Shown piece by piece: positions 1 through 64,000 of a DNA stretch of 64,000 bases. The DNA comes from Rhodospirillales bacterium (GTDB lineage: Bacteria; Pseudomonadota; Alphaproteobacteria; Rhodospirillales; Defluviicoccaceae). The notes below the pieces were generated by a model. That model saw nothing but the letters and a program-made list of their open reading frames with translations. It was not told the DNA's origin and did no database searches. Both the position numbers and the translations under genes were made by a program. The number at the start of each line of letters is the position of its first letter. The first letter of the stretch is position 1. The DNA is taken from contig REEP01000082.1 in NCBI GenBank assembly GCA_007695045.1, forward strand, positions 34,510 through 98,509, written 5' to 3'.

Positions 1-1006
1 GAACCTCGATCAGCGGGCGAGCCGACTCGTCGGCCACGCCGATCTCGGCCAGGACGGCCAGCACGTCCTGCTTCTGCTGGAGGGCTTCGGGATGGGCCGC
101 ATCGCGCACATGGAGGATGACGTCAGCCTCCGTCACCTCCTCCAGGGTGGCGTGGAACGCCTCCACAAGCTCGTGCGGCAGCTCGGAAATGAACCCCACG
201 GTGTCCGACAGGATCGCGACCTGGCCGGACGGCAGCGCCAGCCGACGCATGGTGGGATCCAGAGTCGCGAACAACTGGTCGCGCGCGCTCACCGCGGCAT
301 CGGTCAGGCGGTTGAACAGGGTCGATTTGCCGGCGTTGGTGTAGCCGACCAGGGCCACCACGGGGAACGGCACGCGCTGGCGGGCGCTGCGATGCAGGCT
401 GCGGGTGCGTTTGACCTCCGCCAGTTCCCGCTTCAGTCGGGTGATGCGCTCGGTGATCAGGCGCCGGTCGGTCTCGAGCTGGGATTCGCCGGGGCCGCCC
501 ATGAAGCCGAAGCCGCCGCGCTGGCGCTCCAGGTGGGTCCAAGACCGCACCAGCCGGCTTCGCTGATAGGTGAGCGCCGCCAGTTCCACCTGCAGCCGCC
601 CCTCGGCGGTGCGTGCCCGTTCGCCAAAAATCTCCAGAATGACGCCGGTGCGGTCGATCACCTTGGTCGCGAACGCCCGCTCCAGGTTGCGCTGCTGCAC
701 CGGCGACAGCGTGCCGTCCACGATCACGACGGCGATCGGTGCGTCCCTCTCCGCTTCCACATCCAGCCAGTCGCGCAGGCGGTCGACCGTGCCGGTCCCG
801 AACAGGGTCGCAGGCCGAGGGCTGGACACGCCGATCACCTCGGCATGGACGACCTCCAGACCGATGGCCTCGGCCAGCCCGACCGCTTCGGTAAGCCGTG
901 CCTCCGGCGACCGGCCGCCCTCCGTTCGCGCCCGACCGATGTCGGGGCGCAATACCGCGGCCCGTCCGGCCGGGTGGACGGATGAAGAAGCGGGCGTTTC
1001 AGCCAA
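1..1006 (-). CDS. hflX: GTPase HflX (N-terminal part of the protein; gene runs off the left edge)
   Basis: Reverse-strand translation read by hand gives PFPVVALVGYTNAGKSTLFNRLT (G1 P-loop) and VAILSDTVGFISELPHELVEAFHATLEEV. It lies directly downstream of hfq, the usual alphaproteobacterial order. It is absent from the ORF track because it is open at the window edge. The start is placed at a TTG near 1006 and is uncertain by a few codons. Confidence 0.9.
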   Translation of the reverse strand, partial: MAETPASSSVHPAGRAAVLRPDIGRARTEGGRSPEARLTEAVGLAEAIGLEVVHAEVIGVSSPRPATLFGTGTVDRLRDWLDVEAERDAPIAVVIVDGTLSPVQQRNLERAFATKVIDRTGVILEIFGERARTAEGRLQVELAALTYQRSRLVRSWTHLERQRGGFGFMGGPGESQLETDRRLITERITRLKRELAEVKRTRSLHRSARQRVPFPVVALVGYTNAGKSTLFNRLTDAAVSARDQLFATLDPTMRRLALPSGQVAILSDTVGFISELPHELVEAFHATLEEVTEADVILHVRDAAHPEALQQKQDVLAVLAEIGVADESARPLIEV

Positions 1007-1018
1007 CGCGGCCGAGCC

Positions 1019-1273
1019 TCACGCTTCCGCCACCGCCTCTCGATCCGGTTCGAACAACTGCACCTGAACGGACGGCATGACGGTGGAGATTGCGTGTTTG
1101 TACACAAGCTGCGTGTGGCCATCCCGCCGAAGGAGCAGTGAGAAATTGTCAAACCAAGTGACGATCCCCTGCAATTTTACGCCATTGACCAAGAAAACAG
1201 TCACGGGCGTTTTGTGTTTTCGGATGTAATTAAGAAAAACATCCTGCACGTTCTGTGATTTCTCTGATGACAT
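1019..1273 (-). CDS. hfq: RNA chaperone Hfq
   Basis: [65 protein letters not shown] is a canonical Sm1/Sm2 Hfq core. The ATG at 1273 has an AGAGGG RBS about 9 nt upstream. The ORF-track start at 1327 is an upstream extension. Confidence 0.95.
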
Positions 1274-1423
1274 GGTTGCCATCCCTCTTGTTATGGGCGG
1301 CGGCCGGTGATCTCGTAGCCCCTGCAATCGCGCCGCATTATGATCCCTGTCCGAACAATGTCTTGGACGTCAGGCTTGAGAACCATCGGACCAATCACGC
1401 TGGCAGGTTTGTTCTTGGACACC

Positions 1424-2101
1424 TTAGAGCGTCCTTAACAGATTGCAAAGCGCCAAGCAGCTTTCAACGTGAATTACCGGCGGAAAGCCTATGAATTCGT
1501 TTACATCGGGTGCCGTCTCCCGCAACAGAACCGACACACAACCCGCCCTGGCGGCGCATTCGATATCGATATCGGCATCCCCCACGAACCAGACCTCTGC
1601 CCCCGGCTGCACGTCGCTTCCGGCCAGGGCCAGATGCACCGGCACCGGCGACGGTTTGTCCTCAGCCGCATCGAACGCCCCGACGATGCGACCGAAATAG
1701 CGGTCCCAGCCCAGACGCGCGACCTCCTTTCGCAGATAGTCGCCCTTCTTGTTGCTGACAACGCCGAGGTAGAACCCGGCTTCGTGCAATGCCGCGAGCA
1801 TGGCTTCGGCTCCCTCCAGCGGCGCCAGCGCGTCCAGGTGACTGGCTTCGAAGCGGGCGTAGAAAACGGCCCCGGCTTCCTGCCAGCGCTCTCCGAACAG
1901 AGCGGGGTAGCTGTCCCGCATGGAGCCGCGAACCCGGCGTCGCGTCTCCTCCAGGGTCCAAGCCTGCATGCCGAAGTGGGCGAAGGTATGGTTCTGCGCG
2001 TCGTGAATGGCGGCCCAGCTGTCGATCAGGGTGTTGTCCCAATCGAACAGGATTGCGGCCGGCCGGCTCAGGCCGAGGGCAATCGGCGATCCGGCCGTCA
2101 C
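1424..2101 (-). CDS. HAD-superfamily hydrolase (phosphatase-like)
   Basis: Has HAD motif I (ILFDWDNTLIDS) and motif IV-like (VWFVGDADIDIECA). The GTG start overlaps the stop of the upstream aminotransferase (GTGA). Confidence 0.8.
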   Translation of the reverse strand: MTAGSPIALGLSRPAAILFDWDNTLIDSWAAIHDAQNHTFAHFGMQAWTLEETRRRVRGSMRDSYPALFGERWQEAGAVFYARFEASHLDALAPLEGAEAMLAALHEAGFYLGVVSNKKGDYLRKEVARLGWDRYFGRIVGAFDAAEDKPSPVPVHLALAGSDVQPGAEVWFVGDADIDIECAARAGCVSVLLRETAPDVNEFIGFPPVIHVESCLALCNLLRTL

Positions 2102-3000
2102 GTGGCGGCTCCGACGTCCGTGGTCCGGGCCGGCCGCGGCGCCGGCGGCGCCGACCGCACATGCTCCAGATAGAATGTGAGGAGCCGTTCCGTCAGCGGC
2201 CCGATCCGGCCGTCGTTGATGACCGCATCGTCGATGCGCACCACGGGGCGCACCAGCGACGTGGTGCTGGTCAGAAACGCCTCGGCGGCAGTGCGCGCCT
2301 CCTCAAGCGTGAAAGGCCGCTCCACCGGTCGGATCCCGTGCTCGGCTGCAATGGCGTGCACCATGCGCCGGGTGATTCCATTGAGAATGGCGTGGTCCGC
2401 CTGCCGGGTCACCAGGTCGCCGGCCGCCGTCACGATCCATGCATTGGAAGCGGTCCCCTCCGTGACGCGGCCGGTCTCATCCACCATCCAGGCCTCATAG
2501 GCGCCCGCCCGGACCGCCGCCTCCTTGCCCAGGACATTAGGCAGCAGCGACACCGACTTGATGTCCGCGCGCTTCCAGCGCAGGTCCGGCACCGTCACCA
2601 CGCGGACACCGGCACGGACCACGGCCGCGTCGATCGCCGGCAGCGGCCGCGCCGTCAACACCAGGCTCGGCGGCACATCCGCCGGAAAGGCGTGATTGCG
2701 CGGCGCCACGCCTCGGGTGACCTGCAGGTAAACGATGCCCCGGGCGGTGATCCGGTTCCGGCGCACCACTTCCCGCATCACCACCTTGAGCGCCGCCCGC
2801 GACATCGGCCAGGCGATTGCCAGTTCGGCGAGGGAATAGTCGAGGCGATCCAGGTGCAGGGCTTCGTCGACCGGTGCGCCGGCCTCGATCGCGATGACCT
2901 CGTAGACCCCGTCGGCGAACTGGTAGCCGCGGTCTTCCACGTGGACGGACGGCCGATCAAGCGGCACGTAGCGGCCGTTGACGTACGCAACCCGGCTCAT
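2098..3000 (-). CDS. Class IV (D-amino-acid / branched-chain) aminotransferase
   Basis: The N-terminus MSRVAYVNGRYVPLDRPSVHVEDRGYQFADGVYEVI and the ...TEGTASNAWIV... motif are typical of fold-type IV PLP aminotransferases. Confidence 0.85.
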   Translation of the reverse strand: MSRVAYVNGRYVPLDRPSVHVEDRGYQFADGVYEVIAIEAGAPVDEALHLDRLDYSLAELAIAWPMSRAALKVVMREVVRRNRITARGIVYLQVTRGVAPRNHAFPADVPPSLVLTARPLPAIDAAVVRAGVRVVTVPDLRWKRADIKSVSLLPNVLGKEAAVRAGAYEAWMVDETGRVTEGTASNAWIVTAAGDLVTRQADHAILNGITRRMVHAIAAEHGIRPVERPFTLEEARTAAEAFLTSTTSLVRPVVRIDDAVINDGRIGPLTERLLTFYLEHVRSAPPAPRPARTTDVGAAT

Positions 3001-3048
3001 GGTCCCGGCCCTGCCCTGCTGTCCTCGGCGCGCACCGACACGGCCCGC

Positions 3049-4425
3049 TCAGAAGTACTCAAGCCGGACGGAGAACAGCTTCTCCACCCGGCGGACGCTG
3101 CCCGGATCGGCGAACAGGACCACCCGATCGCCGGCTTGAATGACCGTGGTTCCCCGCGGCGAAATCACCCGGCCGCCGCGGACGATGGCACCGATCATGA
3201 CGCCGTCCGGCAGGTCCGTTTCACGCAGCGGAGTGCTCACCAAACCCGATGTTTCCAATGCCTCCGCCTCGATCAGTTCGCCGAAACCCTCCCTCAGGGT
3301 GTGAACCGAATGGATGCGGCCGCGACGGACATGCTGAAGGATGGTCGAGACCGTGATGTTGCGGGGACTGACCACGACGTCCAGTCCGAGGGTGGCGATC
3401 AGCGGTGTGTAGATGCCCTTGTTCAGAAGCGAAATGGCCCGCTTGGCGCCGTAGCGCTTGGCCAGCATCGCAGAGAGGATGTTGGCCTCGTCATCGTTGG
3501 TCACCGCGACCACGGTATCGGTGGAATCGACGTCCGCTTCCTCCAGGATCTCCGGATCGAGGACATCCCCCTGCAGGACCACGGTGCGGTCAAGCAGGCT
3601 CGCCACCAGGGCGGCCCGATCGGGATCCCGTTCGATGATCTTGGCATTGACCCACGCGTAATCCCGTTCGATCGTCTGGGCCAGGAGCAAGGCGATGTTG
3701 CCGCCGCCGCAGATCAGCAACCGCCGCGCATCCGGTTCTTCATGGCCGAATGCCGCCATGCAGCGCGGCACCTCCTCGGTCTCGGCCACAAAGTAGACGT
3801 CGTCGCCCACCATCAGTTCGGTGGCGCCGCCCAGGCGGACAGCCCGTTCGTTCCGGACCACGCCCACGACCACCATGTTGAGATCCGGGAACAACTGGGC
3901 AAGCTGTTTGATCGGGGTGTTCACGACCGGGCAGTTCTCTTCGCAGCGGACTCCCAGCAGCCGCACCTTGTCTTCCACCAGCGGGATCATCTCGAACGCG
4001 CCGGGCACCTCGAGCCGACGTGCCACCGCCCGCGCCACCTCCACTTCCGGCGAGATGATCATGTCGATCGGCAAGTGATCGCGGGAAAACAGATTGGCCC
4101 AGACGGGCTGCAGGTAGCTCTGGTGCCGGATGCGGGCGATCTTGGTCGGCACTTCGAACAGTGAGTGGGCGACCTGGCAGGCGACCATGTTGATCTCGTC
4201 GGTATAGGTCACGGCGATGATCATGTCGGCGTCTTCGGCACCCGCCCGCTTCAGGGTGTCGGGGTGAGCGCCGTGGCCGACGACGCCTTGGGCATCGAGA
4301 GTGTCGTTGACCCGGCGGACCAGCTCGGGCGAGCGGTCGACCACCGTCACCGCGTTGTTTTCCGTGGCCAGATGACGAGCGATGGTGAAGCCCACCTCGC
4401 CCGCACCGCAGACGATGATGTTCAT
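3049..4425 (-). CDS. trkA: Trk potassium uptake system NAD-binding protein TrkA
   Basis: Starts MNIIVCGAGEVGFTIARHL (Rossmann GxGxxG) and has a second copy, RRLLICGGGNIALLLAQ, giving the duplicated TrkA-N/TrkA-C architecture in 458 aa. The ORF-track start at 4680 is an upstream extension overlapping ntrX. Confidence 0.9.
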   Translation of the reverse strand: MNIIVCGAGEVGFTIARHLATENNAVTVVDRSPELVRRVNDTLDAQGVVGHGAHPDTLKRAGAEDADMIIAVTYTDEINMVACQVAHSLFEVPTKIARIRHQSYLQPVWANLFSRDHLPIDMIISPEVEVARAVARRLEVPGAFEMIPLVEDKVRLLGVRCEENCPVVNTPIKQLAQLFPDLNMVVVGVVRNERAVRLGGATELMVGDDVYFVAETEEVPRCMAAFGHEEPDARRLLICGGGNIALLLAQTIERDYAWVNAKIIERDPDRAALVASLLDRTVVLQGDVLDPEILEEADVDSTDTVVAVTNDDEANILSAMLAKRYGAKRAISLLNKGIYTPLIATLGLDVVVSPRNITVSTILQHVRRGRIHSVHTLREGFGELIEAEALETSGLVSTPLRETDLPDGVMIGAIVRGGRVISPRGTTVIQAGDRVVLFADPGSVRRVEKLFSVRLEYF

Positions 4426-4480
4426 TGGAATATGCGGATCGTTGCCATAAAAGAGCCGGGCGGTGTCGCCGCGAGGATCA

Positions 4481-5908
4481 TCATGCGCCCGGACCCTTGG
4501 ATTTTTCTTCGGTCTGGATGCCGAGGGTCTTGAGCTTGCGGTGAAGGGCCGACCGCTCCATGCCGACGAAGGCGGCCGTGCGCGAGATGTTGCCGCCGAA
4601 ACGGGTGACCTGAGCCAGCAGATACTCGCGCTCGAAAATCTCGCGCGCGTCGCGCAACGGCAAGGCCATGATCTCGGCACTGTTTTCGGGACGGCGGGCG
4701 GCCGAGAAGTGGGCTTCCAGCTCCGGCGGCAGCATGTCGGCGCGGATCGGATCGTCCGCCTCCCCCGGCGCCATGATCAGCAATCGTTCGATAATGTTGC
4801 GCAGTTCGCGCACGTTGCCGGGCCAGTCGTGCGCCTGAAGCGCGGCCATGGCGTCATCGCTCAGGCGGCGCGCCCGATGCCCCGACGCCTCCGCCGCCCG
4901 TTCCATGAAATGGGTGGCAAGCACCGGGATGTCGTCGCGCCGCTCCGTCAGCGACGGCACCTTGAGCGGCACGACACTCAGGCGATAGAACAGATCCTCG
5001 CGGAAGCGTCCGGCGCGGATTTCTTCCGTCAGGTCCCGGGTGGTCGCCGCGATCACCCGGACGTCGACGTCCACCCGGGTGGTGCCGCCGACGCGTTCGA
5101 ACACCTGCTCCTGCAGCAGACGGACGATCTTGCCCTGGGTTTCAAGCGGCATGTCGGCGACACCGTCCAGGAACAGGGTGCCTTTGTGCGCCGCCTCGAA
5201 CACGCCGATCTTGCGCGGGGAGCCGCCGCCATCGGCCGGCGCTTCCACGCCGAACAGTTCCGTCTCCATGCGATCCGGCGCCATCGACGCACAATTGACC
5301 ACGACGAACGGCCCCTGGGCACGCAGCGAGCGGGCGTGCAGAAGCCGGGCTACGACCTCCTTGCCGGAGCCTGCGGGCCCGGTGATCAGGACCCGGCTGT
5401 TGGTCGGCGCCACCCTTTCGATGGCTTGGCGCAGCTGGTTGACCGCGCTCGACTGTCCGATCAGTGTGCTGTCCGCGCCGAACCGAACCCGTAATTCCTC
5501 GTTTTCCCGGCGCAGGCGCGAGGCTTCGATGGCGCGCTGCGTCACCAGAATCAGCCGATCGGCCTTGAACGGCTTCTCGATGAAGTCGTACGCGCCGAGC
5601 TTGATGGCCTGGACCGCCGTCTCCACCGTGCCGTGGCCGCTCATGATCACGACCGGCAGCGCCGGATGCTCCTTCTTGAGTTGCGCCAACAGTCCGAGAC
5701 CGTCGAGACGGCTGCCCTGCAGCCAGATATCCAGCAGCACCAGGGTGGGTCGGCGCAACTCGATGGCGGCGACGGCCGCGTCGCTGTCATGGGCCTCGCG
5801 AGAGGCGAAGCCCTCGTCGTCCAGGATGCCGGAGACGAGATCACAGATATCCGCTTCGTCATCGACGATCAGGATGTCTTCGGCCTTAAGTCGCTTGGTG
5901 TTCGACAT
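4481..5908 (-). CDS. ntrX: Sigma-54-type response regulator NtrX
   Basis: Receiver domain (ILIVDDEADICDLV...LLDIWL), AAA+ domain (ITGPAGSGKEVVAR, GAFTGA-like region) and a C-terminal HTH. It sits after ntrY. Confidence 0.9.
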   Translation of the reverse strand: MSNTKRLKAEDILIVDDEADICDLVSGILDDEGFASREAHDSDAAVAAIELRRPTLVLLDIWLQGSRLDGLGLLAQLKKEHPALPVVIMSGHGTVETAVQAIKLGAYDFIEKPFKADRLILVTQRAIEASRLRRENEELRVRFGADSTLIGQSSAVNQLRQAIERVAPTNSRVLITGPAGSGKEVVARLLHARSLRAQGPFVVVNCASMAPDRMETELFGVEAPADGGGSPRKIGVFEAAHKGTLFLDGVADMPLETQGKIVRLLQEQVFERVGGTTRVDVDVRVIAATTRDLTEEIRAGRFREDLFYRLSVVPLKVPSLTERRDDIPVLATHFMERAAEASGHRARRLSDDAMAALQAHDWPGNVRELRNIIERLLIMAPGEADDPIRADMLPPELEAHFSAARRPENSAEIMALPLRDAREIFEREYLLAQVTRFGGNISRTAAFVGMERSALHRKLKTLGIQTEEKSKGPGA

Positions 5909-5922
5909 GGCGGTTCAACAGC

Positions 5923-8292
5923 TCATGCGGATGCGATGCGTGCCGGCTTCCGGTCGGCGATGCCGGCGTGATCGGTGGCGGCTGATGCGGTCTGCCCGGA
6001 TGGTTCTGCCCCCTGGAAGATGATCCTGACCCGGGTTCCCCCTTCCGGGCGATCCTCGAAGGTGAGATCCGCGCTGTGATCTTCGGCGATTTTCTTGACG
6101 ATGGCGAGGCCAAGACCGGTTCCCTTGGCCCGGGTGGTGACATAGGGCTCCGTGATGCGGTCGCGCAATTCCATCGGCAGACCCCGGCCGTTGTCATCCA
6201 CGGAGACGGCAATCCGTTCGGGTCCGTCGCTCCCGCTGCCGGTCAACCGCTCGATGCCGACCACGACCCGCCCCGGTTCCGGCCGCCCCGGATGGGACGC
6301 CGACTTGCCCCCGTCCTCGCCGGTCCGGCCGTCAACCAGGTTGCCAGCGTCGGCGCTGCTGCCCCGTTCCTCGACCGCTTCCGCCGCGTTCTTGAGCACA
6401 TTGGTCAACGCCTGGGCGATCTGCCGGCCGTCGCAGACCACGACGACGTCATCCGACGGCATTACCGCATCGAAGCGGATGTGCGGATTGCGGCTGCGTT
6501 CAAGAAACACCGCCTGGCGCACCAGTTCGCTGAGATTCTCGGGCTTCAGGTCGGGACGCGGCATCCGGGCAAACGATGAAAACTCGTCGACCATGCGGCG
6601 AATATCCTCGACCCGGCGGATGATCGTTCCGGTGCAGGCCTTGAACGTGTCCGCATCGGTGACGATGTCGCGCTGATACTTCCGCTGCAGGCGCTCCGCC
6701 GCCAGTTGGATTGGCGTCAACGGATTCTTGATCTCGTGGGCGATCCGGCGGGCGACGTCGGCCCACGCCGCCTTACGCTGGGCGGAAACCAGTGCGGTGA
6801 TATCGTCCAGTGTGACCACGTAACCGAACACCTCGCCATCCACCCGTTCGGCCACCACCCGGGCGATCAGGGTGCGCGGTCCGTCCTCCCGCATCGGCCG
6901 GATTTCCGCCTCGTGGGTGCGGTCCGGCTGACTGATCGCCAGGTCCAGCAGTTCACGCATCTCCGGTGCGACGTCCTTCAACGGCCGCCCGATCTCCGCC
7001 GACAGATCGGTATGCAGCAGCACCGATGCCGACCGGTTGGGCAGATTGATCAGACCGTCACGGTCCAGCCCGACAACCCCCGCAGAGACGCCGCTCAACA
7101 CCGTTTCGGTGAAGCGCCGGCGATCATCCAGCTGGCGATTGGCGACCACGAGGCTCTGGCGCTGGCTTTCCAACTGACCGGTCATGCGGTTGAACGCGCG
7201 CCCCAGGGTATCCAGTTCCTCCACCGAATTGGTCGTGTCGACACGCACGCCAAGGTCGCCCTTGCGGATGCGGTCGGCGGCGGCGATGAGGTGGCTCACC
7301 GGCTTGGAAATCTGGGTTGCCAGGGCGAGCCCGGTCCAGGCAGCCGCCATCAGCAGAAGCAACGCCACGACCACGAAAATCATCACGAAGGTGATCAGGA
7401 TCCCCTCGCGCTGCTGTTCCAGGTGCTGGTACTGGCTCACGGCATCGCTGGTGCGCTCGATGTTGCCCAGCACCTCGGGGTCGATGAAGCGGCCCACCAC
7501 AAGGTACGCATCGATGAATCGGTTGAGACGGACCACCGCCCGGACGCGGCTGGCGGTCTCGTCGCTGATCACCGCGACCTGTCCCTGGGCGGCGCGTTCG
7601 ATGGTGTTGCGCGGCACCAGATCCAGTTCCAGGCTGAGGCTGAGCGGCGTTCGCGCCAGCACCCGGGCATTGCTGTCCACCACCAGCGCTTCCGGCAGCG
7701 AGCGCAGATCCGCCTGCTCGGACAGGGCCATGCTGAACAGGTCGGGGTTGGCCATCAGCACGGGGGCATCGCGATTGAGGTCGTTGGCCAGCGCCAGCGC
7801 TTCGGCGACAATGCTTTTCTGGTGTTCCTCCAGGTAGGCTTCCGCGACCGCATTGGAGGCGATCACCGCGGTCCGCACCCGTTCGCTGAACCACGCCTGC
7901 AAACCGAAATTGAGGAAGAGCGCCGAAAACACCGCCACCAGGATCGCCGGTGTGACCGCCACCAAGCTGAACATCAGCACGAGGCGCACATGCAGTCCGG
8001 CACCCGCCAGCCCGCGGCGACGCTCGGCCCAGGCCTTGACCACCTGGAACGCAACCAAAGCCCCCAGCATCAGCAGAAGGCTCAGGTCCAGCAGCAGAAG
8101 CGCCACCAGAACGCCACGCCGTTCGCCGGGATCGATGGTGCCGGTCCACACGGCCACCGTCGCGGTGCCGGAGGCCACGGCGGCGACGGCCAGGAACTGC
8201 GCCGTCTTGCGGTAGAAACCGACCCGCCGAGACCATGCCAGCAGATGGTTCCAACGCCGCCGCGATTCGGGAAAGGCTGCGGAGACCGTCAC
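5923..8292 (-). CDS. ntrY: Sensor histidine kinase NtrY
   Basis: N-terminal TM helices, HAMP, PAS, an H-box ([17 protein letters not shown]) and a HATPase_c domain (G-boxes [12 protein letters not shown]). The GTG start overlaps the ntrC stop. Confidence 0.9.
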
Positions 8293-9731
8293 TTGCTGCC
8301 TCCTCGCACCACCGGAATACTGAGTTCCCGAATCTTCTTCCTGAGCGTGTTGCGGTTCAAGCCCAGGATCTCGGCGGCGCGAATCTGATTGCCACGGGTT
8401 GCCTCCAGCGTGAGAGACAGGAGCGGCCGTTCCACCTCCCGCATCACCCGATCGAACAGGCCGGGCGCGGGCAGGCCGTCGCCATGGGCACTGAAGTAGG
8501 TCTTGAGGTGCCGTTCCACCGAGTGGCCGAGGCCGTCCCCTTCCGGTTCCGATGGCGGCGGCGCGGTATCCGCCAGTTCCAGCTCGATGGTGTCCAGTCC
8601 GATCACGTCTTCGGAATGCAGGGCCGCCAGGCGGCGCACCAGGTTTTCCAGCTCGCGAATGTTGCCGGGCCAGCGATAGCTGCGCAGCCGGTTCATCGCC
8701 GCCTGATCGAGGATTTTGGCCGGCAACCCCTCCTCCGCCGCCTTGGCGAGGAAATGGCGGACCAGTTCCGGAATATCCGACGTGCGTTCGCGCAGCGGCG
8801 GCACCCGGATCGGCACAACATTGAGCCGGAAATACAGGTCTTCGCGGAACTGACCCTGGCGGATCAGGTGGCTGAGGTCGCGGTGCGTCGCCGCCACGAT
8901 CCGCACGTTGGCCCGAATCGGCGTGCGGCCGCCGACGGTCGTATATTCTCCCTCCTGAAGCACCCGCAACAGACGGGTTTGCGCCTCGGGCGGCATGTCA
9001 CCGATTTCGTCCAGGAACAGGGTGCCGCCATCCGCCTGTTCGAAGCGGCCGGTGCTGCGATGGGTGGCGCCGGTGAAGGCACCTTTCTCGTGGCCGAACA
9101 GTTCGCTTTCGATCAGTTCACGCGGGATCGCTGCCATGTTGATGGCAACGAAAGCCCCGTCCCGCCGCTTGCCGTAGGTATGAAGCGCGCGTGCCACCAG
9201 TTCCTTGCCGGTGCCCGATTCGCCGGTGATCAGGACGGTCAGGTCGGTGCCCATCAGCCGCGCCAGGGTCCGGTAGATTTCCTGCATGGCCGGTGACCGG
9301 CCGATCAGCGGCAACCCCTCATCCTGCTGCATAAGGTCTTCGGGGCTTGCTGCCGGTGCGCTTTTCACCGGCTCCAGCGCACGCCGAACCACAGCCAGCA
9401 GCTCGTTGAGATCGAAGGGCTTCGGGAGGTATTCGAAGGCTCCGCGCTCGGTCGCCTTGACGGCCGTGAGCAGGGTGCTCTGGGCGCTCATCACCACCAC
9501 CTTCAGCTCCGGGCGGATTTTGCGGATGCGCGGGATCAGGTCGAGCCCGTTCTCGTCCGGCATCAATACGTCGGTGATGACCACGTCGCCCTGGCCGTCG
9601 GCAACCCATCGCCACAAGGTCGCGGCGTTGCTTGTGGCGCGGACCTGGAAGCCGCCGCGTTCCAGCGCGGCGCTCACCACAGTCCGGATACCCGGATCGT
9701 CGTCGGCAACCAGCACCACGGCGTCGTTCAC
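8289..9731 (-). CDS. ntrC: Nitrogen regulation protein NtrC (NR-I)
   Basis: Receiver domain ([13 protein letters not shown]...DVLMPDENG), sigma-54 interaction domain ([23 protein letters not shown]) and a Fis-type HTH ([22 protein letters not shown]). Confidence 0.92.
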
Positions 9732-10846
9732 GCCCCCTCCTCCGCCGACGGCACCATCGGCAGCATGACGCGGAAGACCGTCCGTTTCGGCTGACTCTGG
9801 AACTCGATCACGCCGCCATGATCGCCGATGATCTTGGCGACCAGCGCCAGGCCGAGCCCGCTGCCGCGCGGCTTGGAGGTGACGAACGGGTCGAACAGAT
9901 GCGGTCTCAGGTCTTCCGGGATCCCTTCGCCGTTGTCCTGGACGCTGACCATCAGCGGCAGGTGCACCCGCGACCGCCGCCCCGGGACGGCGAAGCGGAC
10001 GCCATGCCAGTAGGCGGTAGTCATGACCAGTTCACCGCCGGGGTCGGGAGCCGCCTCGGCGGCGTTCTTGACCAGATTGAGGAACACCTGAGTCAACTGA
10101 TCGCGGTTGCCATAGACCGGCGGCAGCGACGGGTCGTAGCTTTCGACCACGTGGAGGTGGCGCCCGAAACTGCTCTTGGCCAACATCAGGACGCGATTGA
10201 GCACCTCGTGAATGTTCACACCCTCGCGCTGCAACGGACCGGTGGCCGAGAACACTTCCATGCGGTCGACCAGGGCACAGACGCGGTCCGCCTCCTCGCG
10301 AATCAGGCGGGTCAGGGGGCGATCGGCCGGTTCCACGCTCTGCTCCAGCAACTGGGCCGCCCCCCGGATCCCGGACACCGGGTTCTTCACCTCGTGTGCC
10401 AGCATCGCCGCCAGCGCGGTGACCGACCGGGCGGCGCCACGATGGGTCAACTGCCGGTCGATCTTGGCCGCGATCGACTGCTCTTGCAGATTGATCACGA
10501 CATAGCCCGCCAGTTCGGCGATGGGACACGCCTGGACGTTGACGAAATGATGGCCGACGCGCGGGCTCGACAGCGTGACATGGTATTCGGTGACGGGATG
10601 GCCGGCCTCCCGCGCCTGTCGGATGAGAGCGAACAGCGGACTGTCCGCCGGCAGCATGTCATCCAGTCTCTGCCCCTTCAAATACGCCGCGCTGCCCTGA
10701 AAGAACTGTTCGCCGGCCGTGTTGACGTGCACGATAGCGAGTTCCGGATCGACCACGGCGACCACATGCGCCAGGGCGTTGAGCACCGCGTCGGCATCGA
10801 TCGCGGTCCCCGCCGCCCGGCGAAGCTTGATGACACTCTTCTTCAT
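9728..10846 (-). CDS. ntrB: Nitrogen regulation sensor kinase NtrB (NR-II)
   Basis: PAS domain, an H-box ([19 protein letters not shown]) and a HATPase domain ([13 protein letters not shown]). It lies between dusB and ntrC. Confidence 0.9.
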
Positions 10847-10855
10847 CGGGTCTGA

Positions 10856-11854
10856 TCAGGCCGCCGCACGATCGACAAGCGGGGTGAAAAAGTCCCGGAT
10901 GCCGGCCATCGCCCGGTCCGGGTCATCGATGCGCATGATCGCAGCGCGGAAGCCGGCACCGCCGGGCAGACCTTTGGAATACCATCCCACATGCTTGCGG
11001 GCGGCACGCATGCCGGCCTGCTTGCCATAATGCTCCAGCATCCCTCGATAGTGCGCTAACAACGTTTCCATTTTTTCCGTCAACGTCGGTTCCGGCGAGG
11101 CTTGGCCGGTGGCCAGGAAATCGATCGCCTGGCGCAGCAGCCAGGGCCGCCCGTAGGCGCCGCGCCCGATCATCACGCCGTCGGCGCCGGATGTGCGCAG
11201 GATCTGGTCCGCTTCCTCCGGCGTGGTGACGTCGCCGTTGGCGATGACGGGGATCGAGATCGCTTCCTTGACGCGTCGGATGAAGGCCCAGTCCGCGCGC
11301 CCTTGATAGAACTGGCACCGGGTGCGTCCGTGTACCGTCACGGCCTGGACACCGCAACCCTCGGCGATGCGGGCCAGTTCCGGGGCATTGCGGGTCCGGT
11401 CGTCCCAGCCGGTCCGCATTTTCAAGGTCACCGGAACGTCCACCGCTGCGACCACCGCGGCCATGATGTCGCGGGCCAGCCCCTCCTCCCGCATCAGGGC
11501 GGCACCGGCGTCGCCCTTGACCACCTTCTTCACCGGACACCCCATGTTGATGTCGATGATGGCGGCCCCGTGGTCCCGGCACAGACGCGCCGCCTCGGCC
11601 ATGACGTGAGGCTCGCAGCCGGCCAGTTGCACCGCAACGGGCTGGGCCTCGGCCGGGCCCGCACCGCGCCGGAGGGTCTTGGCCGCGGCATGGATCATGG
11701 CCTTGCTGGCGATCATCTCGGACACCACCATGCCGGCACCATAGGTGCCGACGATCCGCCGGAAAGGCAGGTCGGTCACACCCGACATGGGCGCCAGGAT
11801 CACGGGGGCGTCGAGCGCCACGGTGCCGATACGGAGCGGCATGGTCGATCCCAT
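10856..11854 (-). CDS. dusB: tRNA-dihydrouridine synthase DusB (NifR3)
   Basis: Has ...[16 protein letters not shown]...[10 protein letters not shown]...TVHGRTR..., a Dus family TIM barrel. It is the first gene of the nifR3-ntrBC operon. An alternative ATG at 11842 is possible. Confidence 0.9.
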
Positions 11855-12108
11855 CCAGAGCGAAGAGTGCCCATTAGATAGGCAGATGCCGCCGAATTCA
11901 AGGACGTCCGTTCAAACCGTCGCCACGGTACGCTTGCCGGTTCGCGGGCCGGGCGGCGCGTCGGCGAGGACACCGGCCTGTGACATGTTTCCCACACGTG
12001 TCCGTAAAGTGAAAGAGATCGCGGCCGCAGGGCCGCGGCGCCGGCTGAAACGGCCCCGCCGGGGGTCGGGCCCGGCCGGCGGCGGTGCACAATCGATCAC
12101 GTTTGGTT

Positions 12109-12323
12109 GCGAAAAAGTGCGATCGGGATGCGAAAAAAACAACTTTTTTCGAGCTAACCCACTGATATCAAATAAAAGTGTCGAATCCGGCCCGCGCCGA
12201 TGTATACTTTTGTATGCAAACGTTATCATTTTGAAGATTTTCACGTTTGGAATCAAAGAGTTAGCGTTTCGCCGCCGAGGCCCCTCCAGGCTTGCGTCGC
12301 GGCAACCGGACATGATGACACAG
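12109..12323 (+). repeat. AT-rich intergenic repeat, copy A (core)
   Basis: By-eye alignment to 24767-24982 in the same orientation gives roughly three quarters identical positions. Long identical blocks include gcgaaaaagtgcgatcggg, tgatatcaaa, gttatcatttt, agattttc, ctccaggct and catgatg. Weaker similarity continues upstream to about 11925. Confidence 0.7.
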
Positions 12324-12522
12324 GGCTTTGGCCCCGTCAAGGCATTTGATCCTATCGCCCGGCCGTGCCACCCTTTTCGCCCCCCTCGCCCGCTTCCGCG
12401 GGAGAGCGAGGGGCCCGGCGCTCCCCACGGAGCGACGGGCGGGTGAGGGTGCCTGGGGAGAGCGCGATTTCGGGGGTGGGGCGCCACCTTGGCCCGTGGG
12501 GGATTTGTTTTGCGCCCCCTCA

Positions 12523-12561
12523 CCCAACCTCTCCCCCTTTGGGGGAGAGGGAGGGGTTGGG
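12523..12561. repeat. GC-rich REP-like imperfect palindrome
   Basis: cccaacctctccccc-ttt-gggggagagggaggggttggg has a 9-bp perfect inner stem plus an outer stem with a bulge. It sits in the long dusB/TAXI intergenic region and generates spurious ORFs in both strands. Confidence 0.5.
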
Positions 12562-12651
12562 AGCACCGGTGCCTTGCCGTGCCGTCGTCGGGTGGCTAGG
12601 ATCACGTTCTGCCGTTCGGCAAAAGAGACAAATCCGGGTGGGGGCGTACCG

Positions 12652-13800
12652 ATGATCCGCATTGCTGTTGTTGTTTTGAGCTTCGCTTGGTCCCTCGGTC
12701 TCGTTGCGACTCCGGGGCTGGCGCAGGTGCGCGATGCGGCGCAGCTGGCCGCCGAGTTCCGCGAACGCGTGAACCGGGGCACCGTGACCGTGATCTCCGG
12801 CGGGATCAACGGCACGTACATCCGCATCGCCAACGACTTGGCCTTCGTGCTGGACCGCGGCGACGATCTGCGCGTCTTGCCGATCATTGGCAAGGGGTCG
12901 GTTCAGAACATCACCGATATCTTGTACCTGCGCGGCATCGACATCGGCATCGTGCAGTCGGACGTTCTCGCCTACGTTCGCGATGCCGGCATCCATCCCA
13001 CCATCGACCGCCGGGTACGCTACATCACCAAGCTGTATAACGAGGAGTTTCACCTGCTCGGCGGGGCGGGCATCCAATCGATCGAGGACTTGGCCGGGCA
13101 GAAGGTGAACTTCGGAATCGCCGGCAGCGGCACGTTCATGACCGCTTCCATCGTGTTCGACAGCCTCGGCATCGAGGTGGAGCCGGTGTCCCATGACCAG
13201 GGGATGGCGCTGGAACTGCTGGGTTCGGGTGAGATTGCCGGGATGGTCTACGTCGCGGGCAAACCGGCTCAGATCTTCGCCACCGTGCCCGCCGACAGCG
13301 ACATCGGCCTGGTGCCGGTGCCGCTCACCCCGGAACTCATGGAGATTTACCTGCCCTCCCGATTCGAGCATGGCGACTACCCCAACTTGGTCGCCGAGGG
13401 AGGCGCCGTCGAGACCATCGCCATCGGCGCGGTGATGGCCGTATACAACTGGGAACCCCGGCAACCCCGCCACCAGCGGGTGGCCGCCTTCGTGGAAGCA
13501 TTCTTCGACAATTTCGAAGCGTTCCTGCGCGCACCTCGCCACCCCAAGTGGCAGGAAGTCAATCTGGCGGCGGACGTGCCCGGTTGGACCCGGTTCGAGC
13601 CGGCGCAGGCGTGGCTGGACGCGCGGCCGGTCGAGGCGGCAATGGTGTACGACCCCGAACTGCGCCGGGATTTCGAATCCTTCCTCGCCTTTCTCGGCGA
13701 GGCCGACGCCATCACGGTCGACGCGACCCTGGACGAAGGCGCCCGTGCCCGCCTGTTCGATCAGTTCCTGCGCTGGCGGGAAGCCGGCGGGATGCGCTGA
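12652..13800 (+). CDS. TAXI-family TRAP-type solute-binding protein (orphan)
   Basis: Signal peptide MIRIAVVVLSFAWSLGLVATPGLAQV, then VTVISGGINGTYIRIANDLAFVLD, which is typical of TAXI receptors. The ORF-track start at 12328 runs through repeat DNA and is rejected. Confidence 0.8.
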   Translation: MIRIAVVVLSFAWSLGLVATPGLAQVRDAAQLAAEFRERVNRGTVTVISGGINGTYIRIANDLAFVLDRGDDLRVLPIIGKGSVQNITDILYLRGIDIGIVQSDVLAYVRDAGIHPTIDRRVRYITKLYNEEFHLLGGAGIQSIEDLAGQKVNFGIAGSGTFMTASIVFDSLGIEVEPVSHDQGMALELLGSGEIAGMVYVAGKPAQIFATVPADSDIGLVPVPLTPELMEIYLPSRFEHGDYPNLVAEGGAVETIAIGAVMAVYNWEPRQPRHQRVAAFVEAFFDNFEAFLRAPRHPKWQEVNLAADVPGWTRFEPAQAWLDARPVEAAMVYDPELRRDFESFLAFLGEADAITVDATLDEGARARLFDQFLRWREAGGMR

Positions 13801-13889
13801 CGCGGGCCGGCCGCCGCACGGTATTGGGATTAGGGCCAAGTCCTGGCCCGAGGTGCTGGAGCGAGGTCCCAGAGAGCCCTGGATCGGCG

Positions 13890-15290
13890 CTAGAAGTGGA
13901 TGGCGCGGCCGTAGGCGTCCAGCACCGATTCGTGCATCATCTCCGACAGCGTCGGGTGCGGAAATACCGTGTGCATCAACTCGGCCTCGGTGGTTTCGAG
14001 CCTTTTGGCAATGGCGTAGCCCTGGATCAGTTCCGTCACCTCGGCGCCGATCATGTGGGCGCCGAGCAACTCGCCCGACTTGGCGTCGAACACCGTCTTG
14101 ACCATGCCTTCGGGCTCACCCAGCGCCAGCGCCTTGCCGTTGCCGACGAAGGGGAACCGCCCCACCTTGACGGCGCGCCCGTCCGCCTTGGCCGCCGCCT
14201 CGGTGAGGCCGACGCTCGCCACCTGCGGGTGGCTGTAGGTGCAGCCGGGCACGCCCCGGACGTCCAGCGGGTGAACGTCGTTGAGCCCCGCGATTTTCTC
14301 GACGCAGATGACGCCCTCGTGGCTGGCCTTGTGGGCGAGCCACGGCGGTCCTACCAGGTCGCCGATGGCGTAGACCCCGGGCTCGTCGGTGCGGAGCCAT
14401 TCGTCCACCACCACGTGGCTCTTCTCCACCCGGATGCGGGTGTCCTCGAGGCCGATGTTCTCCACGTTGCCGACGATTCCGACGGCAAGGATCGCCCGGT
14501 CGACGGTGAGCTCGAAGGACTTGTCGCCGTCCTGCACGGTCGCCGTCACGCTGTCGCCGTTCTTCTTGAGAGCTGACACGGACGCCTTGGTAAGGATGCG
14601 TATGCCCTGCTTCTCGAACGCCTTGCGGGCGAAGGCGGAGATTTCCTCGTCCTCCACCGGCAGGATGCGGTCGAGGATTTCCACCACCGTCACCTCGGCC
14701 CCGAGCGAACGGTAGAAGCTCGCGAACTCGATGCCAATGGCACCGGAGCCGATGACCAGCAGCGACTTCGGCATGCTCGGTGGCACCATCGCTTCCATGT
14801 AGGTCCAGATCAGCTTGCCGTCCGGCTCCAGCCCCGGCAGGGTCCGCGCCCGGGCGCCGCTGGCGAGGATGATGTGCTTGGCGGTGAGGTCGGCAACCGT
14901 TTTGCCATCCTTTTCCACATGCACCTTGCCCTGGCCGGCCAAGCGGCCGAAGCCGTCCACCACCTGCACCTTGTTCTTGCGCAGGAGATGGCCGACGCCG
15001 CCGGCCAGCTGCGAGGCCACCTTGCGCGAGCGCTCGACCACCTTGCCCATGTCGAAGGACAGGCCTTCGACCTTGAGCCCGAAGCTGTCGGCGTGCTTGA
15101 GGGTGTCGAATACCTCGGCCGTACGGAGCAGTGCCTTCGTCGGGATGCAGCCCCAGTTGAGGCAGACACCGCCAAGGTGCTTGCCCTCGACCACGGCGGT
15201 CTTCATGCCGAGCTGGGCAGCCCTGATGGCGGCGACGTAGCCCCCGGGGCCGGCGCCGATCACGACGATATCAAAGGCATTGTCGGCCAT
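13890..15290 (-). CDS. lpdA: Dihydrolipoyl dehydrogenase (E3)
   Basis: Has VVIGAGPGGYVAAIRAAQLG (FAD binding), GGVCLNWGCIPTKALL (redox-active disulfide) and the C-terminal HAHPTLSE-like FPHPTLSEM. Confidence 0.93.
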   Translation of the reverse strand: MADNAFDIVVIGAGPGGYVAAIRAAQLGMKTAVVEGKHLGGVCLNWGCIPTKALLRTAEVFDTLKHADSFGLKVEGLSFDMGKVVERSRKVASQLAGGVGHLLRKNKVQVVDGFGRLAGQGKVHVEKDGKTVADLTAKHIILASGARARTLPGLEPDGKLIWTYMEAMVPPSMPKSLLVIGSGAIGIEFASFYRSLGAEVTVVEILDRILPVEDEEISAFARKAFEKQGIRILTKASVSALKKNGDSVTATVQDGDKSFELTVDRAILAVGIVGNVENIGLEDTRIRVEKSHVVVDEWLRTDEPGVYAIGDLVGPPWLAHKASHEGVICVEKIAGLNDVHPLDVRGVPGCTYSHPQVASVGLTEAAAKADGRAVKVGRFPFVGNGKALALGEPEGMVKTVFDAKSGELLGAHMIGAEVTELIQGYAIAKRLETTEAELMHTVFPHPTLSEMMHESVLDAYGRAIHF

Positions 15291-15342
15291 GGTTGGAGCC
15301 CTTTCTCTTCCGTCCGCGCGGACTAGGGTCTGGTGCCGCGGA

Positions 15343-16707
15343 TCACAGCAGCATGGTCAGCGGCTCTTCGATCAGCCCCTTGAAGATCGCCAGGAACTCG
15401 GCGCCGCGGGCACCGTCCACCGACCGGTGATCGGCCGACAGGGTGCAACTCATCATGGTCGCGACGGCCAGGGCGCCATCGCGCACCACCGGGCGCTGTT
15501 CCGCCGCGCCCACCGACATCAGGCAGGACTGCGGTGGATTGATGATGGCGGCGAACTCGCTGATGCCGAACATGCCGAGGTTGGAAACGGTGAAGCCACC
15601 GCCCTGGTAGTCTTCCGGGGCCAGTCTGCCCTCGCGCGCCTTCGCGGCCAGGGCCTTGACCTCGTTGGAGATGGCAGCGAGGCCCTTGTGGTCGGCGTTG
15701 CGCACCACCGGCGTGATCAGGCCGCCCGGCGAATCCACCGCCACGGCCACGTCCACCGTCTCGAACAGGCGGATGGCGTCGTCGGTCCAGGACGAGTTGG
15801 CTTCCGGATACCGGCGCAAGGCCAGAGCTACGGCGCGCACCACGAAATCGTTCACGGAAAGCTTGTAGGCCCCCTCCCCTTCCGGTGAGCGCGCGTTCAA
15901 TTCCTGGCGCAGTTCCATCACCGCGTCGAGACAGCAGTGGATGGTGAGGTAATAGTGCGGGATCTCCCGTTTGGAGGCCGAGAGCCTTTGCGCGATCACC
16001 TTCCGCATGGTGGTATTGGGGACTTCGCGGAAGGGTGAGGTCGGCTCCGGGATCGCCGCCTTGGCGGGTTCCGCGGCAGCTGGGGCCGCGGCAGCCGGGG
16101 CCGGGGCTTCGGGCGCGGCCGGTCGAGCGGCGGCCTCGGCCTTGGCCGTTTCGATATCGCGCTTGACGATGCGCCCGTGCGGACCGGTACCGGCGATGGC
16201 GGCGAGATCCAGCCCGGCCTCCGCGGCCAGGCGACGCGCCAACGGGCTTGCGAAAATCCGCTCCCCCGCGGCCCGCTGCGGGGCTTCGGCAGCGGCCGGC
16301 TTTGCGTGCGGCTGGACGGGCGGCTGGGCGGGCGGCTGGGCCGGCTGCGCCGCCGGCATCGGCTCAGACTTGGCGGGTTCCGGCGCGGCGGCTTCGCCCT
16401 TGGGCGCCTCGGCAGCGACCCTGCCGGCCTCCACCGCCGCCTGATCCAGGGCGGATTCGTCCTCGCCTTCTTCCAGCAAGAGCGCGATCGGCGCGTTCAC
16501 CGCGACCCCTTCGGTGCCTTCAGACACCAGGATGCGCCCCAGCACCCCCTCCTCCACCGCTTCCACCTCCATGGTGGCCTTGTCGGTTTCGATCTCCGCC
16601 AGCACGTCGCCGGACTCGACCGTATCGCCTTCCTTCTTGAGCCACTTCGCCAGCTTGCCCTCGGTCATGGTCGGCGACAGCGCCGGCATCAGCACTTGGA
16701 TCGGCAT
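15343..16707 (-). CDS. pdhC: Pyruvate dehydrogenase E2, dihydrolipoamide acetyltransferase
   Basis: Lipoyl domain ([22 protein letters not shown]...[11 protein letters not shown]), Ala/Pro linker, E3-binding domain (FASPLARRLAAEAGLDL) and catalytic domain (DHRSVDGA). The ATG at 16707 is chosen; the ORF-track start at 16878 overlaps pdhB. Confidence 0.92.
   Translation of the reverse strand: MPIQVLMPALSPTMTEGKLAKWLKKEGDTVESGDVLAEIETDKATMEVEAVEEGVLGRILVSEGTEGVAVNAPIALLLEEGEDESALDQAAVEAGRVAAEAPKGEAAAPEPAKSEPMPAAQPAQPPAQPPVQPHAKPAAAEAPQRAAGERIFASPLARRLAAEAGLDLAAIAGTGPHGRIVKRDIETAKAEAAARPAAPEAPAPAAAAPAAAEPAKAAIPEPTSPFREVPNTTMRKVIAQRLSASKREIPHYYLTIHCCLDAVMELRQELNARSPEGEGAYKLSVNDFVVRAVALALRRYPEANSSWTDDAIRLFETVDVAVAVDSPGGLITPVVRNADHKGLAAISNEVKALAAKAREGRLAPEDYQGGGFTVSNLGMFGISEFAAIINPPQSCLMSVGAAEQRPVVRDGALAVATMMSCTLSADHRSVDGARGAEFLAIFKGLIEEPLTMLL
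16441..16707 (-). repeat. Lipoyl-domain DNA repeat, copy 1 (within pdhC)
   Basis: Near-identical at DNA level to 17846-18112. The last roughly 57 nt (cagcttgccctcggtcatggtcggcgacagcgccggcatcagcacttggatcggcat) are identical in both. Confidence 0.85.
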
Positions 16708-16735
16708 GGCCTCGCTCCTCGATCGCCGCTTGAGG

Positions 16736-18112
16736 TTACCGGTAGCAGACGGATTGAGCCGCCAGGACAATCCCGTCCGCCTGGGGCAGGGCGAGCTTTT
16801 CCAGGTTGGCAGCGTAAGGCATCGGGACATCCGCGCCGGTAACGCGGGTGACCGGCGCGTCCAGGTAGTCGAAGGCATGCTCCATCATCAGAGCCGCCAT
16901 TTCCGAGCCGATGCCCGCCAGCGGCCAGCCTTCCTCCACGCTGACCAGACGGTTGGTTTTCTTGACCGAGCTCACGATGGTGTCCACGTCCAGCGGACGG
17001 AGCGAGCGAAGGTTGATCACTTCGGCGTCGATATCCTGCTGTTCGAGCAGCTTGGCCGCTTCCAGCGCGACCCCGACCATGCGGGAGAAGGCGACGATGG
17101 TGACGTCCTTACCCGGGCGCTCGATCTTGGCGCGGCCGATGGGCAGGACGAACTCCGGATCGGTGGGCACCTCGAAGCTGTGGCCGTACATGATCTCGTT
17201 CTCGAGCACGATCACCGGGTTGGGATCGCGGATGGCGGCCTTGAGCAGGCCCTTGGCATCGGCCCCGGAATAGGGGGCAACCACCTTGAGCCCGGGGCAA
17301 TGGGCGTACCATGAGGCGTAGCATTGCGAATGCTGGGCCGCCACCCGGGCGGCGGCGCCGTTGGGTCCGCGGAACACGATCGGGGCCCCCATCTTGCCGC
17401 CGGCCATGTAGAGGGTCTTGGCCGCCGAGTTGATGATCTGGTCGATGGCCTGCATGGCGAAGTTGAAGGTCATGAACTCCACCACCGGCTTGAGCCCGGC
17501 GAAAGCGGCGCCGACGCCCAGCCCGGCGAAGCCCTGTTCCGTGATCGGCGTGTCCACCACCCGTTTCGGTCCGAACTCCTGAAGCAGCCCCTGGGTCACC
17601 TTGTAGGCACCCTGGTACTCGGCGATCTCCTCGCCCAACAGGAACACGTCGGGATCGCGCCGCATCTCCTCGGCCATGGCGTCGCGCAGGGCTTCGCGCA
17701 CCGTCATCGTGGCGGTGGGCCCGGTGTATTCGGGTTCGGCCGGCACATCACCCGCGGGCGGCTCGGTCGGCCGGGGAGTCTGCGCCGGCAGTTGAGCCAC
17801 GGCCTCCGGCGCCGGCTCGGCGCCCTTGTCCGGCGCGGGCGCGGCCTGATCGAGCGCGCTTTCGTCCTCGCCCTCCTCCAGCAAAAGCGCGATCGGCGCG
17901 TTGACCGCCACCCCTTCGGTGCCGGCCGGCACCAGGATGCGCCCCAGCACACCCTCGTCCACCGCCTCCACCTCCATGGTGGCTTTGTCGGTCTCGATCT
18001 CCGCCAGAACGTCGCCGGAGGCAACGGCATCGCCTTCGTTCTTCAGCCACTTGGCCAGCTTGCCCTCGGTCATGGTCGGCGACAGCGCCGGCATCAGCAC
18101 TTGGATCGGCAT
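16736..18112 (-). CDS. pdhB: Pyruvate dehydrogenase E1 beta subunit with N-terminal lipoyl domain
   Basis: N-terminal lipoyl domain, Pro/Ala linker, then the transketolase-like beta subunit ([37 protein letters not shown]...). ATG at 18112 with a GGGGAGA RBS. Confidence 0.92.
17846..18112 (-). repeat. Lipoyl-domain DNA repeat, copy 2 (within pdhB)
   Basis: See 16441-16707. Confidence 0.85.
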
Positions 18113-18164
18113 CAAGGGGTCTCCCCGGATCGATACTTCTGTTGGTCGTCGGTGAACAGGCGGT

Positions 18165-19190
18165 TCAGGCCTCGATCAGGACGTCGGTCCAGAGCTCGGC
18201 CGGATCGGGCTCCGGGCTCTCCTGGGAGAAGTCGGCGGCCTCACCCACGATCGCCTTGACCTCGCGGTCGATCTCCTTGAGGGCAGCCTCGTCGGCGTGG
18301 CCCTGGTCGAGCAGGTGGGTGCGCAAGGAATCGATCGGGTCGCTTTCCTTGCGCATCTTGCTGACTTCCTCCTTGGTGCGGTACTTGGCCGGATCGGACA
18401 TGGAGTGGCCGCGGTAGCGGTAGGTCTTCATCTCCATCACGTACGGGCCCTGGCCGCCGCGCACGTGCTCCACCACCTTCTCGCCAGCGGCGCGCACCTC
18501 AAGGACGTTCATGCCGTCGACATGCACCCCCGGAATCCCGAAACTTTCGCCACGGCGAAACAGCTCCGTTGTGGCCGAGGCCCGCTCCACCGACGTCCCC
18601 ATGCCGTACTTGTTGTTCTCGATCACGTAGATCACCGGCAACTTCCAGAGCGAGGCCATGTTGAAGGATTCGTAGACCTGCCCCTGGTTGACCGCGCCAT
18701 CGCCGAAGTAGCAATAGTTGATGCCGCCGTCCTCCCGGTACTTGTGGGCGAACCCGAGGCCGGTGCCGAGCGGCACCGACGCGCCCACGATGCCATGGCC
18801 GCCATAGAAGCCTTTCTCCCGGCTGAACATGTGCATCGACCCGCCCTTGCCCTTGGAATAGCCGCCGATGCGCCCGGTGAGTTCGGCCATGACCCCCTTG
18901 GCGTCCATGCCGGTGGCGAGCATGTGGCCGTGGTCGCGATAGGTCGTGATGATCGAATCGCCCGGTTGGGCCAGGGACTGCAGCCCCACCACCACCGCTT
19001 CCTGACCGATGTAGAGATGGCAGAACCCGGCGATCAGGCCCATGCCGTAGAGCTGCCCCGCCTTTTCCTCGAACCGCCGGATCAGCAGCATGTCGCGGTA
19101 GAACTTGAGCAGAAGGTCCCGGTCCAGCGGCGTCTCCGCCGCCTTGCCCTTGCCGCCCCGCTTGCCCGCGGCGCCAGATTGCTCGGCCAT
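18165..19190 (-). CDS. pdhA: Pyruvate dehydrogenase E1 alpha subunit
   Basis: Has [39 protein letters not shown] and the ThDP motif [20 protein letters not shown] at 19190 with a GGGAGGA RBS. Confidence 0.92.
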
Positions 19191-19388
19191 CACATCCTCC
19201 CTGCTGTCGGTTGCGGCGCCTGCAACGCCGGAACCGGGCGCGGCCACATTGGTAACGGGGTGGAAGGCCGGAATCGGCCTCCGAGTGACCCGACACCATG
19301 TGATCCTATTGCGACAGCAACGCAATGACAAGCCGGAAGAAAACCGCTGCGGGGCCAACAACCACTTGTTATGACTGGACTTAGGCTG

Positions 19389-19409
19389 AATTAACCGGAG
19401 TGTGGTTAA
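19389..19409. promoter_or_regulatory. 7-bp perfect inverted repeat between ftsB and pdhA
   Basis: attaacc-ggagtgt-ggttaat, AT-rich, upstream of pdhA. It is either an operator or a weak terminator for ftsB, and its function is unknown. Confidence 0.25.
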
Positions 19410-19491
19410 TCACCTCGACCGCCGATGCGCCGGATCATCCACGGTCAGACCGGATCCTGCCCGTACCGACCAAGTGGCCACCGCCGACCGA

Positions 19492-19824
19492 TCAAGGCGG
19501 CGCATCCTGTGGCGCATCGCCGGGGAAGATGACGATATCGTCGGGGTGGCCGAGACCGAGATTGCGGCGGGCCATCTCTTCCAGCAAGTCCGCATCCAGG
19601 CTTTCGGGCCGCAGCAGGCGAACCCGATGCTCCAGCACCTGCCGTTCGGCCTGGAGTCGGTCACGCTCCGCCAGCGCCCGGTCGTACTCGTCCTCCATCT
19701 CCCGCCAGGCCTGGATGCCGCGATCGCCATGCAGCACGTGGTAGGCGAAAAACGCGATCAGCAGCAGGCCGATCGCCGGCCCGGCAAGCAGACGGAGCCC
19801 CCGTTTCAATGCGGCAACCGACAT
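19492..19824 (-). CDS. ftsB: Septum formation initiator family protein (FtsB/DivIC-like)
   Basis: A single N-terminal TM helix followed by a coiled coil (EMEDEYDRALAERDRLQAERQVLEHRVRLL). It has the conserved position between eno and pdhA. Confidence 0.8.
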   Translation of the reverse strand: MSVAALKRGLRLLAGPAIGLLLIAFFAYHVLHGDRGIQAWREMEDEYDRALAERDRLQAERQVLEHRVRLLRPESLDADLLEEMARRNLGLGHPDDIVIFPGDAPQDAPP

Positions 19825-20002
19825 CAAGCCAGCCTGCGCCGTTGCAGTCGGCGCCCCTCAGCAATGACACCCCGATCGGAACCCTACCCTGCCCCGAGGA
19901 TGATTACCATCCGCTTGCAAGAACAGACGGGGTGACGGGCGGCAGCATCTGCGTCCGCCCGCCCCCCCGGTTTCGATGCCCCGGTTTCGATGCCCAAGCC
20001 GC

Positions 20003-22631
<2,629 letters not shown>

Positions 22632-22673
22632 ACGGACTGGCCGCCGGCGCCGAACGACCGTGGTCGACGCTTG

Positions 22674-22705
22674 CTCCCCGCGGAATCCGAGGGAACCGCG
22701 GGGAG
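22674..22705. terminator. Hairpin between convergent genes
   Basis: ctccccgcgg-N12-ccgcggggag, a 10-bp perfect stem between the pLGIC-like gene and the OsmC gene. There is no clear U-tract. Confidence 0.4.
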
Positions 22706-22733
22706 CCCGGCGCCGCTGTCGACGGCCCTTCCC

Positions 22734-23318
22734 TCATGCAGACACGCGCGTGATCTCGACCGGCACCGGCCGGCAGACGGTGTTGCACACCGGCGAGTGC
22801 TGCTGCGTGTAGGCCAGCAGATCCTCGATCTCCTGGTCCGAACAGTCGGCCTTGACGTTCATTTTGATCCGTATCCGCTCGTACCCGGGTGACACCGTCT
22901 CATCGAGGCCGAGCAGCCCGCGCACGTCGAGGTCGCCGTCCAGTTCGGTCGACAGCTCCCGGATGGTGATGCCCCGGGCCATGGCGTGCAGGACGAAGGT
23001 CGTGGTGACGCATCCCGCCAGCGCGTGCAGCAGGAACTCGACAGGATTGGCGCCCTCGTTGTCGCCGAGCAGGACCGGCGGCTCGCCGTTGATGAACTCG
23101 AACGATGTGGTCCGGGAGGCGTCCTCCCGCCCGACGCCGTAGAAATCGCGAATCATCGAGCGGTTGGTGCCGCCATCGATCCAGGTGTTGTGGGCGCGGA
23201 ACTGGAACCGTGCCAGGCCGGCATCGGCCTTGACCGCTTCGATGGTTTCCAACGCGGCCTGCACGTCAAGGCCGTTGATGCGGGTCGGGGGTGTGCTGAC
23301 GTTCTGTTGACTTTGCAT
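22734..23318 (-). CDS. OsmC family peroxiredoxin-like protein
   Basis: Has ...GANPVEFLLHALAGCVTTTFVLHA... and ...QQHSPVCNTV, the two conserved Cys contexts of the OsmC/Ohr fold. ATG at 23318 with a GGGAGA RBS. Confidence 0.85.
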   Translation of the reverse strand: MQSQQNVSTPPTRINGLDVQAALETIEAVKADAGLARFQFRAHNTWIDGGTNRSMIRDFYGVGREDASRTTSFEFINGEPPVLLGDNEGANPVEFLLHALAGCVTTTFVLHAMARGITIRELSTELDGDLDVRGLLGLDETVSPGYERIRIKMNVKADCSDQEIEDLLAYTQQHSPVCNTVCRPVPVEITRVSA

Positions 23319-23530
23319 TGTTCGTCTCCCTGCCATGAATACCAGGCGCTTCATGCGGCTGATGGAGACCAGTGTACGGCCGGGGCGCGGTCGGCATCAG
23401 ATTGACTCCGGTCAGAAAAGGTCCGATCGTGCCACGAAACGGACAGCCGTCGATGCAACCGCGCCCTGCCCCGCCCGTCGAGGCATTGATCGTGGCGCTG
23501 CCGTAGACCGCCGGCTCAGCGCTCTACGGC

Positions 23531-24526
23531 ATGGTCGATGTGCTGGGCGCGACCGGGACCCTGTGGCGGCAACTGGTCGGCGACGAGCCGGGGAAGAGCC
23601 TCATCCGGCCCAGGATCGTGGCCCTTTCGCGCGCGCCGTTCCGGTGCGGCAACGCCATTCCGGTCTGCCCCGACGTTTCGGTCGCCGACGACCCGGAGGC
23701 GGATATCGTCATCGTGCCGGAACTGTGGCTGGCGCCCGATGACGACATGAAGGGGCGGTATCCGGAGTTGATGGCGTGGCTTCGTCGGCGCCATCATGCC
23801 GGCAGCTTCCTCTATTCCGCCTGTACCGGGGCCGTCGTGCTCGCCGCGACGGGGCTGCTCAACGGCCGCGATGCCACTTCCCATTGGGCTTACGAGGAAC
23901 TGTTTCGCACCCGCTTTGCCGAGATCGCATTCCATGCCGAGCCGAACGTCTGTTTCGCCGAGCCGAGCGGCCGGATCGTGACCGCCGGCGGCACCACGTC
24001 CTGGCATGATCTCGCGATCCACATCATTGCCCGCCATTGCAGCCCTGGCGAGGCGCTGCAAACCGCCAAGATCTATCTGCTGAAGTGGCATGGTGAGGGC
24101 CAGCGGCCCTATGCCAGCCCCGTGCGCCGGCAACCGCACGCGGATTCCGTCGTCCGCCATGCCGAGGAGTGGCTGTCGCAACACTTCCGCATGCCGCACG
24201 CGGTGGCATCGCTCGTTGCGGCGTCGGGCGTGCCCGAGCGCACGCTCAAGCGACGGTTCAAGGCGGCGACGGGATCCCCGCTCATCGTCCATGTGCAGAA
24301 TTTGCGGGTGGAGGAGGCCAAGCGCCTTCTGGAGACGGGCGCCATGGCATCCGAAGACATCGCGGCCGAGGTCGGCTATGAAAACCCGGCGTTCTTCCGG
24401 CGCGTGTTCAAGCGCTGCACCGGCCTGACGCCCGGTCAGTACCGCCGGATGTTCCGACCGCTCGCCCAGGCAGAGGACACCCTTGATCCGGCGCCGGCGT
24501 TGCAACTCGGCGGTCGTCGCGCGTAG
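23531..24526 (+). CDS. GlxA-family (DJ-1/PfpI domain + AraC HTH) transcriptional regulator, apparently interrupted near the 5' end
   Basis: DJ-1-like domain with a nucleophile-elbow Cys (FLYSACTGAVVLAATGLLNGR) and a C-terminal AraC HTH (LVAASGVPERTLKRRFKAATG...IAAEVGYENPAFFRRVFKRCTGLTPGQYRR). The same frame upstream reads MQPRPAPPVEALIVALP-TAG-TAGSALYG, so the first beta strand is cut off by an amber codon at 23504-23506. Confidence 0.8.
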   Translation: MVDVLGATGTLWRQLVGDEPGKSLIRPRIVALSRAPFRCGNAIPVCPDVSVADDPEADIVIVPELWLAPDDDMKGRYPELMAWLRRRHHAGSFLYSACTGAVVLAATGLLNGRDATSHWAYEELFRTRFAEIAFHAEPNVCFAEPSGRIVTAGGTTSWHDLAIHIIARHCSPGEALQTAKIYLLKWHGEGQRPYASPVRRQPHADSVVRHAEEWLSQHFRMPHAVASLVAASGVPERTLKRRFKAATGSPLIVHVQNLRVEEAKRLLETGAMASEDIAAEVGYENPAFFRRVFKRCTGLTPGQYRRMFRPLAQAEDTLDPAPALQLGGRRA

Positions 24527-24766
24527 CGCACAGCACGTCGGTCGGCATGGCCGACGCGTAGTCCGATGGATGAGGTCGGGCGCGGCCGATGTCCTCGGCC
24601 ACGGCCGGCGCTTGTGTTCGATTCGACCGGCAAGACTGTGACGTATTTCCCACACCCGACGACAATCGGCTCAGGCCGGCCGCCGGGCCCTCGGCGCGGG
24701 CCGAAACGGCGCCCGCGGGGCCGGTCGCGGGCGTCGGTTCAGGGGCACATCCGATGCCTTTTTGAT

Positions 24767-24982
24767 GCGAAAAAGTGCGATCGGGTTTCGAAAAAAACCC
24801 GGTTTTTCAGGCCAACCCCTTGATATCAAACAAAACCAGCGGGTTTGGCGCGGGACAATGTATGCATTTGTTATCATTTGTTATCATTTTGGAGATTTTC
24901 GTGTTTTGAATCAGTGGGTTAGCATTTTCGCGCCCGGGCCGCTCCAGGCTCGCGCCAAGGCAACCCGGCATGATGGCACAGG
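24767..24982 (+). repeat. AT-rich intergenic repeat, copy B (core)
   Basis: Aligns to 12109-12323 in the same orientation. It contains an internal tandem ttgttatcat x2. Weaker similarity extends upstream to about 24596 (shared ctgtgac.t.tttcccacac and gaaacggc blocks). Confidence 0.7.
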
Positions 24983-25229
24983 TCCGCCGGGAAGGCAAGG
25001 ACTATGTTCCTGACACTCGCGCCGGAGCCGGTGCGCCGCGTATGGGGATCCTGGATTTCGCTTCGCTGCATGCGGGCTCCGCGCTACGGACAATCGGACG
25101 GGCAGGAGACCGGGCCGGCTTGGAAGAGGATGCCCATGGTGCCGATGCACCGGCAGCAGGCGATCCGGCCGGGTCATGGTCCCGGCCGGATCTTGTCCCC
25201 GTCGTTCGCGGAGGAGGCGAACGCGCGAA

Positions 25230-25886
25230 CTATGCGACCTTCGGCTCGCGCCGCCGCGCCCCGAACCCGCTCAGGGCAAGGCCGGCCAAACCGAGGCCGA
25301 GGATGCCGAGGGTGGCCGGTTCGGCCACTTCCTGACCGGGGATGATGGAGGCCGTGACCTTGATCACCAGGTCGTCATGGTTGTCGTCGTTGCCGCCGCC
25401 CGAGTCGTCGTACGCGATATAGGCCATCGTGCCCAGACGACCGGTGGCGTCGCCGTCGATCATGCTGAGGAAGAAGCCGCGCCCATTGAGTTCTGCGGTG
25501 TTGTTGCCGATCTGCGGCAACAGGTTTGGCGCCACTGTCTGGAAAAAGAAGTCGATATCGCCAGCCGCAGCCTGGATGTAAGAGAAGGGTGCCTGCGAAC
25601 CGTTCTTGTTGAAGATCGTTCCGGCACCGCCGGCGGAGAAGATGTTGGTGAACCCGGCCTCGAAGCCCACAAACTCGAAGGTCAATTGAACGTTGGCGGC
25701 CGTGGTCTGCAAGCTCATCACGCTGGTGTTGAAAAAGCCCGCAACCCCGGGGATGACATCGTTCTGCGGGGTGGGCGTGACGCCGGCGTCGCCGCCGACG
25801 ATCTGAAGGAGGTTGGCCTCCGCCGCACCCGCCAAACCCGCGATGAGAGCGAAAGCAGCGACACTGCCAAGGATCTTGTTGCGCAT
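25230..25886 (-). CDS. PEP-CTERM sorting-domain secreted protein
   Basis: Signal peptide MRNKILGSVAAFALIAGLAGAAEA. C-terminal VAEPATLGILGLGLAGLALSGFGARRRE, i.e. (P)EP + TM + Arg cluster. YDDSGGGNDDNHDDLVIKV resembles the DUF4114-type acidic motif. The gene is visibly AT-richer than its surroundings. Confidence 0.8.
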   Translation of the reverse strand: MRNKILGSVAAFALIAGLAGAAEANLLQIVGGDAGVTPTPQNDVIPGVAGFFNTSVMSLQTTAANVQLTFEFVGFEAGFTNIFSAGGAGTIFNKNGSQAPFSYIQAAAGDIDFFFQTVAPNLLPQIGNNTAELNGRGFFLSMIDGDATGRLGTMAYIAYDDSGGGNDDNHDDLVIKVTASIIPGQEVAEPATLGILGLGLAGLALSGFGARRREPKVA

Positions 25887-26342
25887 CTTCGTGGTATCCT
25901 CAAGTCTGATGATGAATGGAGCAACCTGCTGCCATAGGTTGCACGCACGTTCCGTGCCAACTTCAACTAAGATATACAAATCAACCACTTAAGAAAAACG
26001 ACCCGCAATCCAGGCGCGCAGATGTGTAAAGTTTTCTTGACACCCGCAATGCCGGGACCGCCGGTGCCCCCTCAACGGCGGATAGATTTCTATGTTAGAT
26101 CAATGGATTATGAGGCGTGATCGCGGGGCCGACAAGGTGTCAGTTTTTTTTACACCGAGTCTGAGATTCTTTACACCTTTGGGTGGATAAGGTTGGGCAT
26201 GGAGCTGGGCATGAGAGAAATCGATCGCACCCGGACGCCAAGGGCCGCGGCGGATCAGGAATCCCGCAGCACCCGCCGCGCCACAGCCCACACCGCCAGC
26301 ACCCGTTTCGCCGATGCCACGGATGCTCGGCCCGCCGATGCC

Positions 26343-27527
26343 ATGGATGCCCCGCCGCTGACGATCCTGTTCCACCACCGCATCGCCAGCCGGGACGGTC
26401 AGGCAGTCCATATGGAAGCGCTGATCCAGGCGTTGCGTGAGCAAGGCCATCGGGTGGTCGTCGCGGGACCGGAGGCGACCGCTCAATCGGCGTTCGGCGG
26501 CGAAGTCGCATCGGTGGCACGTCTCAAGCGATTGCTGCCACAGTCGGTCTATGAACTGCTTGAACTCGGCTACAGCTTGTGGGCCGTCCCGCGGCTGGTG
26601 CGTGCGTACCGTCGCGAGCGGCCGGATGCGGTGTACGAACGCTACAACCTGTTCATGCTTGCCGGCTTGTGGCTGCGCCGGTTCACCGGGACCCCGTTGT
26701 TGCTGGAGGTCAACGCGCCGATCTTCCATGAGCGCAGCGTTTACGGCGGCCTCGCCCTGAAACGCCTGGCGCGATGGTGTGAGGGGATCGTGTGGCGGGG
26801 GGCGGATCGGGTGCTGCCGGTGACGGACGCGCTGGCCCAACATGTCCGATCGGCCGGAGTCCCGGACGAGCGCATCCTGGTGATCCCCAACGGCAGTGAC
26901 ACCGCCTGGCTGGCCAGCCCGCCCGCCGGCGATCCGGTGCGCCAGCGCCTGGGACTGGACTCCCGGGTCGTCCTCGGCTTCACCGGCTTCGTTCGGTCCT
27001 GGAACCGGCTTGATCGGGTGCTGACCCTGATCGCCGAGCACGGGGAACGGTTGAACCTGCACCTGCTGCTGATCGGCGACGGGCCGGCGCGCCCGGAGCT
27101 GGAGGCGCAGGCGGAGCAATGCGGCATCCGCCACCGGTTCACGGTCACCGGCGTGGTGGCGCCGGAGCTGCTCGCGTCCCGCGTCGCCGCCTTCGATATC
27201 GCTCTGATCCCCGGCGTCACGCCCTATGCATCGCCACTGAAGCTGTTCGAATACATGGCGCTCGCCCGGCCGATCATCGCGCCGGATTCGGCCAACATCC
27301 GCGAGGTCCTGGAGCATGATGCGAACGCCTTGCTGGCAAGCCCCGAGGACGATCCGGCCTTTGCAGCGGCGATCCTGCGGCTCGCCGGCGACCCGGCATT
27401 GCGCGCCCGGCTGGGCGCCGCGGCCAGGGAGACCATCGTGCGCCGCGGCCTGACCTGGGCCGACAATGCCGAACGGGTTGCCGGCGTGGTGCGGGCCTTG
27501 GCGGACGGCGGACCCGATCGGCCATGA
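26343..27527 (+). CDS. Glycosyltransferase, GT-B fold (GT4-like)
   Basis: Has ILFHHRIASRDGQAVHMEALIQALREQGHRV... and a C-terminal E-x7-E-like region (KLFEYMALARPIIA). The start is uncertain; the ORF track begins at TTG 26193, and I prefer ATG 26343. Confidence 0.8.
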   Translation: MDAPPLTILFHHRIASRDGQAVHMEALIQALREQGHRVVVAGPEATAQSAFGGEVASVARLKRLLPQSVYELLELGYSLWAVPRLVRAYRRERPDAVYERYNLFMLAGLWLRRFTGTPLLLEVNAPIFHERSVYGGLALKRLARWCEGIVWRGADRVLPVTDALAQHVRSAGVPDERILVIPNGSDTAWLASPPAGDPVRQRLGLDSRVVLGFTGFVRSWNRLDRVLTLIAEHGERLNLHLLLIGDGPARPELEAQAEQCGIRHRFTVTGVVAPELLASRVAAFDIALIPGVTPYASPLKLFEYMALARPIIAPDSANIREVLEHDANALLASPEDDPAFAAAILRLAGDPALRARLGAAARETIVRRGLTWADNAERVAGVVRALADGGPDRP

Positions 27528-28777
27528 GGGTGCTGTTCGTCTGCCACCGGATGCCGTACCCGCCCACGGACGGGGCGCGGGTGCGCGCCTATCAAATCAT
27601 CCGCCACCTTGCCGCGAGACATGAACTGGTGGTGGCGGCGCCCGCACGCTCCCCCGCCGAGCGGCAAGCCGGCGACGCCTTGAGCCGGGAGGGGTGCACC
27701 GTCCTGACCGGGACGATCACGCGGCCCGCGGCGTGGGCCCGGATGGTCCGCAACCTCGCCACGCGCGAGCCGTCGTCCATGGGCTATTTTTACAGCCGCG
27801 AACTGGCCCGGCGCATCCGGGACGCCGCGCGGTCACGGCCGTTCGACCTCGTGTTCGTCTACTGCTCTTCGGTGGCGCCGTACGTGAGCACGCTCGCCGG
27901 CATCCCGCGGGTGATCGACTTCGTCGACATGGATTCGCAGAAGTGGCTGTCGGTGGCGGGGGCGCACCGCTGGCCCCTGTCATCGGGCTACCGCCTGGAG
28001 GGCCGGAAGCTGCAGCGGGCGGAAGCGGCGATCGCCGCGGCCTTCGATCTGTGCCTCTGCATCACGCCGGCCGAGCTGGCCACGCTGCGAAGCTATGGGC
28101 TGCCCGCATCCACCGCCACCGACTGGTTCCCTAATGGGGTCGACCTGGCGTACTTCACGCCATCCGATGCACCCTGCGATCCCGACGCCATCGGGTTCGT
28201 CGGCCGCATGGACTATTTCCCCAACCAGCAGGCCGTCCTCGCGTTCTGCGACCACGTCCTGCCGCGGATCCAGGCGGTTCGTCCGGCCGCCACCTTCACC
28301 ATCATCGGAGCGGAGCCGACGCCGGCGATCCGCGCTCTGGGCCAGCGCCCTGGGGTGACCGTCACCGGCACGGTGGCCGACGTCCGCCCGTTGTTGTCGC
28401 GGTGTGCCCTATCGGTGGCGCCGCTGGCCATCGCCCGCGGGGTTCAGAACAAGATCCTGGAATCGATGGCGATGGGCGTCCCCGTGGTCGCCTCGTCCGC
28501 GACCGCCAAGGGCGTGGAAGCCGTCGCCGGCGCGGATTTCCTGGTCGCGGACGATCCTGACGCCTTGGCCCAAGCCTGTCTGAAACTGATGTGCCATCCC
28601 GAGGAACGGGCACGCCTTGCCCGTGCCGGACGCGAGCTGGTCGAACGCACCTATCGCTGGGACGCCGCCCTCGGCCGTCTCGACACCCACCTCGCCCCGC
28701 TTCTGGCCCGCACCGGCGCCGACAGCCGCCGCGATCGGACCCTGGCCGGCAACGGGATGTCTTCCGGCAGGGACTGA
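27524..28777 (+). CDS. Glycosyltransferase, resembling the PEP-CTERM/EpsH1-associated sugar transferase family
   Basis: MRVLFVCHRMPYPPTDGARVRAYQIIRHLAARHEL is the characteristic N-terminus of that family, recalled as TIGR03087-like. It has a GT-B C-terminal domain (GVQNKILESMAMGVPVVAS). ATGA overlap with the upstream GT. Confidence 0.75.
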   Translation: MRVLFVCHRMPYPPTDGARVRAYQIIRHLAARHELVVAAPARSPAERQAGDALSREGCTVLTGTITRPAAWARMVRNLATREPSSMGYFYSRELARRIRDAARSRPFDLVFVYCSSVAPYVSTLAGIPRVIDFVDMDSQKWLSVAGAHRWPLSSGYRLEGRKLQRAEAAIAAAFDLCLCITPAELATLRSYGLPASTATDWFPNGVDLAYFTPSDAPCDPDAIGFVGRMDYFPNQQAVLAFCDHVLPRIQAVRPAATFTIIGAEPTPAIRALGQRPGVTVTGTVADVRPLLSRCALSVAPLAIARGVQNKILESMAMGVPVVASSATAKGVEAVAGADFLVADDPDALAQACLKLMCHPEERARLARAGRELVERTYRWDAALGRLDTHLAPLLARTGADSRRDRTLAGNGMSSGRD

Positions 28778-29006
28778 ACCCGGCCTCGGCGCAACCTGGA
28801 CGCAACCGGGCAAGTCGGAAAAAACCGGCCATGCACGGGGAACCGGGTGGTGCTGGTTGTGTTGTGGTGGGTGAGGCAGCTGCGGCGATTGGCATGCTGC
28901 CTGGCCGTGAGGGGGACCATCGGGGCCCTCGCGCGGCGCTAGAGGCGCATCCTCGAGAAGGGCCGGCCTACTCCTCCCTTGCCCCCCGAAGGGCTGGCCA
29001 TCTCTC

Positions 29007-29046
29007 GGAAGCGGCGTCCCCAAGGGGGCGTCGCTTCCTTTTTTTT
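29007..29046 (+). terminator. Rho-independent terminator (plus-strand orientation)
   Basis: ggaagcggcgtcccc-aa-gggggcgtcgcttcc forms a roughly 13-15 bp stem including two G-U pairs, followed by T8. It lies about 230 nt after the nearest plus-strand stop codon (28777). Confidence 0.7.
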
Positions 29047-29149
29047 CGGATTTCCTTCGAGTGGGTTGTCAGCGCCGCCGCAAGTGCGACGGAACCGAGC
29101 CGCGATGCTCGATCAACAGTGTTTGATCAGTCCGGGCTTAGTGACCGGC

Positions 29150-29437
29150 TTAGTGACCGGCGAACGGGCGCCACCCTGGGGTCGCGCCGTCAGCGCGCCG
29201 CATGCTGCAACTGGGACAACCGCGGTGAAAGGCGAGGATGATCAGCGGGATTCCCAGCAGTCCCAGCCAGCGCAGACCGCCCTCCAGCACGAACAGCATG
29301 GAAAGCACCGCGGCGGCCGGAACCAAGCGGACAATGAGGTCGGCGACGCGACCGAAGGTCCAGGATCGCCCGGTGTCCGGAGGACAGACCTTCGATTCGT
29401 TCGAGCAAACGGTGTTGTTGGCCGGGTCTTTCGTCAA
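29150..29437 (-). CDS. Small membrane protein, possibly DUF2892/YgaP-like
   Basis: 95-aa ORF (TTG start) just downstream of rpmE with two hydrophobic helices and a ...HRGCPSCSM... motif reminiscent of the DUF2892 G-x-CP box. This is a weak call. Confidence 0.4.
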   Translation of the reverse strand: MTKDPANNTVCSNESKVCPPDTGRSWTFGRVADLIVRLVPAAAVLSMLFVLEGGLRWLGLLGIPLIILAFHRGCPSCSMRRADGATPGWRPFAGH

Positions 29438-29440
29438 ACC

Positions 29441-29665
29441 TTACTCCTTCAGGCCGAAGTCCTTGAAGCGCTTCCGGAATTTGGCCAACTGGCCGCCGCT
29501 GTCCACCAGTCGATGGACGCCCGTCCAAGCCGGATGCGTCTTGATGTCGATGCCGAGCTTGAGCACATCGCCGGCGGCGCCGTAGGTCGACCGCGTCTGG
29601 TAGGTCGTGCCGTCCGTCATCTCAACCGTGATCTCGTGATAATCAGGATGTATGTTCTTTTTCAT
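29441..29665 (-). CDS. rpmE: 50S ribosomal protein L31
   Basis: [29 protein letters not shown]...HPAWTG...[11 protein letters not shown]. This is a non-Zn (no CxxC) alphaproteobacterial L31. Confidence 0.93.
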
Positions 29666-29719
29666 CGTCCGCCGCTCCATCATCGAGTCCGTGGGATATA
29701 GGCGAGGATCCAAGCCCGA

Positions 29720-30964
29720 TCAACGCTCGCGGTCGGTCACGCTCCGGGCCATCGGCGATGCGGACGGCTGCGCCGACACGGCAGTGGGTTCGCCGCCCAC
29801 GTCGCTGCCGCGCAGCCACCGGGCCAGCACCACGACCACCAGCATCGCCGCCGCGCCCGTGAAATACGGCCAGTCCCGCCCCAGGAAATGGAACAGGGCA
29901 CCGGCCCCGATGGGCCCCAGCACCCGCGCCAACGTCACCACCGAACGGGCAACCCCCATGGCGCCGCCCCGCGCACCGGCATCCACATGCAGGGAAACCA
30001 GGCTGTTGAGCGCCGGCGAGACAAGGCTGAAGCCCCACGCCACCGCGGTCATGGCGACCAGCAAGAACGCCACGGACGACGCCAGGGGGATCAGCAGCAT
30101 ACCCACGGCCAAAACCAGGGCACCGTGACCCACCAGCCGCTCCTCCCCGAAGCGGCGGGAAAGCCGCCCCACCACCACCCCCTGAAAGGCAGCCGTGAGC
30201 AGGCCCACGTAGGCGAACAGATAACCGTTTTGCAGAGGCCCCCAGCCGAACTGCCGGCGTGACCACATCGCGAACGTCGTCTCCATGCCGGCAAAAACGA
30301 CGCTGGCCAGAAACAGAAGGCCAAGCGGCAGCAGCAGTTCGGCCCGGCTGAAGGTGTCGCGCATCTCGGCCAGGCGGCCCGCCTTCCCGAGAGCGCGCTG
30401 ACGCTCGCGGTCGGCTGTGGTCAGGGTCTCCTTCAGCAGCGCGACGGTCAGCACCAGGGCCGTGAGCGACAGGGCGGCGGCGGTCAGCGCCGGGGTCCGG
30501 TAATCCGGTGCCATCGGGTCCGCCCCGGCCAGGATGCCGCCGATGGCGGGGCCGAGGATGAAGCCGAGCCCGAATGCCGCTCCGATCATGCCCATCCCGC
30601 GGGCGCGATCCTTCGGGCCGGTCACGTCCGCCACATAGGCGAACGCCACGCCGATGTTGCCGGCCATGAAACCGGCCAGCAGCCGGGCTCCGAACACTTC
30701 GCCGAGACCGTCGGCAAAGGCCAGCCAGACATAGCCGACGGCAATCCCGGCGAGACTGACGATCAGCACCGGTTTCCGCCCGATGCGGTCGCTGAGACGT
30801 CCCCACACCGGGGCCGCGATAAGCTGGGCCAGCGAATAGCTGGCCATCAGCAGCCCCACTTGGGCGGGGGTCGCCTGGAGGTACTCGCCGTAGAACGGCA
30901 GCAACGGGATGACGATGCCGAAGCCGACCAGGTCGACGAAAACAATCAGGAACAGGGCCGGCAT
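29720..30964 (-). CDS. MFS transporter (TCR/Tet-like drug:H+ antiporter family)
   Basis: MPALFLIVFVDLVGFGIVIPLLPFY..., GRLSDRIGRKPVL (MFS motif A), 12 predicted TM helices. ATG at 30964; the ORF-track start at 31231 overlaps the upstream gene. Confidence 0.85.
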   Translation of the reverse strand: MPALFLIVFVDLVGFGIVIPLLPFYGEYLQATPAQVGLLMASYSLAQLIAAPVWGRLSDRIGRKPVLIVSLAGIAVGYVWLAFADGLGEVFGARLLAGFMAGNIGVAFAYVADVTGPKDRARGMGMIGAAFGLGFILGPAIGGILAGADPMAPDYRTPALTAAALSLTALVLTVALLKETLTTADRERQRALGKAGRLAEMRDTFSRAELLLPLGLLFLASVVFAGMETTFAMWSRRQFGWGPLQNGYLFAYVGLLTAAFQGVVVGRLSRRFGEERLVGHGALVLAVGMLLIPLASSVAFLLVAMTAVAWGFSLVSPALNSLVSLHVDAGARGGAMGVARSVVTLARVLGPIGAGALFHFLGRDWPYFTGAAAMLVVVVLARWLRGSDVGGEPTAVSAQPSASPMARSVTDRER

Positions 30965-30987
30965 CAGGCGGCGATCACTGACGGGCT

Positions 30988-32181
30988 TCAGCTCTGGGTG
31001 AGCTTGAGTTCGATCCGCCGGTTGCGGCGAAGCGCATCCGCGCTGTCCCCTTCGGTCAGCGGAACGAATTCGGCGAAGCCGGCGGCCGCCAGTCGGTGCG
31101 GCGGTATGCCTTGATCGATCATCAGACGGACGACGGAGATCGCCCGAGCGGTGGACAACTCCCAATTGGACGCATACCGGCCGGAGACGATCGGCACCTT
31201 GTCGGTATGGCCGTTGACCTGGAGCACCCAATCGAGGTCGTCGGGGATGTCTGTCGACAGATCCCGCAACGTTGCGGCCACCCGTTCCAGCTGGGCGCGC
31301 CCTTCCGGCCCGATCACCGCGGAGCCGGTATCGAACAGGATCTCCGACTGGAAGACGAACCGGTCGCCGACGATGCGAACGTCCGGGTGTTCGCCGAGCA
31401 CGGCCCTTAGCTTGCCGAAGAATTCCGACCGGTAGCGGGCCAGTTCCTGCACCCGGGTGGCGAGGGCCGCATTGAGGCGCTCGCCGAGATTGGCGATCTG
31501 CACGTTCTGGGCCAGCACCTCCGCTTCCGCGGCTTCCAGGGCGGCGTTCAGTTGGGTAATCTGATCGCGCAACGCCGCCATCTGGCGATTCAGCAGCGCC
31601 ACTTGGGCACGCGCGCTTTCGGACAGTTCGCGCTCGGCAATCAGGGCCTCGGCGGCGGAGTCAGCGCGGCGGCCCAGGTCCCGGATCTCCTGCTCCAGGT
31701 CGGCCTTGAGCGCCTGCAAGGCGGCAATATCGGCGGAGAGAGCGATCAGGCGCCGGTTCTGCGCTTCCAGTTGAGCCTGATCCGTTTCCCGACCCGCCAG
31801 CGCCGCCGTCAGCGCGCCTTCCAATCGGGCCACGTCGCTTTCCGCGCGCGCCGCCCGCTCGGAAGCGGCGCGCAAGGCGCTGCCGAGGTCGTCACGCGCA
31901 CTCAGCGAGGCCCGCAGGTCGGCCGAGATCTGAGCGAGGTTGGCACGCAGGCCGGCGCTGGCCTGGCGCTCCAGGCTGAGCAGTTCGGCCAGTTCATCCA
32001 CCTGATTGCGCAGATCCAGAAGAGCGCGATCGCGGCCTGAGAGCGATTCGGTGAGAAACACCTGGGCCAGAACAAACACCATCAGAAGGAAAATCACCAC
32101 CATCAACAATGCCGCCAGGGCATCAACAAAACCCGGCCAGATGTTGGTGGTGCGAGGCCGCCGTCGCGCGATCGCGGTCAT
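30988..32181 (-). CDS. MotB-like stator subunit with long coiled coil and C-terminal OmpA-like peptidoglycan-binding domain
   Basis: N-terminus IWPGFVDALAALLMVVIFLLMVF is a MotB/ExbD/TolR-type single TM helix with the conserved Asp. Next comes about 190 aa of heptad-rich Ala/Leu/Glu/Arg sequence. The OmpA_C-like end is ...VNGHTDKVPI...NWELSTARAISVVRLM...RRNRRIELKL. Confidence 0.8.
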   Translation of the reverse strand: MTAIARRRPRTTNIWPGFVDALAALLMVVIFLLMVFVLAQVFLTESLSGRDRALLDLRNQVDELAELLSLERQASAGLRANLAQISADLRASLSARDDLGSALRAASERAARAESDVARLEGALTAALAGRETDQAQLEAQNRRLIALSADIAALQALKADLEQEIRDLGRRADSAAEALIAERELSESARAQVALLNRQMAALRDQITQLNAALEAAEAEVLAQNVQIANLGERLNAALATRVQELARYRSEFFGKLRAVLGEHPDVRIVGDRFVFQSEILFDTGSAVIGPEGRAQLERVAATLRDLSTDIPDDLDWVLQVNGHTDKVPIVSGRYASNWELSTARAISVVRLMIDQGIPPHRLAAAGFAEFVPLTEGDSADALRRNRRIELKLTQS

Positions 32182-32194
32182 CGATCCAAACCCT

Positions 32195-33397
32195 TCAACG
32201 CTCCGGCTGTTCGGCCAAGGCCGCGATGGTCCGGGCCAGCAACTTGATGTCGCTGCGCACCTGCTGAATGATCTCGTCGCGGCCGGAGGCCAATTCTTCC
32301 AGCAGTCGGGCGACGTATACGTCCAGGTTGCGGATGTGCGCCTTGGTCGCCTCATCCATGCCCGCGGCGGGAGTCTGGCCGGCGGCATCGGCCAAGCGCG
32401 CCAGAACCGGCTTGAGTTCCGTCTGCTGTTCCGCCAAGCGCAGCATCAGGCTTTGTTCGGTCCGCATCTGATCGGTCAAGGTGCCGATATGCTCGGCCAG
32501 CGACATCAGGTGGTGGCCGGTGGCCGCTCGGCTTTCCTCGCCGCGGGCGATGACCCGTTGCAGGTTGTCCAGGCTCTCGGCCGTCTGCTCCAGCAGTGCC
32601 TGGACATAAGCCGGCACCGACCCGTCGCCTTCGTGCGCGAGGGTACCGCTGGACAGGCGGGTCACGCCGGACAGCCAGTCCTCCAGATCGTTGTAGAAGC
32701 GGTTCTGAGCCTGATTGGCCTGCAGATCGAGAAAGCCCAGCACGAGCGACCCGCCGAGCCCGAACAGCGATGAAGAAAAGGCCGTTCCCATGCCGGCCAA
32801 CGGGGCCTGCAAACCTTCCTTGAGGTCGGCAAACACCACGGCCAGGTCACGCCCTTCCAGACTCAGCCCGCCGATCACATCGGCCACGGCGCTGACCGTG
32901 CCGAGCAGGCCCCAGAACGTGCCAAGCAGACCGAGAAAGATCAGCAGGCCGATGGTGTAGCGCGACAGGTCACGGGATTCATCCAGGCGCGCGGCGATGC
33001 CGTCGAGCAACGAGCGCATGGCCAGGGCGGACAGACTGAGCCGGTCCTGGCGCTCCCGCAGCATGGTCGCCATCGGTGCCAGCAGACGGGGCGGCGCGCC
33101 TTCCGACGGCGCCGTGGCCGGCGCACGCCCCTGGCCGCCGGCCGGCGATGCAGCCGCGTGATCGACTTGGCGGCGAAACCGCTCAAGCCACGCCGTCTCG
33201 TGGCGCAGCATGATGACCTGGCGAAAATTGTAGATCACACCGAGAAGGAGAATGCCGATAATCAGCCCGTTCAAAGGGGCGTTGGCCAGAAACGCCTCCC
33301 GCAGCGGCACGAACAGGGCCGCCCCGGCGACCGCCACCGCCCCGACGAACACAGCCATTCTCACCAGAAATCGGCGCAGTCGGGTCATGGCGGGCAC
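32195..33397 (-). CDS. MotA/TolQ/ExbB proton-channel family protein with C-terminal coiled-coil tail
   Basis: Two N-terminal TM helices and a roughly 90-aa loop. The signature TM pair is LLIFLGLLGTFWGLLGTV ... GMGTAFSSSLFGLGGSLVLGFL. A roughly 170-aa helical tail follows. 13-bp gap to the MotB-like gene. Start is GTG 33397 or ATG 33388. Confidence 0.8.
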   Translation of the reverse strand: MPAMTRLRRFLVRMAVFVGAVAVAGAALFVPLREAFLANAPLNGLIIGILLLGVIYNFRQVIMLRHETAWLERFRRQVDHAAASPAGGQGRAPATAPSEGAPPRLLAPMATMLRERQDRLSLSALAMRSLLDGIAARLDESRDLSRYTIGLLIFLGLLGTFWGLLGTVSAVADVIGGLSLEGRDLAVVFADLKEGLQAPLAGMGTAFSSSLFGLGGSLVLGFLDLQANQAQNRFYNDLEDWLSGVTRLSSGTLAHEGDGSVPAYVQALLEQTAESLDNLQRVIARGEESRAATGHHLMSLAEHIGTLTDQMRTEQSLMLRLAEQQTELKPVLARLADAAGQTPAAGMDEATKAHIRNLDVYVARLLEELASGRDEIIQQVRSDIKLLARTIAALAEQPER

Positions 33398-33470
33398 GAC
33401 TCCCAGGGATAACGGGACGTTGATTCGCGGCGGCGCGTCAGGACAGGCGGTTGAGTCGACCGCTCACCGC

Positions 33471-34214
33471 TTAGCGCCGCGCCACCGACAAGTCCACACG
33501 GTTGAACGGCTCGTCTTCAACTTGGTCACCCAAAGCGCGAACATCCATGCGCGTTCCGGCAATGCCCCGATCGATCAGATGGCCGCGCACGGCGAGGGCA
33601 CGGGCGAGCGACAGCCGACGCGCCGTGCTGGGCGTCAGGTCCTCCCCGGCGGCGTAAGCCACCACTTGCACGCGCAAGGTTTCATCAGCTTCGAGCCGAC
33701 GGGCGATGCGATCCAGCGCCAGCGCCGAACCTTCCGCCAGGTCCGCCGATCCCGCTCCGAAGGCGATGCGGAGATGCGGTGCCGCCGGCGATACCGGACG
33801 ATCCGGCCGAGCCGCCAGCGCCGTCTCTTCCGAGATATCAGGGATCGGAAGAAGATCGGGCGAACCGGCCGGATCCACCGGCAAGGTCGGCCGTGCCGTT
33901 CCGTTCACAGCCGCCTCCGGCTGCCTCTCTTGCTCAGGCGGAGACTGCTCAGGCGGAGGCGGCACACCGGCCGGCGGCGATGGCTTCGGCAACAGCCGGG
34001 CCGTGGCCGCCATTGATTGGTGCACAGGTTCCCGGTCCGGTGCCGCCGGCGGTTCGGCCCCGACCGACCGATCAATCCCGGCCGGCGGCGGCTTTTCCGT
34101 GGGCGACAGCACCTCGAGCGCCGCGCCGGCATCACGACAGAGACCACAGACCGCCACAAGGGCGATGGCGCAAACAAGGAGCGCCCGGTGCAGGCGGCGT
34201 ACTGGGATCATCAC
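33471..34214 (-). CDS. Secreted proline-rich protein with degenerate OmpA-like C-terminal domain
   Basis: Signal peptide (LLVCAIALVAVCGLCRDAGAA), a Pro-rich linker and the C-terminal LRIAFGAGSADL...RVQVVAYAAGED...ARRLSLARALAVRGHLIDRGI...NRVDL (OmpA_C topology but lacking the GHTD consensus). Confidence 0.7.
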   Translation of the reverse strand: MMIPVRRLHRALLVCAIALVAVCGLCRDAGAALEVLSPTEKPPPAGIDRSVGAEPPAAPDREPVHQSMAATARLLPKPSPPAGVPPPPEQSPPEQERQPEAAVNGTARPTLPVDPAGSPDLLPIPDISEETALAARPDRPVSPAAPHLRIAFGAGSADLAEGSALALDRIARRLEADETLRVQVVAYAAGEDLTPSTARRLSLARALAVRGHLIDRGIAGTRMDVRALGDQVEDEPFNRVDLSVARR

Positions 34215-34362
34215 CGGTTGGACCGTTCTTGCAGTTGCGCGCGCAACATAATCGCCGGTGGTGCACGCAACAACCCGTGTGGCTCAACCGTCTGGAGCAG
34301 CACCGATGACCCCGTTACCGAGGCCGCGTGGTCCGGCCAGACCGGGCTGTCCACCGCGCCCT

Positions 34363-35553
34363 TCAGGTGCGCAATAGATCGGCCCGGTCCGGCCGTTCCC
34401 AGGGCAGATCAAGATCGCGGCGGCCGACCTGGCCATAGGCGGCAAGACGGCGATAGAAGCCGTCGCGGGCCGCACCCGGCAGCCGGCGCAATCCGAGGTC
34501 ACGGATGATAGCGGCGAGCCGGAAGTCGAAGACGCGGCCGAGCCTGGCAGCGATGTCCGCATCGGGGATGCGGCCGGTGCCGAATGTTTGGACCTGCAGG
34601 CTCACCGGCCGCGACAAGCCGATCGAATAGCTCAACTGGACCTCGCATTCGGTGGCAAGGCCCGCGCTGACGACGTTGACGGCAGCGTAACGCGCGGCGT
34701 AGGTGCCGCTGCGGGCGATCCGGGTCGGGTCCTTGCCGCTCAAGGCGGAATCGCTCTGCCGGGCATACTCCCCGTAGGTATCGATGCCGTTCTTGCGCCC
34801 CGTGAGCCCGGCGTGGGTGGCGGGCCCGCCCACCATCAGCGGACCGCCCGGATTGATGAACAGTCGGGTCCGGTCGTCCGGGCGCACCGCCTCGTCGGCA
34901 AACGCCGGCTCGACCACGAGATCCATGAGATCCTGGTGCAGGCGATTTTGATCCGGCATCGGCCCCTCGCTGAGCGCCGCCACCAGGGTGATGCCGTGGA
35001 TGCGCGCAGGCCGGTCGTCGCGGTACTCCACCGCCACCTGGGTCTTGCCGTCGGGGGCGAGATAGGCGAGTTGACCCTGCTTGCGGACGTCGGCAAGACG
35101 GTGCGCGATCCTGTGGGCCAGCCAAATCGGCAACGGCATCAGCCCCGGTGTCTGCGTGCAGGCGAAGCCGAACACGGTCGACTGATTCTGGACGAGCATG
35201 CCATCGATTTCCGCCTCGTCCATCTCCGCCTCGTCGCGGGTCGATCGGCCCTCGGACGAAAGCGCATTCAGGCTGGTCATCACGGTGCAGGTGTTGGGAT
35301 CGAACCCGGCGTGGTCGTAGCCGGCCTCGACGATGATCCGGCGCGCCAGTCCGGCGATATCCACCACCGCATCGGACGCGAAGCGGGCGGCGATGAACAG
35401 GATACCGGTCGCGATCGCACACTCCGCCGTGATCACGGAGAAGGGGTCCTGTTGCAGGAACCGGTCGACCAAGCCGTCGCTGATCTGGTCGCACAGCTTG
35501 TCGGGGTGCCCTTCGGTGACCGATTCGGAGGTGAAGATGAAATCCCCCTTCAT
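34363..35553 (-). CDS. S-adenosylmethionine synthetase family protein, divergent paralog
   Basis: MKGDFIFTSESVTEGHPDKLCDQISD, GLTGRKNGIDTYGEY, LSGKDPTRIARSGTYAARYAAVNVVSAGLA. The canonical GAGDQG loop reads VQNQST and GGGAFSGKD reads SDSALSGKD. The start ATG overlaps the stop of the upstream ATPase (ATGA). Confidence 0.85.
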   Translation of the reverse strand: MKGDFIFTSESVTEGHPDKLCDQISDGLVDRFLQQDPFSVITAECAIATGILFIAARFASDAVVDIAGLARRIIVEAGYDHAGFDPNTCTVMTSLNALSSEGRSTRDEAEMDEAEIDGMLVQNQSTVFGFACTQTPGLMPLPIWLAHRIAHRLADVRKQGQLAYLAPDGKTQVAVEYRDDRPARIHGITLVAALSEGPMPDQNRLHQDLMDLVVEPAFADEAVRPDDRTRLFINPGGPLMVGGPATHAGLTGRKNGIDTYGEYARQSDSALSGKDPTRIARSGTYAARYAAVNVVSAGLATECEVQLSYSIGLSRPVSLQVQTFGTGRIPDADIAARLGRVFDFRLAAIIRDLGLRRLPGAARDGFYRRLAAYGQVGRRDLDLPWERPDRADLLRT

Positions 35554-38500
35554 GGCTGTGCTGCCCTTTCGTCGTGGGGTGGCGGTGCCGGCTTGAGCGC
35601 CTCGTTGATCACGAACGGGAGCACGGCGGCGGCACCGATGACCGCCGCATCCGTCATGCCAAGGGCTTGCAGGCCCAGGAGCCGGCGCAACCGCGGCACC
35701 GCCAGGGTCGCCCCCTGCACCGCCAGCGAGCCGCCGAGCGCTGCCGTCATCGCAGGGTTGCGGGGCAGACGTCCGGCCCGGAACAGGCCGTGGCGGTCCG
35801 ACCGGCAGGTGATGGCATGCAGAAGCTGGGCCGTGATCAGACTGAGGAAGGTCACGGCACCGGCCCGCGCGTCGGGACCGTAGCGCACATGTCCGTATGC
35901 GGCCGCACCAAGCGCCGCGGCGCTGATCACCGCGCCTTCCCGTGCGGCACGCTTCAGGTCCCCCGCCCGCAGGATCGCTTCACCGGGATCCCGCGGCTTC
36001 TCCGCCATGACGTCCCCGTCGGGAGGTTCCATGGCCAGCGCCAGTGCCGGGAACACGTCGGTCAGCAGATTGATCCACAGCAGCTGCATCGGTGTCAAAG
36101 TCTGGCGCAAACCAAGCGCCGTCGTCCCCAGCATCACCAGGATCTCGCTCAGGTTGGTGGCGAGGAGGAAGCGCAGCGCATTGCGCACATTGTGGTAGAG
36201 GGTGCGGCCGTGGCTGATGGCGACGATGATGGTTTCCGGATTGTCGTCCTTCAGAACCACGTCGGCCACCTCCCGGGCGACGTCGGTGCCGCTCTGTCCC
36301 ATGGCCAGGCCGATGTTGGCCGCCTTCAGGGCCGGGCTGTCGTTGACCCCGTCGCCGGTCATCGCCACCACCTTGCCGCCCTGTTGCAGCGCCTGCACGA
36401 TCTGAAGCTTGTGGCCCGGACTGACTCGGGCGAACACATGCGCCCGCTTGGCGAGCGAGGCGAGCACTTCCGGCTCCAGCTTCTCCATGTGGGTGGAGTC
36501 CAGAATCTCGATCTGCTGACCGCGACCGAGGCGGAGCTGGCGCGCAACCGCATAGGCGGTGGCACTCTGATCCCCGGTGATCATCACCGTCCCGATACCG
36601 GCCTTGTGGAAGCTGTCCATCAGGTCGGCCATGCCGGGGCGCACCGGATCGGCCATGCCGACCAGGCCAAGCCAGGTCAACTCAGGCTCGCCGTCTTCGC
36701 GGTCCGCCGCGTTCTCGGCGAAGGCGAAGCCCAACACCCTCAGGGCCTCGCCGCCCATGCGCTCGTTGGCCGCCTCGATCCGTTGGCGGTCGGCATCGGT
36801 CATCGCCTCGCGGTCGCCACCGATCAACTGCCAGCGGCACATCTCCAGAACCGCACTCGGATTGCCTTTCACGCAGAACAAGGGGCCATCGCCGTTCACT
36901 TCGTGGGTGGTCCCCATGAACTGCCGGCTTTCGGTCCGATGGTTCGTCGTGCTGCCGGGGGCCGAGCGGCGGAGCGCCGCGACGTCGATGCCGAATTCCA
37001 TCGCCATGCGGACCAACGCCGTTTCCGTGCCCGAGCCCTGCAGTTCGATGGCACCCTGATCGTCCTTGATCTCTGCCTCGTTGCACAGCGCCGCCACCGA
37101 CCCGAGTTTCTGCAGTTCCGCGCTGTCCGCAGGGTCCACGCGTTCTCCGGCCTCGGTCAGGGTGCCGTCCGACAACCGGTACCGCCGGCCACCGCAGACG
37201 ATGCTGACGACCGACATGCGGTTGAGGGTGAGCGTGCCGGTCTTGTCGAAGCAAACCACCTGCACCGCGCCCAGGGTCTCCACCGCGTCGAGCCGGCGGA
37301 CCAGAACGTTGTGCCGGCGCATCTTGCCGATGCCGATGGCCAGAGTGGTGGTGGCGATGGTGGGCAGCCCCTCGGGCACGGCGGCCACGGCCAGAGACGC
37401 GGCCGATTTCAGCATCGGCAGAACGCCCTGCCCCCGCGCCAGCCCGAGCACGAAAACCACCGCGCAGATGCCGGTGCTGATCCAGGCGAGCTGGCCGCCC
37501 ATCCGGTCCAGTTGCACCTGCATCGGCGTCTCGGGCGTGGCGGCGGTACCGATCATCGCCTGAATCCGGCCGATCTCGGTCTCCTTGCCCGTGGCCACCA
37601 CCAGGGCGCGCCCGCTGCCACCGGTGGGCACGGTACCCCGAAACACCATGTTCGTGCGGTCGCCAAGGGGAACGACGTCACCCTCAGGGCGCGCCACGGT
37701 CTTGGTCACGGACATGCTTTCGCCGGTGAGGCTGGACTCATCCACCGTGAGGTCATCGGCGGCGATGACGCGGGCATCGGCAGCGATGAAGCTGCCCGCT
37801 TCCAGCACCTGCAGATCGCCGGGCACCACGTCTTCCATCGGCACGCCCTGGGCTTGACCGTCCCGCAGCACGGTGACGACCGTGGGCGCCGTTTCGCCGA
37901 GTGCGGCTATCGTCTCTTCCGATTTGACCTCGGTCACGTAACCGATGGCGGCGTTGATGGCGACCACACCCATGATCACCACCGCGTCCACCACCCCGCC
38001 GGTGGCCGCCGACAGCACCGCCGAGGCCGCCAGCATGGCCACCGGCAGGCTCGCCACCTGTTCCCAGAGCATGGCCAGGGTGGAGCGATGGCTCGCCTTG
38101 TCCAGGGCATTGGGTCCGAACCGTGCCAGCCGTCGGTCCGCCTCGGCGCTGCTCAGACCCCGCGAGGCGCAGCACTCAAGCCGTCGCGCAACCTCGTCGA
38201 CGTCGAACCGATGCCAGGGGAGCGGCGGTTCGCCGGCGGTCGCCGGCTCGTTCGCCGCACCGCGCCGCCGCGAGGGCCGTGCCGCTGGCCGTGCATCACC
38301 CTGTTGGGGTGACGGATTCGATCGCGGCCCCGCAGCATCGGTCGCGTGGTTGGGCGTTCCTTCTTCCACGGCGTCGGCGACCGCCCGGATCACGGCGTCC
38401 ACAGGCAAGCCGGGATCGAACGATACCAGGACGCTGCCGCTCCAGCGCGATGCCTCGACGTCGCGCACGCCGCCCAGGCGCCGGATCCGCGCGGGCAGCG

Positions 38501-38690
38501 CCTCTTGCAAAGCGGGATCCCCGCGCAACGACGGCACCCGTAGCCGCACCCGACCGGCGACGACGGCATGCAGCGGGATCACCGCGCCGCTCGACGGCGG
38601 GCGATTCGCGGCATCGCGCCGGTCTCCGGCTGCCTCGCCGGCGGAACCCGCAGGTTCGGGCCCTTGACGCAGAGCATCCATGAGGTTCAT
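35550..38690 (-). CDS. P2-type cation-transporting ATPase (Ca2+/Mg2+-ATPase-like) with N-terminal HMA-like domain
   Basis: CFDKTGTLT (phosphorylation site), VPEGLP (TM4), MITGDQSATA, VAMTGDGVNDSPALKAANIGLAMG, LLWINLLTDVFPALALAMEPPD (TM6). About 110 N-terminal residues have ferredoxin-like beta-alpha-beta pattern without a CxxC. Confidence 0.9.
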   Translation of the reverse strand: MNLMDALRQGPEPAGSAGEAAGDRRDAANRPPSSGAVIPLHAVVAGRVRLRVPSLRGDPALQEALPARIRRLGGVRDVEASRWSGSVLVSFDPGLPVDAVIRAVADAVEEGTPNHATDAAGPRSNPSPQQGDARPAARPSRRRGAANEPATAGEPPLPWHRFDVDEVARRLECCASRGLSSAEADRRLARFGPNALDKASHRSTLAMLWEQVASLPVAMLAASAVLSAATGGVVDAVVIMGVVAINAAIGYVTEVKSEETIAALGETAPTVVTVLRDGQAQGVPMEDVVPGDLQVLEAGSFIAADARVIAADDLTVDESSLTGESMSVTKTVARPEGDVVPLGDRTNMVFRGTVPTGGSGRALVVATGKETEIGRIQAMIGTAATPETPMQVQLDRMGGQLAWISTGICAVVFVLGLARGQGVLPMLKSAASLAVAAVPEGLPTIATTTLAIGIGKMRRHNVLVRRLDAVETLGAVQVVCFDKTGTLTLNRMSVVSIVCGGRRYRLSDGTLTEAGERVDPADSAELQKLGSVAALCNEAEIKDDQGAIELQGSGTETALVRMAMEFGIDVAALRRSAPGSTTNHRTESRQFMGTTHEVNGDGPLFCVKGNPSAVLEMCRWQLIGGDREAMTDADRQRIEAANERMGGEALRVLGFAFAENAADREDGEPELTWLGLVGMADPVRPGMADLMDSFHKAGIGTVMITGDQSATAYAVARQLRLGRGQQIEILDSTHMEKLEPEVLASLAKRAHVFARVSPGHKLQIVQALQQGGKVVAMTGDGVNDSPALKAANIGLAMGQSGTDVAREVADVVLKDDNPETIIVAISHGRTLYHNVRNALRFLLATNLSEILVMLGTTALGLRQTLTPMQLLWINLLTDVFPALALAMEPPDGDVMAEKPRDPGEAILRAGDLKRAAREGAVISAAALGAAAYGHVRYGPDARAGAVTFLSLITAQLLHAITCRSDRHGLFRAGRLPRNPAMTAALGGSLAVQGATLAVPRLRRLLGLQALGMTDAAVIGAAAVLPFVINEALKPAPPPHDERAAQP

Positions 38691-38776
38691 CGGGGACGCC
38701 TCGCTTTCCTCCGCGTCGCGTTAACGAGGCCCGCGCCACCAATTGGCGGTTCAGGTCTGGCGAAAATCACCCTAGG

Positions 38777-39154
38777 ATGGATCAGGATAAGAACGGACCC
38801 GGCGGTTGGCAACCGCGCTGCCAGGCACCGGTCCTCTGTGACGTGCAGGAGGATGCCGTGGACGACGACGACAACACCACCCAACCCGAGGTCGGTACCG
38901 ACGCACCAAAGCCGCCGCGGCGGCGTAAGGCGCCGGCGCGCAAACGCAAGGCGACCGAGGCACGGAGCCCCACGGCGGCCGCGGCAACCGCCGAGTCCGA
39001 TGCGGAACCGGCTCCCGGCTTCGTGCCTGCCGAGACCGCCACAATGCCGTCGAGGCCACAACCGCCGCTGGCCCGCCGGATCGGCCGGATGTTCGGGGTG
39101 ACCTTGGCGCTCGGCAGCGTCGCCGTCCTCGCCGGCTGGATGCTGCGGCGGTAG
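38777..39154 (+). CDS. Hypothetical small basic protein with C-terminal TM helix
   Basis: 125-aa ORF with high GC3, an acidic then Lys/Arg-rich stretch (KPPRRRKAPARKRKATE) and a C-terminal hydrophobic helix (MFGVTLALGSVAVLAGWML). I recognise no family. The start is uncertain. Confidence 0.35.
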   Translation: MDQDKNGPGGWQPRCQAPVLCDVQEDAVDDDDNTTQPEVGTDAPKPPRRRKAPARKRKATEARSPTAAAATAESDAEPAPGFVPAETATMPSRPQPPLARRIGRMFGVTLALGSVAVLAGWMLRR

Positions 39155-39526
39155 GGCGCCGTTCCGGCATCCCGAGCGGGCTCGTCTCGCCGGCTCCAGG
39201 CCGCTGCGAGGACCGGTCGCGGCGCCTGCGGCCGGCGATCCCCACGGATGCGAACCGTGTAACGACGCCCGGGCAACTTAGACCAGCGAATTGCAACCCC
39301 CGTTCGGGCCTTTCCGGCGCCTTCACAGTCAACCGATGTAGCCCGAAGAGATGATTGCACGGACAGTGCCGTCAAGATATGATGACCTGTCGACATTAGA
39401 CAATATTATGCCGCCAACCTGTTGGATTGAGGAAGAATCCGGCGCCAAACAGAAATATCGGTGTTTATAGTGGATTTCGGCTTGGCCGAGAGCAGCCGAG
39501 CCCTGTGCCTGACGGGAGCAGCGTCG

Positions 39527-40333
39527 ATGACACGCAAAACGGGACGTGTTGCCGCTCTGGCGGCTTCAGCAACCATGGTCGTCATGGCAGGAGCGGCGGA
39601 CGCAGCGGTCACCTTCATCGACCGCTGGGCGGAACAAGACCTCGACCTGAAATACTCTATCGACAAAATATATGAGAATAACATCGTCAGAGTGAGTTAT
39701 GGAGAGGATGAACGGATACCTTACCCATCCGAGAACGGCGCCGCAGTCGTGGGCATCAGGGATTCGAAGGCCAAGTTCTTTGATATTATTGTGGATTTAA
39801 CAGACTCTTCTGAGTCGAGGACATCGTTTGGCGCCGAATTCATTGTCTTTAACGATACGCCCTTCAATTGGACGGACTACCACTTCGTATTTTACAATGA
39901 GGATTTTTCTGAACGTCTGGATTTGACTGGAATGCTTGTTACGGCCATATCGCCATGTGCATTTGGAGCGGATGTTAATGGTTTAATATGTCTGCCTGAG
40001 CTTGGCCCCCTGCAACCTTGGCTGTCCGACGAAGAAGACCTGCGCTTTGACGGCAGCGAACTGGAGTTCGTTTCGTGGCCCGCAAATGAGGGCAATTATC
40101 ATGAGGTTGGGGCTGGGTGGTTCTACTCGTTTGGCTTCGCGGGCGACGATCCGCTCCCCGACAGGTTCGGCATTCGCCAGATTGCCACGACGGCGATCCC
40201 GGAACCCGGCTCTGTTGCGGTACTGGGCGTGGGATTGCTCGCCATCGGGTTGCTGACCGTGCGGCGGTGGAGACGCAGCCAAGGCGGAGTTGACCTGCCG
40301 CGGGAACCAGACGTGAGCGACGGGCGCTTCTGA
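39527..40333 (+). CDS. PEP-CTERM sorting-domain secreted protein (second copy type)
   Basis: Signal peptide MTRKTGRVAALAASATMVVMAGAADA. C-terminal IPEPGSVAVLGVGLLAIGLLTVRRWRR is a textbook PEP-CTERM. The 5' half of the gene and its upstream region are visibly AT-rich. Confidence 0.75.
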   Translation: MTRKTGRVAALAASATMVVMAGAADAAVTFIDRWAEQDLDLKYSIDKIYENNIVRVSYGEDERIPYPSENGAAVVGIRDSKAKFFDIIVDLTDSSESRTSFGAEFIVFNDTPFNWTDYHFVFYNEDFSERLDLTGMLVTAISPCAFGADVNGLICLPELGPLQPWLSDEEDLRFDGSELEFVSWPANEGNYHEVGAGWFYSFGFAGDDPLPDRFGIRQIATTAIPEPGSVAVLGVGLLAIGLLTVRRWRRSQGGVDLPREPDVSDGRF

Positions 40334-40444
40334 CTTCCCGGGCGGCGTCACTGTCCGAGCCGAAGTCGCCAGCGCTTGGCTTGGGCCTCACACCGTGATA
40401 ATCGGCGGTGGCGATGTGCTGCTGCCCTTCCTATCCTCTCGTTC

Positions 40445-41131
40445 ATGCCTGACCTGCCCATCCCTGCCCCGGCTTTGCCGGCGCTGTCGCCCGCCGCCCG
40501 CCGTCGAGCTTTCCTCAGCATGTGGCTGGTGGATCACGGCTTCATCCGGGACGTCTACTGCAACGTCCACCGGCTGACCGACCACGCCTGGCGGTCGGCC
40601 CAGCCGTCGCCGCGCCATCTGCGTTGGGCCAGGCGGAGCGGCATCCGCACCATCCTCAACCTGCGCGGCCGGCGCGAAACCTGCGGCAGCTACCTTCTGG
40701 AGCGCGAGGCCTGCCAGCAGCTCGGCCTCACCATGGTGGACTTTCCCGTGCGCTCCCGCCAGCCGCTGGACCGGGAAACGCTGCTGGCCGCGGCTGAACT
40801 GTTCCCGACGCTGCGCCATCCGGTGCTGATGCACTGCAAGTCCGGCGCGGACCGGGCCGGCCTGATGGCGACGCTGTACCTGCACCTGCACGAAGGGGTG
40901 CCGATGCGGCTCGCCATGCGGCAGCTGTCCCTCCGCTACGGCCATATCAAGCATGCCAAGACCGGTGTGATCGATTTCTTCTTCGAAAGTTATCTTGCCG
41001 ATCAGCGTGAACGCGGCCTGTCCTTCCTCGACTGGGTGGCGGACGTCTATGACCCTGTCGACGTGCTCACGCGTTTTCGCGACAACTGGCTCGCCTCCTT
41101 CCTGGTCAATCGCGTCCTGCGACGGGAATAG
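40445..41131 (+). CDS. Cys-based protein phosphatase family protein (HCx5R P-loop)
   Basis: VLMHCKSGADRAGLMATLY is the CX5R PTP/DSP active-site loop; upstream is ILNLRGRRE. The start is ATG 40445 or TTG 40376. Confidence 0.7.
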   Translation: MPDLPIPAPALPALSPAARRRAFLSMWLVDHGFIRDVYCNVHRLTDHAWRSAQPSPRHLRWARRSGIRTILNLRGRRETCGSYLLEREACQQLGLTMVDFPVRSRQPLDRETLLAAAELFPTLRHPVLMHCKSGADRAGLMATLYLHLHEGVPMRLAMRQLSLRYGHIKHAKTGVIDFFFESYLADQRERGLSFLDWVADVYDPVDVLTRFRDNWLASFLVNRVLRRE

Positions 41132-41228
41132 ACACGCGGCTTCCGTTCGGCGATTCCGGAGTGCCCGCACACGCGCTCGACGTCGTCGACCGAAGCGGTC
41201 ATGTCACTGTCCCGGTCACGCTGGCGCG

Positions 41229-42299
41229 TCACGCCATCAAAGCCACCGACTTCACCAGCCCGAACAGGCGCTGACCCGACCTGAGGCCCAAAGTCTGCAC
41301 CGACCAGGGCGTGACCTCGGCCAGCAGCAACTGGCCATCGGTCATACGGCAGGCGACCACCACCCTGCCGTCCCGTGGACGGTCAATTCTCTCGATCACG
41401 ACGGGCAGATGGTTGTTGATGCTGATCCCGGCGGGGTCGGTCAGGGCAAGGCTGACGTCCCGCGCCAGGATGCGCAGGCGGCGGACCTGCCCCGCCCGGT
41501 TGGTGTGGTCCGCGGGCACCCAGAGGCGGGCTTCGTCCGGCCCGAAGGGCCGTAATCCAAGATGATTGGTCTCCCCCAGCGTGCCTTCCAGCACCGAGGC
41601 AACACCATCATCGACGAACAGGGGCGAGTCCGGGCGGGCCAGCGCGTCGCGGAGGGGCGCGATGCCGTCGATCCGTCCCTCGCGCATGAACACCACATGG
41701 TCGGCCAAGCGTTCCACATCGCCCGGGTCATGGCTCACCATGATGATCGGAACGCCGGCGGTGGCGGCCAATCCCGAGAGGAAGGGCATGATCTCCCGCT
41801 TGGTCTGAGTGTCCAGAGCGGCCAGCGGTTCGTCCAGCAGCAGCAGATCCGGGCTGCTGAGCAGTGCCCGGCCCAGGGCTACCCGTTGGCGCTGGCCGCC
41901 GGAAAGCCGGTCCACGGGACGGTCGAGCAGGGCTGCGAGGCCGAGCAGATCGGCCGCCTCGTCCAGGTGCAGCCGGCGCCGCTCAGGCGAGGTGCGGGTG
42001 TACCCGTAGAGCAGGTTGCCCCGTACGGAGAGATGCGGCAGCAAGCTGTGCTCCTGGAACACGAGGCCGATCCGCCGCTTGTGTAGCGGCACGAAATGGC
42101 GGCCCTGCTGCCAAAGGAGCGGACCGAACCGGACCTCGGCGCCGCGCACCCGCTCCAGGCCGGCGATGACCCTGAGCAAGGTAGTTTTGCCGCAGCCGGA
42201 CCGGCCGAACAGGGCGGTGACGCCACTCAGCGGCAGGGCCGCCTCAACGTTCAGTTCGAAGTCCTGTCGCCGCAACACCGCCCGGACGTGAATGGTCAT
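41229..42299 (-). CDS. modC: Molybdate ABC transporter ATP-binding protein ModC
   Basis: Walker A GRSGCGKTT, signature LSGGQRQRVALGRAL, Walker B LLLLDEPL and a C-terminal TOBE/Mop domain. ATGA overlap with modB. The 566-aa ORF in the track is an out-of-gene extension. Confidence 0.92.
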   Translation of the reverse strand: MTIHVRAVLRRQDFELNVEAALPLSGVTALFGRSGCGKTTLLRVIAGLERVRGAEVRFGPLLWQQGRHFVPLHKRRIGLVFQEHSLLPHLSVRGNLLYGYTRTSPERRRLHLDEAADLLGLAALLDRPVDRLSGGQRQRVALGRALLSSPDLLLLDEPLAALDTQTKREIMPFLSGLAATAGVPIIMVSHDPGDVERLADHVVFMREGRIDGIAPLRDALARPDSPLFVDDGVASVLEGTLGETNHLGLRPFGPDEARLWVPADHTNRAGQVRRLRILARDVSLALTDPAGISINNHLPVVIERIDRPRDGRVVVACRMTDGQLLLAEVTPWSVQTLGLRSGQRLFGLVKSVALMA

Positions 42300-42982
42300 A
42301 GCTTGGCGATCTCGAAGCGGCGGTTGATGGTGTAGACGATGAACAGGACCAGGAAGGCGAACACCATCAGCATGAACGAGAGACGATGCGCGGCATCGTA
42401 GTTCATCGCCTCGGCATGGTCGTAGATCAGGACCGAGAGCACCTTGGTCTCCCCCGGAATGCTGCCGCCCAGCATCAGGATCACCCCGAACTCGCCGATG
42501 GTGTGCGCGAAGGTCAGGGTGGCGGCGACCACGAAACCACCTTTGGTGAGCGGAAGGATGACCGTGACGAAGCGATCGAACGCACCGGCGCCCAGGGCGC
42601 TCGCGACCTCCACCGGCCGCCGGCCCAGGTTGCTGAACGCCTCGTGCAGCGGCTGCACCGCGAACGGCATCGAATACAGGATCGAGGCCACCAGGATGCC
42701 TTCGAACGAGAACGCCAGGTGGGTGAGGCCGATGCTTTCCAGTGTGCCGCCGATGAAGCCGCGGGGGCCCAATACGATCAAAAGGTAGAAGCCCAGCACC
42801 GTCGGCGGCAGCACCAGCGGCAGGGCCACCACCGCCTGCACCACCACGCGGGCGGTGGACCGGCCATTGGCCAACCACCAAGCCACCGGAGTTGCGATCA
42901 CCAGGAGGATGGCGGTGGTATAGAGGCAAAGCCGAAGGGTGAGCTCGATGGCCTGCCAGTCTTCAGGACCCAGTCCCAGCAT
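42296..42982 (-). CDS. modB: Molybdate ABC transporter permease ModB
   Basis: Has the EAA-loop region (...ASALGAGAFDRFVTVILPLTKGG...) and about 5-6 TM helices, and sits between modA and modC. Confidence 0.92.
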   Translation of the reverse strand: MLGLGPEDWQAIELTLRLCLYTTAILLVIATPVAWWLANGRSTARVVVQAVVALPLVLPPTVLGFYLLIVLGPRGFIGGTLESIGLTHLAFSFEGILVASILYSMPFAVQPLHEAFSNLGRRPVEVASALGAGAFDRFVTVILPLTKGGFVVAATLTFAHTIGEFGVILMLGGSIPGETKVLSVLIYDHAEAMNYDAAHRLSFMLMVFAFLVLFIVYTINRRFEIAKL

Positions 42983-43037
42983 GCTGCCCCCTCGGCCTTG
43001 CCTGCATCTCAAACAATGTGCTTGTGGTGGCCCGACA

Positions 43038-43793
43038 CTATTTCGGCATCACGAAGCCATAGCGCTCCATGATCTCGTGTGCGTCATCGGTTTCCATGAA
43101 CAGGGCGAAGTTCATCACCGCCGGCTTGTCGGCACCGCGCGTGGTCACGACGTAACCCTGGGTCAGCGGATTGTGCAGGGCGTCGTCGATCAGGTGGTGG
43201 GGATGCTTGGCCAGTTCGGGAAACAGCGCCAGCGACAGCGCGATGATGCCCACATCGGCGGCACCGGATTCCGTCATCTGCGCGGTGTGGGCGATGTTCT
43301 CCCCGAACACCAGCTTGGGCTGCACCGCGTCCCACACCCCCGCCGCCTGCATCGCTTCCCGGGCGCGCATGCCGTAGGGTGCGTGGGCAGGCTGCGCGAT
43401 GGCGATCCGTCGCAGACGCGGATCGGTGGACAGGTCCGGCAAGGTCAACTCGGAAACATCGACCGTATTACTCCAGATGACGATGCGGCCGATGGCATAA
43501 ACGGCTGGATCCGTGGCCGTCAATCCCGCTGCCTGCAGTCGTTCCGGAAAGCTGATGTCGGCAGAGAAGAATATGTCGTAAGGCGCGCCATTGATGATTT
43601 GTGTCGTCATCTTTCCCGAGGAGCCGTAGATCACGGTCACGTCATGGCCGGGATAGTTCTTGTTGTAGGCTTCGATGACATCGTCGAGCGCAAAACGCAG
43701 GTCGGAGGCTGCGGCGATGGTGAACCGATCCGAATGCGCCGGCAGAGAGAGCAGGATGGTGCAGACGGCAAGCATGGCTGTGATGATTTTCAC
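43038..43793 (-). CDS. modA: Molybdate ABC transporter substrate-binding protein ModA
   Basis: Signal peptide then TIAAASDLRFALDDVIEAY...VIYGSSGKMTTQIINGAPYDIFFSAD, a ModA signature. GTG start with an AGAGGGAG RBS. Confidence 0.9.
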   Translation of the reverse strand: MKIITAMLAVCTILLSLPAHSDRFTIAAASDLRFALDDVIEAYNKNYPGHDVTVIYGSSGKMTTQIINGAPYDIFFSADISFPERLQAAGLTATDPAVYAIGRIVIWSNTVDVSELTLPDLSTDPRLRRIAIAQPAHAPYGMRAREAMQAAGVWDAVQPKLVFGENIAHTAQMTESGAADVGIIALSLALFPELAKHPHHLIDDALHNPLTQGYVVTTRGADKPAVMNFALFMETDDAHEIMERYGFVMPK

Positions 43794-43898
43794 GAAGTGA
43801 TGGCTCCCTCTTTACAAGCTTGTGACCGCTCCACGCGTCACCGCCTCGGCCACACTCGAACTCGTGTGGCGTCGCGCCCTTGCTGGCCCTCTATGGCA

Positions 43899-44702
43899 TC
43901 AGTCGACCGCGAGGATGATGTGGCTGGCCTTGACCAAAGCACAGGCGCGGTCGCCCGGGCCCAGTTCCAGGCTTTCGGCACCCTTCCTGGTGACGATGGC
44001 GGTCACCGTCTTGCCGCCGCCGATGTCCAGGGTGAACTCGCTGTTGACGGGGCCGTCCTCCCGCTCGGTCACGGTCCCGGACAGCCGGTTACGCACCGCG
44101 AGGCGGCCCAGCCCTTCCTCCCGCGCCAGGATCACGAACGTGGACTTGATCAGGGCGATGACCTCCCGGCCGGGAGCAATCTCCAGCTCCTGGGCGCTGC
44201 GGCGGGTGATGATGGCGGACAGCGCCTGGCCCTCGGCCAGGTCCATCACGACTTCGGCGTTGATGGGGCCTTCGACGACATCGGTAACGGTGCAGCGGAA
44301 CACGTTGCGGGCACTGGTTTTCATGAAGAAGTTCCTCAACAGGATGGTGGGGGATGGCGTATCGGAGCTGCCGAACTGGGCCTGGAGCTGCTGGAGAAAA
44401 CGGCCGAGTTCCCGTTCGACCATGGCGAAGGCAGCGATCACGCCGCCTCCCGCCGCGGTAAGAGCAGCCCCGCCGCCGGTCCGGCCGCCGGGGCTCGCCA
44501 CCACCAGTGGCGCCGGGAACAGGTTGTTCATGGCATTGACCGCGTCCCAGGCCGCCTTGTAGGAGAGGCCCACGGCGCGGGCCGCCGCGGCGATGGAGCC
44601 GTGATCCCGGATGGCCTGCAGCAGGCGGATGCGATCCCGACCGACCCGGGTCCCGGGGGCCCGCAGCAGGGTCAACACGGCTTCGGTCTCGCCCTCGGTC
44701 AT
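43899..44702 (-). CDS. modE: Molybdenum-dependent transcriptional regulator ModE
   Basis: N-terminal HTH (IRLLQAIRDHGSIAAAARAVGLSYKAAWDAVNAMNN) and two Mop/TOBE repeats (NVFRCTVTDVVEGPINAEVVMDL...; NRLSGTVTEREDGPVNSEFTLDI...). Confidence 0.85.
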   Translation of the reverse strand: MTEGETEAVLTLLRAPGTRVGRDRIRLLQAIRDHGSIAAAARAVGLSYKAAWDAVNAMNNLFPAPLVVASPGGRTGGGAALTAAGGGVIAAFAMVERELGRFLQQLQAQFGSSDTPSPTILLRNFFMKTSARNVFRCTVTDVVEGPINAEVVMDLAEGQALSAIITRRSAQELEIAPGREVIALIKSTFVILAREEGLGRLAVRNRLSGTVTEREDGPVNSEFTLDIGGGKTVTAIVTRKGAESLELGPGDRACALVKASHIILAVD

Positions 44703-44956
44703 CGTCGCAGTGCCCGGCTTGTCGTTATGTCGGGATGGTACATAGCGCCTTCCTAGCAAGGAAGAGGCCAAACTCCGCAATCAGCCATTTCAACTGGTTA
44801 GAAGGTCAAGCCCATGTCGTGTTGGCGACAACCGCGTCTCGTTGCCGACAATGGCGGCGATCCCGGGCCAACCGCGTTCAGTCCGTATCCCGAACCGGTC
44901 GGGCTTCGGGCCTTCGACCTTTGCGTGCACGGCATTTGCCTGTAAATGCTTGGCTC

Positions 44957-46108
44957 ATGACCTTGATCACGGACAATGAAGAGCTCGCGGCGTTCTGCCG
45001 CCGCATCGCGGGCTCCCCGGCCATCACCGTCGACACCGAGTTCATGCGGGAGCGAACGTTCTGGCCGAAACTCTGCCTGGTGCAGGTGGCCGGGCCGGAC
45101 GAGGCTGCGGCGATCGATCCGCTGGCCGACCTGGACCTGGCGCCGCTGTTTGAAATCCTGGCCGATCCGGCCACGCTCAAGGTGTTCCATGCCGCCCGCC
45201 AGGACCTGGAGATCTTCTTCCAGCTCATGGGCAAGCTGCCGGCGCCGGTGTTCGATACCCAGGTGGCGGCCATGGTGTGCGGCTTCGGCGACCAGGTAGG
45301 CTATGAGACGCTGGTGGCCAAGTTTGCCAAGGTCCGTCTCGACAAAGGCTCGCGCTTCACCGACTGGTCCCTCCGGCCTTTGAGCCGCCGCCAGATCGAG
45401 TACGCGCTCAGCGATGTGGTCCACCTGCGCAAGGTCTACGAGCGGCTGCACGCCAAGCTGGAAGCGACCGGGCGGGAGCCGTGGCTGCTGGAGGAGATGG
45501 CGATCCTGACCGACCCCGCTACCTACGCGCTGGAGCCGGAACTGGCTTGGAAACGGCTCAAGATCCGTGGTGGGAATGGCCGCTTCCTGGTGGTGCTGAA
45601 GGAACTCGCGGCGTGGCGGGAACGCCAAGCCCAGGCCCGCGATGTGCCGCGCAACCGCATCCTCCGGGACGAGGCTCTGGTGGAGATCGCCCACCACACG
45701 CCCACGGAAACCGAGGCCCTCGCCCGCACCCGTGGCCTTCCCCGCTCCTTTGCCGAGAGTGCCGCCGGGGCGGAGGTGCTGGCGGCGGTGGCGCGGGGCC
45801 TTGCCGTACCCGAGTCCAACCTGCCGAAGCCCGAGGTCAAGCGCGAGGTGCCGAAGCGGGTCGCCGCCACCGCCGAGCTGCTCAAGGTGCTGCTGAAAAT
45901 GAAGGCCGACGAGCACGACGTGGCCCAGCGCCTGGTCTCGTCCGCCGCGGACGTGGAGGTGATCGCCGCGTTCGGGGAAGACGCCGGCGTGCAGGCCCTG
46001 ACCGGCTGGCGCCGGCAGGTGTTCGGTGACGTCGCCCTGGCGGTGCGGGAAGGCCGCCTGGCTCTGGCTCTCAAGGACGGCCGTCTGACCCTGGTCACGG
46101 TCGGGTGA
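44957..46108 (+). CDS. rnd: Ribonuclease D
   Basis: ITVDTEFMRERTFWPKLCLVQVA (DEDD exonuclease ExoI), YALSDVVHLRKVY (ExoIII) and HRDC-like repeats. ATG at 44957. Confidence 0.9.
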   Translation: MTLITDNEELAAFCRRIAGSPAITVDTEFMRERTFWPKLCLVQVAGPDEAAAIDPLADLDLAPLFEILADPATLKVFHAARQDLEIFFQLMGKLPAPVFDTQVAAMVCGFGDQVGYETLVAKFAKVRLDKGSRFTDWSLRPLSRRQIEYALSDVVHLRKVYERLHAKLEATGREPWLLEEMAILTDPATYALEPELAWKRLKIRGGNGRFLVVLKELAAWRERQAQARDVPRNRILRDEALVEIAHHTPTETEALARTRGLPRSFAESAAGAEVLAAVARGLAVPESNLPKPEVKREVPKRVAATAELLKVLLKMKADEHDVAQRLVSSAADVEVIAAFGEDAGVQALTGWRRQVFGDVALAVREGRLALALKDGRLTLVTVG

Positions 46109-46243
46109 CAGAGCGGCGTGGGCACCCCGATGCCGATGCCGATACCGATGCCGGGCGGGAACCTTCGTCCGGGCCCTGTGTTCTTTCTTGGCCGGGGCGC
46201 CTCAAAATCGGTTCAAGGGCGTCCCATGACCGGGGAGCACACC

Positions 46244-46534
46244 ATGAGCAAGCGCGACGCCTATATCGATAAGGTCAAGGCCAAAATCGACGAATGGAAT
46301 GCCCAGATCAGCGAACTTCAGGCTAAGGCCAAGGACGCTGAAGCCGACATGAAGATCAAATACGAGAAACAAATCGAGGATCTCAAGGAACAACGTTCTG
46401 AGGCAGAAAAGAAGATCGACGAAGCAAAGTCCGCCAGTGAGGATGCCTGGTCATCCATGCGTGAGGGTATGGAGTCTGCTTTCGAGAACATTTCCAATTC
46501 ATTCAAGAAGGCTCTCGACCGCTTCAGGAAATGA
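46244..46534 (+). CDS. Small Lys/Glu-rich coiled-coil protein, unknown function
   Basis: 96 aa, GGGGAG RBS 6 nt upstream. MSKRDAYIDKVKAKIDEWNAQISELQAKAKDAEADMKIKYEKQIEDLKEQRSEAEKKIDEAK... The sequence is visibly AT-richer than the flanks. Confidence 0.6.
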   Translation: MSKRDAYIDKVKAKIDEWNAQISELQAKAKDAEADMKIKYEKQIEDLKEQRSEAEKKIDEAKSASEDAWSSMREGMESAFENISNSFKKALDRFRK

Positions 46535-46690
46535 TCCGCTTCAGGCACTGATCCGCGGCCTTTGATTTCGCCGATCCACCGAATGTGCCTCCATAGGGTA
46601 TTTGGAGAATGCGGCAGAGCTCGACACCGTACTGATACGCGGTTTTTTGACGCCATTTGGCGTCATGCGTCATGACCGGCCCAAGCCAAT

Positions 46691-47797
46691 ATGAAGTTGT
46701 TCGTCTGCTCGCAGTGCCGCAATCTTCTCTACTTCGATAACATTTCTTGCGGTGGCTGTGGTGCCAGGCTCGGTTTCCTGCCCGACGAAACCACCCTGGT
46801 CGCCCTGGACGGGGTCGGCGACGGTCTTTGGCAGCCGGTGGGCGTGCCCGGGCGATATCGGGTATGCGCGAACGAAGCCGCGCATGGGGTCTGCAACTGG
46901 ATGGTCGCAGCCGACGATGACGACAGCTTCTGCGTCTCCTGCAGGCTGAACCGCACCATCCCCGACCTGAGCATCGCGACGAACAAGGCCCTTTGGCACA
47001 CCCTGGAGCGCGAAAAGCGCTGGCTCGTCTATGCGCTGTTGCGGTTCGGTCTCGCCGTGACGCCGATGCGCCAAGTCCCATCCGGTCTCGCGTTCGATTT
47101 CCTGGCGGACGACGAACCGGCCTTCAACGAACACGGGCGCGTGCTGACCGGCCATGCGCAGGGTGTGATTACGCTCAACATCGCAGAAGCGGACCCGGTG
47201 GTGCGCGAACGCCTGCGTAACAAGATGGCGGAGCCGTATCGCACTGTCCTTGGCCATTTCCGGCATGAATCGGGACACTATTATTGGGACCGCCTGGTCC
47301 GCGACGGGCCGTGGCTGGAGCCGTTCCGGTCGATGTTCGGAGACGAGCGCCGGGACTATGGACAGGCACTGGAGAGGCACTACCGGTGCGGGCCGCCGCC
47401 GGGCTGGCCGGACCACTTCGTCAGCGCCTACGCCGGCGCCCATCCCTGGGAAGACTGGGCGGAGACGTGGGCCCACTACCTTCACATTTGCGACACGCTG
47501 GAAACAGCGTTCGCGTTCGGGCTGCGGATCCGGCCGCGACTGTCCGGTCGCGACGCCACGGATGTGCAGAATGGCGTTGATGCCTATGATCAGGAAGATT
47601 TCCAGCAGCTGATCGGCCATTGGTTCCCGTTGACGCTGGCGCTGAACAGCCTCAACCGGAGCATGGGGCATGAGCACGCGTATCCGTTCGTCCTGGCGCC
47701 GGCCGTGGTGGAGAAGCTGGCCTTCGTCCATCGTGTGGTTCGCGCCGGGCGCTGCCCACCGAAACCGCAGAGCCTCGGCAGTGCACTCCAGGCTTGA
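46691..47797 (+). CDS. Putative zinc-ribbon + zinc-metallopeptidase domain protein
   Basis: N-terminal CSQC...CGGC zinc ribbon and a HExxH motif (FRHESGHYYWDRL). This matches the 'putative zinc-binding metallopeptidase' architecture from memory. Confidence 0.75.
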   Translation: MKLFVCSQCRNLLYFDNISCGGCGARLGFLPDETTLVALDGVGDGLWQPVGVPGRYRVCANEAAHGVCNWMVAADDDDSFCVSCRLNRTIPDLSIATNKALWHTLEREKRWLVYALLRFGLAVTPMRQVPSGLAFDFLADDEPAFNEHGRVLTGHAQGVITLNIAEADPVVRERLRNKMAEPYRTVLGHFRHESGHYYWDRLVRDGPWLEPFRSMFGDERRDYGQALERHYRCGPPPGWPDHFVSAYAGAHPWEDWAETWAHYLHICDTLETAFAFGLRIRPRLSGRDATDVQNGVDAYDQEDFQQLIGHWFPLTLALNSLNRSMGHEHAYPFVLAPAVVEKLAFVHRVVRAGRCPPKPQSLGSALQA

Positions 47798-47843
47798 TAC
47801 CGGTGTTCGGAAGATGGCGCGGTGTTGGTCGGGTACGCGGGTT

Positions 47844-47871
47844 TTGACAACCGGCGGTGCGTGCCTATACT
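47844..47871 (+). promoter_or_regulatory. Sigma70-type promoter upstream of rpsD
   Basis: TTGACA (47844-47849), a 16-nt spacer, then TATACT (47866-47871). This would give a 5' leader of roughly 150 nt before the rpsD ATG. Confidence 0.5.
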
Positions 47872-48028
47872 GCCGGTCATCATTTCCGGGAATGCGGGTG
47901 CGGACACCCCGCTGCCGTGGGCAGATGTACCGCTGAGCGCGCGGACGGTCGACGGCAGCCTACCGGGACAATAACCGTCAAACCTGAGGGACCGCCCGGC
48001 GGATCCCGAACGAGGATACAAGAACGTC

Positions 48029-48643
48029 ATGACCAAGCGCGTGCAATCCAAATACAAGATCAATCGCCGCCTCGGCGTCAATCTGTGGGGCCGGCCCAAG
48101 AGCCCGCTCAACCGGCGGGAGCACGGTCCCGGCGTGCATGGCCAGCGCCGGCGCAAGCCCACCGACTTCGGGACCCAGCTGATGGCCAAGCAGCGGCTCA
48201 AGGGCTACTACGGTAATATCGGCGAAAAGCAGTTCCGCAAGTACTACGACGAGGCGGTGCGCCGCCGCGGCGACACCTCGGAAAACCTGATCGGCTTGCT
48301 GGAACGACGGCTGGATGCTGTGGTCTACCGCATGAAGTTCGTGCCGACGGTGTTCGCGGCACGGCAATTCGTCAACCACGGCCATATCACGGTGAACGGT
48401 CACCGGGTCAATATCCCGTCCTACCTGGTGAACGAGGGAGACGTGATCGCCGTCAAGGACTCCTCGCGGGACATGATCCTGGTGCTGGAAGCGGTGGAAT
48501 CTTCGGAACGGGACGTGCCCGATTACCTGGACGTGGATCACAACAAGATGCACGGTACCTTCGTGCGCACACCCAAGCTGGCGGACGTGCCCTATCCGGT
48601 CCAGGTGGAACCCAACCTGGTGATCGAGTTCTACTCGCGCTGA
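48029..48643 (+). CDS. rpsD: 30S ribosomal protein S4
   Basis: [26 protein letters not shown]...[34 protein letters not shown] (S4 domain). Confidence 0.95.
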
Positions 48644-50970
48644 GGCAATGTCGGCCCCACGGCTGCTGGTGTCGTGGCTGTGGGGCCCGGTTGCAGCACG
48701 GTGAGGTGGGGGAACCCGGCCGCCACCTTTTCCGGTCGGAGCGGCAGCGAAATCATCTCCCGCCGTCGCCACAGGGCGTACTGGTCAACGACGGTGGTGC
48801 TGCCGATCCAGCCATCCTGACCACCCAGCAGGACGGCATAGTTGGCGTCGAGGTCGGCCAAGTCGGAGATATGGCGGGCATTGGCGCCATAGCGCACGGC
48901 GTGACGCTTGGGAGCGAAGCCGTGCGCGGTTTTCATCACGGTGTCGTTGCCGCCACTGACCGCAGCGTCGACAAGAACATGGCGGCGGCCGATCAGCGGC
49001 AGGCGGGCAAACATGTGTTGCAGGCGCAATCGATGGGCCGCCCCCCAGGTACCATACCTGCGTATCACCCTGGCGGTCGCCGGCAGCGCTCGCTGTAAGG
49101 CGTCCACCAAGCGCGGCCGCTCCACCGTTTGCAGATCCTCCCGCACCAGCAGCCATGGATCCGAGAACGCGGCGTAAACGGCCATGTCCTCGCTGCCGTT
49201 CAGGACTTGGACGAAGTGGTACAGCAGACTCTCGAAGGCGAGAGCACCGGGCGCGGTGGCGTCGTAACGGCCGTCCCACCGGGCGATGGGATCGAGGACG
49301 GTGCGGCCCGCCGGTGACCCTGTCACCGCCGGCGGCAGGTGCGTGGCCACATCGAGGATGGCGTCACGCAGAATCTGCGCCGAAGGCACCAGAACATCGT
49401 GGTGAATCGCGACGATTTGCTGCACGCCGATCCTGGCATCTCCGCCGAGAAGAGTCCGCAGTCGCCGGATCCGGTCCTCCGATGAGAAGAAAAAACCCAC
49501 CGGCACGTCGGAGGCCGGCGGCCGGTTGTTGGCCGATGCGACGAACCCTTCGGGCGGGTTCCACACTGCCGGCAGGTCGTGACCGGTCACGAAGTCTTCC
49601 CAGTGCAGGTGGGCCTCGCGCGGCACCACCATATCCTTGGGCACGTCGGTGGGGCGGCGCGGCAGATGGGCGGCCATCGCCTGGCCGATGCCGCCGGAAC
49701 CGTCGGCGCAGATCATGTTCTGAGCCGGCACCGCGAAGCTTTCCAGGGCCTCGCGGAATTCCGCCCAGGACCTCGCGCGGTTGACCTTGAGCAAGGCCGT
49801 CATCTCGTCGGACGGCTGGTGGCCGACCCAGCGCAGCGCCAGCGGCCTTGGCGCCTCCGCGCGCAACAATCCGGCATCGGTGATGACGGGGCCCATTGGT
49901 GCTTCCCGCACAATCACCGTCTGATCCGGCCACCAGCGGACGCGGATCGTCTCACGGCGCTCATGGAACTCATGGTCCGCGAGGTCACCCACGTCGAACA
50001 GCTCGCTGCTGGCGGCATGCAGGCTGGTGCCGCCCCAGGCGATCCAGCGATTGCGCCCCAGCGCCATCGCCGGGACCCCGGGAATCATCAGCCCCACCAC
50101 GTGGTAGCTGGGGGAACGGTAGCCGGCGATCAGCCACAGGTTCGGCAGGACGATCGGCAGATGCGGATCGCTCGCCATCAGCGCCGCTCCAGTTTTGCTG
50201 CGGCCGGCGGACACGGCGAAGGAATTACTCCCGGCCCGGCCGAAGGCGGCCACGGCCCCGTCCATCAAGGCCGCGCCGGGATCGGTGCCCGCGGCAATGC
50301 TGCCCGCACCGCCGGCAAAACTCGGCAGCGGGGCGGCGTCGTTACCCACCATCCGCGACCACAGCTTCAGCCACTCCGGGCGCCGACGGTGGCGCAGCAG
50401 ACCAAACCACATGCGCCAAGTGAAGTCGGCCGATGCCAGCCGGCCGATGGCAAGCAGATCGGTGACGGTCCAGGGTTGCGGTCGGACCCGCAGCACCCGG
50501 AATTCCGGCGGTACTGCCGGCGCCTGCGCGATCACGTGGTTGAGCCCGGCGGCGAAGCCCTCCAGCCAGGCCCGGGTCTCTGCCGGCAGGGTCGCCTCCA
50601 TCGCCGGAACGGCGCGGATGAAGTCCATGGTGCGAAGGAACCGGTCCAGTTCGATGCCGACGGGGCCGATCAGTTCGGCCGTGCGGCCGTACGCGGCGCG
50701 CCGCATGAGTTCGATCTGGGCCAGCCGCAAGTGCGCGTGCACCACCCCGAGCCCGACCGCGACGTCCTCATCGCATTCCGCCTCGATGAACGGCACCTGA
50801 TGATCATTCCAGCGGATCCGGACCGGCTTCGTGGTCGGTGCATCGGCGGTGGGGATGTTGCGAAGCCGGGTCGCGAGCGCAATTCGCGGCTTCGCCCGAA
50901 GCAGGGCGGCACGCCCCCCGAGGGCCGCGATCAGGCTGATCAGCCCGACCAGGGTACGCAGGCGCCTCAT
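48631..50970 (-). CDS. Penicillin acylase family (peptidase S45, Ntn-hydrolase; possible acyl-homoserine-lactone acylase)
   Basis: Signal peptide [34 protein letters not shown] contains the autoproteolytic G/SN site. About 780 aa. The 3' end overlaps the rpsD stop by 13 nt (convergent). Confidence 0.85.
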
Positions 50971-51167
50971 CCCGGAACGATCACGGGAGAACGCTCGCGA
51001 CCCGTGGGCCAGGATACGCGAATCGGCGGCGGACCACGCCTTTCTCCCGACGCAGTTGGAAACGGACAGAGAGCGGAGAAACGAGCCGGTTGCGGCGGCT
51101 CCCCACGACATCTATGCCCAAAAAGCGCCTATGGGCCCGTGAGATCAAGCCCTAACCGGCCAATTGC

Positions 51168-51410
51168 TCAACAGAAGACTTTGAATGCGATGATGGTGAA
51201 GGTGTCCTTGACCCCGGGCAGGGTCTGGATCCGCTCGGTCACGAAATGGCCGATGTCGGCACCATCCTCAAGGTAACACTTCAAAAGAAGATCGTAAGCG
51301 CCGGAGATCGAATGCACCTCCGAGATGCCATCCACGCGTTCCACCGCCGCCTCCGCCACCTGGTAGGCGCGGCCAAGATCACATTTCACCTCCACGAAGA
51401 TGGTCTGCAT
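51168..51410 (-). CDS. Lrp/AsnC ligand-binding (RAM) domain-only protein
   Basis: 80 aa. MQTIFVEVKCDLGRAYQVAEAAVERVDGISEVHSISGAYDLLLKCYLED...LPGVKDTFTIIAF is a stand-alone AsnC_trans_reg-type domain. GGAGAGGG RBS. Confidence 0.75.
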   Translation of the reverse strand: MQTIFVEVKCDLGRAYQVAEAAVERVDGISEVHSISGAYDLLLKCYLEDGADIGHFVTERIQTLPGVKDTFTIIAFKVFC

Positions 51411-51473
51411 GGCGCCCTCTCCGAAGCTGCCGCCACGCACTCCGGCGCGTGACCAGGCACGAGCCTCCCCGGC

Positions 51474-52925
51474 TCAGGATCCCTTGTCAATCAGCTTCGG
51501 TTCGCGCAGCAGGAACGCCGGCACATGATCGCCCATGCCGACGACCGGGGCCTCTTCACCCCGGGTCGACCGGCCGCCGCGGCCCCGGCGCCGTTGGGAC
51601 GTACGCGTGCTCGCCACCGGCTCCGGCTGGGGGTCGGCCGGCACCACATCGCTCCGGACGTCCGATGCCGCGGCCGGGACCGAGCCGGGCTGCCGTTCCG
51701 GCTTGCGTGCCGCCGGTTTGGCGGCGGCGGCACCCTTGCGGCGGCGGCGTTTGGTTGTGATCAACTCCCCCGAATCGATGCCGGGGACGTCAACGCGCGG
51801 GATCGCCTTTCCGATCAGGTTCTCGATGGCGATGACGTATGGCCCATCCTCGGGCATGGCCACCGTCAGCGCCCGTCCGACGCGTCCGGCCCGGCCGGTG
51901 CGGCCGATGCGGTGGATGTAATCTTCCGCCGCCGTCGGAACATCGAAATTGAAGACATGGCTGATGCCCGCGATATCGAGGCCGCGGGCGGCCACGTCGC
52001 TGCAGACGAGCAGGGAGACATCGCCCCGCTTGAACCGGCCGAGAACCTCGCTCCGCGCCGACTGAGCCATGTCGCCATGAAGCATGGCGGCATCGAAGCC
52101 GTGGCGCGCCAGCGATCGCTGCACCGTGCCCACATCCCGTTTGCGATTGCAGAAGATCAAGGCGTTCTCAACGCATTCCTGCTCGATCAATGAGCGCAAG
52201 GCCGCCCGCTTGACCCGGTGGATGCTGCGCGGCTCGGTGGCGGAGGCGTCATCGACCACGAGCAGGCCCTGGGAGACCGTCTCCGCCGGGGTGGATGGCG
52301 GGCTTACGATGATCTCCTTGGGATTCATCAGGAAGGCATCGGCCAGCCGGCGGATTTCCGGCGGCATCGTGGCCGAGAACAGAAGCGTCTGCCGCATCCG
52401 TGACAGCAAGGCGACGATGCGCTCCACGTCCGGGATGAAACCCATGTCGAGCATCCGGTCGGCCTCATCGATGACCAGGATGCGCACGTCGTTCATCACC
52501 AGGTGGCCACGCTCGAACATGTCGAGCAATCGCCCCGGCGTGGCAATCAGGACGTCGACTCCCCGGGCCAGGACCCGCATCTGGTCGGTCATGGATTCGC
52601 CGCCGATCAGAAGCGCCTTGGTGAGCGCCGAATGGCGACCGTAGGTATCGAAGTTCTCCGCGACCTGGGCCGCCAGTTCCCGGGTTGGCTCCAGGATCAG
52701 CGAGCGCGGCATCCGCGCCTTGGCATGACCGGCCGACAGGATCTCGATCATCGGCAACGTGAAGGACGCGGTCTTGCCGGTCCCGGTCTGGGCGCAGCCG
52801 AGGATGTCGCGGCCCATCAGGATATAGGGGATGGCTTGCGCCTGGACCGGCGTCGGATCCGTATAACCGGCGTCCCCGACGGCGCGCAGGAGTTGTTCAC
52901 CAAGACCGAGTTCGGCAAAGCTCAT
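51474..52925 (-). CDS. DEAD-box ATP-dependent RNA helicase (RhlE-like)
   Basis: Q motif (FAELGL...GYTDPTPVQ), AQTGTGKTA, PTRELA, VIDEADRM, SAT, HRIGRTGRAG, and a basic C-terminal tail. Confidence 0.9.
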   Translation of the reverse strand: MSFAELGLGEQLLRAVGDAGYTDPTPVQAQAIPYILMGRDILGCAQTGTGKTASFTLPMIEILSAGHAKARMPRSLILEPTRELAAQVAENFDTYGRHSALTKALLIGGESMTDQMRVLARGVDVLIATPGRLLDMFERGHLVMNDVRILVIDEADRMLDMGFIPDVERIVALLSRMRQTLLFSATMPPEIRRLADAFLMNPKEIIVSPPSTPAETVSQGLLVVDDASATEPRSIHRVKRAALRSLIEQECVENALIFCNRKRDVGTVQRSLARHGFDAAMLHGDMAQSARSEVLGRFKRGDVSLLVCSDVAARGLDIAGISHVFNFDVPTAAEDYIHRIGRTGRAGRVGRALTVAMPEDGPYVIAIENLIGKAIPRVDVPGIDSGELITTKRRRRKGAAAAKPAARKPERQPGSVPAAASDVRSDVVPADPQPEPVASTRTSQRRRGRGGRSTRGEEAPVVGMGDHVPAFLLREPKLIDKGS

Positions 52926-53038
52926 CGGCGATCCCATGTCATCCAAGCAGTTGCCTTGGCCGGCGCGGATGCTTCCGCTAGGCTGCGGGGCACGGCGAGC
53001 GAAGCCGCCTCGGCCGTCGGGACGGGAGCGTCGAAATC

Positions 53039-53581
53039 ATGCGCATGCGGGCGGATCAATCGTGCCTCCTCGTGGTGGACATCCAGGAACGCCTGGCACC
53101 GGCGGTACGGGACCCGCAGGCTGTTGTGGCCAATACCGAGCGCCTTCTGCGCGGCGCCGCCTGCCTCAGCATTCCGGTGCTGGTCTCCGAACAGTATCCC
53201 CACGGCATCGGGGAAACGGTGCCGGCACTGCGGTCCCTGCTGCCCGCGGGCGCGGTGGTGGAGAAAATCCATTTTTCGTGTCTCGACGATGCCGGGTATG
53301 CGACCCGGCTTCGGTCGCTTCAGCGCCGCCAAGCGGTGGTGGCCGGAATGGAAGCGCATGTGTGTGTCCTGCAGACCGCCGAAGGCCTTATCGAGGCCGG
53401 CTACGACGTTTTCGTCGTAGCGGACGCCGTATCATCCCGGGTGCCGGCCAACCATGATCGGGCACTCCAGCGGCTCAGCACCGATGGTGCCCATATCGTT
53501 AGCACGGAAATGGTTTTGTTTGAATGGCTCAACAAGGCCGGAACACCCGTATTCAAGGAGCTTATGGCCCTGATCAAGTGA
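53039..53581 (+). CDS. Isochorismatase-family cysteine hydrolase
   Basis: LLVVDIQERL..., VVAGMEAHVCVLQTA (catalytic Cys context), 180 aa. Confidence 0.85.
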   Translation: MRMRADQSCLLVVDIQERLAPAVRDPQAVVANTERLLRGAACLSIPVLVSEQYPHGIGETVPALRSLLPAGAVVEKIHFSCLDDAGYATRLRSLQRRQAVVAGMEAHVCVLQTAEGLIEAGYDVFVVADAVSSRVPANHDRALQRLSTDGAHIVSTEMVLFEWLNKAGTPVFKELMALIK

Positions 53582-53626
53582 ATCGGGGCGGGTGTTGCCG
53601 TGTCAACACGGCCCTGGCGCACGCAT

Positions 53627-53680
53627 GCCCCCGTTTAAGCCCCCTCCCCGTTCAAGCCCCCTCCCCGTTCAAGCCCCCTT
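53627..53680. repeat. 17-bp tandem repeat (about 3 copies)
   Basis: cccctccccgttcaagc occurs twice perfectly (53641-53657, 53658-53674), flanked by partial or degenerate copies. It lies in the intergenic region upstream of the gamma-CA gene. Confidence 0.7.
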
Positions 53681-53765
53681 GTGATGGGCGGCAAAATCCG
53701 TGAGAACGGGATGGGGTTGGGGCCGCGTGCAGACCGTGGGACGATACAGATAAGGAGATGCTTTC

Positions 53766-54314
53766 ATGATGGGAACGATCCTGCCCTACCGCGGTGTCGT
53801 ACCCACTGTTGCCGACAGCGTGTTCCTGGCACCGAACGCGACCGTGATCGGCGACGTGGTGATCGGCGCCGACACCAACATCTGGTTCGGCTGTGTCATC
53901 CGCGGCGATGTCAACATCGTCCGCATCGGCCAACGCACCAACATTCAGGATGGAACCATCGTCCACGTCTCGCGGGAGAAGTTCGGGACCTTCATCGGTG
54001 ACGACGTGACCATTGGCCACCTGGCCCTGATCCACGCCTGCACGCTCGAAGACCGCTGCTTCATCGGCATGAACGCCACCGTGATGGACGGCTGCGTGGT
54101 GGAACCGGAAGCGATGGTGGCCGCGGGTGCGGTGGTGACCCCGGGCAAGCGAGTGCGCACAGGGCAGCTTTGGGCCGGCACCCCGGCCAAGCACATCCGC
54201 GACCTCAGCCGTGAGGATCGGGACGGCATGTCGGCCACGGCGCCGCATTACGTCCGCTTGGCCCGCACCTACCGGGAGGAGGCCGCGGACGCGCCCTTGT
54301 CGGCCCATGGCTGA
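53766..54314 (+). CDS. Gamma-class carbonic anhydrase family (left-handed beta-helix) protein
   Basis: VFLAPNATVIGDVVIGADTNIWFGCVIRGDVNIVRIGQRTNIQDGTIVH shows hexapeptide repeats with the His ligands. Confidence 0.88.
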   Translation: MMGTILPYRGVVPTVADSVFLAPNATVIGDVVIGADTNIWFGCVIRGDVNIVRIGQRTNIQDGTIVHVSREKFGTFIGDDVTIGHLALIHACTLEDRCFIGMNATVMDGCVVEPEAMVAAGAVVTPGKRVRTGQLWAGTPAKHIRDLSREDRDGMSATAPHYVRLARTYREEAADAPLSAHG

Positions 54315-55302
54315 AACCGCCCCGCCTGCAGCCGGAACGGCACCGGCGTCCGGCGACGCCCTGATCGCCATGGTGCAGGATCGCAACCGCCGTGGCATCG
54401 CCCGGGCCATGGCCATCGCGGAATCCACCTCGGACGGCAGCCGCGACTTTGTCGCCGCCGTCCACCGCCTGGCGGGGCACGCCCACACCATCGGCGTGAC
54501 CGGCGTGCCGGGCAGCGGCAAGTCCACCATGGTGCGCGCCCTGGCCCAGCGTTTCCGCGCCACCGGCCGAACCGTCGGCATCGTCGCCATCGACCCGTCC
54601 AGTCCATTCTCCGGCGGCGCCATCCTGGGCGACCGAATCCGCATGAACGAACTTTCCGGTGATCCTGGCGTGTTCATCCGCAGCATGGCCACCCGCGGCG
54701 CCCTCGGCGGCCTTGCCCGCGCCACCCTCGACGTGGTCGACGTGCTGGATGCCGCCCGCTTCGACGTCGTGCTGATCGAGACGGTGGGCGTGGGTCAGGA
54801 CGAGGTCGACGTGGTCCAGGCGGCGCACACGGTCCTGGTGGTATCGGCGCCGGGCCTCGGCGATGAGGTTCAGGCGATCAAGGCCGGCGTGCTGGAGATC
54901 GCGGACATCCACGTGGTCAGCAAATGCGACAAGCCCGACGCCATGCAGACGGTGGCCGACCTGCAGGCCATGTTGAAGCTGGGCGGAATCGGCCGGGGGG
55001 ATACCACCTGGGCCATCGAGGTGATCCCCACGAGCGCGCAGAACCGGGACGGTATCGATGTTCTGGTTGACGCCATAGACCGCCACCGCGCCCACCTCCG
55101 CTCCACGGGCGAGTTGGAGGCACGCCAGCGCCGGATCCTGGAGATGCGGATCGTCAAGACCGCAGAAGACATCGTCCGTGACCAACTCGGCGGGCGCCGG
55201 CGCGAGGCCTTGCATGCGGTCCTGACCCAGGCGGTCGCGAAGGACACCGATCCGTACACCGCGGCCCGAACCCTTTTGCGCGACATCGCAACCGGGCTGT
55301 AG
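54307..55302 (+). CDS. meaB: Methylmalonyl-CoA mutase-associated GTPase MeaB (ArgK family)
   Basis: GVTGVPGSGKSTMV (P-loop), LIETVGVGQDE, VVSKCDK. The ATG at 54307 overlaps the gamma-CA gene by 8 nt. Confidence 0.88.
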   Translation: MAETAPPAAGTAPASGDALIAMVQDRNRRGIARAMAIAESTSDGSRDFVAAVHRLAGHAHTIGVTGVPGSGKSTMVRALAQRFRATGRTVGIVAIDPSSPFSGGAILGDRIRMNELSGDPGVFIRSMATRGALGGLARATLDVVDVLDAARFDVVLIETVGVGQDEVDVVQAAHTVLVVSAPGLGDEVQAIKAGVLEIADIHVVSKCDKPDAMQTVADLQAMLKLGGIGRGDTTWAIEVIPTSAQNRDGIDVLVDAIDRHRAHLRSTGELEARQRRILEMRIVKTAEDIVRDQLGGRRREALHAVLTQAVAKDTDPYTAARTLLRDIATGL

Positions 55303-55305
55303 CGG

Positions 55306-57132
55306 TCACTCGGCGTCGCCATCGTCGGCGGACATGCGAACGTAGCGCCCGGGCGCCGGTTCCAGGACCGGCAGGCCGCCCTCGCCAGGGATTCTGGGTG
55401 CGACCTGTTCGCGGTTGCCGTGGGTCTGAACGACCCAGGCATGCCAATCGGGCCACCACGAACCGTCGTTGCGCCGGCTCCTCTGGTACCATGCGGCCGA
55501 TTGTGCGGGCGGTCTTGCTTTCGCCATCGGCTGAGCGTGATAGCCGTACTTTCCCGATTCCGGCGGATTGACCACACCGGCCACATGGCCCGAATCGGTC
55601 AGCACGAAGCGCGCTGGGCCGGCCAGCAGATGCACGCTCTTGTAGGCGGATCGCCAGGGAGCGATGTGATCCTGGCGCGCGGCCAGAACATACAGTGGTG
55701 CGTCGATGCGACCGAGATCGACCAGACAGCCATCGAGGGCGAGCGCATTGGGGGTCGCGAGCCTGTTCTGCTGAAACAGATTGCGCAGGTAGAACTGGTG
55801 GAGGGCGAACGGCATCCGGGTGGAATCCGCGTTCCACGACAGCAGGTCGAATGGGAACGGATCGCGCCCGAGCAGGTAGTTGTTGACCACGAACGACCAG
55901 ATCAGATCGTTTTCCCGCAGCAGGTTGAACACCAGTTCCAGTTCCCCGGCCGGTAGATGGCCGTACCGCGACATCCGGTCCTCCAGGCTGGAAATGGTGG
56001 CCTCATCGATGAACACGCCGAGGTCGCCCGGCTCCGAGAAATCGAGCAGGGAGGCAAACAGGCTCAGGCTGGCAAACCGGCGCTCACCCCGGGCGGCGAG
56101 CCAGGCCGCAGCCGCCGCCAGCAGCGTGCCGCCGACACAATAGCCGACGGCATCCACCGCCTGTTCCCCGGTGACCGCCCGGATGGCCTCCAGGGCCGCC
56201 AACGGGCCCTCGCGCACATAGTCCTCGAAGCCGAGGTCAGCCAGCGCGCTGCCGGGATTGACCCAGGAAATCATGAACACGGTATGGCCTTGCGCCACCG
56301 CCCAGCGGACCCACGATCGCTCTCCAAGGTCGAACAGGTAGTACTTGTTGATCCATGGCGGCACGAACAGAAGCGGCCGGCGCAAAACCGTCTCGGTCAC
56401 CGGCGCATACTGGATCAATTCCATCACCCGGTTGCGGAAGATGACCGCCCCGGGGGTGGCCGCCACCGTTTCGCCGACGCGGAAGCCGGCGGGATCGGAC
56501 TGTCGAATCCGCAGCGCACCATGGCCGCGTTCCAGGTCGGCGAGCAGGTTGCGCAGGCCGTTGATCAGGTTCTCGCCACAGGATTCCATCGTGGCTGCCA
56601 GAACTTCCGGATTGGTAAGGGCGAAGTTGCTGGGCGAGACTGCACTGATGAACTGCCGGGTGTAGAATTCCACCTTCTGCTGGCAGCGCGGATCGAGACC
56701 GGTCACATCGTGCACGGTGCGATCCAGCCAGCGTGAGACCAGGAGGTACGACTGCTTGATGTAATTAAAGATCTCGTTTTCGCGCCAGGCCGGGTGTTGA
56801 AACCGGCGATCCCTCGCCCCCGGCTGGTACAGCGGTTCGGCATCGAACCCGATCATGCGGAGCGTGGTGTTCTGCCACAGTTCCATGAACCCGGTCCACA
56901 AGGAGACCTGAGCGCGGGCCAGGTGCGTCGGATCCGCGATCAGGCGCCCGGTCAGGTGGGCGAAGCTGCCTGCGATGGCGGCGGGGCTGCCGGGGCCCTG
57001 CGGCGTGATGAGGTCCTGGCGGGACAACCACTCACACATCAGCCGGTGACTGCGCTCGGTGATGTCGAACCAAGCGCGCGCGAACTCCGCGGGATCATGC
57101 AGAGGGTGGTCCGAGCCCTGTTGATCGGCCAT
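55306..57132 (-). CDS. phaC: Class I poly(R)-hydroxyalkanoate synthase
   Basis: About 600 aa with the lipase-box-like GYCVGGTLL and ...PLLFVPPWINKYYLFDL.... An alternative ATG at 57144 is possible. Confidence 0.9.
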   Translation of the reverse strand: MADQQGSDHPLHDPAEFARAWFDITERSHRLMCEWLSRQDLITPQGPGSPAAIAGSFAHLTGRLIADPTHLARAQVSLWTGFMELWQNTTLRMIGFDAEPLYQPGARDRRFQHPAWRENEIFNYIKQSYLLVSRWLDRTVHDVTGLDPRCQQKVEFYTRQFISAVSPSNFALTNPEVLAATMESCGENLINGLRNLLADLERGHGALRIRQSDPAGFRVGETVAATPGAVIFRNRVMELIQYAPVTETVLRRPLLFVPPWINKYYLFDLGERSWVRWAVAQGHTVFMISWVNPGSALADLGFEDYVREGPLAALEAIRAVTGEQAVDAVGYCVGGTLLAAAAAWLAARGERRFASLSLFASLLDFSEPGDLGVFIDEATISSLEDRMSRYGHLPAGELELVFNLLRENDLIWSFVVNNYLLGRDPFPFDLLSWNADSTRMPFALHQFYLRNLFQQNRLATPNALALDGCLVDLGRIDAPLYVLAARQDHIAPWRSAYKSVHLLAGPARFVLTDSGHVAGVVNPPESGKYGYHAQPMAKARPPAQSAAWYQRSRRNDGSWWPDWHAWVVQTHGNREQVAPRIPGEGGLPVLEPAPGRYVRMSADDGDAE

Positions 57133-57366
57133 GACCCCTTCCATTATGCTTTCATGTGCGCGGGCGCCGACGCGCGAAGGCTATCGACGGGGAGTCACCC
57201 GACACGGTCCCCCGGCCCCCTGTCCCGCCGGGCTGCCCGCAGCCGGCTCCTGCACTTTGCCGGCTTTTCAATTTATAGTCCCGGCGCCGGTCCGGAGCAA
57301 CGCGGTCACATCCTGCCGGCGGTTTCGGCGCACCCAACGGGCATGCTGGAGAAGAGGCGTTCGGTC

Positions 57367-58617
57367 ATGACTATGCGTTCACGGCAACCGCGCGGCGCAG
57401 ATGCAAAGCCCCGTCGGCGGAGCCTGCACCTTGCGGTGGCCGGACTGTTGGCCGTCGGCACCGGCGGCTGTTCCTCGGTGCCCGATGCCGTCAACCCGGT
57501 GGAATGGTACCGCGGCGCGGAACGGGCGATCTTCGGTTCCGACGAGGAAGTTGCCGACGCCACGGACGCGGAAACCGCCGGCGTTTACGTGCCGCCCGAG
57601 GCCGTCCCGGGTGCGGACCAGTCGTTCCCTAATCTGGCCGATGTGCCGGACCGGCCCGAAGCCCGGGCGCCGCAGGACACCGCAGCCCTCCGGCGGGGCC
57701 TTATCGCGGATCGGGAGCATGCCCGCCACAGCGATCTGGCGTTGGCGCCCGGTCGCGGCCGCGGTGTTCCGGCGCCGGACGACGGGACGGCGGCCGAAGG
57801 CGCGCCAGGCGCGGGTGGTGTCTTCCTGCCGGCGGTCGAGCCGCAACGGATCACGCTGGGCGCACCGGCGCCGCGCCAGGATGTGGCGGCCCAGGAGGCA
57901 CAACGGCAGGCGGCAGCCCGCCAGGAGGCCGAAGCTCGGGAGGCGGCCCGCCAGCGCGCGGCAGCACGACGGGCCCAGGCCGCCCCAGCCTTCAGCGATG
58001 TGCCGCCGCCCACGTTCTCGGGCGCACCCCCACCGCGTGCGCGCCAGCCGCAGGAATCGCCGCCGCCGCGACCGCAGTTCGCCGACGTCCCGCCACCGAC
58101 CATGACCACCGCCCCGCCGCCGCCGGCACCGGCACGGACCGGAGCACCCCCACCGCCCCCGGCCCTGAACGATGCGGCACCCCGTAACGGTGCGGCCGCG
58201 GCACCGGCCGATACCGCGCCCCCCGATGCCATGGCGCAGCGCCGCCCGCTGCCGACGCCGGAGACCGAGGCTCGGTCGCCCGCCGGAACGGCCGAACGGG
58301 TGGCGGTGATCCGGTTCAGCGGCGATTCGGCCGCACTGGATGATGCCGAGACCATCGTGCTGGAACGCATCGCCGCCCTGCATGCCGAGCACGGCGGCAC
58401 GATTCGGGTGGTCGGCCACGCCAGCCACGGCGCTGCCGTTGATGCCGAGCAACGTGCGGCGATGGATCAGACACTGTCGCGCCAACGCGCCCTGGCGGTC
58501 GGCGAATCCCTGATCCGGCTGGGCGTTCCCGAGGAGAGCCTGCGCCTGCGCGGCAGCGGAGCCGGCGGAGCGGCTGATGCGGCCGGCCAACGGGTGGAGA
58601 TTTTCTTCGTCTATTAG
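57367..58617 (+). CDS. OmpA-family putative lipoprotein with Pro-rich linker
   Basis: Signal peptide/lipobox-like LLAVGTGGCSS, a long Pro/Ala-rich repetitive middle and a C-terminal OmpA_C-like domain (IRFSGDSAALDD...VVGHAS...LSRQRALAVGESLIRLGV...QRVEIFF). Confidence 0.8.
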   Translation: MTMRSRQPRGADAKPRRRSLHLAVAGLLAVGTGGCSSVPDAVNPVEWYRGAERAIFGSDEEVADATDAETAGVYVPPEAVPGADQSFPNLADVPDRPEARAPQDTAALRRGLIADREHARHSDLALAPGRGRGVPAPDDGTAAEGAPGAGGVFLPAVEPQRITLGAPAPRQDVAAQEAQRQAAARQEAEAREAARQRAAARRAQAAPAFSDVPPPTFSGAPPPRARQPQESPPPRPQFADVPPPTMTTAPPPPAPARTGAPPPPPALNDAAPRNGAAAAPADTAPPDAMAQRRPLPTPETEARSPAGTAERVAVIRFSGDSAALDDAETIVLERIAALHAEHGGTIRVVGHASHGAAVDAEQRAAMDQTLSRQRALAVGESLIRLGVPEESLRLRGSGAGGAADAAGQRVEIFFVY

Positions 58618-58728
58618 GGCGCTTTTTGGCAGGATGGGGCATTCGACGGCCGCCGTCGGCTGCGCAGTCCGTCGGCCCCCTGCCGACGGTAGCTAAGCCG
58701 TGCGCGCCGTCTCCGCTTGAGGTGAACC

Positions 58729-59949
58729 ATGCAACAGGACTTTCACGCGATCCGACGCCTGCCGCCCTACGTGTTTGCCGAGGTCAACGCGATGAAGGCG
58801 CGGGCACGGGCTGCCGGCGACGACATCATCGATTTCGGCATGGGCAATCCCGACTTTGCGACGCCGCCGCATATCGTCGCCAAGCTGGCGGAAACCGCCC
58901 AGGATCCGCGCACGCACCGGTATTCCGAATCACGCGGGATCAAGGGCTTGCGCCGAGCCATCGCCGGCTATTATGCGCGCCGGTTCGGGGTGGAGATCGA
59001 CCCCGAGAGCGAGGCGGTGGTGACCATCGGCTCCAAGGAAGGCCTCGCCAATTTGGCCAGCGCCATCACCAGCCCCGGTGACGTCATCCTGGTGCCGAAC
59101 CCGAGCTATCCGATCCATCAGTTCGGCTTCATCATCGCCGGTGCGGCCGTCCGCAACATCCCGGTCAAGGCCGATTCCGACCTGCTCGCCGCGCTGGAAC
59201 GGGCGGTGCAGCACAGCGTACCCAAGCCCACGGCGGTGCTGCTCAACTATCCCAACAACCCCACGGCCGAGCGGGCCACGCTGGACTTTTATGCCGAGGT
59301 GGTGGACTTCTGCCGCCGGCGGGAGGTTTATGTCCTGTCCGACCTGGCGTATGCGGAAATCTATTTCGACGGCAATCCCCCACCCTCCATCCTGCAGGTT
59401 CCGGGGGCACGGGACGTGGCGGTGGAATTCACCTCCATGAGCAAGACCTACTCCATGCCCGGCTGGCGGATCGGCTTCGCCTGCGGCAACAAAACGCTGA
59501 TCGCGGCCCTGGCACGGGTGAAATCCTATGTGGATTATGGCGCCTTCACCCCCATTCAGGTGGCTGCCACGGCCGCTCTCAACGGTCCCCAGGACTGCGT
59601 CGTGGAGATGCGCCAACGCTACCTGCAACGGCGCGACGTTCTTATCGGGGGCCTGTCCAATGCCGGCTGGGACGTGCCGTCTCCGCCGGCCACGATGTTC
59701 GCCTGGGCACCGGTGCCGCAGGCGTTCCAGCATCTTGGCTCGCTCGAGTTCTCCAAGCTTTTGTTGCGGGAAGCGCGCGTGGCGGTGTCCCCGGGTGTGG
59801 GCTTCGGTGAGCACGGTGACGATTACGTCCGTTTCGCCCTGGTGGAGAACACCCACCGAATCCGGCAGGCGGTGCGCAGCATCAAGGCATTCATGAGCCG
59901 CTATCACAACGTCATCGAAGGCGCCAGCCAGCCGGTTCCGGCCGAATAG
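58729..59949 (+). CDS. Class I/II pyridoxal-phosphate aminotransferase (AlaC / LL-DAP aminotransferase-like)
   Basis: RRLPPYVFAEVNAMKARARAAGDDIIDFGMGNPD; the SMSKTYSMPGWRIGF motif (PLP lysine). It is upstream of hom, as in many alphaproteobacteria. Confidence 0.88.
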   Translation: MQQDFHAIRRLPPYVFAEVNAMKARARAAGDDIIDFGMGNPDFATPPHIVAKLAETAQDPRTHRYSESRGIKGLRRAIAGYYARRFGVEIDPESEAVVTIGSKEGLANLASAITSPGDVILVPNPSYPIHQFGFIIAGAAVRNIPVKADSDLLAALERAVQHSVPKPTAVLLNYPNNPTAERATLDFYAEVVDFCRRREVYVLSDLAYAEIYFDGNPPPSILQVPGARDVAVEFTSMSKTYSMPGWRIGFACGNKTLIAALARVKSYVDYGAFTPIQVAATAALNGPQDCVVEMRQRYLQRRDVLIGGLSNAGWDVPSPPATMFAWAPVPQAFQHLGSLEFSKLLLREARVAVSPGVGFGEHGDDYVRFALVENTHRIRQAVRSIKAFMSRYHNVIEGASQPVPAE

Positions 59950-59986
59950 GTGCCCACAGCCCGCAATCGAAAGGACAGCTAACCCG

Positions 59987-61276
59987 ATGGGAGACCCGTT
60001 ACGCGTCGCCATAGCCGGACTGGGCACGGTGGGTTCCGGCACCGTGCGGCTGATCGAAGCCAATGCCGGCCTTCTGGCGGCGCGCACCGGCCGGGAGATC
60101 GTGATCACGGCCGTGGCCGACCTGGACCCGCGGGATCGCGGCTTCGCCACCGAGAGTTATCGCTGGTACGACAACGCCTTGGCCATGGCGGAGAACACCG
60201 ACGCCGACGTCATCGTCGAGTTGATCGGCGGTGCCGAAGGAATCGCCCGCAAGGTGTGCGAGACCGCGATCGCCCGCGGGCGCCACGTGGTTACCGCCAA
60301 CAAGGCGCTGATCGCCCACCACGGCACCGATCTGGCGCGGGCGGCCGAAGCGGCCGGTGTCACCCTCGCCTACGAAGCGGCGGTCGGCGGGGGCATTCCG
60401 GTCATCAAGTCCCTGCGCGAGGGGCTGGTGGGCAACGCTTGCGAACGCGTCTACGGCATCCTCAATGGCACCTGCAACTACATCCTCACGGCCATGCGCG
60501 AGAGCGGGCGCGGCTTCCAGGAGGTGCTGGCCGAGGCGCAGGCACTGGGCTATGCCGAGGCGGATCCCAGTTTCGACGTGGATGGGGTGGACACCGCCCA
60601 CAAGCTCGCCATCCTGGCCAGCGTCGCTTTCGGCTGCACCGTCGACTTCGCGGCCGTGCATATCGAAGGCATTCGCCAGATCAGCGCCGACGACATCGCC
60701 TTCGCCGATGAACTGGGCTACCGCATCAAGCTGCTGGGCATCGCCAAGCGTACGCCGGCCGGAGTCGAGCGGCGGGTGCACCCGTGCATGGTACCGCTCG
60801 GCTCCCCCATCGCGCATGTGGAGGGGGTGTTCAACGCCGTGGTCGCCGACGGCGATTTCGTCGATACCATCATCCAAGTGGGGCGCGGTGCGGGGGAGCG
60901 GCCGACCGCGTCCGCCGTGGTGGCGGATATCGCCGACATTGCCCGCGGCAACCGGGTGGCCACGTTTGCCGTTTCGGCGGCAGAGCTGGCGGCCCTTCCG
61001 GCCGCCTCCATGCAGAACCACCGAGGCGCCTACTATGTCCGCCTGATGGTGTTGGACAAGCCCGGCGTGTTCGCCGACATCGCCGCCATCCTGCGCGACC
61101 ATGACGTCTCGATGGAGGCGGTCATCCAGCGGGCGCGGGCCCCGGGTGAGGCGGTACCCGTGGTAATGACCACGCACGAAACCGCGGAATCGGCCATGAC
61201 CCACTGCCTGGCGGCCATTCAACGCTTGCCGTTCTGCCAGGAAGCGCCGCACATGATCCGGATCGAGCCATTCTGA
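59987..61276 (+). CDS. hom: Homoserine dehydrogenase
   Basis: VAIAGLGTVGSG (NAD binding), GILNGTCNYILT, and a C-terminal ACT domain (YYVRLMVLDKPGVFADIAAIL). Confidence 0.92.
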   Translation: MGDPLRVAIAGLGTVGSGTVRLIEANAGLLAARTGREIVITAVADLDPRDRGFATESYRWYDNALAMAENTDADVIVELIGGAEGIARKVCETAIARGRHVVTANKALIAHHGTDLARAAEAAGVTLAYEAAVGGGIPVIKSLREGLVGNACERVYGILNGTCNYILTAMRESGRGFQEVLAEAQALGYAEADPSFDVDGVDTAHKLAILASVAFGCTVDFAAVHIEGIRQISADDIAFADELGYRIKLLGIAKRTPAGVERRVHPCMVPLGSPIAHVEGVFNAVVADGDFVDTIIQVGRGAGERPTASAVVADIADIARGNRVATFAVSAAELAALPAASMQNHRGAYYVRLMVLDKPGVFADIAAILRDHDVSMEAVIQRARAPGEAVPVVMTTHETAESAMTHCLAAIQRLPFCQEAPHMIRIEPF

Positions 61277-61334
61277 GCCGGCCCCCGGCCGGGGGTCGCT
61301 TGCATCCTTTGGCCCTGGCGGGGAGAAACGACGC

Positions 61335-63149
61335 ATGCCATCAAGCCCCGCCGCGGCCCCGACCGATGCTGCCGCCACCGATCCAGCCGTCCTGGGCGTT
61401 GCCCGCTCGCTGTCAGGGCGGCGTTGGGTCGCCCGCAGCGTCGACGAACGCCTGGCCCTGGCCATCGCCCAGCAGTTGGATGTGCCGGAAGTGGTCGGGC
61501 GCATCCTGGCCGGTCGCGGCGTCGGGCTTGGCGAGGCCCAAACCTTCCTCAACCCCACCCTGAGGCAAACCCTGCCCGACCCCAGCCGGCTCGCCGACAT
61601 GGATAAAGGTGCGGCCCGGCTGGCACAGGCGATCATCGCTCATGAGCCGGTCACGGTGTTTGCCGACTATGACGTGGACGGGGCGACATCGGCAGCACTC
61701 CTGATCCGATTCTTCCGGGCCCTCGGCCGGCACATTGAGCTCTACGTGCCGGACCGGATCAGCGAAGGCTATGGCCCTTCCGCCGCGGCGATGGCCCGGC
61801 TTCGCCGCGACGGCGCAGCCGTGGTGGTGACGGTGGACTGCGGGATTGCCGCCCATGATGCCCTCGCCGAGGCCGCTGCGTGCGGCCTTGAAGTGGTGGT
61901 GGTGGACCATCACACGGCGGAATTCCCGCTGCCGGAGGCGGTTGCGGTGATCAACCCGCGCCGCCCGGACGACAGCAGCGGGCAGGATCACCTTGCCGCC
62001 GTGGGCGTGACCTTCATGCTGGTGGTGGCGATCAACCGGGCCTTGCGCGCCCAGGGCTATTATGGACGGCGCAGCGAGCCCGACCTTCGGCAATGGCTGG
62101 ATCTGGTGGCCTTGGGCACGCTGTGCGACCTGGTTCCCCTGGTGGGCGTCAACCGGGCGCTGGTGGTCCAGGGCCTCAAGATCATGCGGCGCTGGTCCAA
62201 CCGGGGACTCAAGGCCGTTGCCGACGTGGCCGGCCTGAACGAGGTGCCCGGACCGCACCATGCCGGCTTCCTGTTCGGGCCCCGGATCAACGCCGCCGGA
62301 CGGGTCGGCGAAGCCGGCTTGGGCGCCCGTCTGCTCGCCAGCGACGATGGCGATCAGGCGGTGGAGATGGCCCGCCGGCTGGAACTGGCCAACCGCGCTC
62401 GACGGGACATCGAAGGCACCGTGCTGGAGCAGGCGCTGGTCGGCATCGCCACCGACACAGATGCCGCCGGCGTGCTGATCGCGGCCGGTGAGGATTGGCA
62501 TCCGGGGGTGGTCGGGATCGTCGCCAGCCGGCTGGTGGAGCGCTACCATCGCCCGGCCTGCGTGGTCGCCCTCAAGGACGGCATCGGGACCGGTTCCGGC
62601 CGGTCGATCCCCGGCTGCGACCTGGGTGCGGCCATCCTTGCCGCCAAGCGACAGGGGCTTCTCCTGCGCGGCGGCGGCCATGCCATGGCGGTGGGGTTCT
62701 CCGTGGCCACGAGCGAGCTTGACGCCCTGCGGCGCTTCCTGGACAGCCAACTGGCCGAAAGCGTCCGCGCGGCACGATCCGAGCCGACCCTGCTGTTGGA
62801 CGGTGCGCTGGCCCTGGGCGGCGCGTCGGGCGGCTTGGCGGACCTGGTGGCCGGGGTGGGGCCGTTCGGTATCGGCAACGCGGAGCCGCGATTCGCCTTG
62901 GCCGGCGCCCGGGTCCTGCATGCCACGCCGGTGAAGGGCGGACACGTGCGCTGCATCCTCGGCGATGCGGCCGGCAAGCGGTTGCCCGGCATTGCGTTCC
63001 GGAGCGCCGACGGCCCGGTGGGGTCGGTTCTGCTGCAGCCGGACGGCGCACCGCTGCACGTGGCCGGACGCTTGCGCGGTGACACCCGACGGGCCGGTGG
63101 CCGCGCGCAGATTCACATCGACGACGTGGCGTCGCCGATCGCCGGTTGA
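61335..63149 (+). CDS. recJ: Single-stranded-DNA-specific exonuclease RecJ
   Basis: DHH motifs (VFADYDVDGATSAA, TVDCG, VVVDHH) and DHHA1 (GGGHAMAVG). Confidence 0.92.
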   Translation: MPSSPAAAPTDAAATDPAVLGVARSLSGRRWVARSVDERLALAIAQQLDVPEVVGRILAGRGVGLGEAQTFLNPTLRQTLPDPSRLADMDKGAARLAQAIIAHEPVTVFADYDVDGATSAALLIRFFRALGRHIELYVPDRISEGYGPSAAAMARLRRDGAAVVVTVDCGIAAHDALAEAAACGLEVVVVDHHTAEFPLPEAVAVINPRRPDDSSGQDHLAAVGVTFMLVVAINRALRAQGYYGRRSEPDLRQWLDLVALGTLCDLVPLVGVNRALVVQGLKIMRRWSNRGLKAVADVAGLNEVPGPHHAGFLFGPRINAAGRVGEAGLGARLLASDDGDQAVEMARRLELANRARRDIEGTVLEQALVGIATDTDAAGVLIAAGEDWHPGVVGIVASRLVERYHRPACVVALKDGIGTGSGRSIPGCDLGAAILAAKRQGLLLRGGGHAMAVGFSVATSELDALRRFLDSQLAESVRAARSEPTLLLDGALALGGASGGLADLVAGVGPFGIGNAEPRFALAGARVLHATPVKGGHVRCILGDAAGKRLPGIAFRSADGPVGSVLLQPDGAPLHVAGRLRGDTRRAGGRAQIHIDDVASPIAG

Positions 63150-63175
63150 ACCCGGCCGAGACGGGTGGCAACCGG

Positions 63176-63197
63176 GGCGCCGGCGGAGGCCGGCGCC
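63176..63197. terminator. GC hairpin between convergent recJ and the PFK-family gene
   Basis: ggcgccggc-ggag-gccggcgcc, a 9-bp perfect stem with no U-tract. Confidence 0.35.
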
Positions 63198-63218
63198 ACC
63201 GGCACCGAGGATTGCGGC

Positions 63219-64000
63219 CTACTGCGCCGCCTGCATCTTTTTCAGGATCTTCGGCACCGTATAGACGCGGAGTTGCGCCATGTCGTGCATGCCGGAACCC
63301 AAAAGCGGCCGCAGGTACAGGATGAACTTGTCGGTGATGTCGTGGCCGTTTTCATGCAGGAACTCGCGCGGCATGGTCTTGGTCTTGCCGCCGATGTCGG
63401 CCAGCTTGGACAGCTCATACCGGACCGAATAGAAGCCGGTGCGGTGGAGGGTCACCGAGCCCGAGTGATTGCCGTCATCGTCGCCGAAGTGCGCGTACTG
63501 CACCGCCTTCTCCCCGACCTCCCGGGCTTCCCTGGCGTCCACGTCGGAGACCACGCCGAGGAAGGAGCGCTGCAGGTAGCCGAAGGTGTCGCCGCGCACC
63601 CGCTTGATGTCGGTGTTGTCCTTGAGGTAGTCGGTGAGCAGGTCGGCGAGCGCGCCGGTGCCGGAGAGCTGCACGTTACCGTGGGCGTCCCGCTCCACCT
63701 TCTTGGCCAGCTTGGTGGCAATGGGCTCGCCGGAGGCGTCATGGATGCCTTCGGACACCGCGACCACGCAGCGGCCGAACTTGTCGTACACCGCCTTCAC
63801 GTCCTGAGCGAACTTCTCCAGGTTGAAGGCGTTCTCCGGCACGTAGATCAGGTGCGGACCGTCGTCGTCATACTTGCGGCCCAGGGCGGCGGCGGCGGTG
63901 AGAAAGCCGGCGTGCCGACCCATCACCACGGCAATGTAGACGCCGGGCAGAGCACGGTTGTCCAGGTTGGCGCTAGCGAAAGCGAGGGCCACGAAGCGGG
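63219..64000 (-). CDS. Phosphofructokinase family protein, likely PPi-dependent (C-terminal part; gene runs off the right edge)
   Basis: ...VYIAVVMGRHAGFLTAAAAL...CVVAVSEGI...RGDTFGYLQRS... The reading frame stays open to position 64000, so the GTG 'start' in the ORF track is internal. Confidence 0.8.
   Translation of the reverse strand, partial: RFVALAFASANLDNRALPGVYIAVVMGRHAGFLTAAAALGRKYDDDGPHLIYVPENAFNLEKFAQDVKAVYDKFGRCVVAVSEGIHDASGEPIATKLAKKVERDAHGNVQLSGTGALADLLTDYLKDNTDIKRVRGDTFGYLQRSFLGVVSDVDAREAREVGEKAVQYAHFGDDDGNHSGSVTLHRTGFYSVRYELSKLADIGGKTKTMPREFLHENGHDITDKFILYLRPLLGSGMHDMAQLRVYTVPKILKKMQAAQ

What the first reader, a model, noticed from the sequence alone, without database searches (positions are those of the whole stretch)
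30988..34214. Orphan stator-like (5:2 ion-motor type) module with coiled-coil extensions on both subunits plus a degenerate OmpA-like partner
Three co-directional genes with 13-bp and 73-bp gaps sit at the centre of the window.

**1. 32195-33397.** This protein carries the MotA/TolQ/ExbB channel signature helices (LLGTFWGLLGTV ... GMGTAFSSSLFGLGGSLVLGFL). Unusually, a helical, heptad-rich cytoplasmic tail of about 170 residues follows.

**2. 30988-32181.** This protein starts like MotB/TolR/ExbD, with a single TM helix carrying the conserved Asp (PGFVDALAALLMVV), and ends in a canonical OmpA-like peptidoglycan-binding domain (GHTD...NWELSTARA...NRRIEL). Between them it inserts about 190 residues of coiled-coil-like sequence. 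As a continuous helix (0.15 nm per residue) that insert would be on the order of 25-30 nm, which is at least a full periplasm width.

**3. 33471-34214.** This is a signal-peptide, proline-rich protein with an OmpA-like fold in which the usual GHTD consensus is lost.

**Context.** There are no flagellar, TonB/ExbD, Tol-Pal, gliding or Zorya (ZorC/D) genes anywhere in the 64 kb. The trio sits in a housekeeping context (rpmE, MFS) and is co-directional with the MetK-like/P-type ATPase pair upstream. A long tail on the MotA-like subunit is the hallmark of ZorA in Zorya anti-phage systems, but the partner genes here are different.

I could not assign this architecture to any characterised stator family from memory. 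It looks like an uncharacterised ion-driven envelope machine.
Basis: partly seen in the sequence, partly recalled or inferred. Interest (0 to 1): 0.75.

Follow-up and report, generated by a model that had tools for sequence, protein, structure and literature searches.

The report
Uncharacterised stator-like envelope motor family
Three minus-strand genes encode a proton-channel motor pair of the flagellar-stator/Tol/Zorya type, carrying long coiled coils, plus a degenerate cell-wall-binding partner; the set is conserved across many Alphaproteobacteria, belongs to no characterised motor system, and its function is still unknown.

Summary
Three co-directional minus-strand genes are present:
- a secreted, Pro-rich, degenerate OmpA-like protein (33471-34214);
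- a MotA/ExbB/ZorA-fold membrane protein with a 175-residue helical tail (32195-33397);
- a MotB-like protein with an invariant TM Asp, about 200 residues of heptad coiled coil and a canonical OmpA domain (30988-32181).

The pair belongs to a large, vertically inherited alphaproteobacterial family. It was found in at least 594 species and in 560 clusters at 50% identity. The A and B genes are adjacent in 77 of 77 loci, and the small partner is present in 49 of 71. The context is always housekeeping.

The family fails membership tests for flagellar MotAB, Tol-Pal/Ton and Zorya. Only the B subunit matches a named but uncharacterised NCBIfam model (PRK09039).

New result: the B stalk varies from 158 to 536 residues between species, almost always in whole heptads (29 of 46 distinct lengths share one phase, P = 4e-14).

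The family is not wholly unstudied. The 'motA/motB' genes of non-flagellated Komagataeibacter hansenii are orthologues. Published work reports polar localisation, elongated cells on overexpression and viable knockouts.

Best reading: a peptidoglycan-anchored, proton-driven 5:2 motor with an envelope or division-related role. The mechanism is inferred, not shown.

The parts
33471..34214 (-). Small secreted OmpA-like partner (247 aa). It has a signal peptide (residues 1-31, 34122-34214), a Pro-rich linker and a degenerate OmpA-like domain (residues 152-231, 33522-33761).
   Evidence: Pfam OmpA scores 35.3 bits against a cut-off of 27.2. There is one N-terminal hydrophobic segment and no lipobox. 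The family consensus lacks the GHTD Asp but keeps ARRLSLSRALAVR. The gene lies immediately upstream of A in 49 of 71 loci and in Komagataeibacter.
32195..33397 (-). A subunit (400 aa as the longest ORF; probably 397 aa from the ATG at 33388). It is a MotA/ExbB/ZorA-fold ion-channel subunit with a cytoplasmic tail.
   Evidence: Pfam MotA_ExbB scores 17.6 bits, below the 22.9 cut-off. PADLOC ZorA1 scores 49 bits over residues 144-316. The AF2 model has pLDDT 80. Foldseek hits are only ExbB, TolQ, ZorA, MotA and PomA. The family is conserved over its full length.
33302..33358 (-). A subunit TM1 (residues 14-32). TM2 follows at 33218-33280 (residues 40-60).
   Evidence: Supported by the hydropathy scan and AF2 helices 3-27 and 40-83. 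Four Arg residues precede TM1, so the N-terminus is probably cytoplasmic. That gives a 4-TM topology like MotA.
32888..32959 (-). A subunit TM3 (residues 147-170, YTIGLLIFLGLLGTFWGLLGTVSA). It carries invariant G156, G159, T160, W162, G163 and L164, and nearly invariant T167.
   Evidence: This segment aligns to the GLFGTVWGI helix of ExbB/TolQ.
32723..32803 (-). A subunit TM4 (residues 199-225, PLAGMGTAFSSSLFGLGGSLVLGFLDL). It carries invariant P199, G202, M203, F207, S210, G213, L214, S217 and G221.
32375..32611 (-). A subunit tail helix (residues 263-341, 79 residues), with heptad periodicity.
   Evidence: AF2 helix 263-341. Periodicity is 3.50 with power 77, against a shuffle 99th percentile of 67.
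32213..32353 (-). A subunit terminal helical module (residues 349-395, EATKAHIRNLDVYVARLLEE...LLARTIAALA). It follows a flexible linker (residues 342-348).
   Evidence: AF2 shows a break at 342-347 and a helix at 349-395. H354, R356, N357, R364, G372, R373, R381, R389 and T390 are conserved. The module is repeated about 7 times in a 614-aa homologue.
30988..32181 (-). B subunit (397 aa). It is a MotB-like protein with a TM helix, a coiled-coil stalk and an OmpA-type peptidoglycan-binding domain.
   Evidence: NCBIfam NF006543 (PRK09039.1-2) scores 435.6 bits against a cut-off of 305. Pfam OmpA scores 57 bits. The gene lies downstream of A in 77 of 77 loci.
32059..32136 (-). B subunit TM helix (residues 16-41). 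The invariant Asp20 codon is at 32122-32124, within the WPGFVD motif.
   Evidence: W15, P16, G17, V19 and D20 are invariant in 46 sequences. WPG[FYW]VD is present in all loci read. The codon was checked.
31396..32049 (-). B subunit periplasmic coiled-coil stalk (residues 45-262). The proximal part varies in length (45-175), a hinge-like break follows (176-186), and the distal block is conserved in length (187-262).
   Evidence: AF2 helices 16-175 and 187-262. Periodicity is 3.50. Motif-to-motif length is 158-536 residues and is congruent to 4 mod 7 in 167 of 189 sequences.
30994..31380 (-). B subunit MotB-type OmpA-like peptidoglycan-binding domain (residues 268-396).
   Evidence: Foldseek best hits are MotS, PomB and H. 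pylori MotB, with E from 1e-11 to 1e-10. G324, T326, D327, N339, L342, S343 and R346 are invariant.

Best explanation
The A and B genes encode a proton-driven inner-membrane motor of the 5:2 class, with five A subunits around two B subunits. It belongs to a distinct, vertically inherited alphaproteobacterial family that is neither a flagellar stator, nor Tol/Ton, nor Zorya.

Proposed mechanism:
1. The two B transmembrane helices sit in the A ring, and their invariant Asp20 carries protons past the conserved Thr/Ser/Pro positions of A TM3 and TM4.
2. The B dimer continues from the membrane, with no flexible linker or plug, into a parallel heptad coiled-coil stalk.
3. The stalk ends in a MotB-type peptidoglycan-binding domain, which fixes B to the cell wall.
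4. Proton flow then turns the A ring, or switches its conformation, around the fixed B dimer.
5. The work is delivered through the cytoplasmic tail of A. This tail is a heptad helix followed by a flexibly linked, conserved 'HxRNLD' helical module, which probably binds a partner encoded elsewhere.
6. The secreted, degenerate OmpA-like protein is a frequent periplasmic accessory.

The biological role is most likely in the cell envelope, associated with the cell pole or division.

Shown here:
- gene architecture
- fold of both subunits
- invariant residues
- coiled-coil phasing
- co-conservation of the genes
- orthology to the K. hansenii genes

Inferred, not shown:
- 5:2 stoichiometry
- proton use
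- rotation
- which part delivers the output
- the cellular role
For: - **A subunit.** Its fold matches only 5:2-motor A subunits. T160 and P199 are invariant and T167 nearly so; with other conserved Gly and Ser positions they lie in the two channel helices. TM3 aligns to the Thr-bearing helix of ExbB/TolQ.
- **B subunit.** It has a single TM with an invariant Asp and a MotB-type domain with invariant peptidoglycan-binding Asp and Arg.
- **Gene pairing.** A and B are adjacent in 77 of 77 loci, separated here by 13 bp.
- **Stalk.** It shows 3.50-residue periodicity, and its length is quantised in heptads across 158-536 residues (binomial P = 4e-14 on distinct lengths).
- **Tail.** It is conserved over its length in the Rhodospirillales-type members aligned here (the S. 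meliloti tail end diverges), and its terminal module is repeatable.
- **Inheritance.** Housekeeping synteny is conserved from Rhodospirillales to Acetobacteraceae and Rhizobiaceae. There are no defence, flagellar or Tol genes in the window.
- **Experiments on orthologues.** In K. hansenii, GFP fusions localise to the poles. Overexpression gives elongated or chained cells. Knockouts are viable with altered cellulose. The species has no flagellar genes (PMC6570709, PMC6315621, PMC7347698; orthology shown).
Against: - Stoichiometry and rotation were not tested. Only monomer AF2 models were possible, without coordinates.
- Pfam MotA_ExbB is below threshold (17.6 against 22.9). Sequence matches to solved stators are marginal (E 0.008 to 0.8).
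- Stalk lengths correspond to roughly 20 to 75 nm if extended. That does not fit any single membrane-to-wall distance, so the geometry of the anchor is unexplained.
- No tail partner is encoded nearby.
- The K. hansenii phenotypes come mainly from overexpression and light microscopy. They do not distinguish a division role from a surface-spreading or indirect role.
Confidence: 0.6

Rival explanations
1. Outward, Tol/Ton-like force transducer. The A ring is the stationary energiser. The B coiled coil acts like a built-in TolA domain II and is the moving element. It pulls on or remodels peptidoglycan, the small OmpA-like protein (acting like Pal) or the outer membrane at the septum and new poles.
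For: - The best fold matches for A are ExbB and TolQ.
- The system has a long periplasmic helical element plus an OmpA-like partner gene.
- K. hansenii proteins localise to poles, and overexpression gives elongated or chained cells, resembling Tol phenotypes. The authors raise this possibility themselves (PMC6315621, PMC6570709).
Against: - The periplasmic domain of B is MotB-type with intact peptidoglycan-binding residues, which argues for a fixed anchor.
- The small partner is not a lipoprotein and is absent from about 30% of loci, including S. meliloti.
- The strongly conserved cytoplasmic tail of A has no role in this model.
- S. meliloti already has an essential TolQR-Pal system (PMC7327166).
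Confidence: 0.15
2. Static tether. The pair is a structural link from inner membrane to peptidoglycan, or a polar scaffold. The channel is vestigial or only regulatory, and no mechanical work is done.
For: - Stalk length varies widely between species, and knockouts are viable (PMC7347698).
- Some relatives show faint Pfam matches to crescentin (a bacterial cytoskeletal filament protein) and similar coiled-coil families.
Against: - The Asp, Thr, Pro and Gly positions of the channel are invariant or nearly so across more than 500 diverged clusters. That is hard to explain without ion translocation.
Confidence: 0.1
3. Zorya-like anti-phage sensor whose effector genes lie elsewhere in the genome.
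For: - The best defence-library hits are ZorA1 (49 bits) and ZorB3 (78 bits).
- ZorA of Shewanella gives the best TM-score and rmsd among fold hits.
- A helical tail on the A subunit is the Zorya hallmark (PMC11946911).
Against: - NCBIfam ZorA models score about 12-14 bits against cut-offs of 100-500.
- No ZorC, ZorD or ZorE-type neighbours occur in the window or in 84 loci.
- The tail is 175 residues, far shorter than the ZorA tail, which projects about 70 nm (PMC11946911).
- Synteny between core genes is vertical and order-spanning, unlike a defence island.
Confidence: 0.07
4. Auxiliary flagellar stator, as the automatic annotation 'flagellar motor protein MotA / chemotaxis protein MotB' implies.
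For: - A has a 4-TM topology, and the periplasmic domain of B is MotB-type.
- NCBIfam MotD scores 110 bits on the C-terminal part of B.
- Source annotations use these names.
Against: - All MotA and MotB equivalog models score far below their cut-offs.
- The cytoplasmic loop between TM2 and TM3 is short and contains a variable, disordered insertion.
- There is no plug or linker, and no flagellar gene context.
- Fold matches to MotA and PomA are the weakest (E 0.14).
- Orthologues are present and conserved in K. hansenii, which has no flagellar genes (PMC6315621).
Confidence: 0.04

Closest known systems
K. hansenii 'MotA/MotB' (Jacek et al. 2018, 2019; PMC6315621, PMC6570709)
   Same: These are the same family and are orthologues.
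- A contig matching the published cloning primers at 21/21, 20/20, 19/20 and 22/23 bases encodes a 348-aa A and a 320-aa B.
- They are 48% and 40% identical to the window proteins over their full length.
- The small OmpA-like gene and inositol monophosphatase lie upstream.
   Different: - Both proteins are shorter, with a stalk motif distance of 158 residues against 235 here.
- The papers treat them as motility-related MotAB homologues. They do not recognise the family, the coiled coils or the third gene.
NCBIfam NF006543-NF006546 / PRK09039 'peptidoglycan-binding protein'
   Same: B passes the curated cut-off for NF006543 (435.6 against 305 bits) and matches three sibling models above or near their cut-offs.
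   Different: The model only names the protein and attaches no function. No curated model exists for the A subunit.
Zorya ZorAB (type I), anti-phage 5:2 motor
   Same: - The A subunit has a cytoplasmic helical tail.
- The B subunit has a TM Asp and a dimeric peptidoglycan-binding domain and lacks a MotB-type plug.
- Zorya gives the best library hits (PMC11946911).
   Different: - There are no effector genes.
- The tail is about 175 residues with a flexible break, not a 70-nm continuous bundle.
- A has 4 predicted TM helices against 3 in ZorA.
- B carries a coiled coil of about 200 residues that ZorB lacks.
- The genes are housekeeping and vertically inherited.
Flagellar stators MotAB, PomAB and MotPS
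   Same: - A has a 4-TM topology.
- The C-terminal domain of B is structurally closest to MotS, PomB and H. pylori MotB.
- The genes are an adjacent A-B pair.
   Different: - Scores are below all curated MotA and MotB cut-offs.
- There is no conserved rotor-interface loop and no plug or linker.
- A long tail and a long stalk are added.
- The pair is present in a bacterium without flagella.
TolQRA-Pal and ExbBD-TonB
   Same: - The fold of A ranks ExbB and TolQ first.
- A long periplasmic helical element and an OmpA-like partner recall TolA and Pal.
- The K. hansenii phenotypes resemble Tol phenotypes.
   Different: - B has an OmpA-type periplasmic domain, not a TolR/ExbD-type one.
- There are no TolA, TolB, CpoB or TonB genes.
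- The partner is not a lipoprotein.
- S. meliloti carries this pair and also has a separate TolQR-Pal (PMC7327166).

Membership tests
5:2 ion-driven motor superfamily (MotAB / ExbBD / TolQR / ZorAB) | The A subunit has the MotA/ExbB/TolQ channel fold. | tested here: met
   Foldseek of the AF2 model returns only ExbB, TolQ, ZorA, MotA and PomA, mostly at probability 0.9-1.0 but only 0.4-0.6 for MotA/PomA. TM-scores normalised to the target are up to 0.56. By sequence alone the result is borderline: Pfam PF01618 scores 17.6 bits against a cut-off of 22.9.
5:2 ion-driven motor superfamily | The B subunit has a single N-terminal TM helix carrying a universally conserved Asp. | tested here: met
   D20 in WPGFVD is invariant in 46 aligned sequences and in all loci read.
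5:2 ion-driven motor superfamily | Conserved polar Thr/Ser residues on the two inner A helices line the ion path. | tested here: met
   T160 is invariant, and T167, T205, S208 and S210 are invariant or nearly so. TM3 aligns to the GTV helix of ExbB/TolQ.
5:2 ion-driven motor superfamily | A5B2 stoichiometry and rotation coupled to ion flow. | not testable with these tools
   Only monomer prediction is available. This needs multimer modelling, cryo-EM or biophysics.
Flagellar stator MotAB/PomAB | The proteins pass curated MotA and MotB equivalog models. | tested here: not met
   B scores 42-86 bits on the MotB/MotS models (110 bits on MotD) against cut-offs of 250-312. A has no MotA hit at all.
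Flagellar stator MotAB/PomAB | The genes occur in flagellar context and only in flagellated organisms. | tested here: not met
   No flagellar genes occur in the 64 kb window. Orthologues are conserved in K. hansenii, which is reported to lack flagellar genes (PMC6315621).
Zorya (ZorAB plus effectors) | ZorC/ZorD (type I), ZorE (type II) or ZorF/G (type III) genes lie next to ZorAB. | tested here: not met
   Neighbours here are MetK, a P-type ATPase, an MFS transporter and L31. Neighbours in 82 loci are efp, inositol monophosphatase, thiE, epmAB, an ABC transporter, Hsp20 and rpmE.
Zorya (ZorAB plus effectors) | The proteins pass curated ZorA and ZorB models, and the ZorA tail is long. | tested here: not met
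   NCBIfam ZorA_4 scores 13.7 bits against 500, and ZorA_2 scores 12.2 against 100. PADLOC hits are partial. The tail is 175 residues, against a tail that projects about 70 nm in E. coli ZorA (PMC11946911).
Tol-Pal / Ton | A TolR/ExbD-type B subunit is present, with TolA/TonB, TolB and a Pal lipoprotein encoded alongside. | tested here: not met
   B has a MotB-type OmpA domain. The window contains no such genes. The small partner has no lipobox.
NCBIfam NF006543 (PRK09039.1-2) peptidoglycan-binding protein | The whole-protein score is above the curated cut-off. | tested here: met
   B scores 435.6 bits against a cut-off of 305, aligned over residues 3-396.
OmpA-like peptidoglycan-binding domain (PF00691) | The domain score is above the gathering threshold, and the Asp (GHTD) and Arg (LSxxRA) that bind diaminopimelate are conserved. 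| tested here: met
   For B: 57.1 bits, with D327 and R346 invariant.
OmpA-like peptidoglycan-binding domain (PF00691), small partner | The same two features as above. | tested here: inconclusive
   The domain score passes (35.3 against 27.2 bits). The GHTD Asp is replaced by AYAxG across the family, while the Arg motif is kept. Binding competence is unknown.

The most novel reading that the evidence does not exclude
This is a new functional class of 5:2 motor and a core housekeeping machine of many Alphaproteobacteria. A rigid, heptad-phased B2 coiled-coil shaft of lineage-specific length couples the wall-binding domain to the ion channel. The A5 ring drives a cytoplasmic tail that ends in a repeatable binding module. 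Together they link the proton-motive force to pole or division-site envelope remodelling, or to a flagellum-independent surface-spreading mechanism of the kind hinted at in K. hansenii. Either role would be distinct from swimming, gliding, Ton import, Tol constriction and phage defence.
Probability: 0.3. Interest if true: 0.8.

Novelty: new variant of a known kind. Interest (0 to 1): 0.65.

Why it matters
- **A further class of 5:2 motor.** These motors are known to power swimming, gliding, nutrient import, outer-membrane constriction and phage defence. This family would be an additional, very widespread member. It appears in at least 594 species and includes plant symbionts, acetic acid bacteria and Azospirillum. 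Its output and function are unknown.
- **Misleading annotation.** The genes are routinely labelled as flagellar MotA/MotB. That label has already steered experimental interpretation in Komagataeibacter.
- **A testable handle.** The heptad-quantised, variable-length stalk allows a clean experiment: compare 7-residue with 3- or 4-residue insertions. This would ask whether mechanical phase between the ion channel and the wall anchor matters in this motor class.
- **Biotechnology.** In K. hansenii, overexpressing or disrupting these genes changes the structure of the cellulose produced.

Tried and rejected
- **Rgs growth-pole proteins of S. meliloti.** I recalled them as possible matches. The paper shows RgsB, RgsC and RgsF are unrelated proteins (an M15 peptidase, a Sel1-repeat protein and others), and its supplements mention no MotA- or OmpA-like protein.
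- **Mapping the S. meliloti orthologues to SMc locus numbers.** My guessed numbering (SMc03992/3) was contradicted, because SMc03994 is reported as ribosomal protein S21. I therefore found no Tn-seq or fitness data.
- **Literature searches.** Searches for PRK09039, for reviews of 5:2 motor diversity and for non-flagellar MotAB in Rhodospirillales found no description of this family. The mBio 2025 MotAB phylogeny groups all non-flagellar relatives together as 'generic ion transporters'.
- **Taxonomy of distant members.** Cluster look-ups returned no organism names.
- **Extra domains.** Pfam scans of unusually long A homologues found none.
- **RNA elements.** An Rfam scan of the window found nothing.
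- **Operon signals.** The promoter and terminator scan of the operon region gave only chance-level matches.
- **Periplasmic ruler idea.** I rejected the idea that the stalk spans a fixed distance, because its length varies more than threefold between species.

Full report
**1. What is in the sequence.**

All three genes lie on the minus strand. Read 5' to 3' on that strand, the order is:

| Gene | Coordinates |
|---|---|
| P-type ATPase | 35550-38690 |
| MetK | 34363-35553 |
| Small OmpA-like protein, 247 aa | 33471-34214 |
| A subunit, 400 aa | 32195-33397 |
| B subunit, 397 aa | 30988-32181 |
| MFS transporter | 29720 to about 30895 |
| rpmE | 29441-29713 |

A probably starts at the ATG at 33388. 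A GGGAG lies 11 nt upstream, and homologues begin MTRP.

I scanned 40 of the other 41 likely genes in the window against Pfam; the 95-codon ORF at 29150-29437 was not scanned. They encode:
- NtrBC/NtrYX and TrkA;
- the pyruvate dehydrogenase complex, enolase and FtsB;
- two glycosyltransferases;
- a molybdate ABC transporter, RNase D and ribosomal protein S4;
- PhaC, RecJ and similar proteins.

Nothing flagellar, Ton, Tol or defence-related is present. Rfam finds no RNA family.

**2. The A subunit.**

By sequence it is only marginally recognisable:
- Pfam MotA_ExbB scores 17.6 bits against a gathering score of 22.9.
- The only stator among PDB sequence hits is a Shewanella ZorA, at E = 0.008.
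- PADLOC's ZorA1 model scores 49 bits over residues 144-316.

The AF2 model was built from 70 sequences and has pLDDT 80. Its helices are 3-27, 29-38, 40-83, 107-115, 124-177, 185-251, 263-341 and 349-395. The top 50 Foldseek hits listed against the PDB are all 5:2-motor A subunits. ExbB and TolQ rank first (E about 1e-3, probability 1.0). A type I ZorA gives the best TM-score (0.56) and rmsd (6.2 Å). MotA and PomA are weakest.

Hydropathy, together with four Arg residues before the first helix, indicates four TM helices and a cytoplasmic N-terminus.

Invariant residues cluster in TM3 (G156, G159, T160, W162, G163, L164; T167 is nearly invariant) and in TM4 (P199, M203, F207, S210, G213, L214, G221). 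TM3 aligns with the Thr-bearing helix of ExbB/TolQ.

The 175-residue tail has three parts:
- a 79-residue helix with 3.50-residue hydrophobic periodicity, above the 99th percentile of shuffles;
- a low-confidence Pro/Ala/Gly linker (residues 342-348);
- a conserved terminal helix, DEATKAHIRNLDVYVARLLEE...LLARTIAA.

In one 614-aa homologue this terminal module is repeated about seven times, separated by Pro/Ala-rich linkers. That pattern suggests a binding module rather than part of a rigid rod.

**3. The B subunit.**

It passes the curated NCBIfam model NF006543 (PRK09039.1-2, 'peptidoglycan-binding protein') at 435.6 bits against a cut-off of 305. It falls far below every MotB, MotS and MotD cut-off.

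W15, P16, G17, V19 and D20 are invariant. The WPG[FYW]VD motif is present in every locus I read.

The AF2 model gives one helix from the TM to residue 175, a break at 176-186, a second helix at 187-262, and then an OmpA fold. The closest solved relatives of that fold are the periplasmic domains of MotS, PomB and H. pylori MotB, with E from 1e-11 to 1e-10. The peptidoglycan-binding Asp (GHTD, D327) and Arg (R346) are invariant.

**4. The stalk is a heptad-quantised coiled coil of variable length.**

Residues 45-175 show a sharp 3.50-residue periodicity and its 7/3 harmonic.

I measured the distance from the WPGxVD motif to the YRSEFF motif at the base of the OmpA domain. It ranges from 169 to 536 residues in 189 distinct sequences, and it is 158 in Komagataeibacter. 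The window has the modal value, 235.

The distance is congruent to 4 mod 7 in:
- 167 of 189 sequences;
- 55 of 74 species-level loci;
- 29 of the 46 distinct lengths (binomial P = 4e-14).

No other modulus from 5 to 11 (moduli 5, 6, 8, 9 and 11 were tried) shows such concentration.

In 136 of 189 sequences a SARA-like motif lies exactly 61 residues before YRSEFF, so the variation is confined to the membrane-proximal part. My motif picking favoured the 61-residue spacing, so this last figure is indicative only.

The stalk is therefore a continuous coiled coil whose register is preserved between the TM dimer and the wall-binding domain. Its length corresponds to roughly 20 to 75 nm if extended, and is not held constant. 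That rules out a simple 'one periplasm width' ruler. I cannot say how rods of such different lengths all reach the wall; this is unexplained.

**5. The third gene.**

Pfam OmpA scores 35 bits on residues 152-231. Orthologues range from 88 to 519 aa. They have a Sec-type signal peptide and no lipobox, a Pro/Ala-rich linker, and in 19 of 54 a short VxVDLSVL-like motif just after the signal peptide. The domain consensus replaces GHTD with AYAxG but keeps ARRLSLSRALAVR.

**6. Distribution and co-conservation.**

The best 80 are Rhodospirillales in the broad sense: Azospirillum, Defluviicoccus, Elioraea, Roseomonas, Kiloniella, Nitrospirillum and Thalassobaculum. The closest is a Rhodospirillales MAG, at 87% identity.
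- B follows A in 77 of 77 loci with enough downstream sequence. The small gene precedes A in 49 of 71.
- The other recurrent neighbours are efp, inositol monophosphatase, thiE, epmA/epmB, an MFS or ABC transporter, Hsp20 and rpmE. None suggests a function.
- MetK and the ATPase are not conserved neighbours.
- S. meliloti carries the pair in the same synteny: thiE - Sel1 - inositol monophosphatase - A - B - ABC - rpmE. Its A is 46% identical to the window's and its B 44%. Its stalk distance is 179, also 4 mod 7.
- This is vertical, order-spanning inheritance between core genes. It is not a defence island.

**7. Prior experimental work.**

A full-text search led to Jacek et al., who studied 'motA' (348 aa) and 'motB' (321 aa) of K. 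hansenii. They report that this bacterium has no flagellar or pilus genes (PMC6570709, PMC6315621).

I scanned metagenome contigs with their motA cloning primer and obtained one contig. All four cloning primers match it, at 21/21, 20/20, 19/20 and 22/23 bases. It encodes, in order:
- inositol monophosphatase;
- a 283-aa degenerate OmpA-like protein;
- a 348-aa A subunit, 48% identical to the window's (E = 2e-84);
- a 320-aa B subunit, 40% identical (E = 1e-80).

The K. hansenii genes are therefore orthologues of this trio.

Reported phenotypes:
- Overexpression gives markedly elongated cells, chains or filaments.
- Colony spreading on soft agar increases about threefold.
- The cellulose network becomes looser.
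- MotA-GFP and MotB-GFP are polar, and bipolar in long cells.
- Disruption mutants are viable and make denser cellulose (PMC7347698, citing Jacek 2019b, which I could not read).

The authors left the role open: an unknown motility mechanism, division or transport.

**8. Interpretation.**

The features that define a 5:2 motor and that can be tested in silico are all met: the fold of A, the single TM with Asp in B, the polar channel residues and the adjacent gene pair. Stoichiometry and rotation cannot be tested here.

Membership of the flagellar stator, Zorya and Tol/Ton families each fails at least one defining feature (see the membership table).

The most economical mechanism follows MotAB and ZorAB. 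B2 is fixed to peptidoglycan, proton flow through Asp20 turns A5 around it, and the work goes to the A tail. I give this 0.6.

The main rival (0.15) reverses the direction of output, as in Tol, Ton and GldLM. In that model the coiled coil is the working element in the periplasm. The polar localisation and division-like phenotypes fit either model.

A purely static tether (0.10) is disfavoured by the invariant channel residues. A Zorya-like defence role (0.07) and a flagellar role (0.04) are disfavoured by gene context, scores and phylogenetic distribution.

**9. Novelty and score.**

The family is visible in databases and has been handled experimentally under a misleading name. I found no description of four things:
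- the family as a distinct motor class;
- its dual coiled-coil architecture;
- the heptad-phased variable stalk;
- the conserved third gene.

I rate it a new variant of a known kind and score interest at 0.65. The reasoning is that the family is large and unexplained, belongs to an actively studied class of machines and offers clear experiments. Against that, its function is still only inferred.

Noticed in passing
P0302 (614-aa homologue of the A subunit); corresponds to window 32213-32353: In some homologues the C-terminal 'LAHLRNLDQxxRQLVxLTE' helix of the A tail is repeated about seven times, with Pro/Ala-rich linkers between copies. This suggests a modular binding motif rather than a rigid rod.
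   Followed up: partly
Loci L006, L009, L025, L043, L083 and others (small OmpA-like proteins upstream of A): Many orthologues of the small partner carry a short conserved VxVDLSVL-like motif directly after the signal peptide (19 of 54 by a strict pattern). It resembles a beta-strand 'box' motif. It is weak or absent in the window's copy.
   Followed up: partly
window 33080-33148 (A residues 84-106): The window's A subunit has an Ala/Pro/Gly-rich insertion (AASPAGGQGRAPATAPSEGAPP) in the cytoplasmic loop. Most relatives lack it, and AF2 models it as disordered.
   Followed up: no
window 34363-38690, minus strand: The gene for a 1046-aa P-type cation ATPase, with an N-terminal HMA_2-like region, overlaps the start of a bona fide metK by 4 bp. 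This pairing is not found next to the motor genes in any of the 84 related loci.
   Followed up: partly
L085 = CP090106.1 (PLSDB record): A 3.72-Mb S. meliloti record labelled 'plasmid pSymB' carries chromosome-type genes (rpmE, purE/purK, thiE). It is evidently the chromosome, mislabelled in the plasmid collection.
   Followed up: no
window 92-985 (+), 21495-22631 (+), 25230-25988 (-), 39461-40333 (+): Four sizeable ORFs (252-378 aa) have no Pfam match at E ≤ 1e-4; three of them (all but 39461-40333) also passed my coding-like GC3 filter.
   Followed up: no
window 4481-10846, minus strand: Two sigma-54 response regulators and two sensor kinases lie in tandem. This is the NtrB-NtrC-NtrY-NtrX arrangement typical of Alphaproteobacteria, with Dus upstream and TrkA downstream.
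   Followed up: no

Follow-up and report, generated by a model that had tools for sequence, protein, structure and literature searches.

A P2-type cation ATPase with a CoBaHMA head and an overlapping MetK-like gene as the candidate core of a patchily inherited bacterial module

An overlapping gene pair and its cation pump

On the minus strand of the window (the 64,000-nucleotide stretch of Rhodospirillales DNA analyzed here), a P2-type (SERCA/LMCA1/SPCA-like) cation ATPase with an N-terminal CoBaHMA head (35550..38690; 1046 aa, ATG start, assigned by its Pfam domains) is followed directly by a MetK-like, MAT-fold protein (34363..35553; 396 aa, ATG start, assigned by domains and HMM scores), the genome's third MetK-family gene. 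Both reading frames are present as the original prediction had described them, joined by an ATGA stop/start overlap (35550..35553, minus strand) that is read directly from the sequence: the junction runs ...CAGCC ATGA AGGGG, with the ATPase TGA at 35552-35550 and the MetK-like ATG at 35553-35551. This overlap suggests that the two proteins are co-translated, and an AGGG lies ~10 nt 5' of the second ATG. Farther upstream, ~95 nt 5' of the pump ATG, a consensus scan returned a weak sigma-70-like promoter match (TTGCCA-17-TATCCT; 38784..38812, minus strand). L004, an 86%-identical relative, keeps both the TATCCT and the AACCTGAACCGCC after it.

Downstream of the pair and in the same direction lie OmpA, MotA-like and OmpA reading frames, i.e., the stator-like trio that the pair had been said to precede. 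The placement stands, but the trio is a local neighbor only and lies outside the module discussed below: neither L004 nor the same-genus genome G158 has it downstream of the pair.

The ATPase matches the Pfam domains Cation_ATPase_N, E1-E2, HAD, Cation_ATPase and Cation_ATPase_C, and it carries both of the SERCA/PMCA-like hallmarks noted earlier, PEGLP (as VPEGLP, in TM4) and LLWINLLTD (in TM6). Among solved structures, Listeria LMCA1 (6zhf) is the closest to it, at 473 bits. With SERCA, LMCA1 and SPCA1 it shares domain order, the TGES, DKTGT and TGDGxND motifs (invariant across 68 pump orthologues), PEGLP in TM4, N..E in TM5 and N..[TS]D in TM6, and it differs from them in its extra N-terminal head. 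Also invariant in the 68 orthologues are E440 (TM4), N846 and E849 (TM5), N874, [TS]877 and D878 (TM6; position 877 is T in the local pump) and Q955 (TM8), with H958 (TM8) found in 67 of them. Q955 and H958 fall at positions that we take to be SERCA E908 and N911, and Q955 aligns with an Arg in LMCA1; given these two residues in place of the SERCA pair, the transported ion could be one other than Ca2+. The pump scores below all NCBIfam Ca-ATPase equivalog cut-offs (score/cut-off: PMR1-type 600/798, SERCA-type 546/703, PMCA-type 395/507).

The head, predicted to be a ferredoxin-like domain lacking CxxC, can now be named: it is a CoBaHMA domain (Pfam HMA_2, PF19991; approximately residues 37–115, 38346..38582, minus strand, placed by its HMA_2 score). 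Residues 37–92 match the Pfam model at 31.9 bits (cut-off 30; 34.4 bits in the genome scan), no Cys occurs before residue 173, and the signature H41-x4-G46-R47-x-R49-x-[KR]51 shows little or no variation among pump orthologues. An AF2 model predicts the order β0(6-9)-β1-α1-β2-β3-α2 (pLDDT 86), for which Foldseek gave weak matches to CopZ, MerP, HMA7 and YajR-YAM domains (E 0.002–0.07, TM ≤0.77). CoBaHMA domains are described as HMA-like ferredoxin folds with an extra N-terminal β0 strand, a conserved His, basic β1/β2 residues and no CxxC (PMC8890360), the family being that of Gaschignard et al. (2024), as cited in bioRxiv 10.1101/2024.07.07.602159 and PMC8890360. The pump's head resembles this family in being Cys-less and HMA-like, with the extra β0, the conserved His and basic β1 residues, and differs in that it heads a P2 ATPase, not calcyanin or DUF454. 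A separate CoBaHMA-headed P1B ATPase is encoded on contig C72 of the same genome.

A MAT fold with altered methionine contacts

The MetK-like protein matches all three MetK Pfam domains (PF00438, PF02772 and PF02773; N, M and C), scores above the TIGR01034 equivalog cut-off (360.2 bits vs. 309.4) and shares 40–42% identity and the three-domain fold with solved MATs. Its AF2 model (pLDDT 86.7, with the active-site loop at 239–268 of low confidence) matches the MAT structures 5h9u, 8bb1 and 7r3b at a TM of 0.90 (Foldseek). The earlier reading would have been refuted had this been the genome's sole metK, yet two canonical copies exist elsewhere in the genome (contigs C72 and C127; 595 and 508 bits), both with intact GAGDQG, GD[CA]GLTGRK and HGGGAFSGKDP[ST]KVDRS, so that the view of this gene as unlikely to be the housekeeping metK is upheld. 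In the MetK-like protein, as predicted, GHPDK (residues 15–19), DTYG (258–261) and SGKDP (272–276) are kept and HGGGAFSGKD has become QSDSALSGKD. The GAGDQG loop is indeed rewritten, but its predicted reading, VQNQST, was one residue out of register; MAFFT gives LVQNQS.

With a proper alignment made, the catalytic and substrate residues of the MetK-like protein do not all align. In human MATα2, Glu70, Gln113 and Asp258 bind methionine, the catalytic residues are His29, Lys181, Lys265, Lys285, Lys289 and Asp291, and Asp258Gly and related mutants are reported to hydrolyse PPPi but no longer to make SAM (PMC6850014). By an offset mapping made in this analysis, the three methionine-binding residues correspond to E. 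coli E55, Q98 and D238. The local protein has R57 (=E55), L98 (=Q98), N123 (=D118), H247 (=D238), R278 (=K269) and A280 (=D271; E. coli numbers in parentheses), together with the loss K283V, and it keeps H16, D18, E44, D168, K170, R253, K254 and K274.

These replacements are largely those of the family. Among 81 MetK-like members (E. coli numbering), E55R and D238H are universal (81/81), Q98L is found in 68 and D118N in 72, i.e., the methionine contacts of MetK/MAT have given way to R, L and H; the family departs further from MetK/MAT in that GAGDQG becomes [PT]V[KR]NQ[AV] and F262 becomes L. The likeness resides in the residues for triphosphate, Mg and K (H14, D16, E42, K165, R244, K245, K265): H14, D16, K17, E42, R244, K245 and K265 are each kept in 80–81 of the 81 members, D163 in 80 and K165 in 76. 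F230 is F or another hydrophobic residue in the core clade, and K269R, a conservative change, occurs in all 81. The Mg ligand D271 is kept in 79/81 members, with Ala (A280) only in the window's copy and L004, and its loss weakens a catalytic reading for the window's copy. In total, only five positions of the local protein differ from the 95% clade consensus. R55 and H238 might, in principle, form a new pocket, whether for methionine or for another substrate.

Distribution of the pair and its accessory genes

Canonical MetK is present in 27/27 genomes that carry the MetK-like gene (483–630 bits, vs. 318–416 bits for the MetK-like protein), which, unlike MetK/MAT, is thus never a genome's only MetK. 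Proteins with H238 form a single monophyletic clade (support 0.98). In the divergent sub-lineages P0007, P0009 and P0013, K165 and F230 are also lost and the phosphate-binding set is retained, with the gene again directly behind a homologous P2 ATPase. The MetK-like gene is under purifying selection, its dN/dS against L004 being 0.117 (dS 0.78); that of the pump is 0.263.

Adjacency, whose lack of conservation had been set beforehand as a possible refutation of the pairing, is kept across phyla. In all 79 loci with sequence upstream of the MetK-like gene, which span at least five phyla, the next gene upstream is the pump or its remnant, in the same orientation; this constant position further distinguishes the MetK-like gene from MetK/MAT. 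The −4 overlap recurs in 26 of these loci, the gap is ≤30 nt in 37, and in L072 and L075 an IS element has cut the pump and left a C-terminal fragment only. Because order and strand are kept in 79 independent loci, chance neighbors are excluded. Within the order, 8 of 201 genomes carry the MetK-like gene and the same 8 carry the pump (surveyed as CoBaHMA-headed orthologues of ≥50% identity), always adjacent. Co-occurrence is therefore strict. The best 150 representatives include no pump–MetK fusion protein.

The usual accessory genes encode DUF5132, CoBaHMA-TM, repeat and CoBaHMA proteins. DUF5132 itself occurs in 8/8 genomes with the pair and 0/15 without it (23 genomes tested). These genes are convergent with and adjacent to the pair in L005 and L006, on contig C91 here, and on another contig in G158; with the accessory genes on a separate contig, the pump and the MetK-like gene appear as the indivisible core. 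Literature searches returned no published description of the pair or the module, in keeping with the earlier remark that no link between a SAM-synthetase-like protein and a P-type pump had been described.

Possible roles of the pair

The explanation that we, on balance, find probable as a whole is that the pair forms the core of a widespread, patchily inherited bacterial module, in which a cation pump is matched with a triphosphate-binding partner that has the MAT fold and yet would be no SAM synthetase. Other readings of the MetK-like protein have to be weighed against it. The acidic methionine-amine pocket (E55, D118 and D238) is now basic or neutral (R, N and H), the charge reversal at 55 and 238 is invariant, the core clade largely keeps the adenosine side (D163, K165 and a hydrophobic residue, F or another, at F230), and purifying selection is strong—features consistent with a neofunctionalized adenosyltransferase, in which C5' of ATP would be attacked and the adenosyl group would go to an acceptor other than methionine, one that is probably anionic, with the product or substrate tied to the pump's ion. 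We nevertheless regard such an enzyme as unlikely, given that the pump-linked divergent sub-lineages do without K165 and F230, that the local copy is missing D271, and that the module has no conserved candidate for the acceptor or for a downstream enzyme. Very unlikely, in our estimate, is a genuine but specialized SAM synthetase that serves a local need and binds methionine in a re-shaped pocket. It would account for the TIGR01034 score, the fold (intact in the model) and the presence of H14, D16, K165, R244, K245 and K265; against it count the three methionine-contacting residues replaced family-wide (Q98L in 68/81), the rewritten GAGDQG and GGGAF, the local loss of D271, a canonical MetK kept in every carrier genome tested, and the absence of any methyltransferase or radical-SAM gene conserved in the module. 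As for a decaying duplicate or chance neighbor with a function unlinked to the pump, for which the extra local losses (D271A and K283V) might speak, it is effectively refuted by the dN/dS of 0.117 at dS 0.78, the mere five departures from the 95% clade consensus, the adjacency in 79 loci across phyla and the strict co-occurrence.

A further reading concerns the module as a whole. By analogy with ferrosomes or cyanobacterial Ca-carbonate inclusions, it might build or load an intracellular mineral or phosphate store, such that the pump would fill a compartment, shaping or targeting of the membrane would fall to the CoBaHMA and DUF5132 proteins, and the MetK-like protein would deal with polyphosphate or PPPi. 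Ferrosome (fez) clusters are patchy accessory clusters that combine FezB, a P1B-6 ATPase, with small membrane proteins; the module is like them by description, not sequence, in uniting a P-type ATPase with small membrane proteins in a patchy accessory cluster, and many organelle gene sets are likewise accessory and patchy. However, the window's pump is P2, not P1B (TIGR01525, 241 bits vs. a cut-off of 346), and membership of a fez cluster, as judged by the P1B-6 pump class, was rejected; we also know of no MAT-fold gene in fez clusters. In Microcystis, the calcyanin gene (ccyA) and a Ca2+/H+ exchanger are flanked by, and co-expressed with, DUF5132 and CoBaHMA genes, and the pump's module likewise brings CoBaHMA together with DUF5132 genes and a putative Ca2+ transporter; no ccyA was seen here, and a MetK-like partner goes unmentioned in the CoBaHMA and ccyA literature examined. 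That the retained part of the MAT fold is the triphosphate site also fits a store. With no Pho box near the window's copy of the pair and no motif common to the two local loci, and with the pump's class differing from that of FezB, we hold the store to be improbable.

For the favored pairing of a cation pump with a triphosphate-binding partner, we infer the ligand binding and the physical partnership, and read the transported ion from motifs. Specifically, the first gene would encode an active P2A-type divalent-cation pump, with a calcium-type site II predicted to be intact and site I altered, and its metal-free, basic CoBaHMA head probably regulates or localizes it. The MetK-like protein is best read as a putative triphosphate-binding partner of this pump: it has lost the three methionine contacts and retains the residues for the triphosphate chain, Mg2+ and K+. 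Its ligand most likely carries a triphosphate (such as ATP, tripolyphosphate or a polyphosphate end), to be bound and perhaps hydrolysed, and it most likely acts as a soluble protein, with the stop/start overlap keeping its synthesis in fixed proportion to that of the pump. The pair would work with the DUF5132, CoBaHMA-TM, repeat and CoBaHMA proteins, whose genes, in this genus, appear to have been relocated to a separate locus (contig C91).

Linkage of the pump and the MetK-like gene

Two adjacent minus-strand genes of the window, recognized as open reading frames and by Pfam, encode a P2-type ATPase of 1046 aa (35550–38690; hereafter the pump) and a MetK-like protein of 396 aa (34363–35553). 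At their junction (CAGCC-ATGA-AGGGG, minus-strand sequence) the TGA of the pump overlaps the ATG of the MetK-like gene, and the sequence thus bears out both reading frames and the overlap of the original prediction. The pump carries the full P2-type set of Pfam domains (Cation_ATPase_N, E1-E2, HAD, and Cation_ATPase_C). The MetK-like protein matches all three MetK domains and makes a low pass on the NCBIfam metK equivalog model (TIGR01034; 360 bits vs. a cut-off of 309).

This pairing is strictly conserved. We collected 80 loci from species-representative genomes, with MetK-like relatives at 57–86% identity, from Rhodospirillales, many Nostocales and other cyanobacteria, Nitrospirota, Desulfobacterota/Syntrophia, Methylomirabilota, Binatia, and Gammaproteobacteria. 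In 79 of the 79 loci with upstream sequence, the MetK-like gene is immediately preceded, on its own strand, by a homologous ATPase or what is left of one; the gap is exactly −4 nt in 26 loci, ≤30 nt in 37, ≤150 nt in 68, and ≤304 nt in all. Even three divergent sub-lineages (representatives P0007, P0009, and P0013) sit 1–70 nt behind a homologous P2 ATPase at 44–49% identity, followed, in the two with downstream sequence at hand (P0007 and P0009), by convergent HMA_2 and small DUF5132-type genes. Of 201 genomes sampled evenly from the window's order, eight (5/90 genera) carry the MetK-like gene, and these eight and no others carry a pump orthologue (≥50% identity, N-terminal head present), adjacent every time; the remaining P2 ATPases in the 201 genomes reach ≤41% identity and are without the head. 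The adjacency holds across phyla; the original observation is confirmed and its first interpretation supported. Such strict pairing, spanning Cyanobacteria, Nitrospirota, Desulfobacterota, Methylomirabilota, Binatia, and Pseudomonadota, points to a hitherto unrecognized, widely shared piece of cation physiology, with the pair at the core of a module that is real, conserved, and apparently undescribed. The original prediction knew of no described link between a SAM-synthetase-like protein and a P-type pump; among the papers searched, we likewise found none that connects P-type ATPases with the MetK family, though the 2024 CoBaHMA paper may list the CoBaHMA/P-type ATPase architecture.

In two Xenococcaceae MAGs (loci L072, 4949–6126, and L075), an IS4/5 transposase (DUF4096 + DDE_Tnp_1) cuts the pump to its last 117 aa; the MetK-like gene is intact there and the 4-nt overlap with the pump remnant is preserved. 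No pump–MetK fusion was found, with no protein >833 aa among the best 150 representatives. PLSDB yielded no plasmid-borne MetK-like copy, only canonical metK at <48% identity, and its best match (Paenibacillus) turned out to be canonical metK.

The immediate neighbors of the pair are more local. Directly downstream and co-directional, across a 148-nt gap, lies a trio (30988–34214, minus strand) of an OmpA-like protein (247 aa), a MotA/ExbB-like protein (400 aa; weak Pfam match), and an OmpA protein (466 aa); no convincing terminator was found to separate the MetK-like gene from the gene that follows it. The adjacency of this stator-like trio stood as described; the trio has no counterpart in the 80 loci and is absent downstream of the pair in the 86%-identical relative (L004) and in a same-genus genome (G158). 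Rejected as a part of the module, it is, judged by synteny, a separate entity. Upstream, a 251-aa CX5R (HCKSGADR) dual-specificity/PTP-like phosphatase (40376–41131, plus strand; PF22741, 39.5 bits) shows 92% identity and synteny in L004 only. Divergent from the pump, a tail-anchored 125-aa ORF (38777–39154, plus strand) starts with an acidic region, contains a KPPRRRKAPARKRK stretch, and has its TM helix at the C-terminus; it has no Pfam match. It is syntenic with L004 only, and conservation of its C-terminus is seen in L004 and, more weakly, in G158. The upstream regions of the pump (five loci) and of the DUF5132 operon described below (four loci) held no shared motif above shuffled controls.

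Active site of the MetK-like protein

The source assembly (3.35 Mb, 138 contigs, 97.6% complete) contains three MetK-family genes: one on contig C72 (595 bits), one on contig C127 (508 bits; L002:1495–2637, plus strand), and the window copy (360 bits). The C72 and C127 copies retain GAGDQG, GD[CA]GLTGRK, and HGGGAFSGKDP[ST]KVDRS, so the window copy is not the sole metK, and the two canonical genes rule it out as the housekeeping enzyme, as had been suspected. A canonical copy (483–630 bits) also accompanies the divergent one (318–416 bits) in 27/27 other carrier genomes. On this sequence evidence, it is very improbable that the MetK-like protein works as a SAM synthetase.

Two canonical metK genes in one genome are unusual in themselves. 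Neither has a SAM riboswitch; Rfam gave no match to riboswitches or other RNA elements in the window, around both canonical loci, or at the accessory locus on contig C91. Some cyanobacteria have two MetK-like copies (~388–416 bits, TIGR01034), i.e., Fischerella PCC 9431, Chlorogloeopsis PCC 6912, and Hydrococcus rivularis, which implies two module copies; in Hydrococcus, both were seen directly (loci L015 and L061).

A census alignment of E. coli MetK (mature numbering used throughout), the two local canonical copies, the window protein, and 80 relatives revealed which residues have changed. Among the 81 family members, H14, D16, K17, E42, Q119, R244, K245, K265, and D266 are retained in 80–81, D163 in 80, and K165 in 76. 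Replaced in all 81 are E55R, D238H, K269R, and F262L, and in most G258S (80/81), D118N (72/81), and Q98L (68/81). The GAGDQG loop becomes [PT]V[KR]NQ[AV]; the predicted rewriting of this loop was correct, while its reading as VQNQST was shifted by one residue (LVQNQS in the aligned window protein). In human MATα2, Glu70, Gln113, and Asp258 hold the methionine main chain, Phe250 stacks on the adenine, and His29, Lys181, Lys265, Lys285, Lys289, and Asp291 serve catalysis; Asp258Gly is among the mutants that no longer form SAM, with tripolyphosphatase activity unaffected (PMC6850014). By offset mapping, human Glu70, Gln113, and Asp258 correspond to E. coli E55, Q98, and D238. The family thus appears to have swapped exactly the methionine contacts and retained the triphosphate and metal site, in keeping with the earlier suspicion of altered catalysis, and its acidic amine-binding pocket is predicted to have turned basic or neutral. 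An AF2 model keeps the MAT fold (pLDDT 86.7, pTM 0.88, TM 0.90 to solved MATs), with loop 239–268 at low confidence.

These proteins form a coherent group. Among 1.84 billion representatives searched, 17,432 MetK-family proteins were found, and a tree built from 138 full-length sequences groups the R55/H238 proteins with their H238 relatives in a single clade (support 0.98). As family members clear the NCBI metK equivalog cut-off (318–416 bits vs. 309) without the methionine contacts, they are probably mislabelled as "methionine adenosyltransferase" in hundreds of genomes, which inflates apparent SAM-synthesis capacity.

Only five positions set the window copy apart from the 95% family consensus; two of these changes, D271A (at a Mg ligand) and K283V, it shares with L004 alone. 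Between the window and L004 copies, dN/dS is 0.117 (dS 0.78), below the pump's 0.263. The gene is thus maintained by selection without D271, which argues for a role not needing full two-metal chemistry; strong purifying selection after loss of a Mg ligand favors a role in binding or as a partner rather than classical catalysis.

Accessory genes and the split module

ORF clustering across the 80 loci identified recurrent partners, i.e., DUF5132 proteins, small HMA_2 proteins, a ~230-aa repeat protein, and, in some Nitrospirota, CorA. A CorA-family Mg2+/Co2+ channel gene lies directly 3′ of the MetK-like gene, overlapping or ≤15 nt away, in L021, L023, L025, L048, L051, L053, and L060. Within the order, DUF5132 was found in all eight genomes that carry the pair (8/8) and in 0/15 non-carriers. 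None of these partners (DUF5132, small HMA_2, repeat protein, CorA) flanks the pair in the window; the accessory genes instead stand in one row on contig C91 (L089:5900–8105, plus strand), as DUF5132 (109 aa; 5900–6229), CoBaHMA-TM (~6240–6743), the repeat protein (215 aa; 6846–7493), and a CoBaHMA protein (128 aa; 7719–8105). This operon is followed by genes for an SDR and a DHDPS-family protein. Genome G158 shows the same split, and in two same-order loci (L005 and L006) the accessory operon is convergent and immediately follows the MetK-like gene, which suggests two adjacent convergent operons as the ancestral state of the order. A rearrangement probably parted them in the window's genus, and the window thereby adds that, in a split module, the pump/MetK-like pair is the part that stays together. 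With this pairing, the recently named CoBaHMA and DUF5132 families also acquire a concrete set of partners that can be tested.

The pump, its head, and the role of the pair

The nearest solved relative of the pump is Listeria LMCA1 (473 bits), then SPCA1 and SERCA. Across 68 orthologues, TGES, DKTGT, and TGDGxND are invariant, as are E440 (PEGLP), N846/E849, N874/[TS]877/D878, and Q955, with H958 in 67/68. Q955 aligns with an Arg of LMCA1 and occupies what we take to be the position of SERCA E908. From this residue pattern, site II looks calcium-like and site I altered. The predicted cysteine-less HMA-like N-domain was also borne out: the head matches Pfam HMA_2 (residues 37–92, 31.9 bits vs. 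a cut-off of 30), has the signature H-x4-GR-x-R-x-[KR], and contains no cysteine. Its AF2 model (pLDDT 86) has an extra β0 strand before a β-α-β-β-α core, and Foldseek returned weak matches to CopZ, MerP, HMA, and YAM domains. Pfam HMA_2 being CoBaHMA (bioRxiv 10.1101/2024.07.07.602159; family defined in PMC8890360), sequence and model identify the head as a CoBaHMA domain.

We hold with moderate confidence that the best mechanistic reading of these sequences is that the MetK-like protein would serve as a triphosphate-binding, possibly hydrolyzing, soluble partner of the pump, which itself would move a divalent cation under regulation by its CoBaHMA head. A protein that keeps the MAT fold might alternatively perform a new adenosyl-transfer chemistry; yet divergent sub-lineages within the clade lack K165 and F230 as well and keep H14, D16, R244, K245, K265, R269, and D271, which suggests that the family's common denominator is the phosphate-chain site, not the adenosine/methionine site.

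A role in an intracellular store has also to be weighed. The pump, MetK-like protein, DUF5132, CoBaHMA-TM, and repeat protein would then form an unrecognized machine that fills or manages a store of divalent cation and phosphate, with the MAT fold recruited as a pump-coupled polyphosphate subunit that binds or hydrolyzes tripolyphosphate or polyphosphate ends in stoichiometric coupling to the pump. In the Microcystis ccyA neighborhood, DUF5132 and CoBaHMA genes sit beside those for calcyanin and a Ca2+/H+ exchanger and are co-expressed with them (bioRxiv 10.1101/2024.07.07.602159), the sole paper that our literature search on DUF5132 found. No Pho box was found near the pair (CTGTCAT-N4-CTGTCAT, ≤3 mismatches; two matches in the window vs. 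3.2 by chance). We consider such a store machine improbable; if real, it would give a new biochemical function to one of biology's most conserved enzyme folds.

A second CoBaHMA-headed P-type ATPase is encoded on contig C72 (L090:2575–5302, minus strand; 707 aa, N-terminus MQIVHEICGRMRLR). It belongs to the heavy-metal P1B class (TIGR01525, 484 bits), and with the 165-aa CoBaHMA protein (MHHVPGRIRFRV) encoded directly after it may form a ferrosome-like pair.
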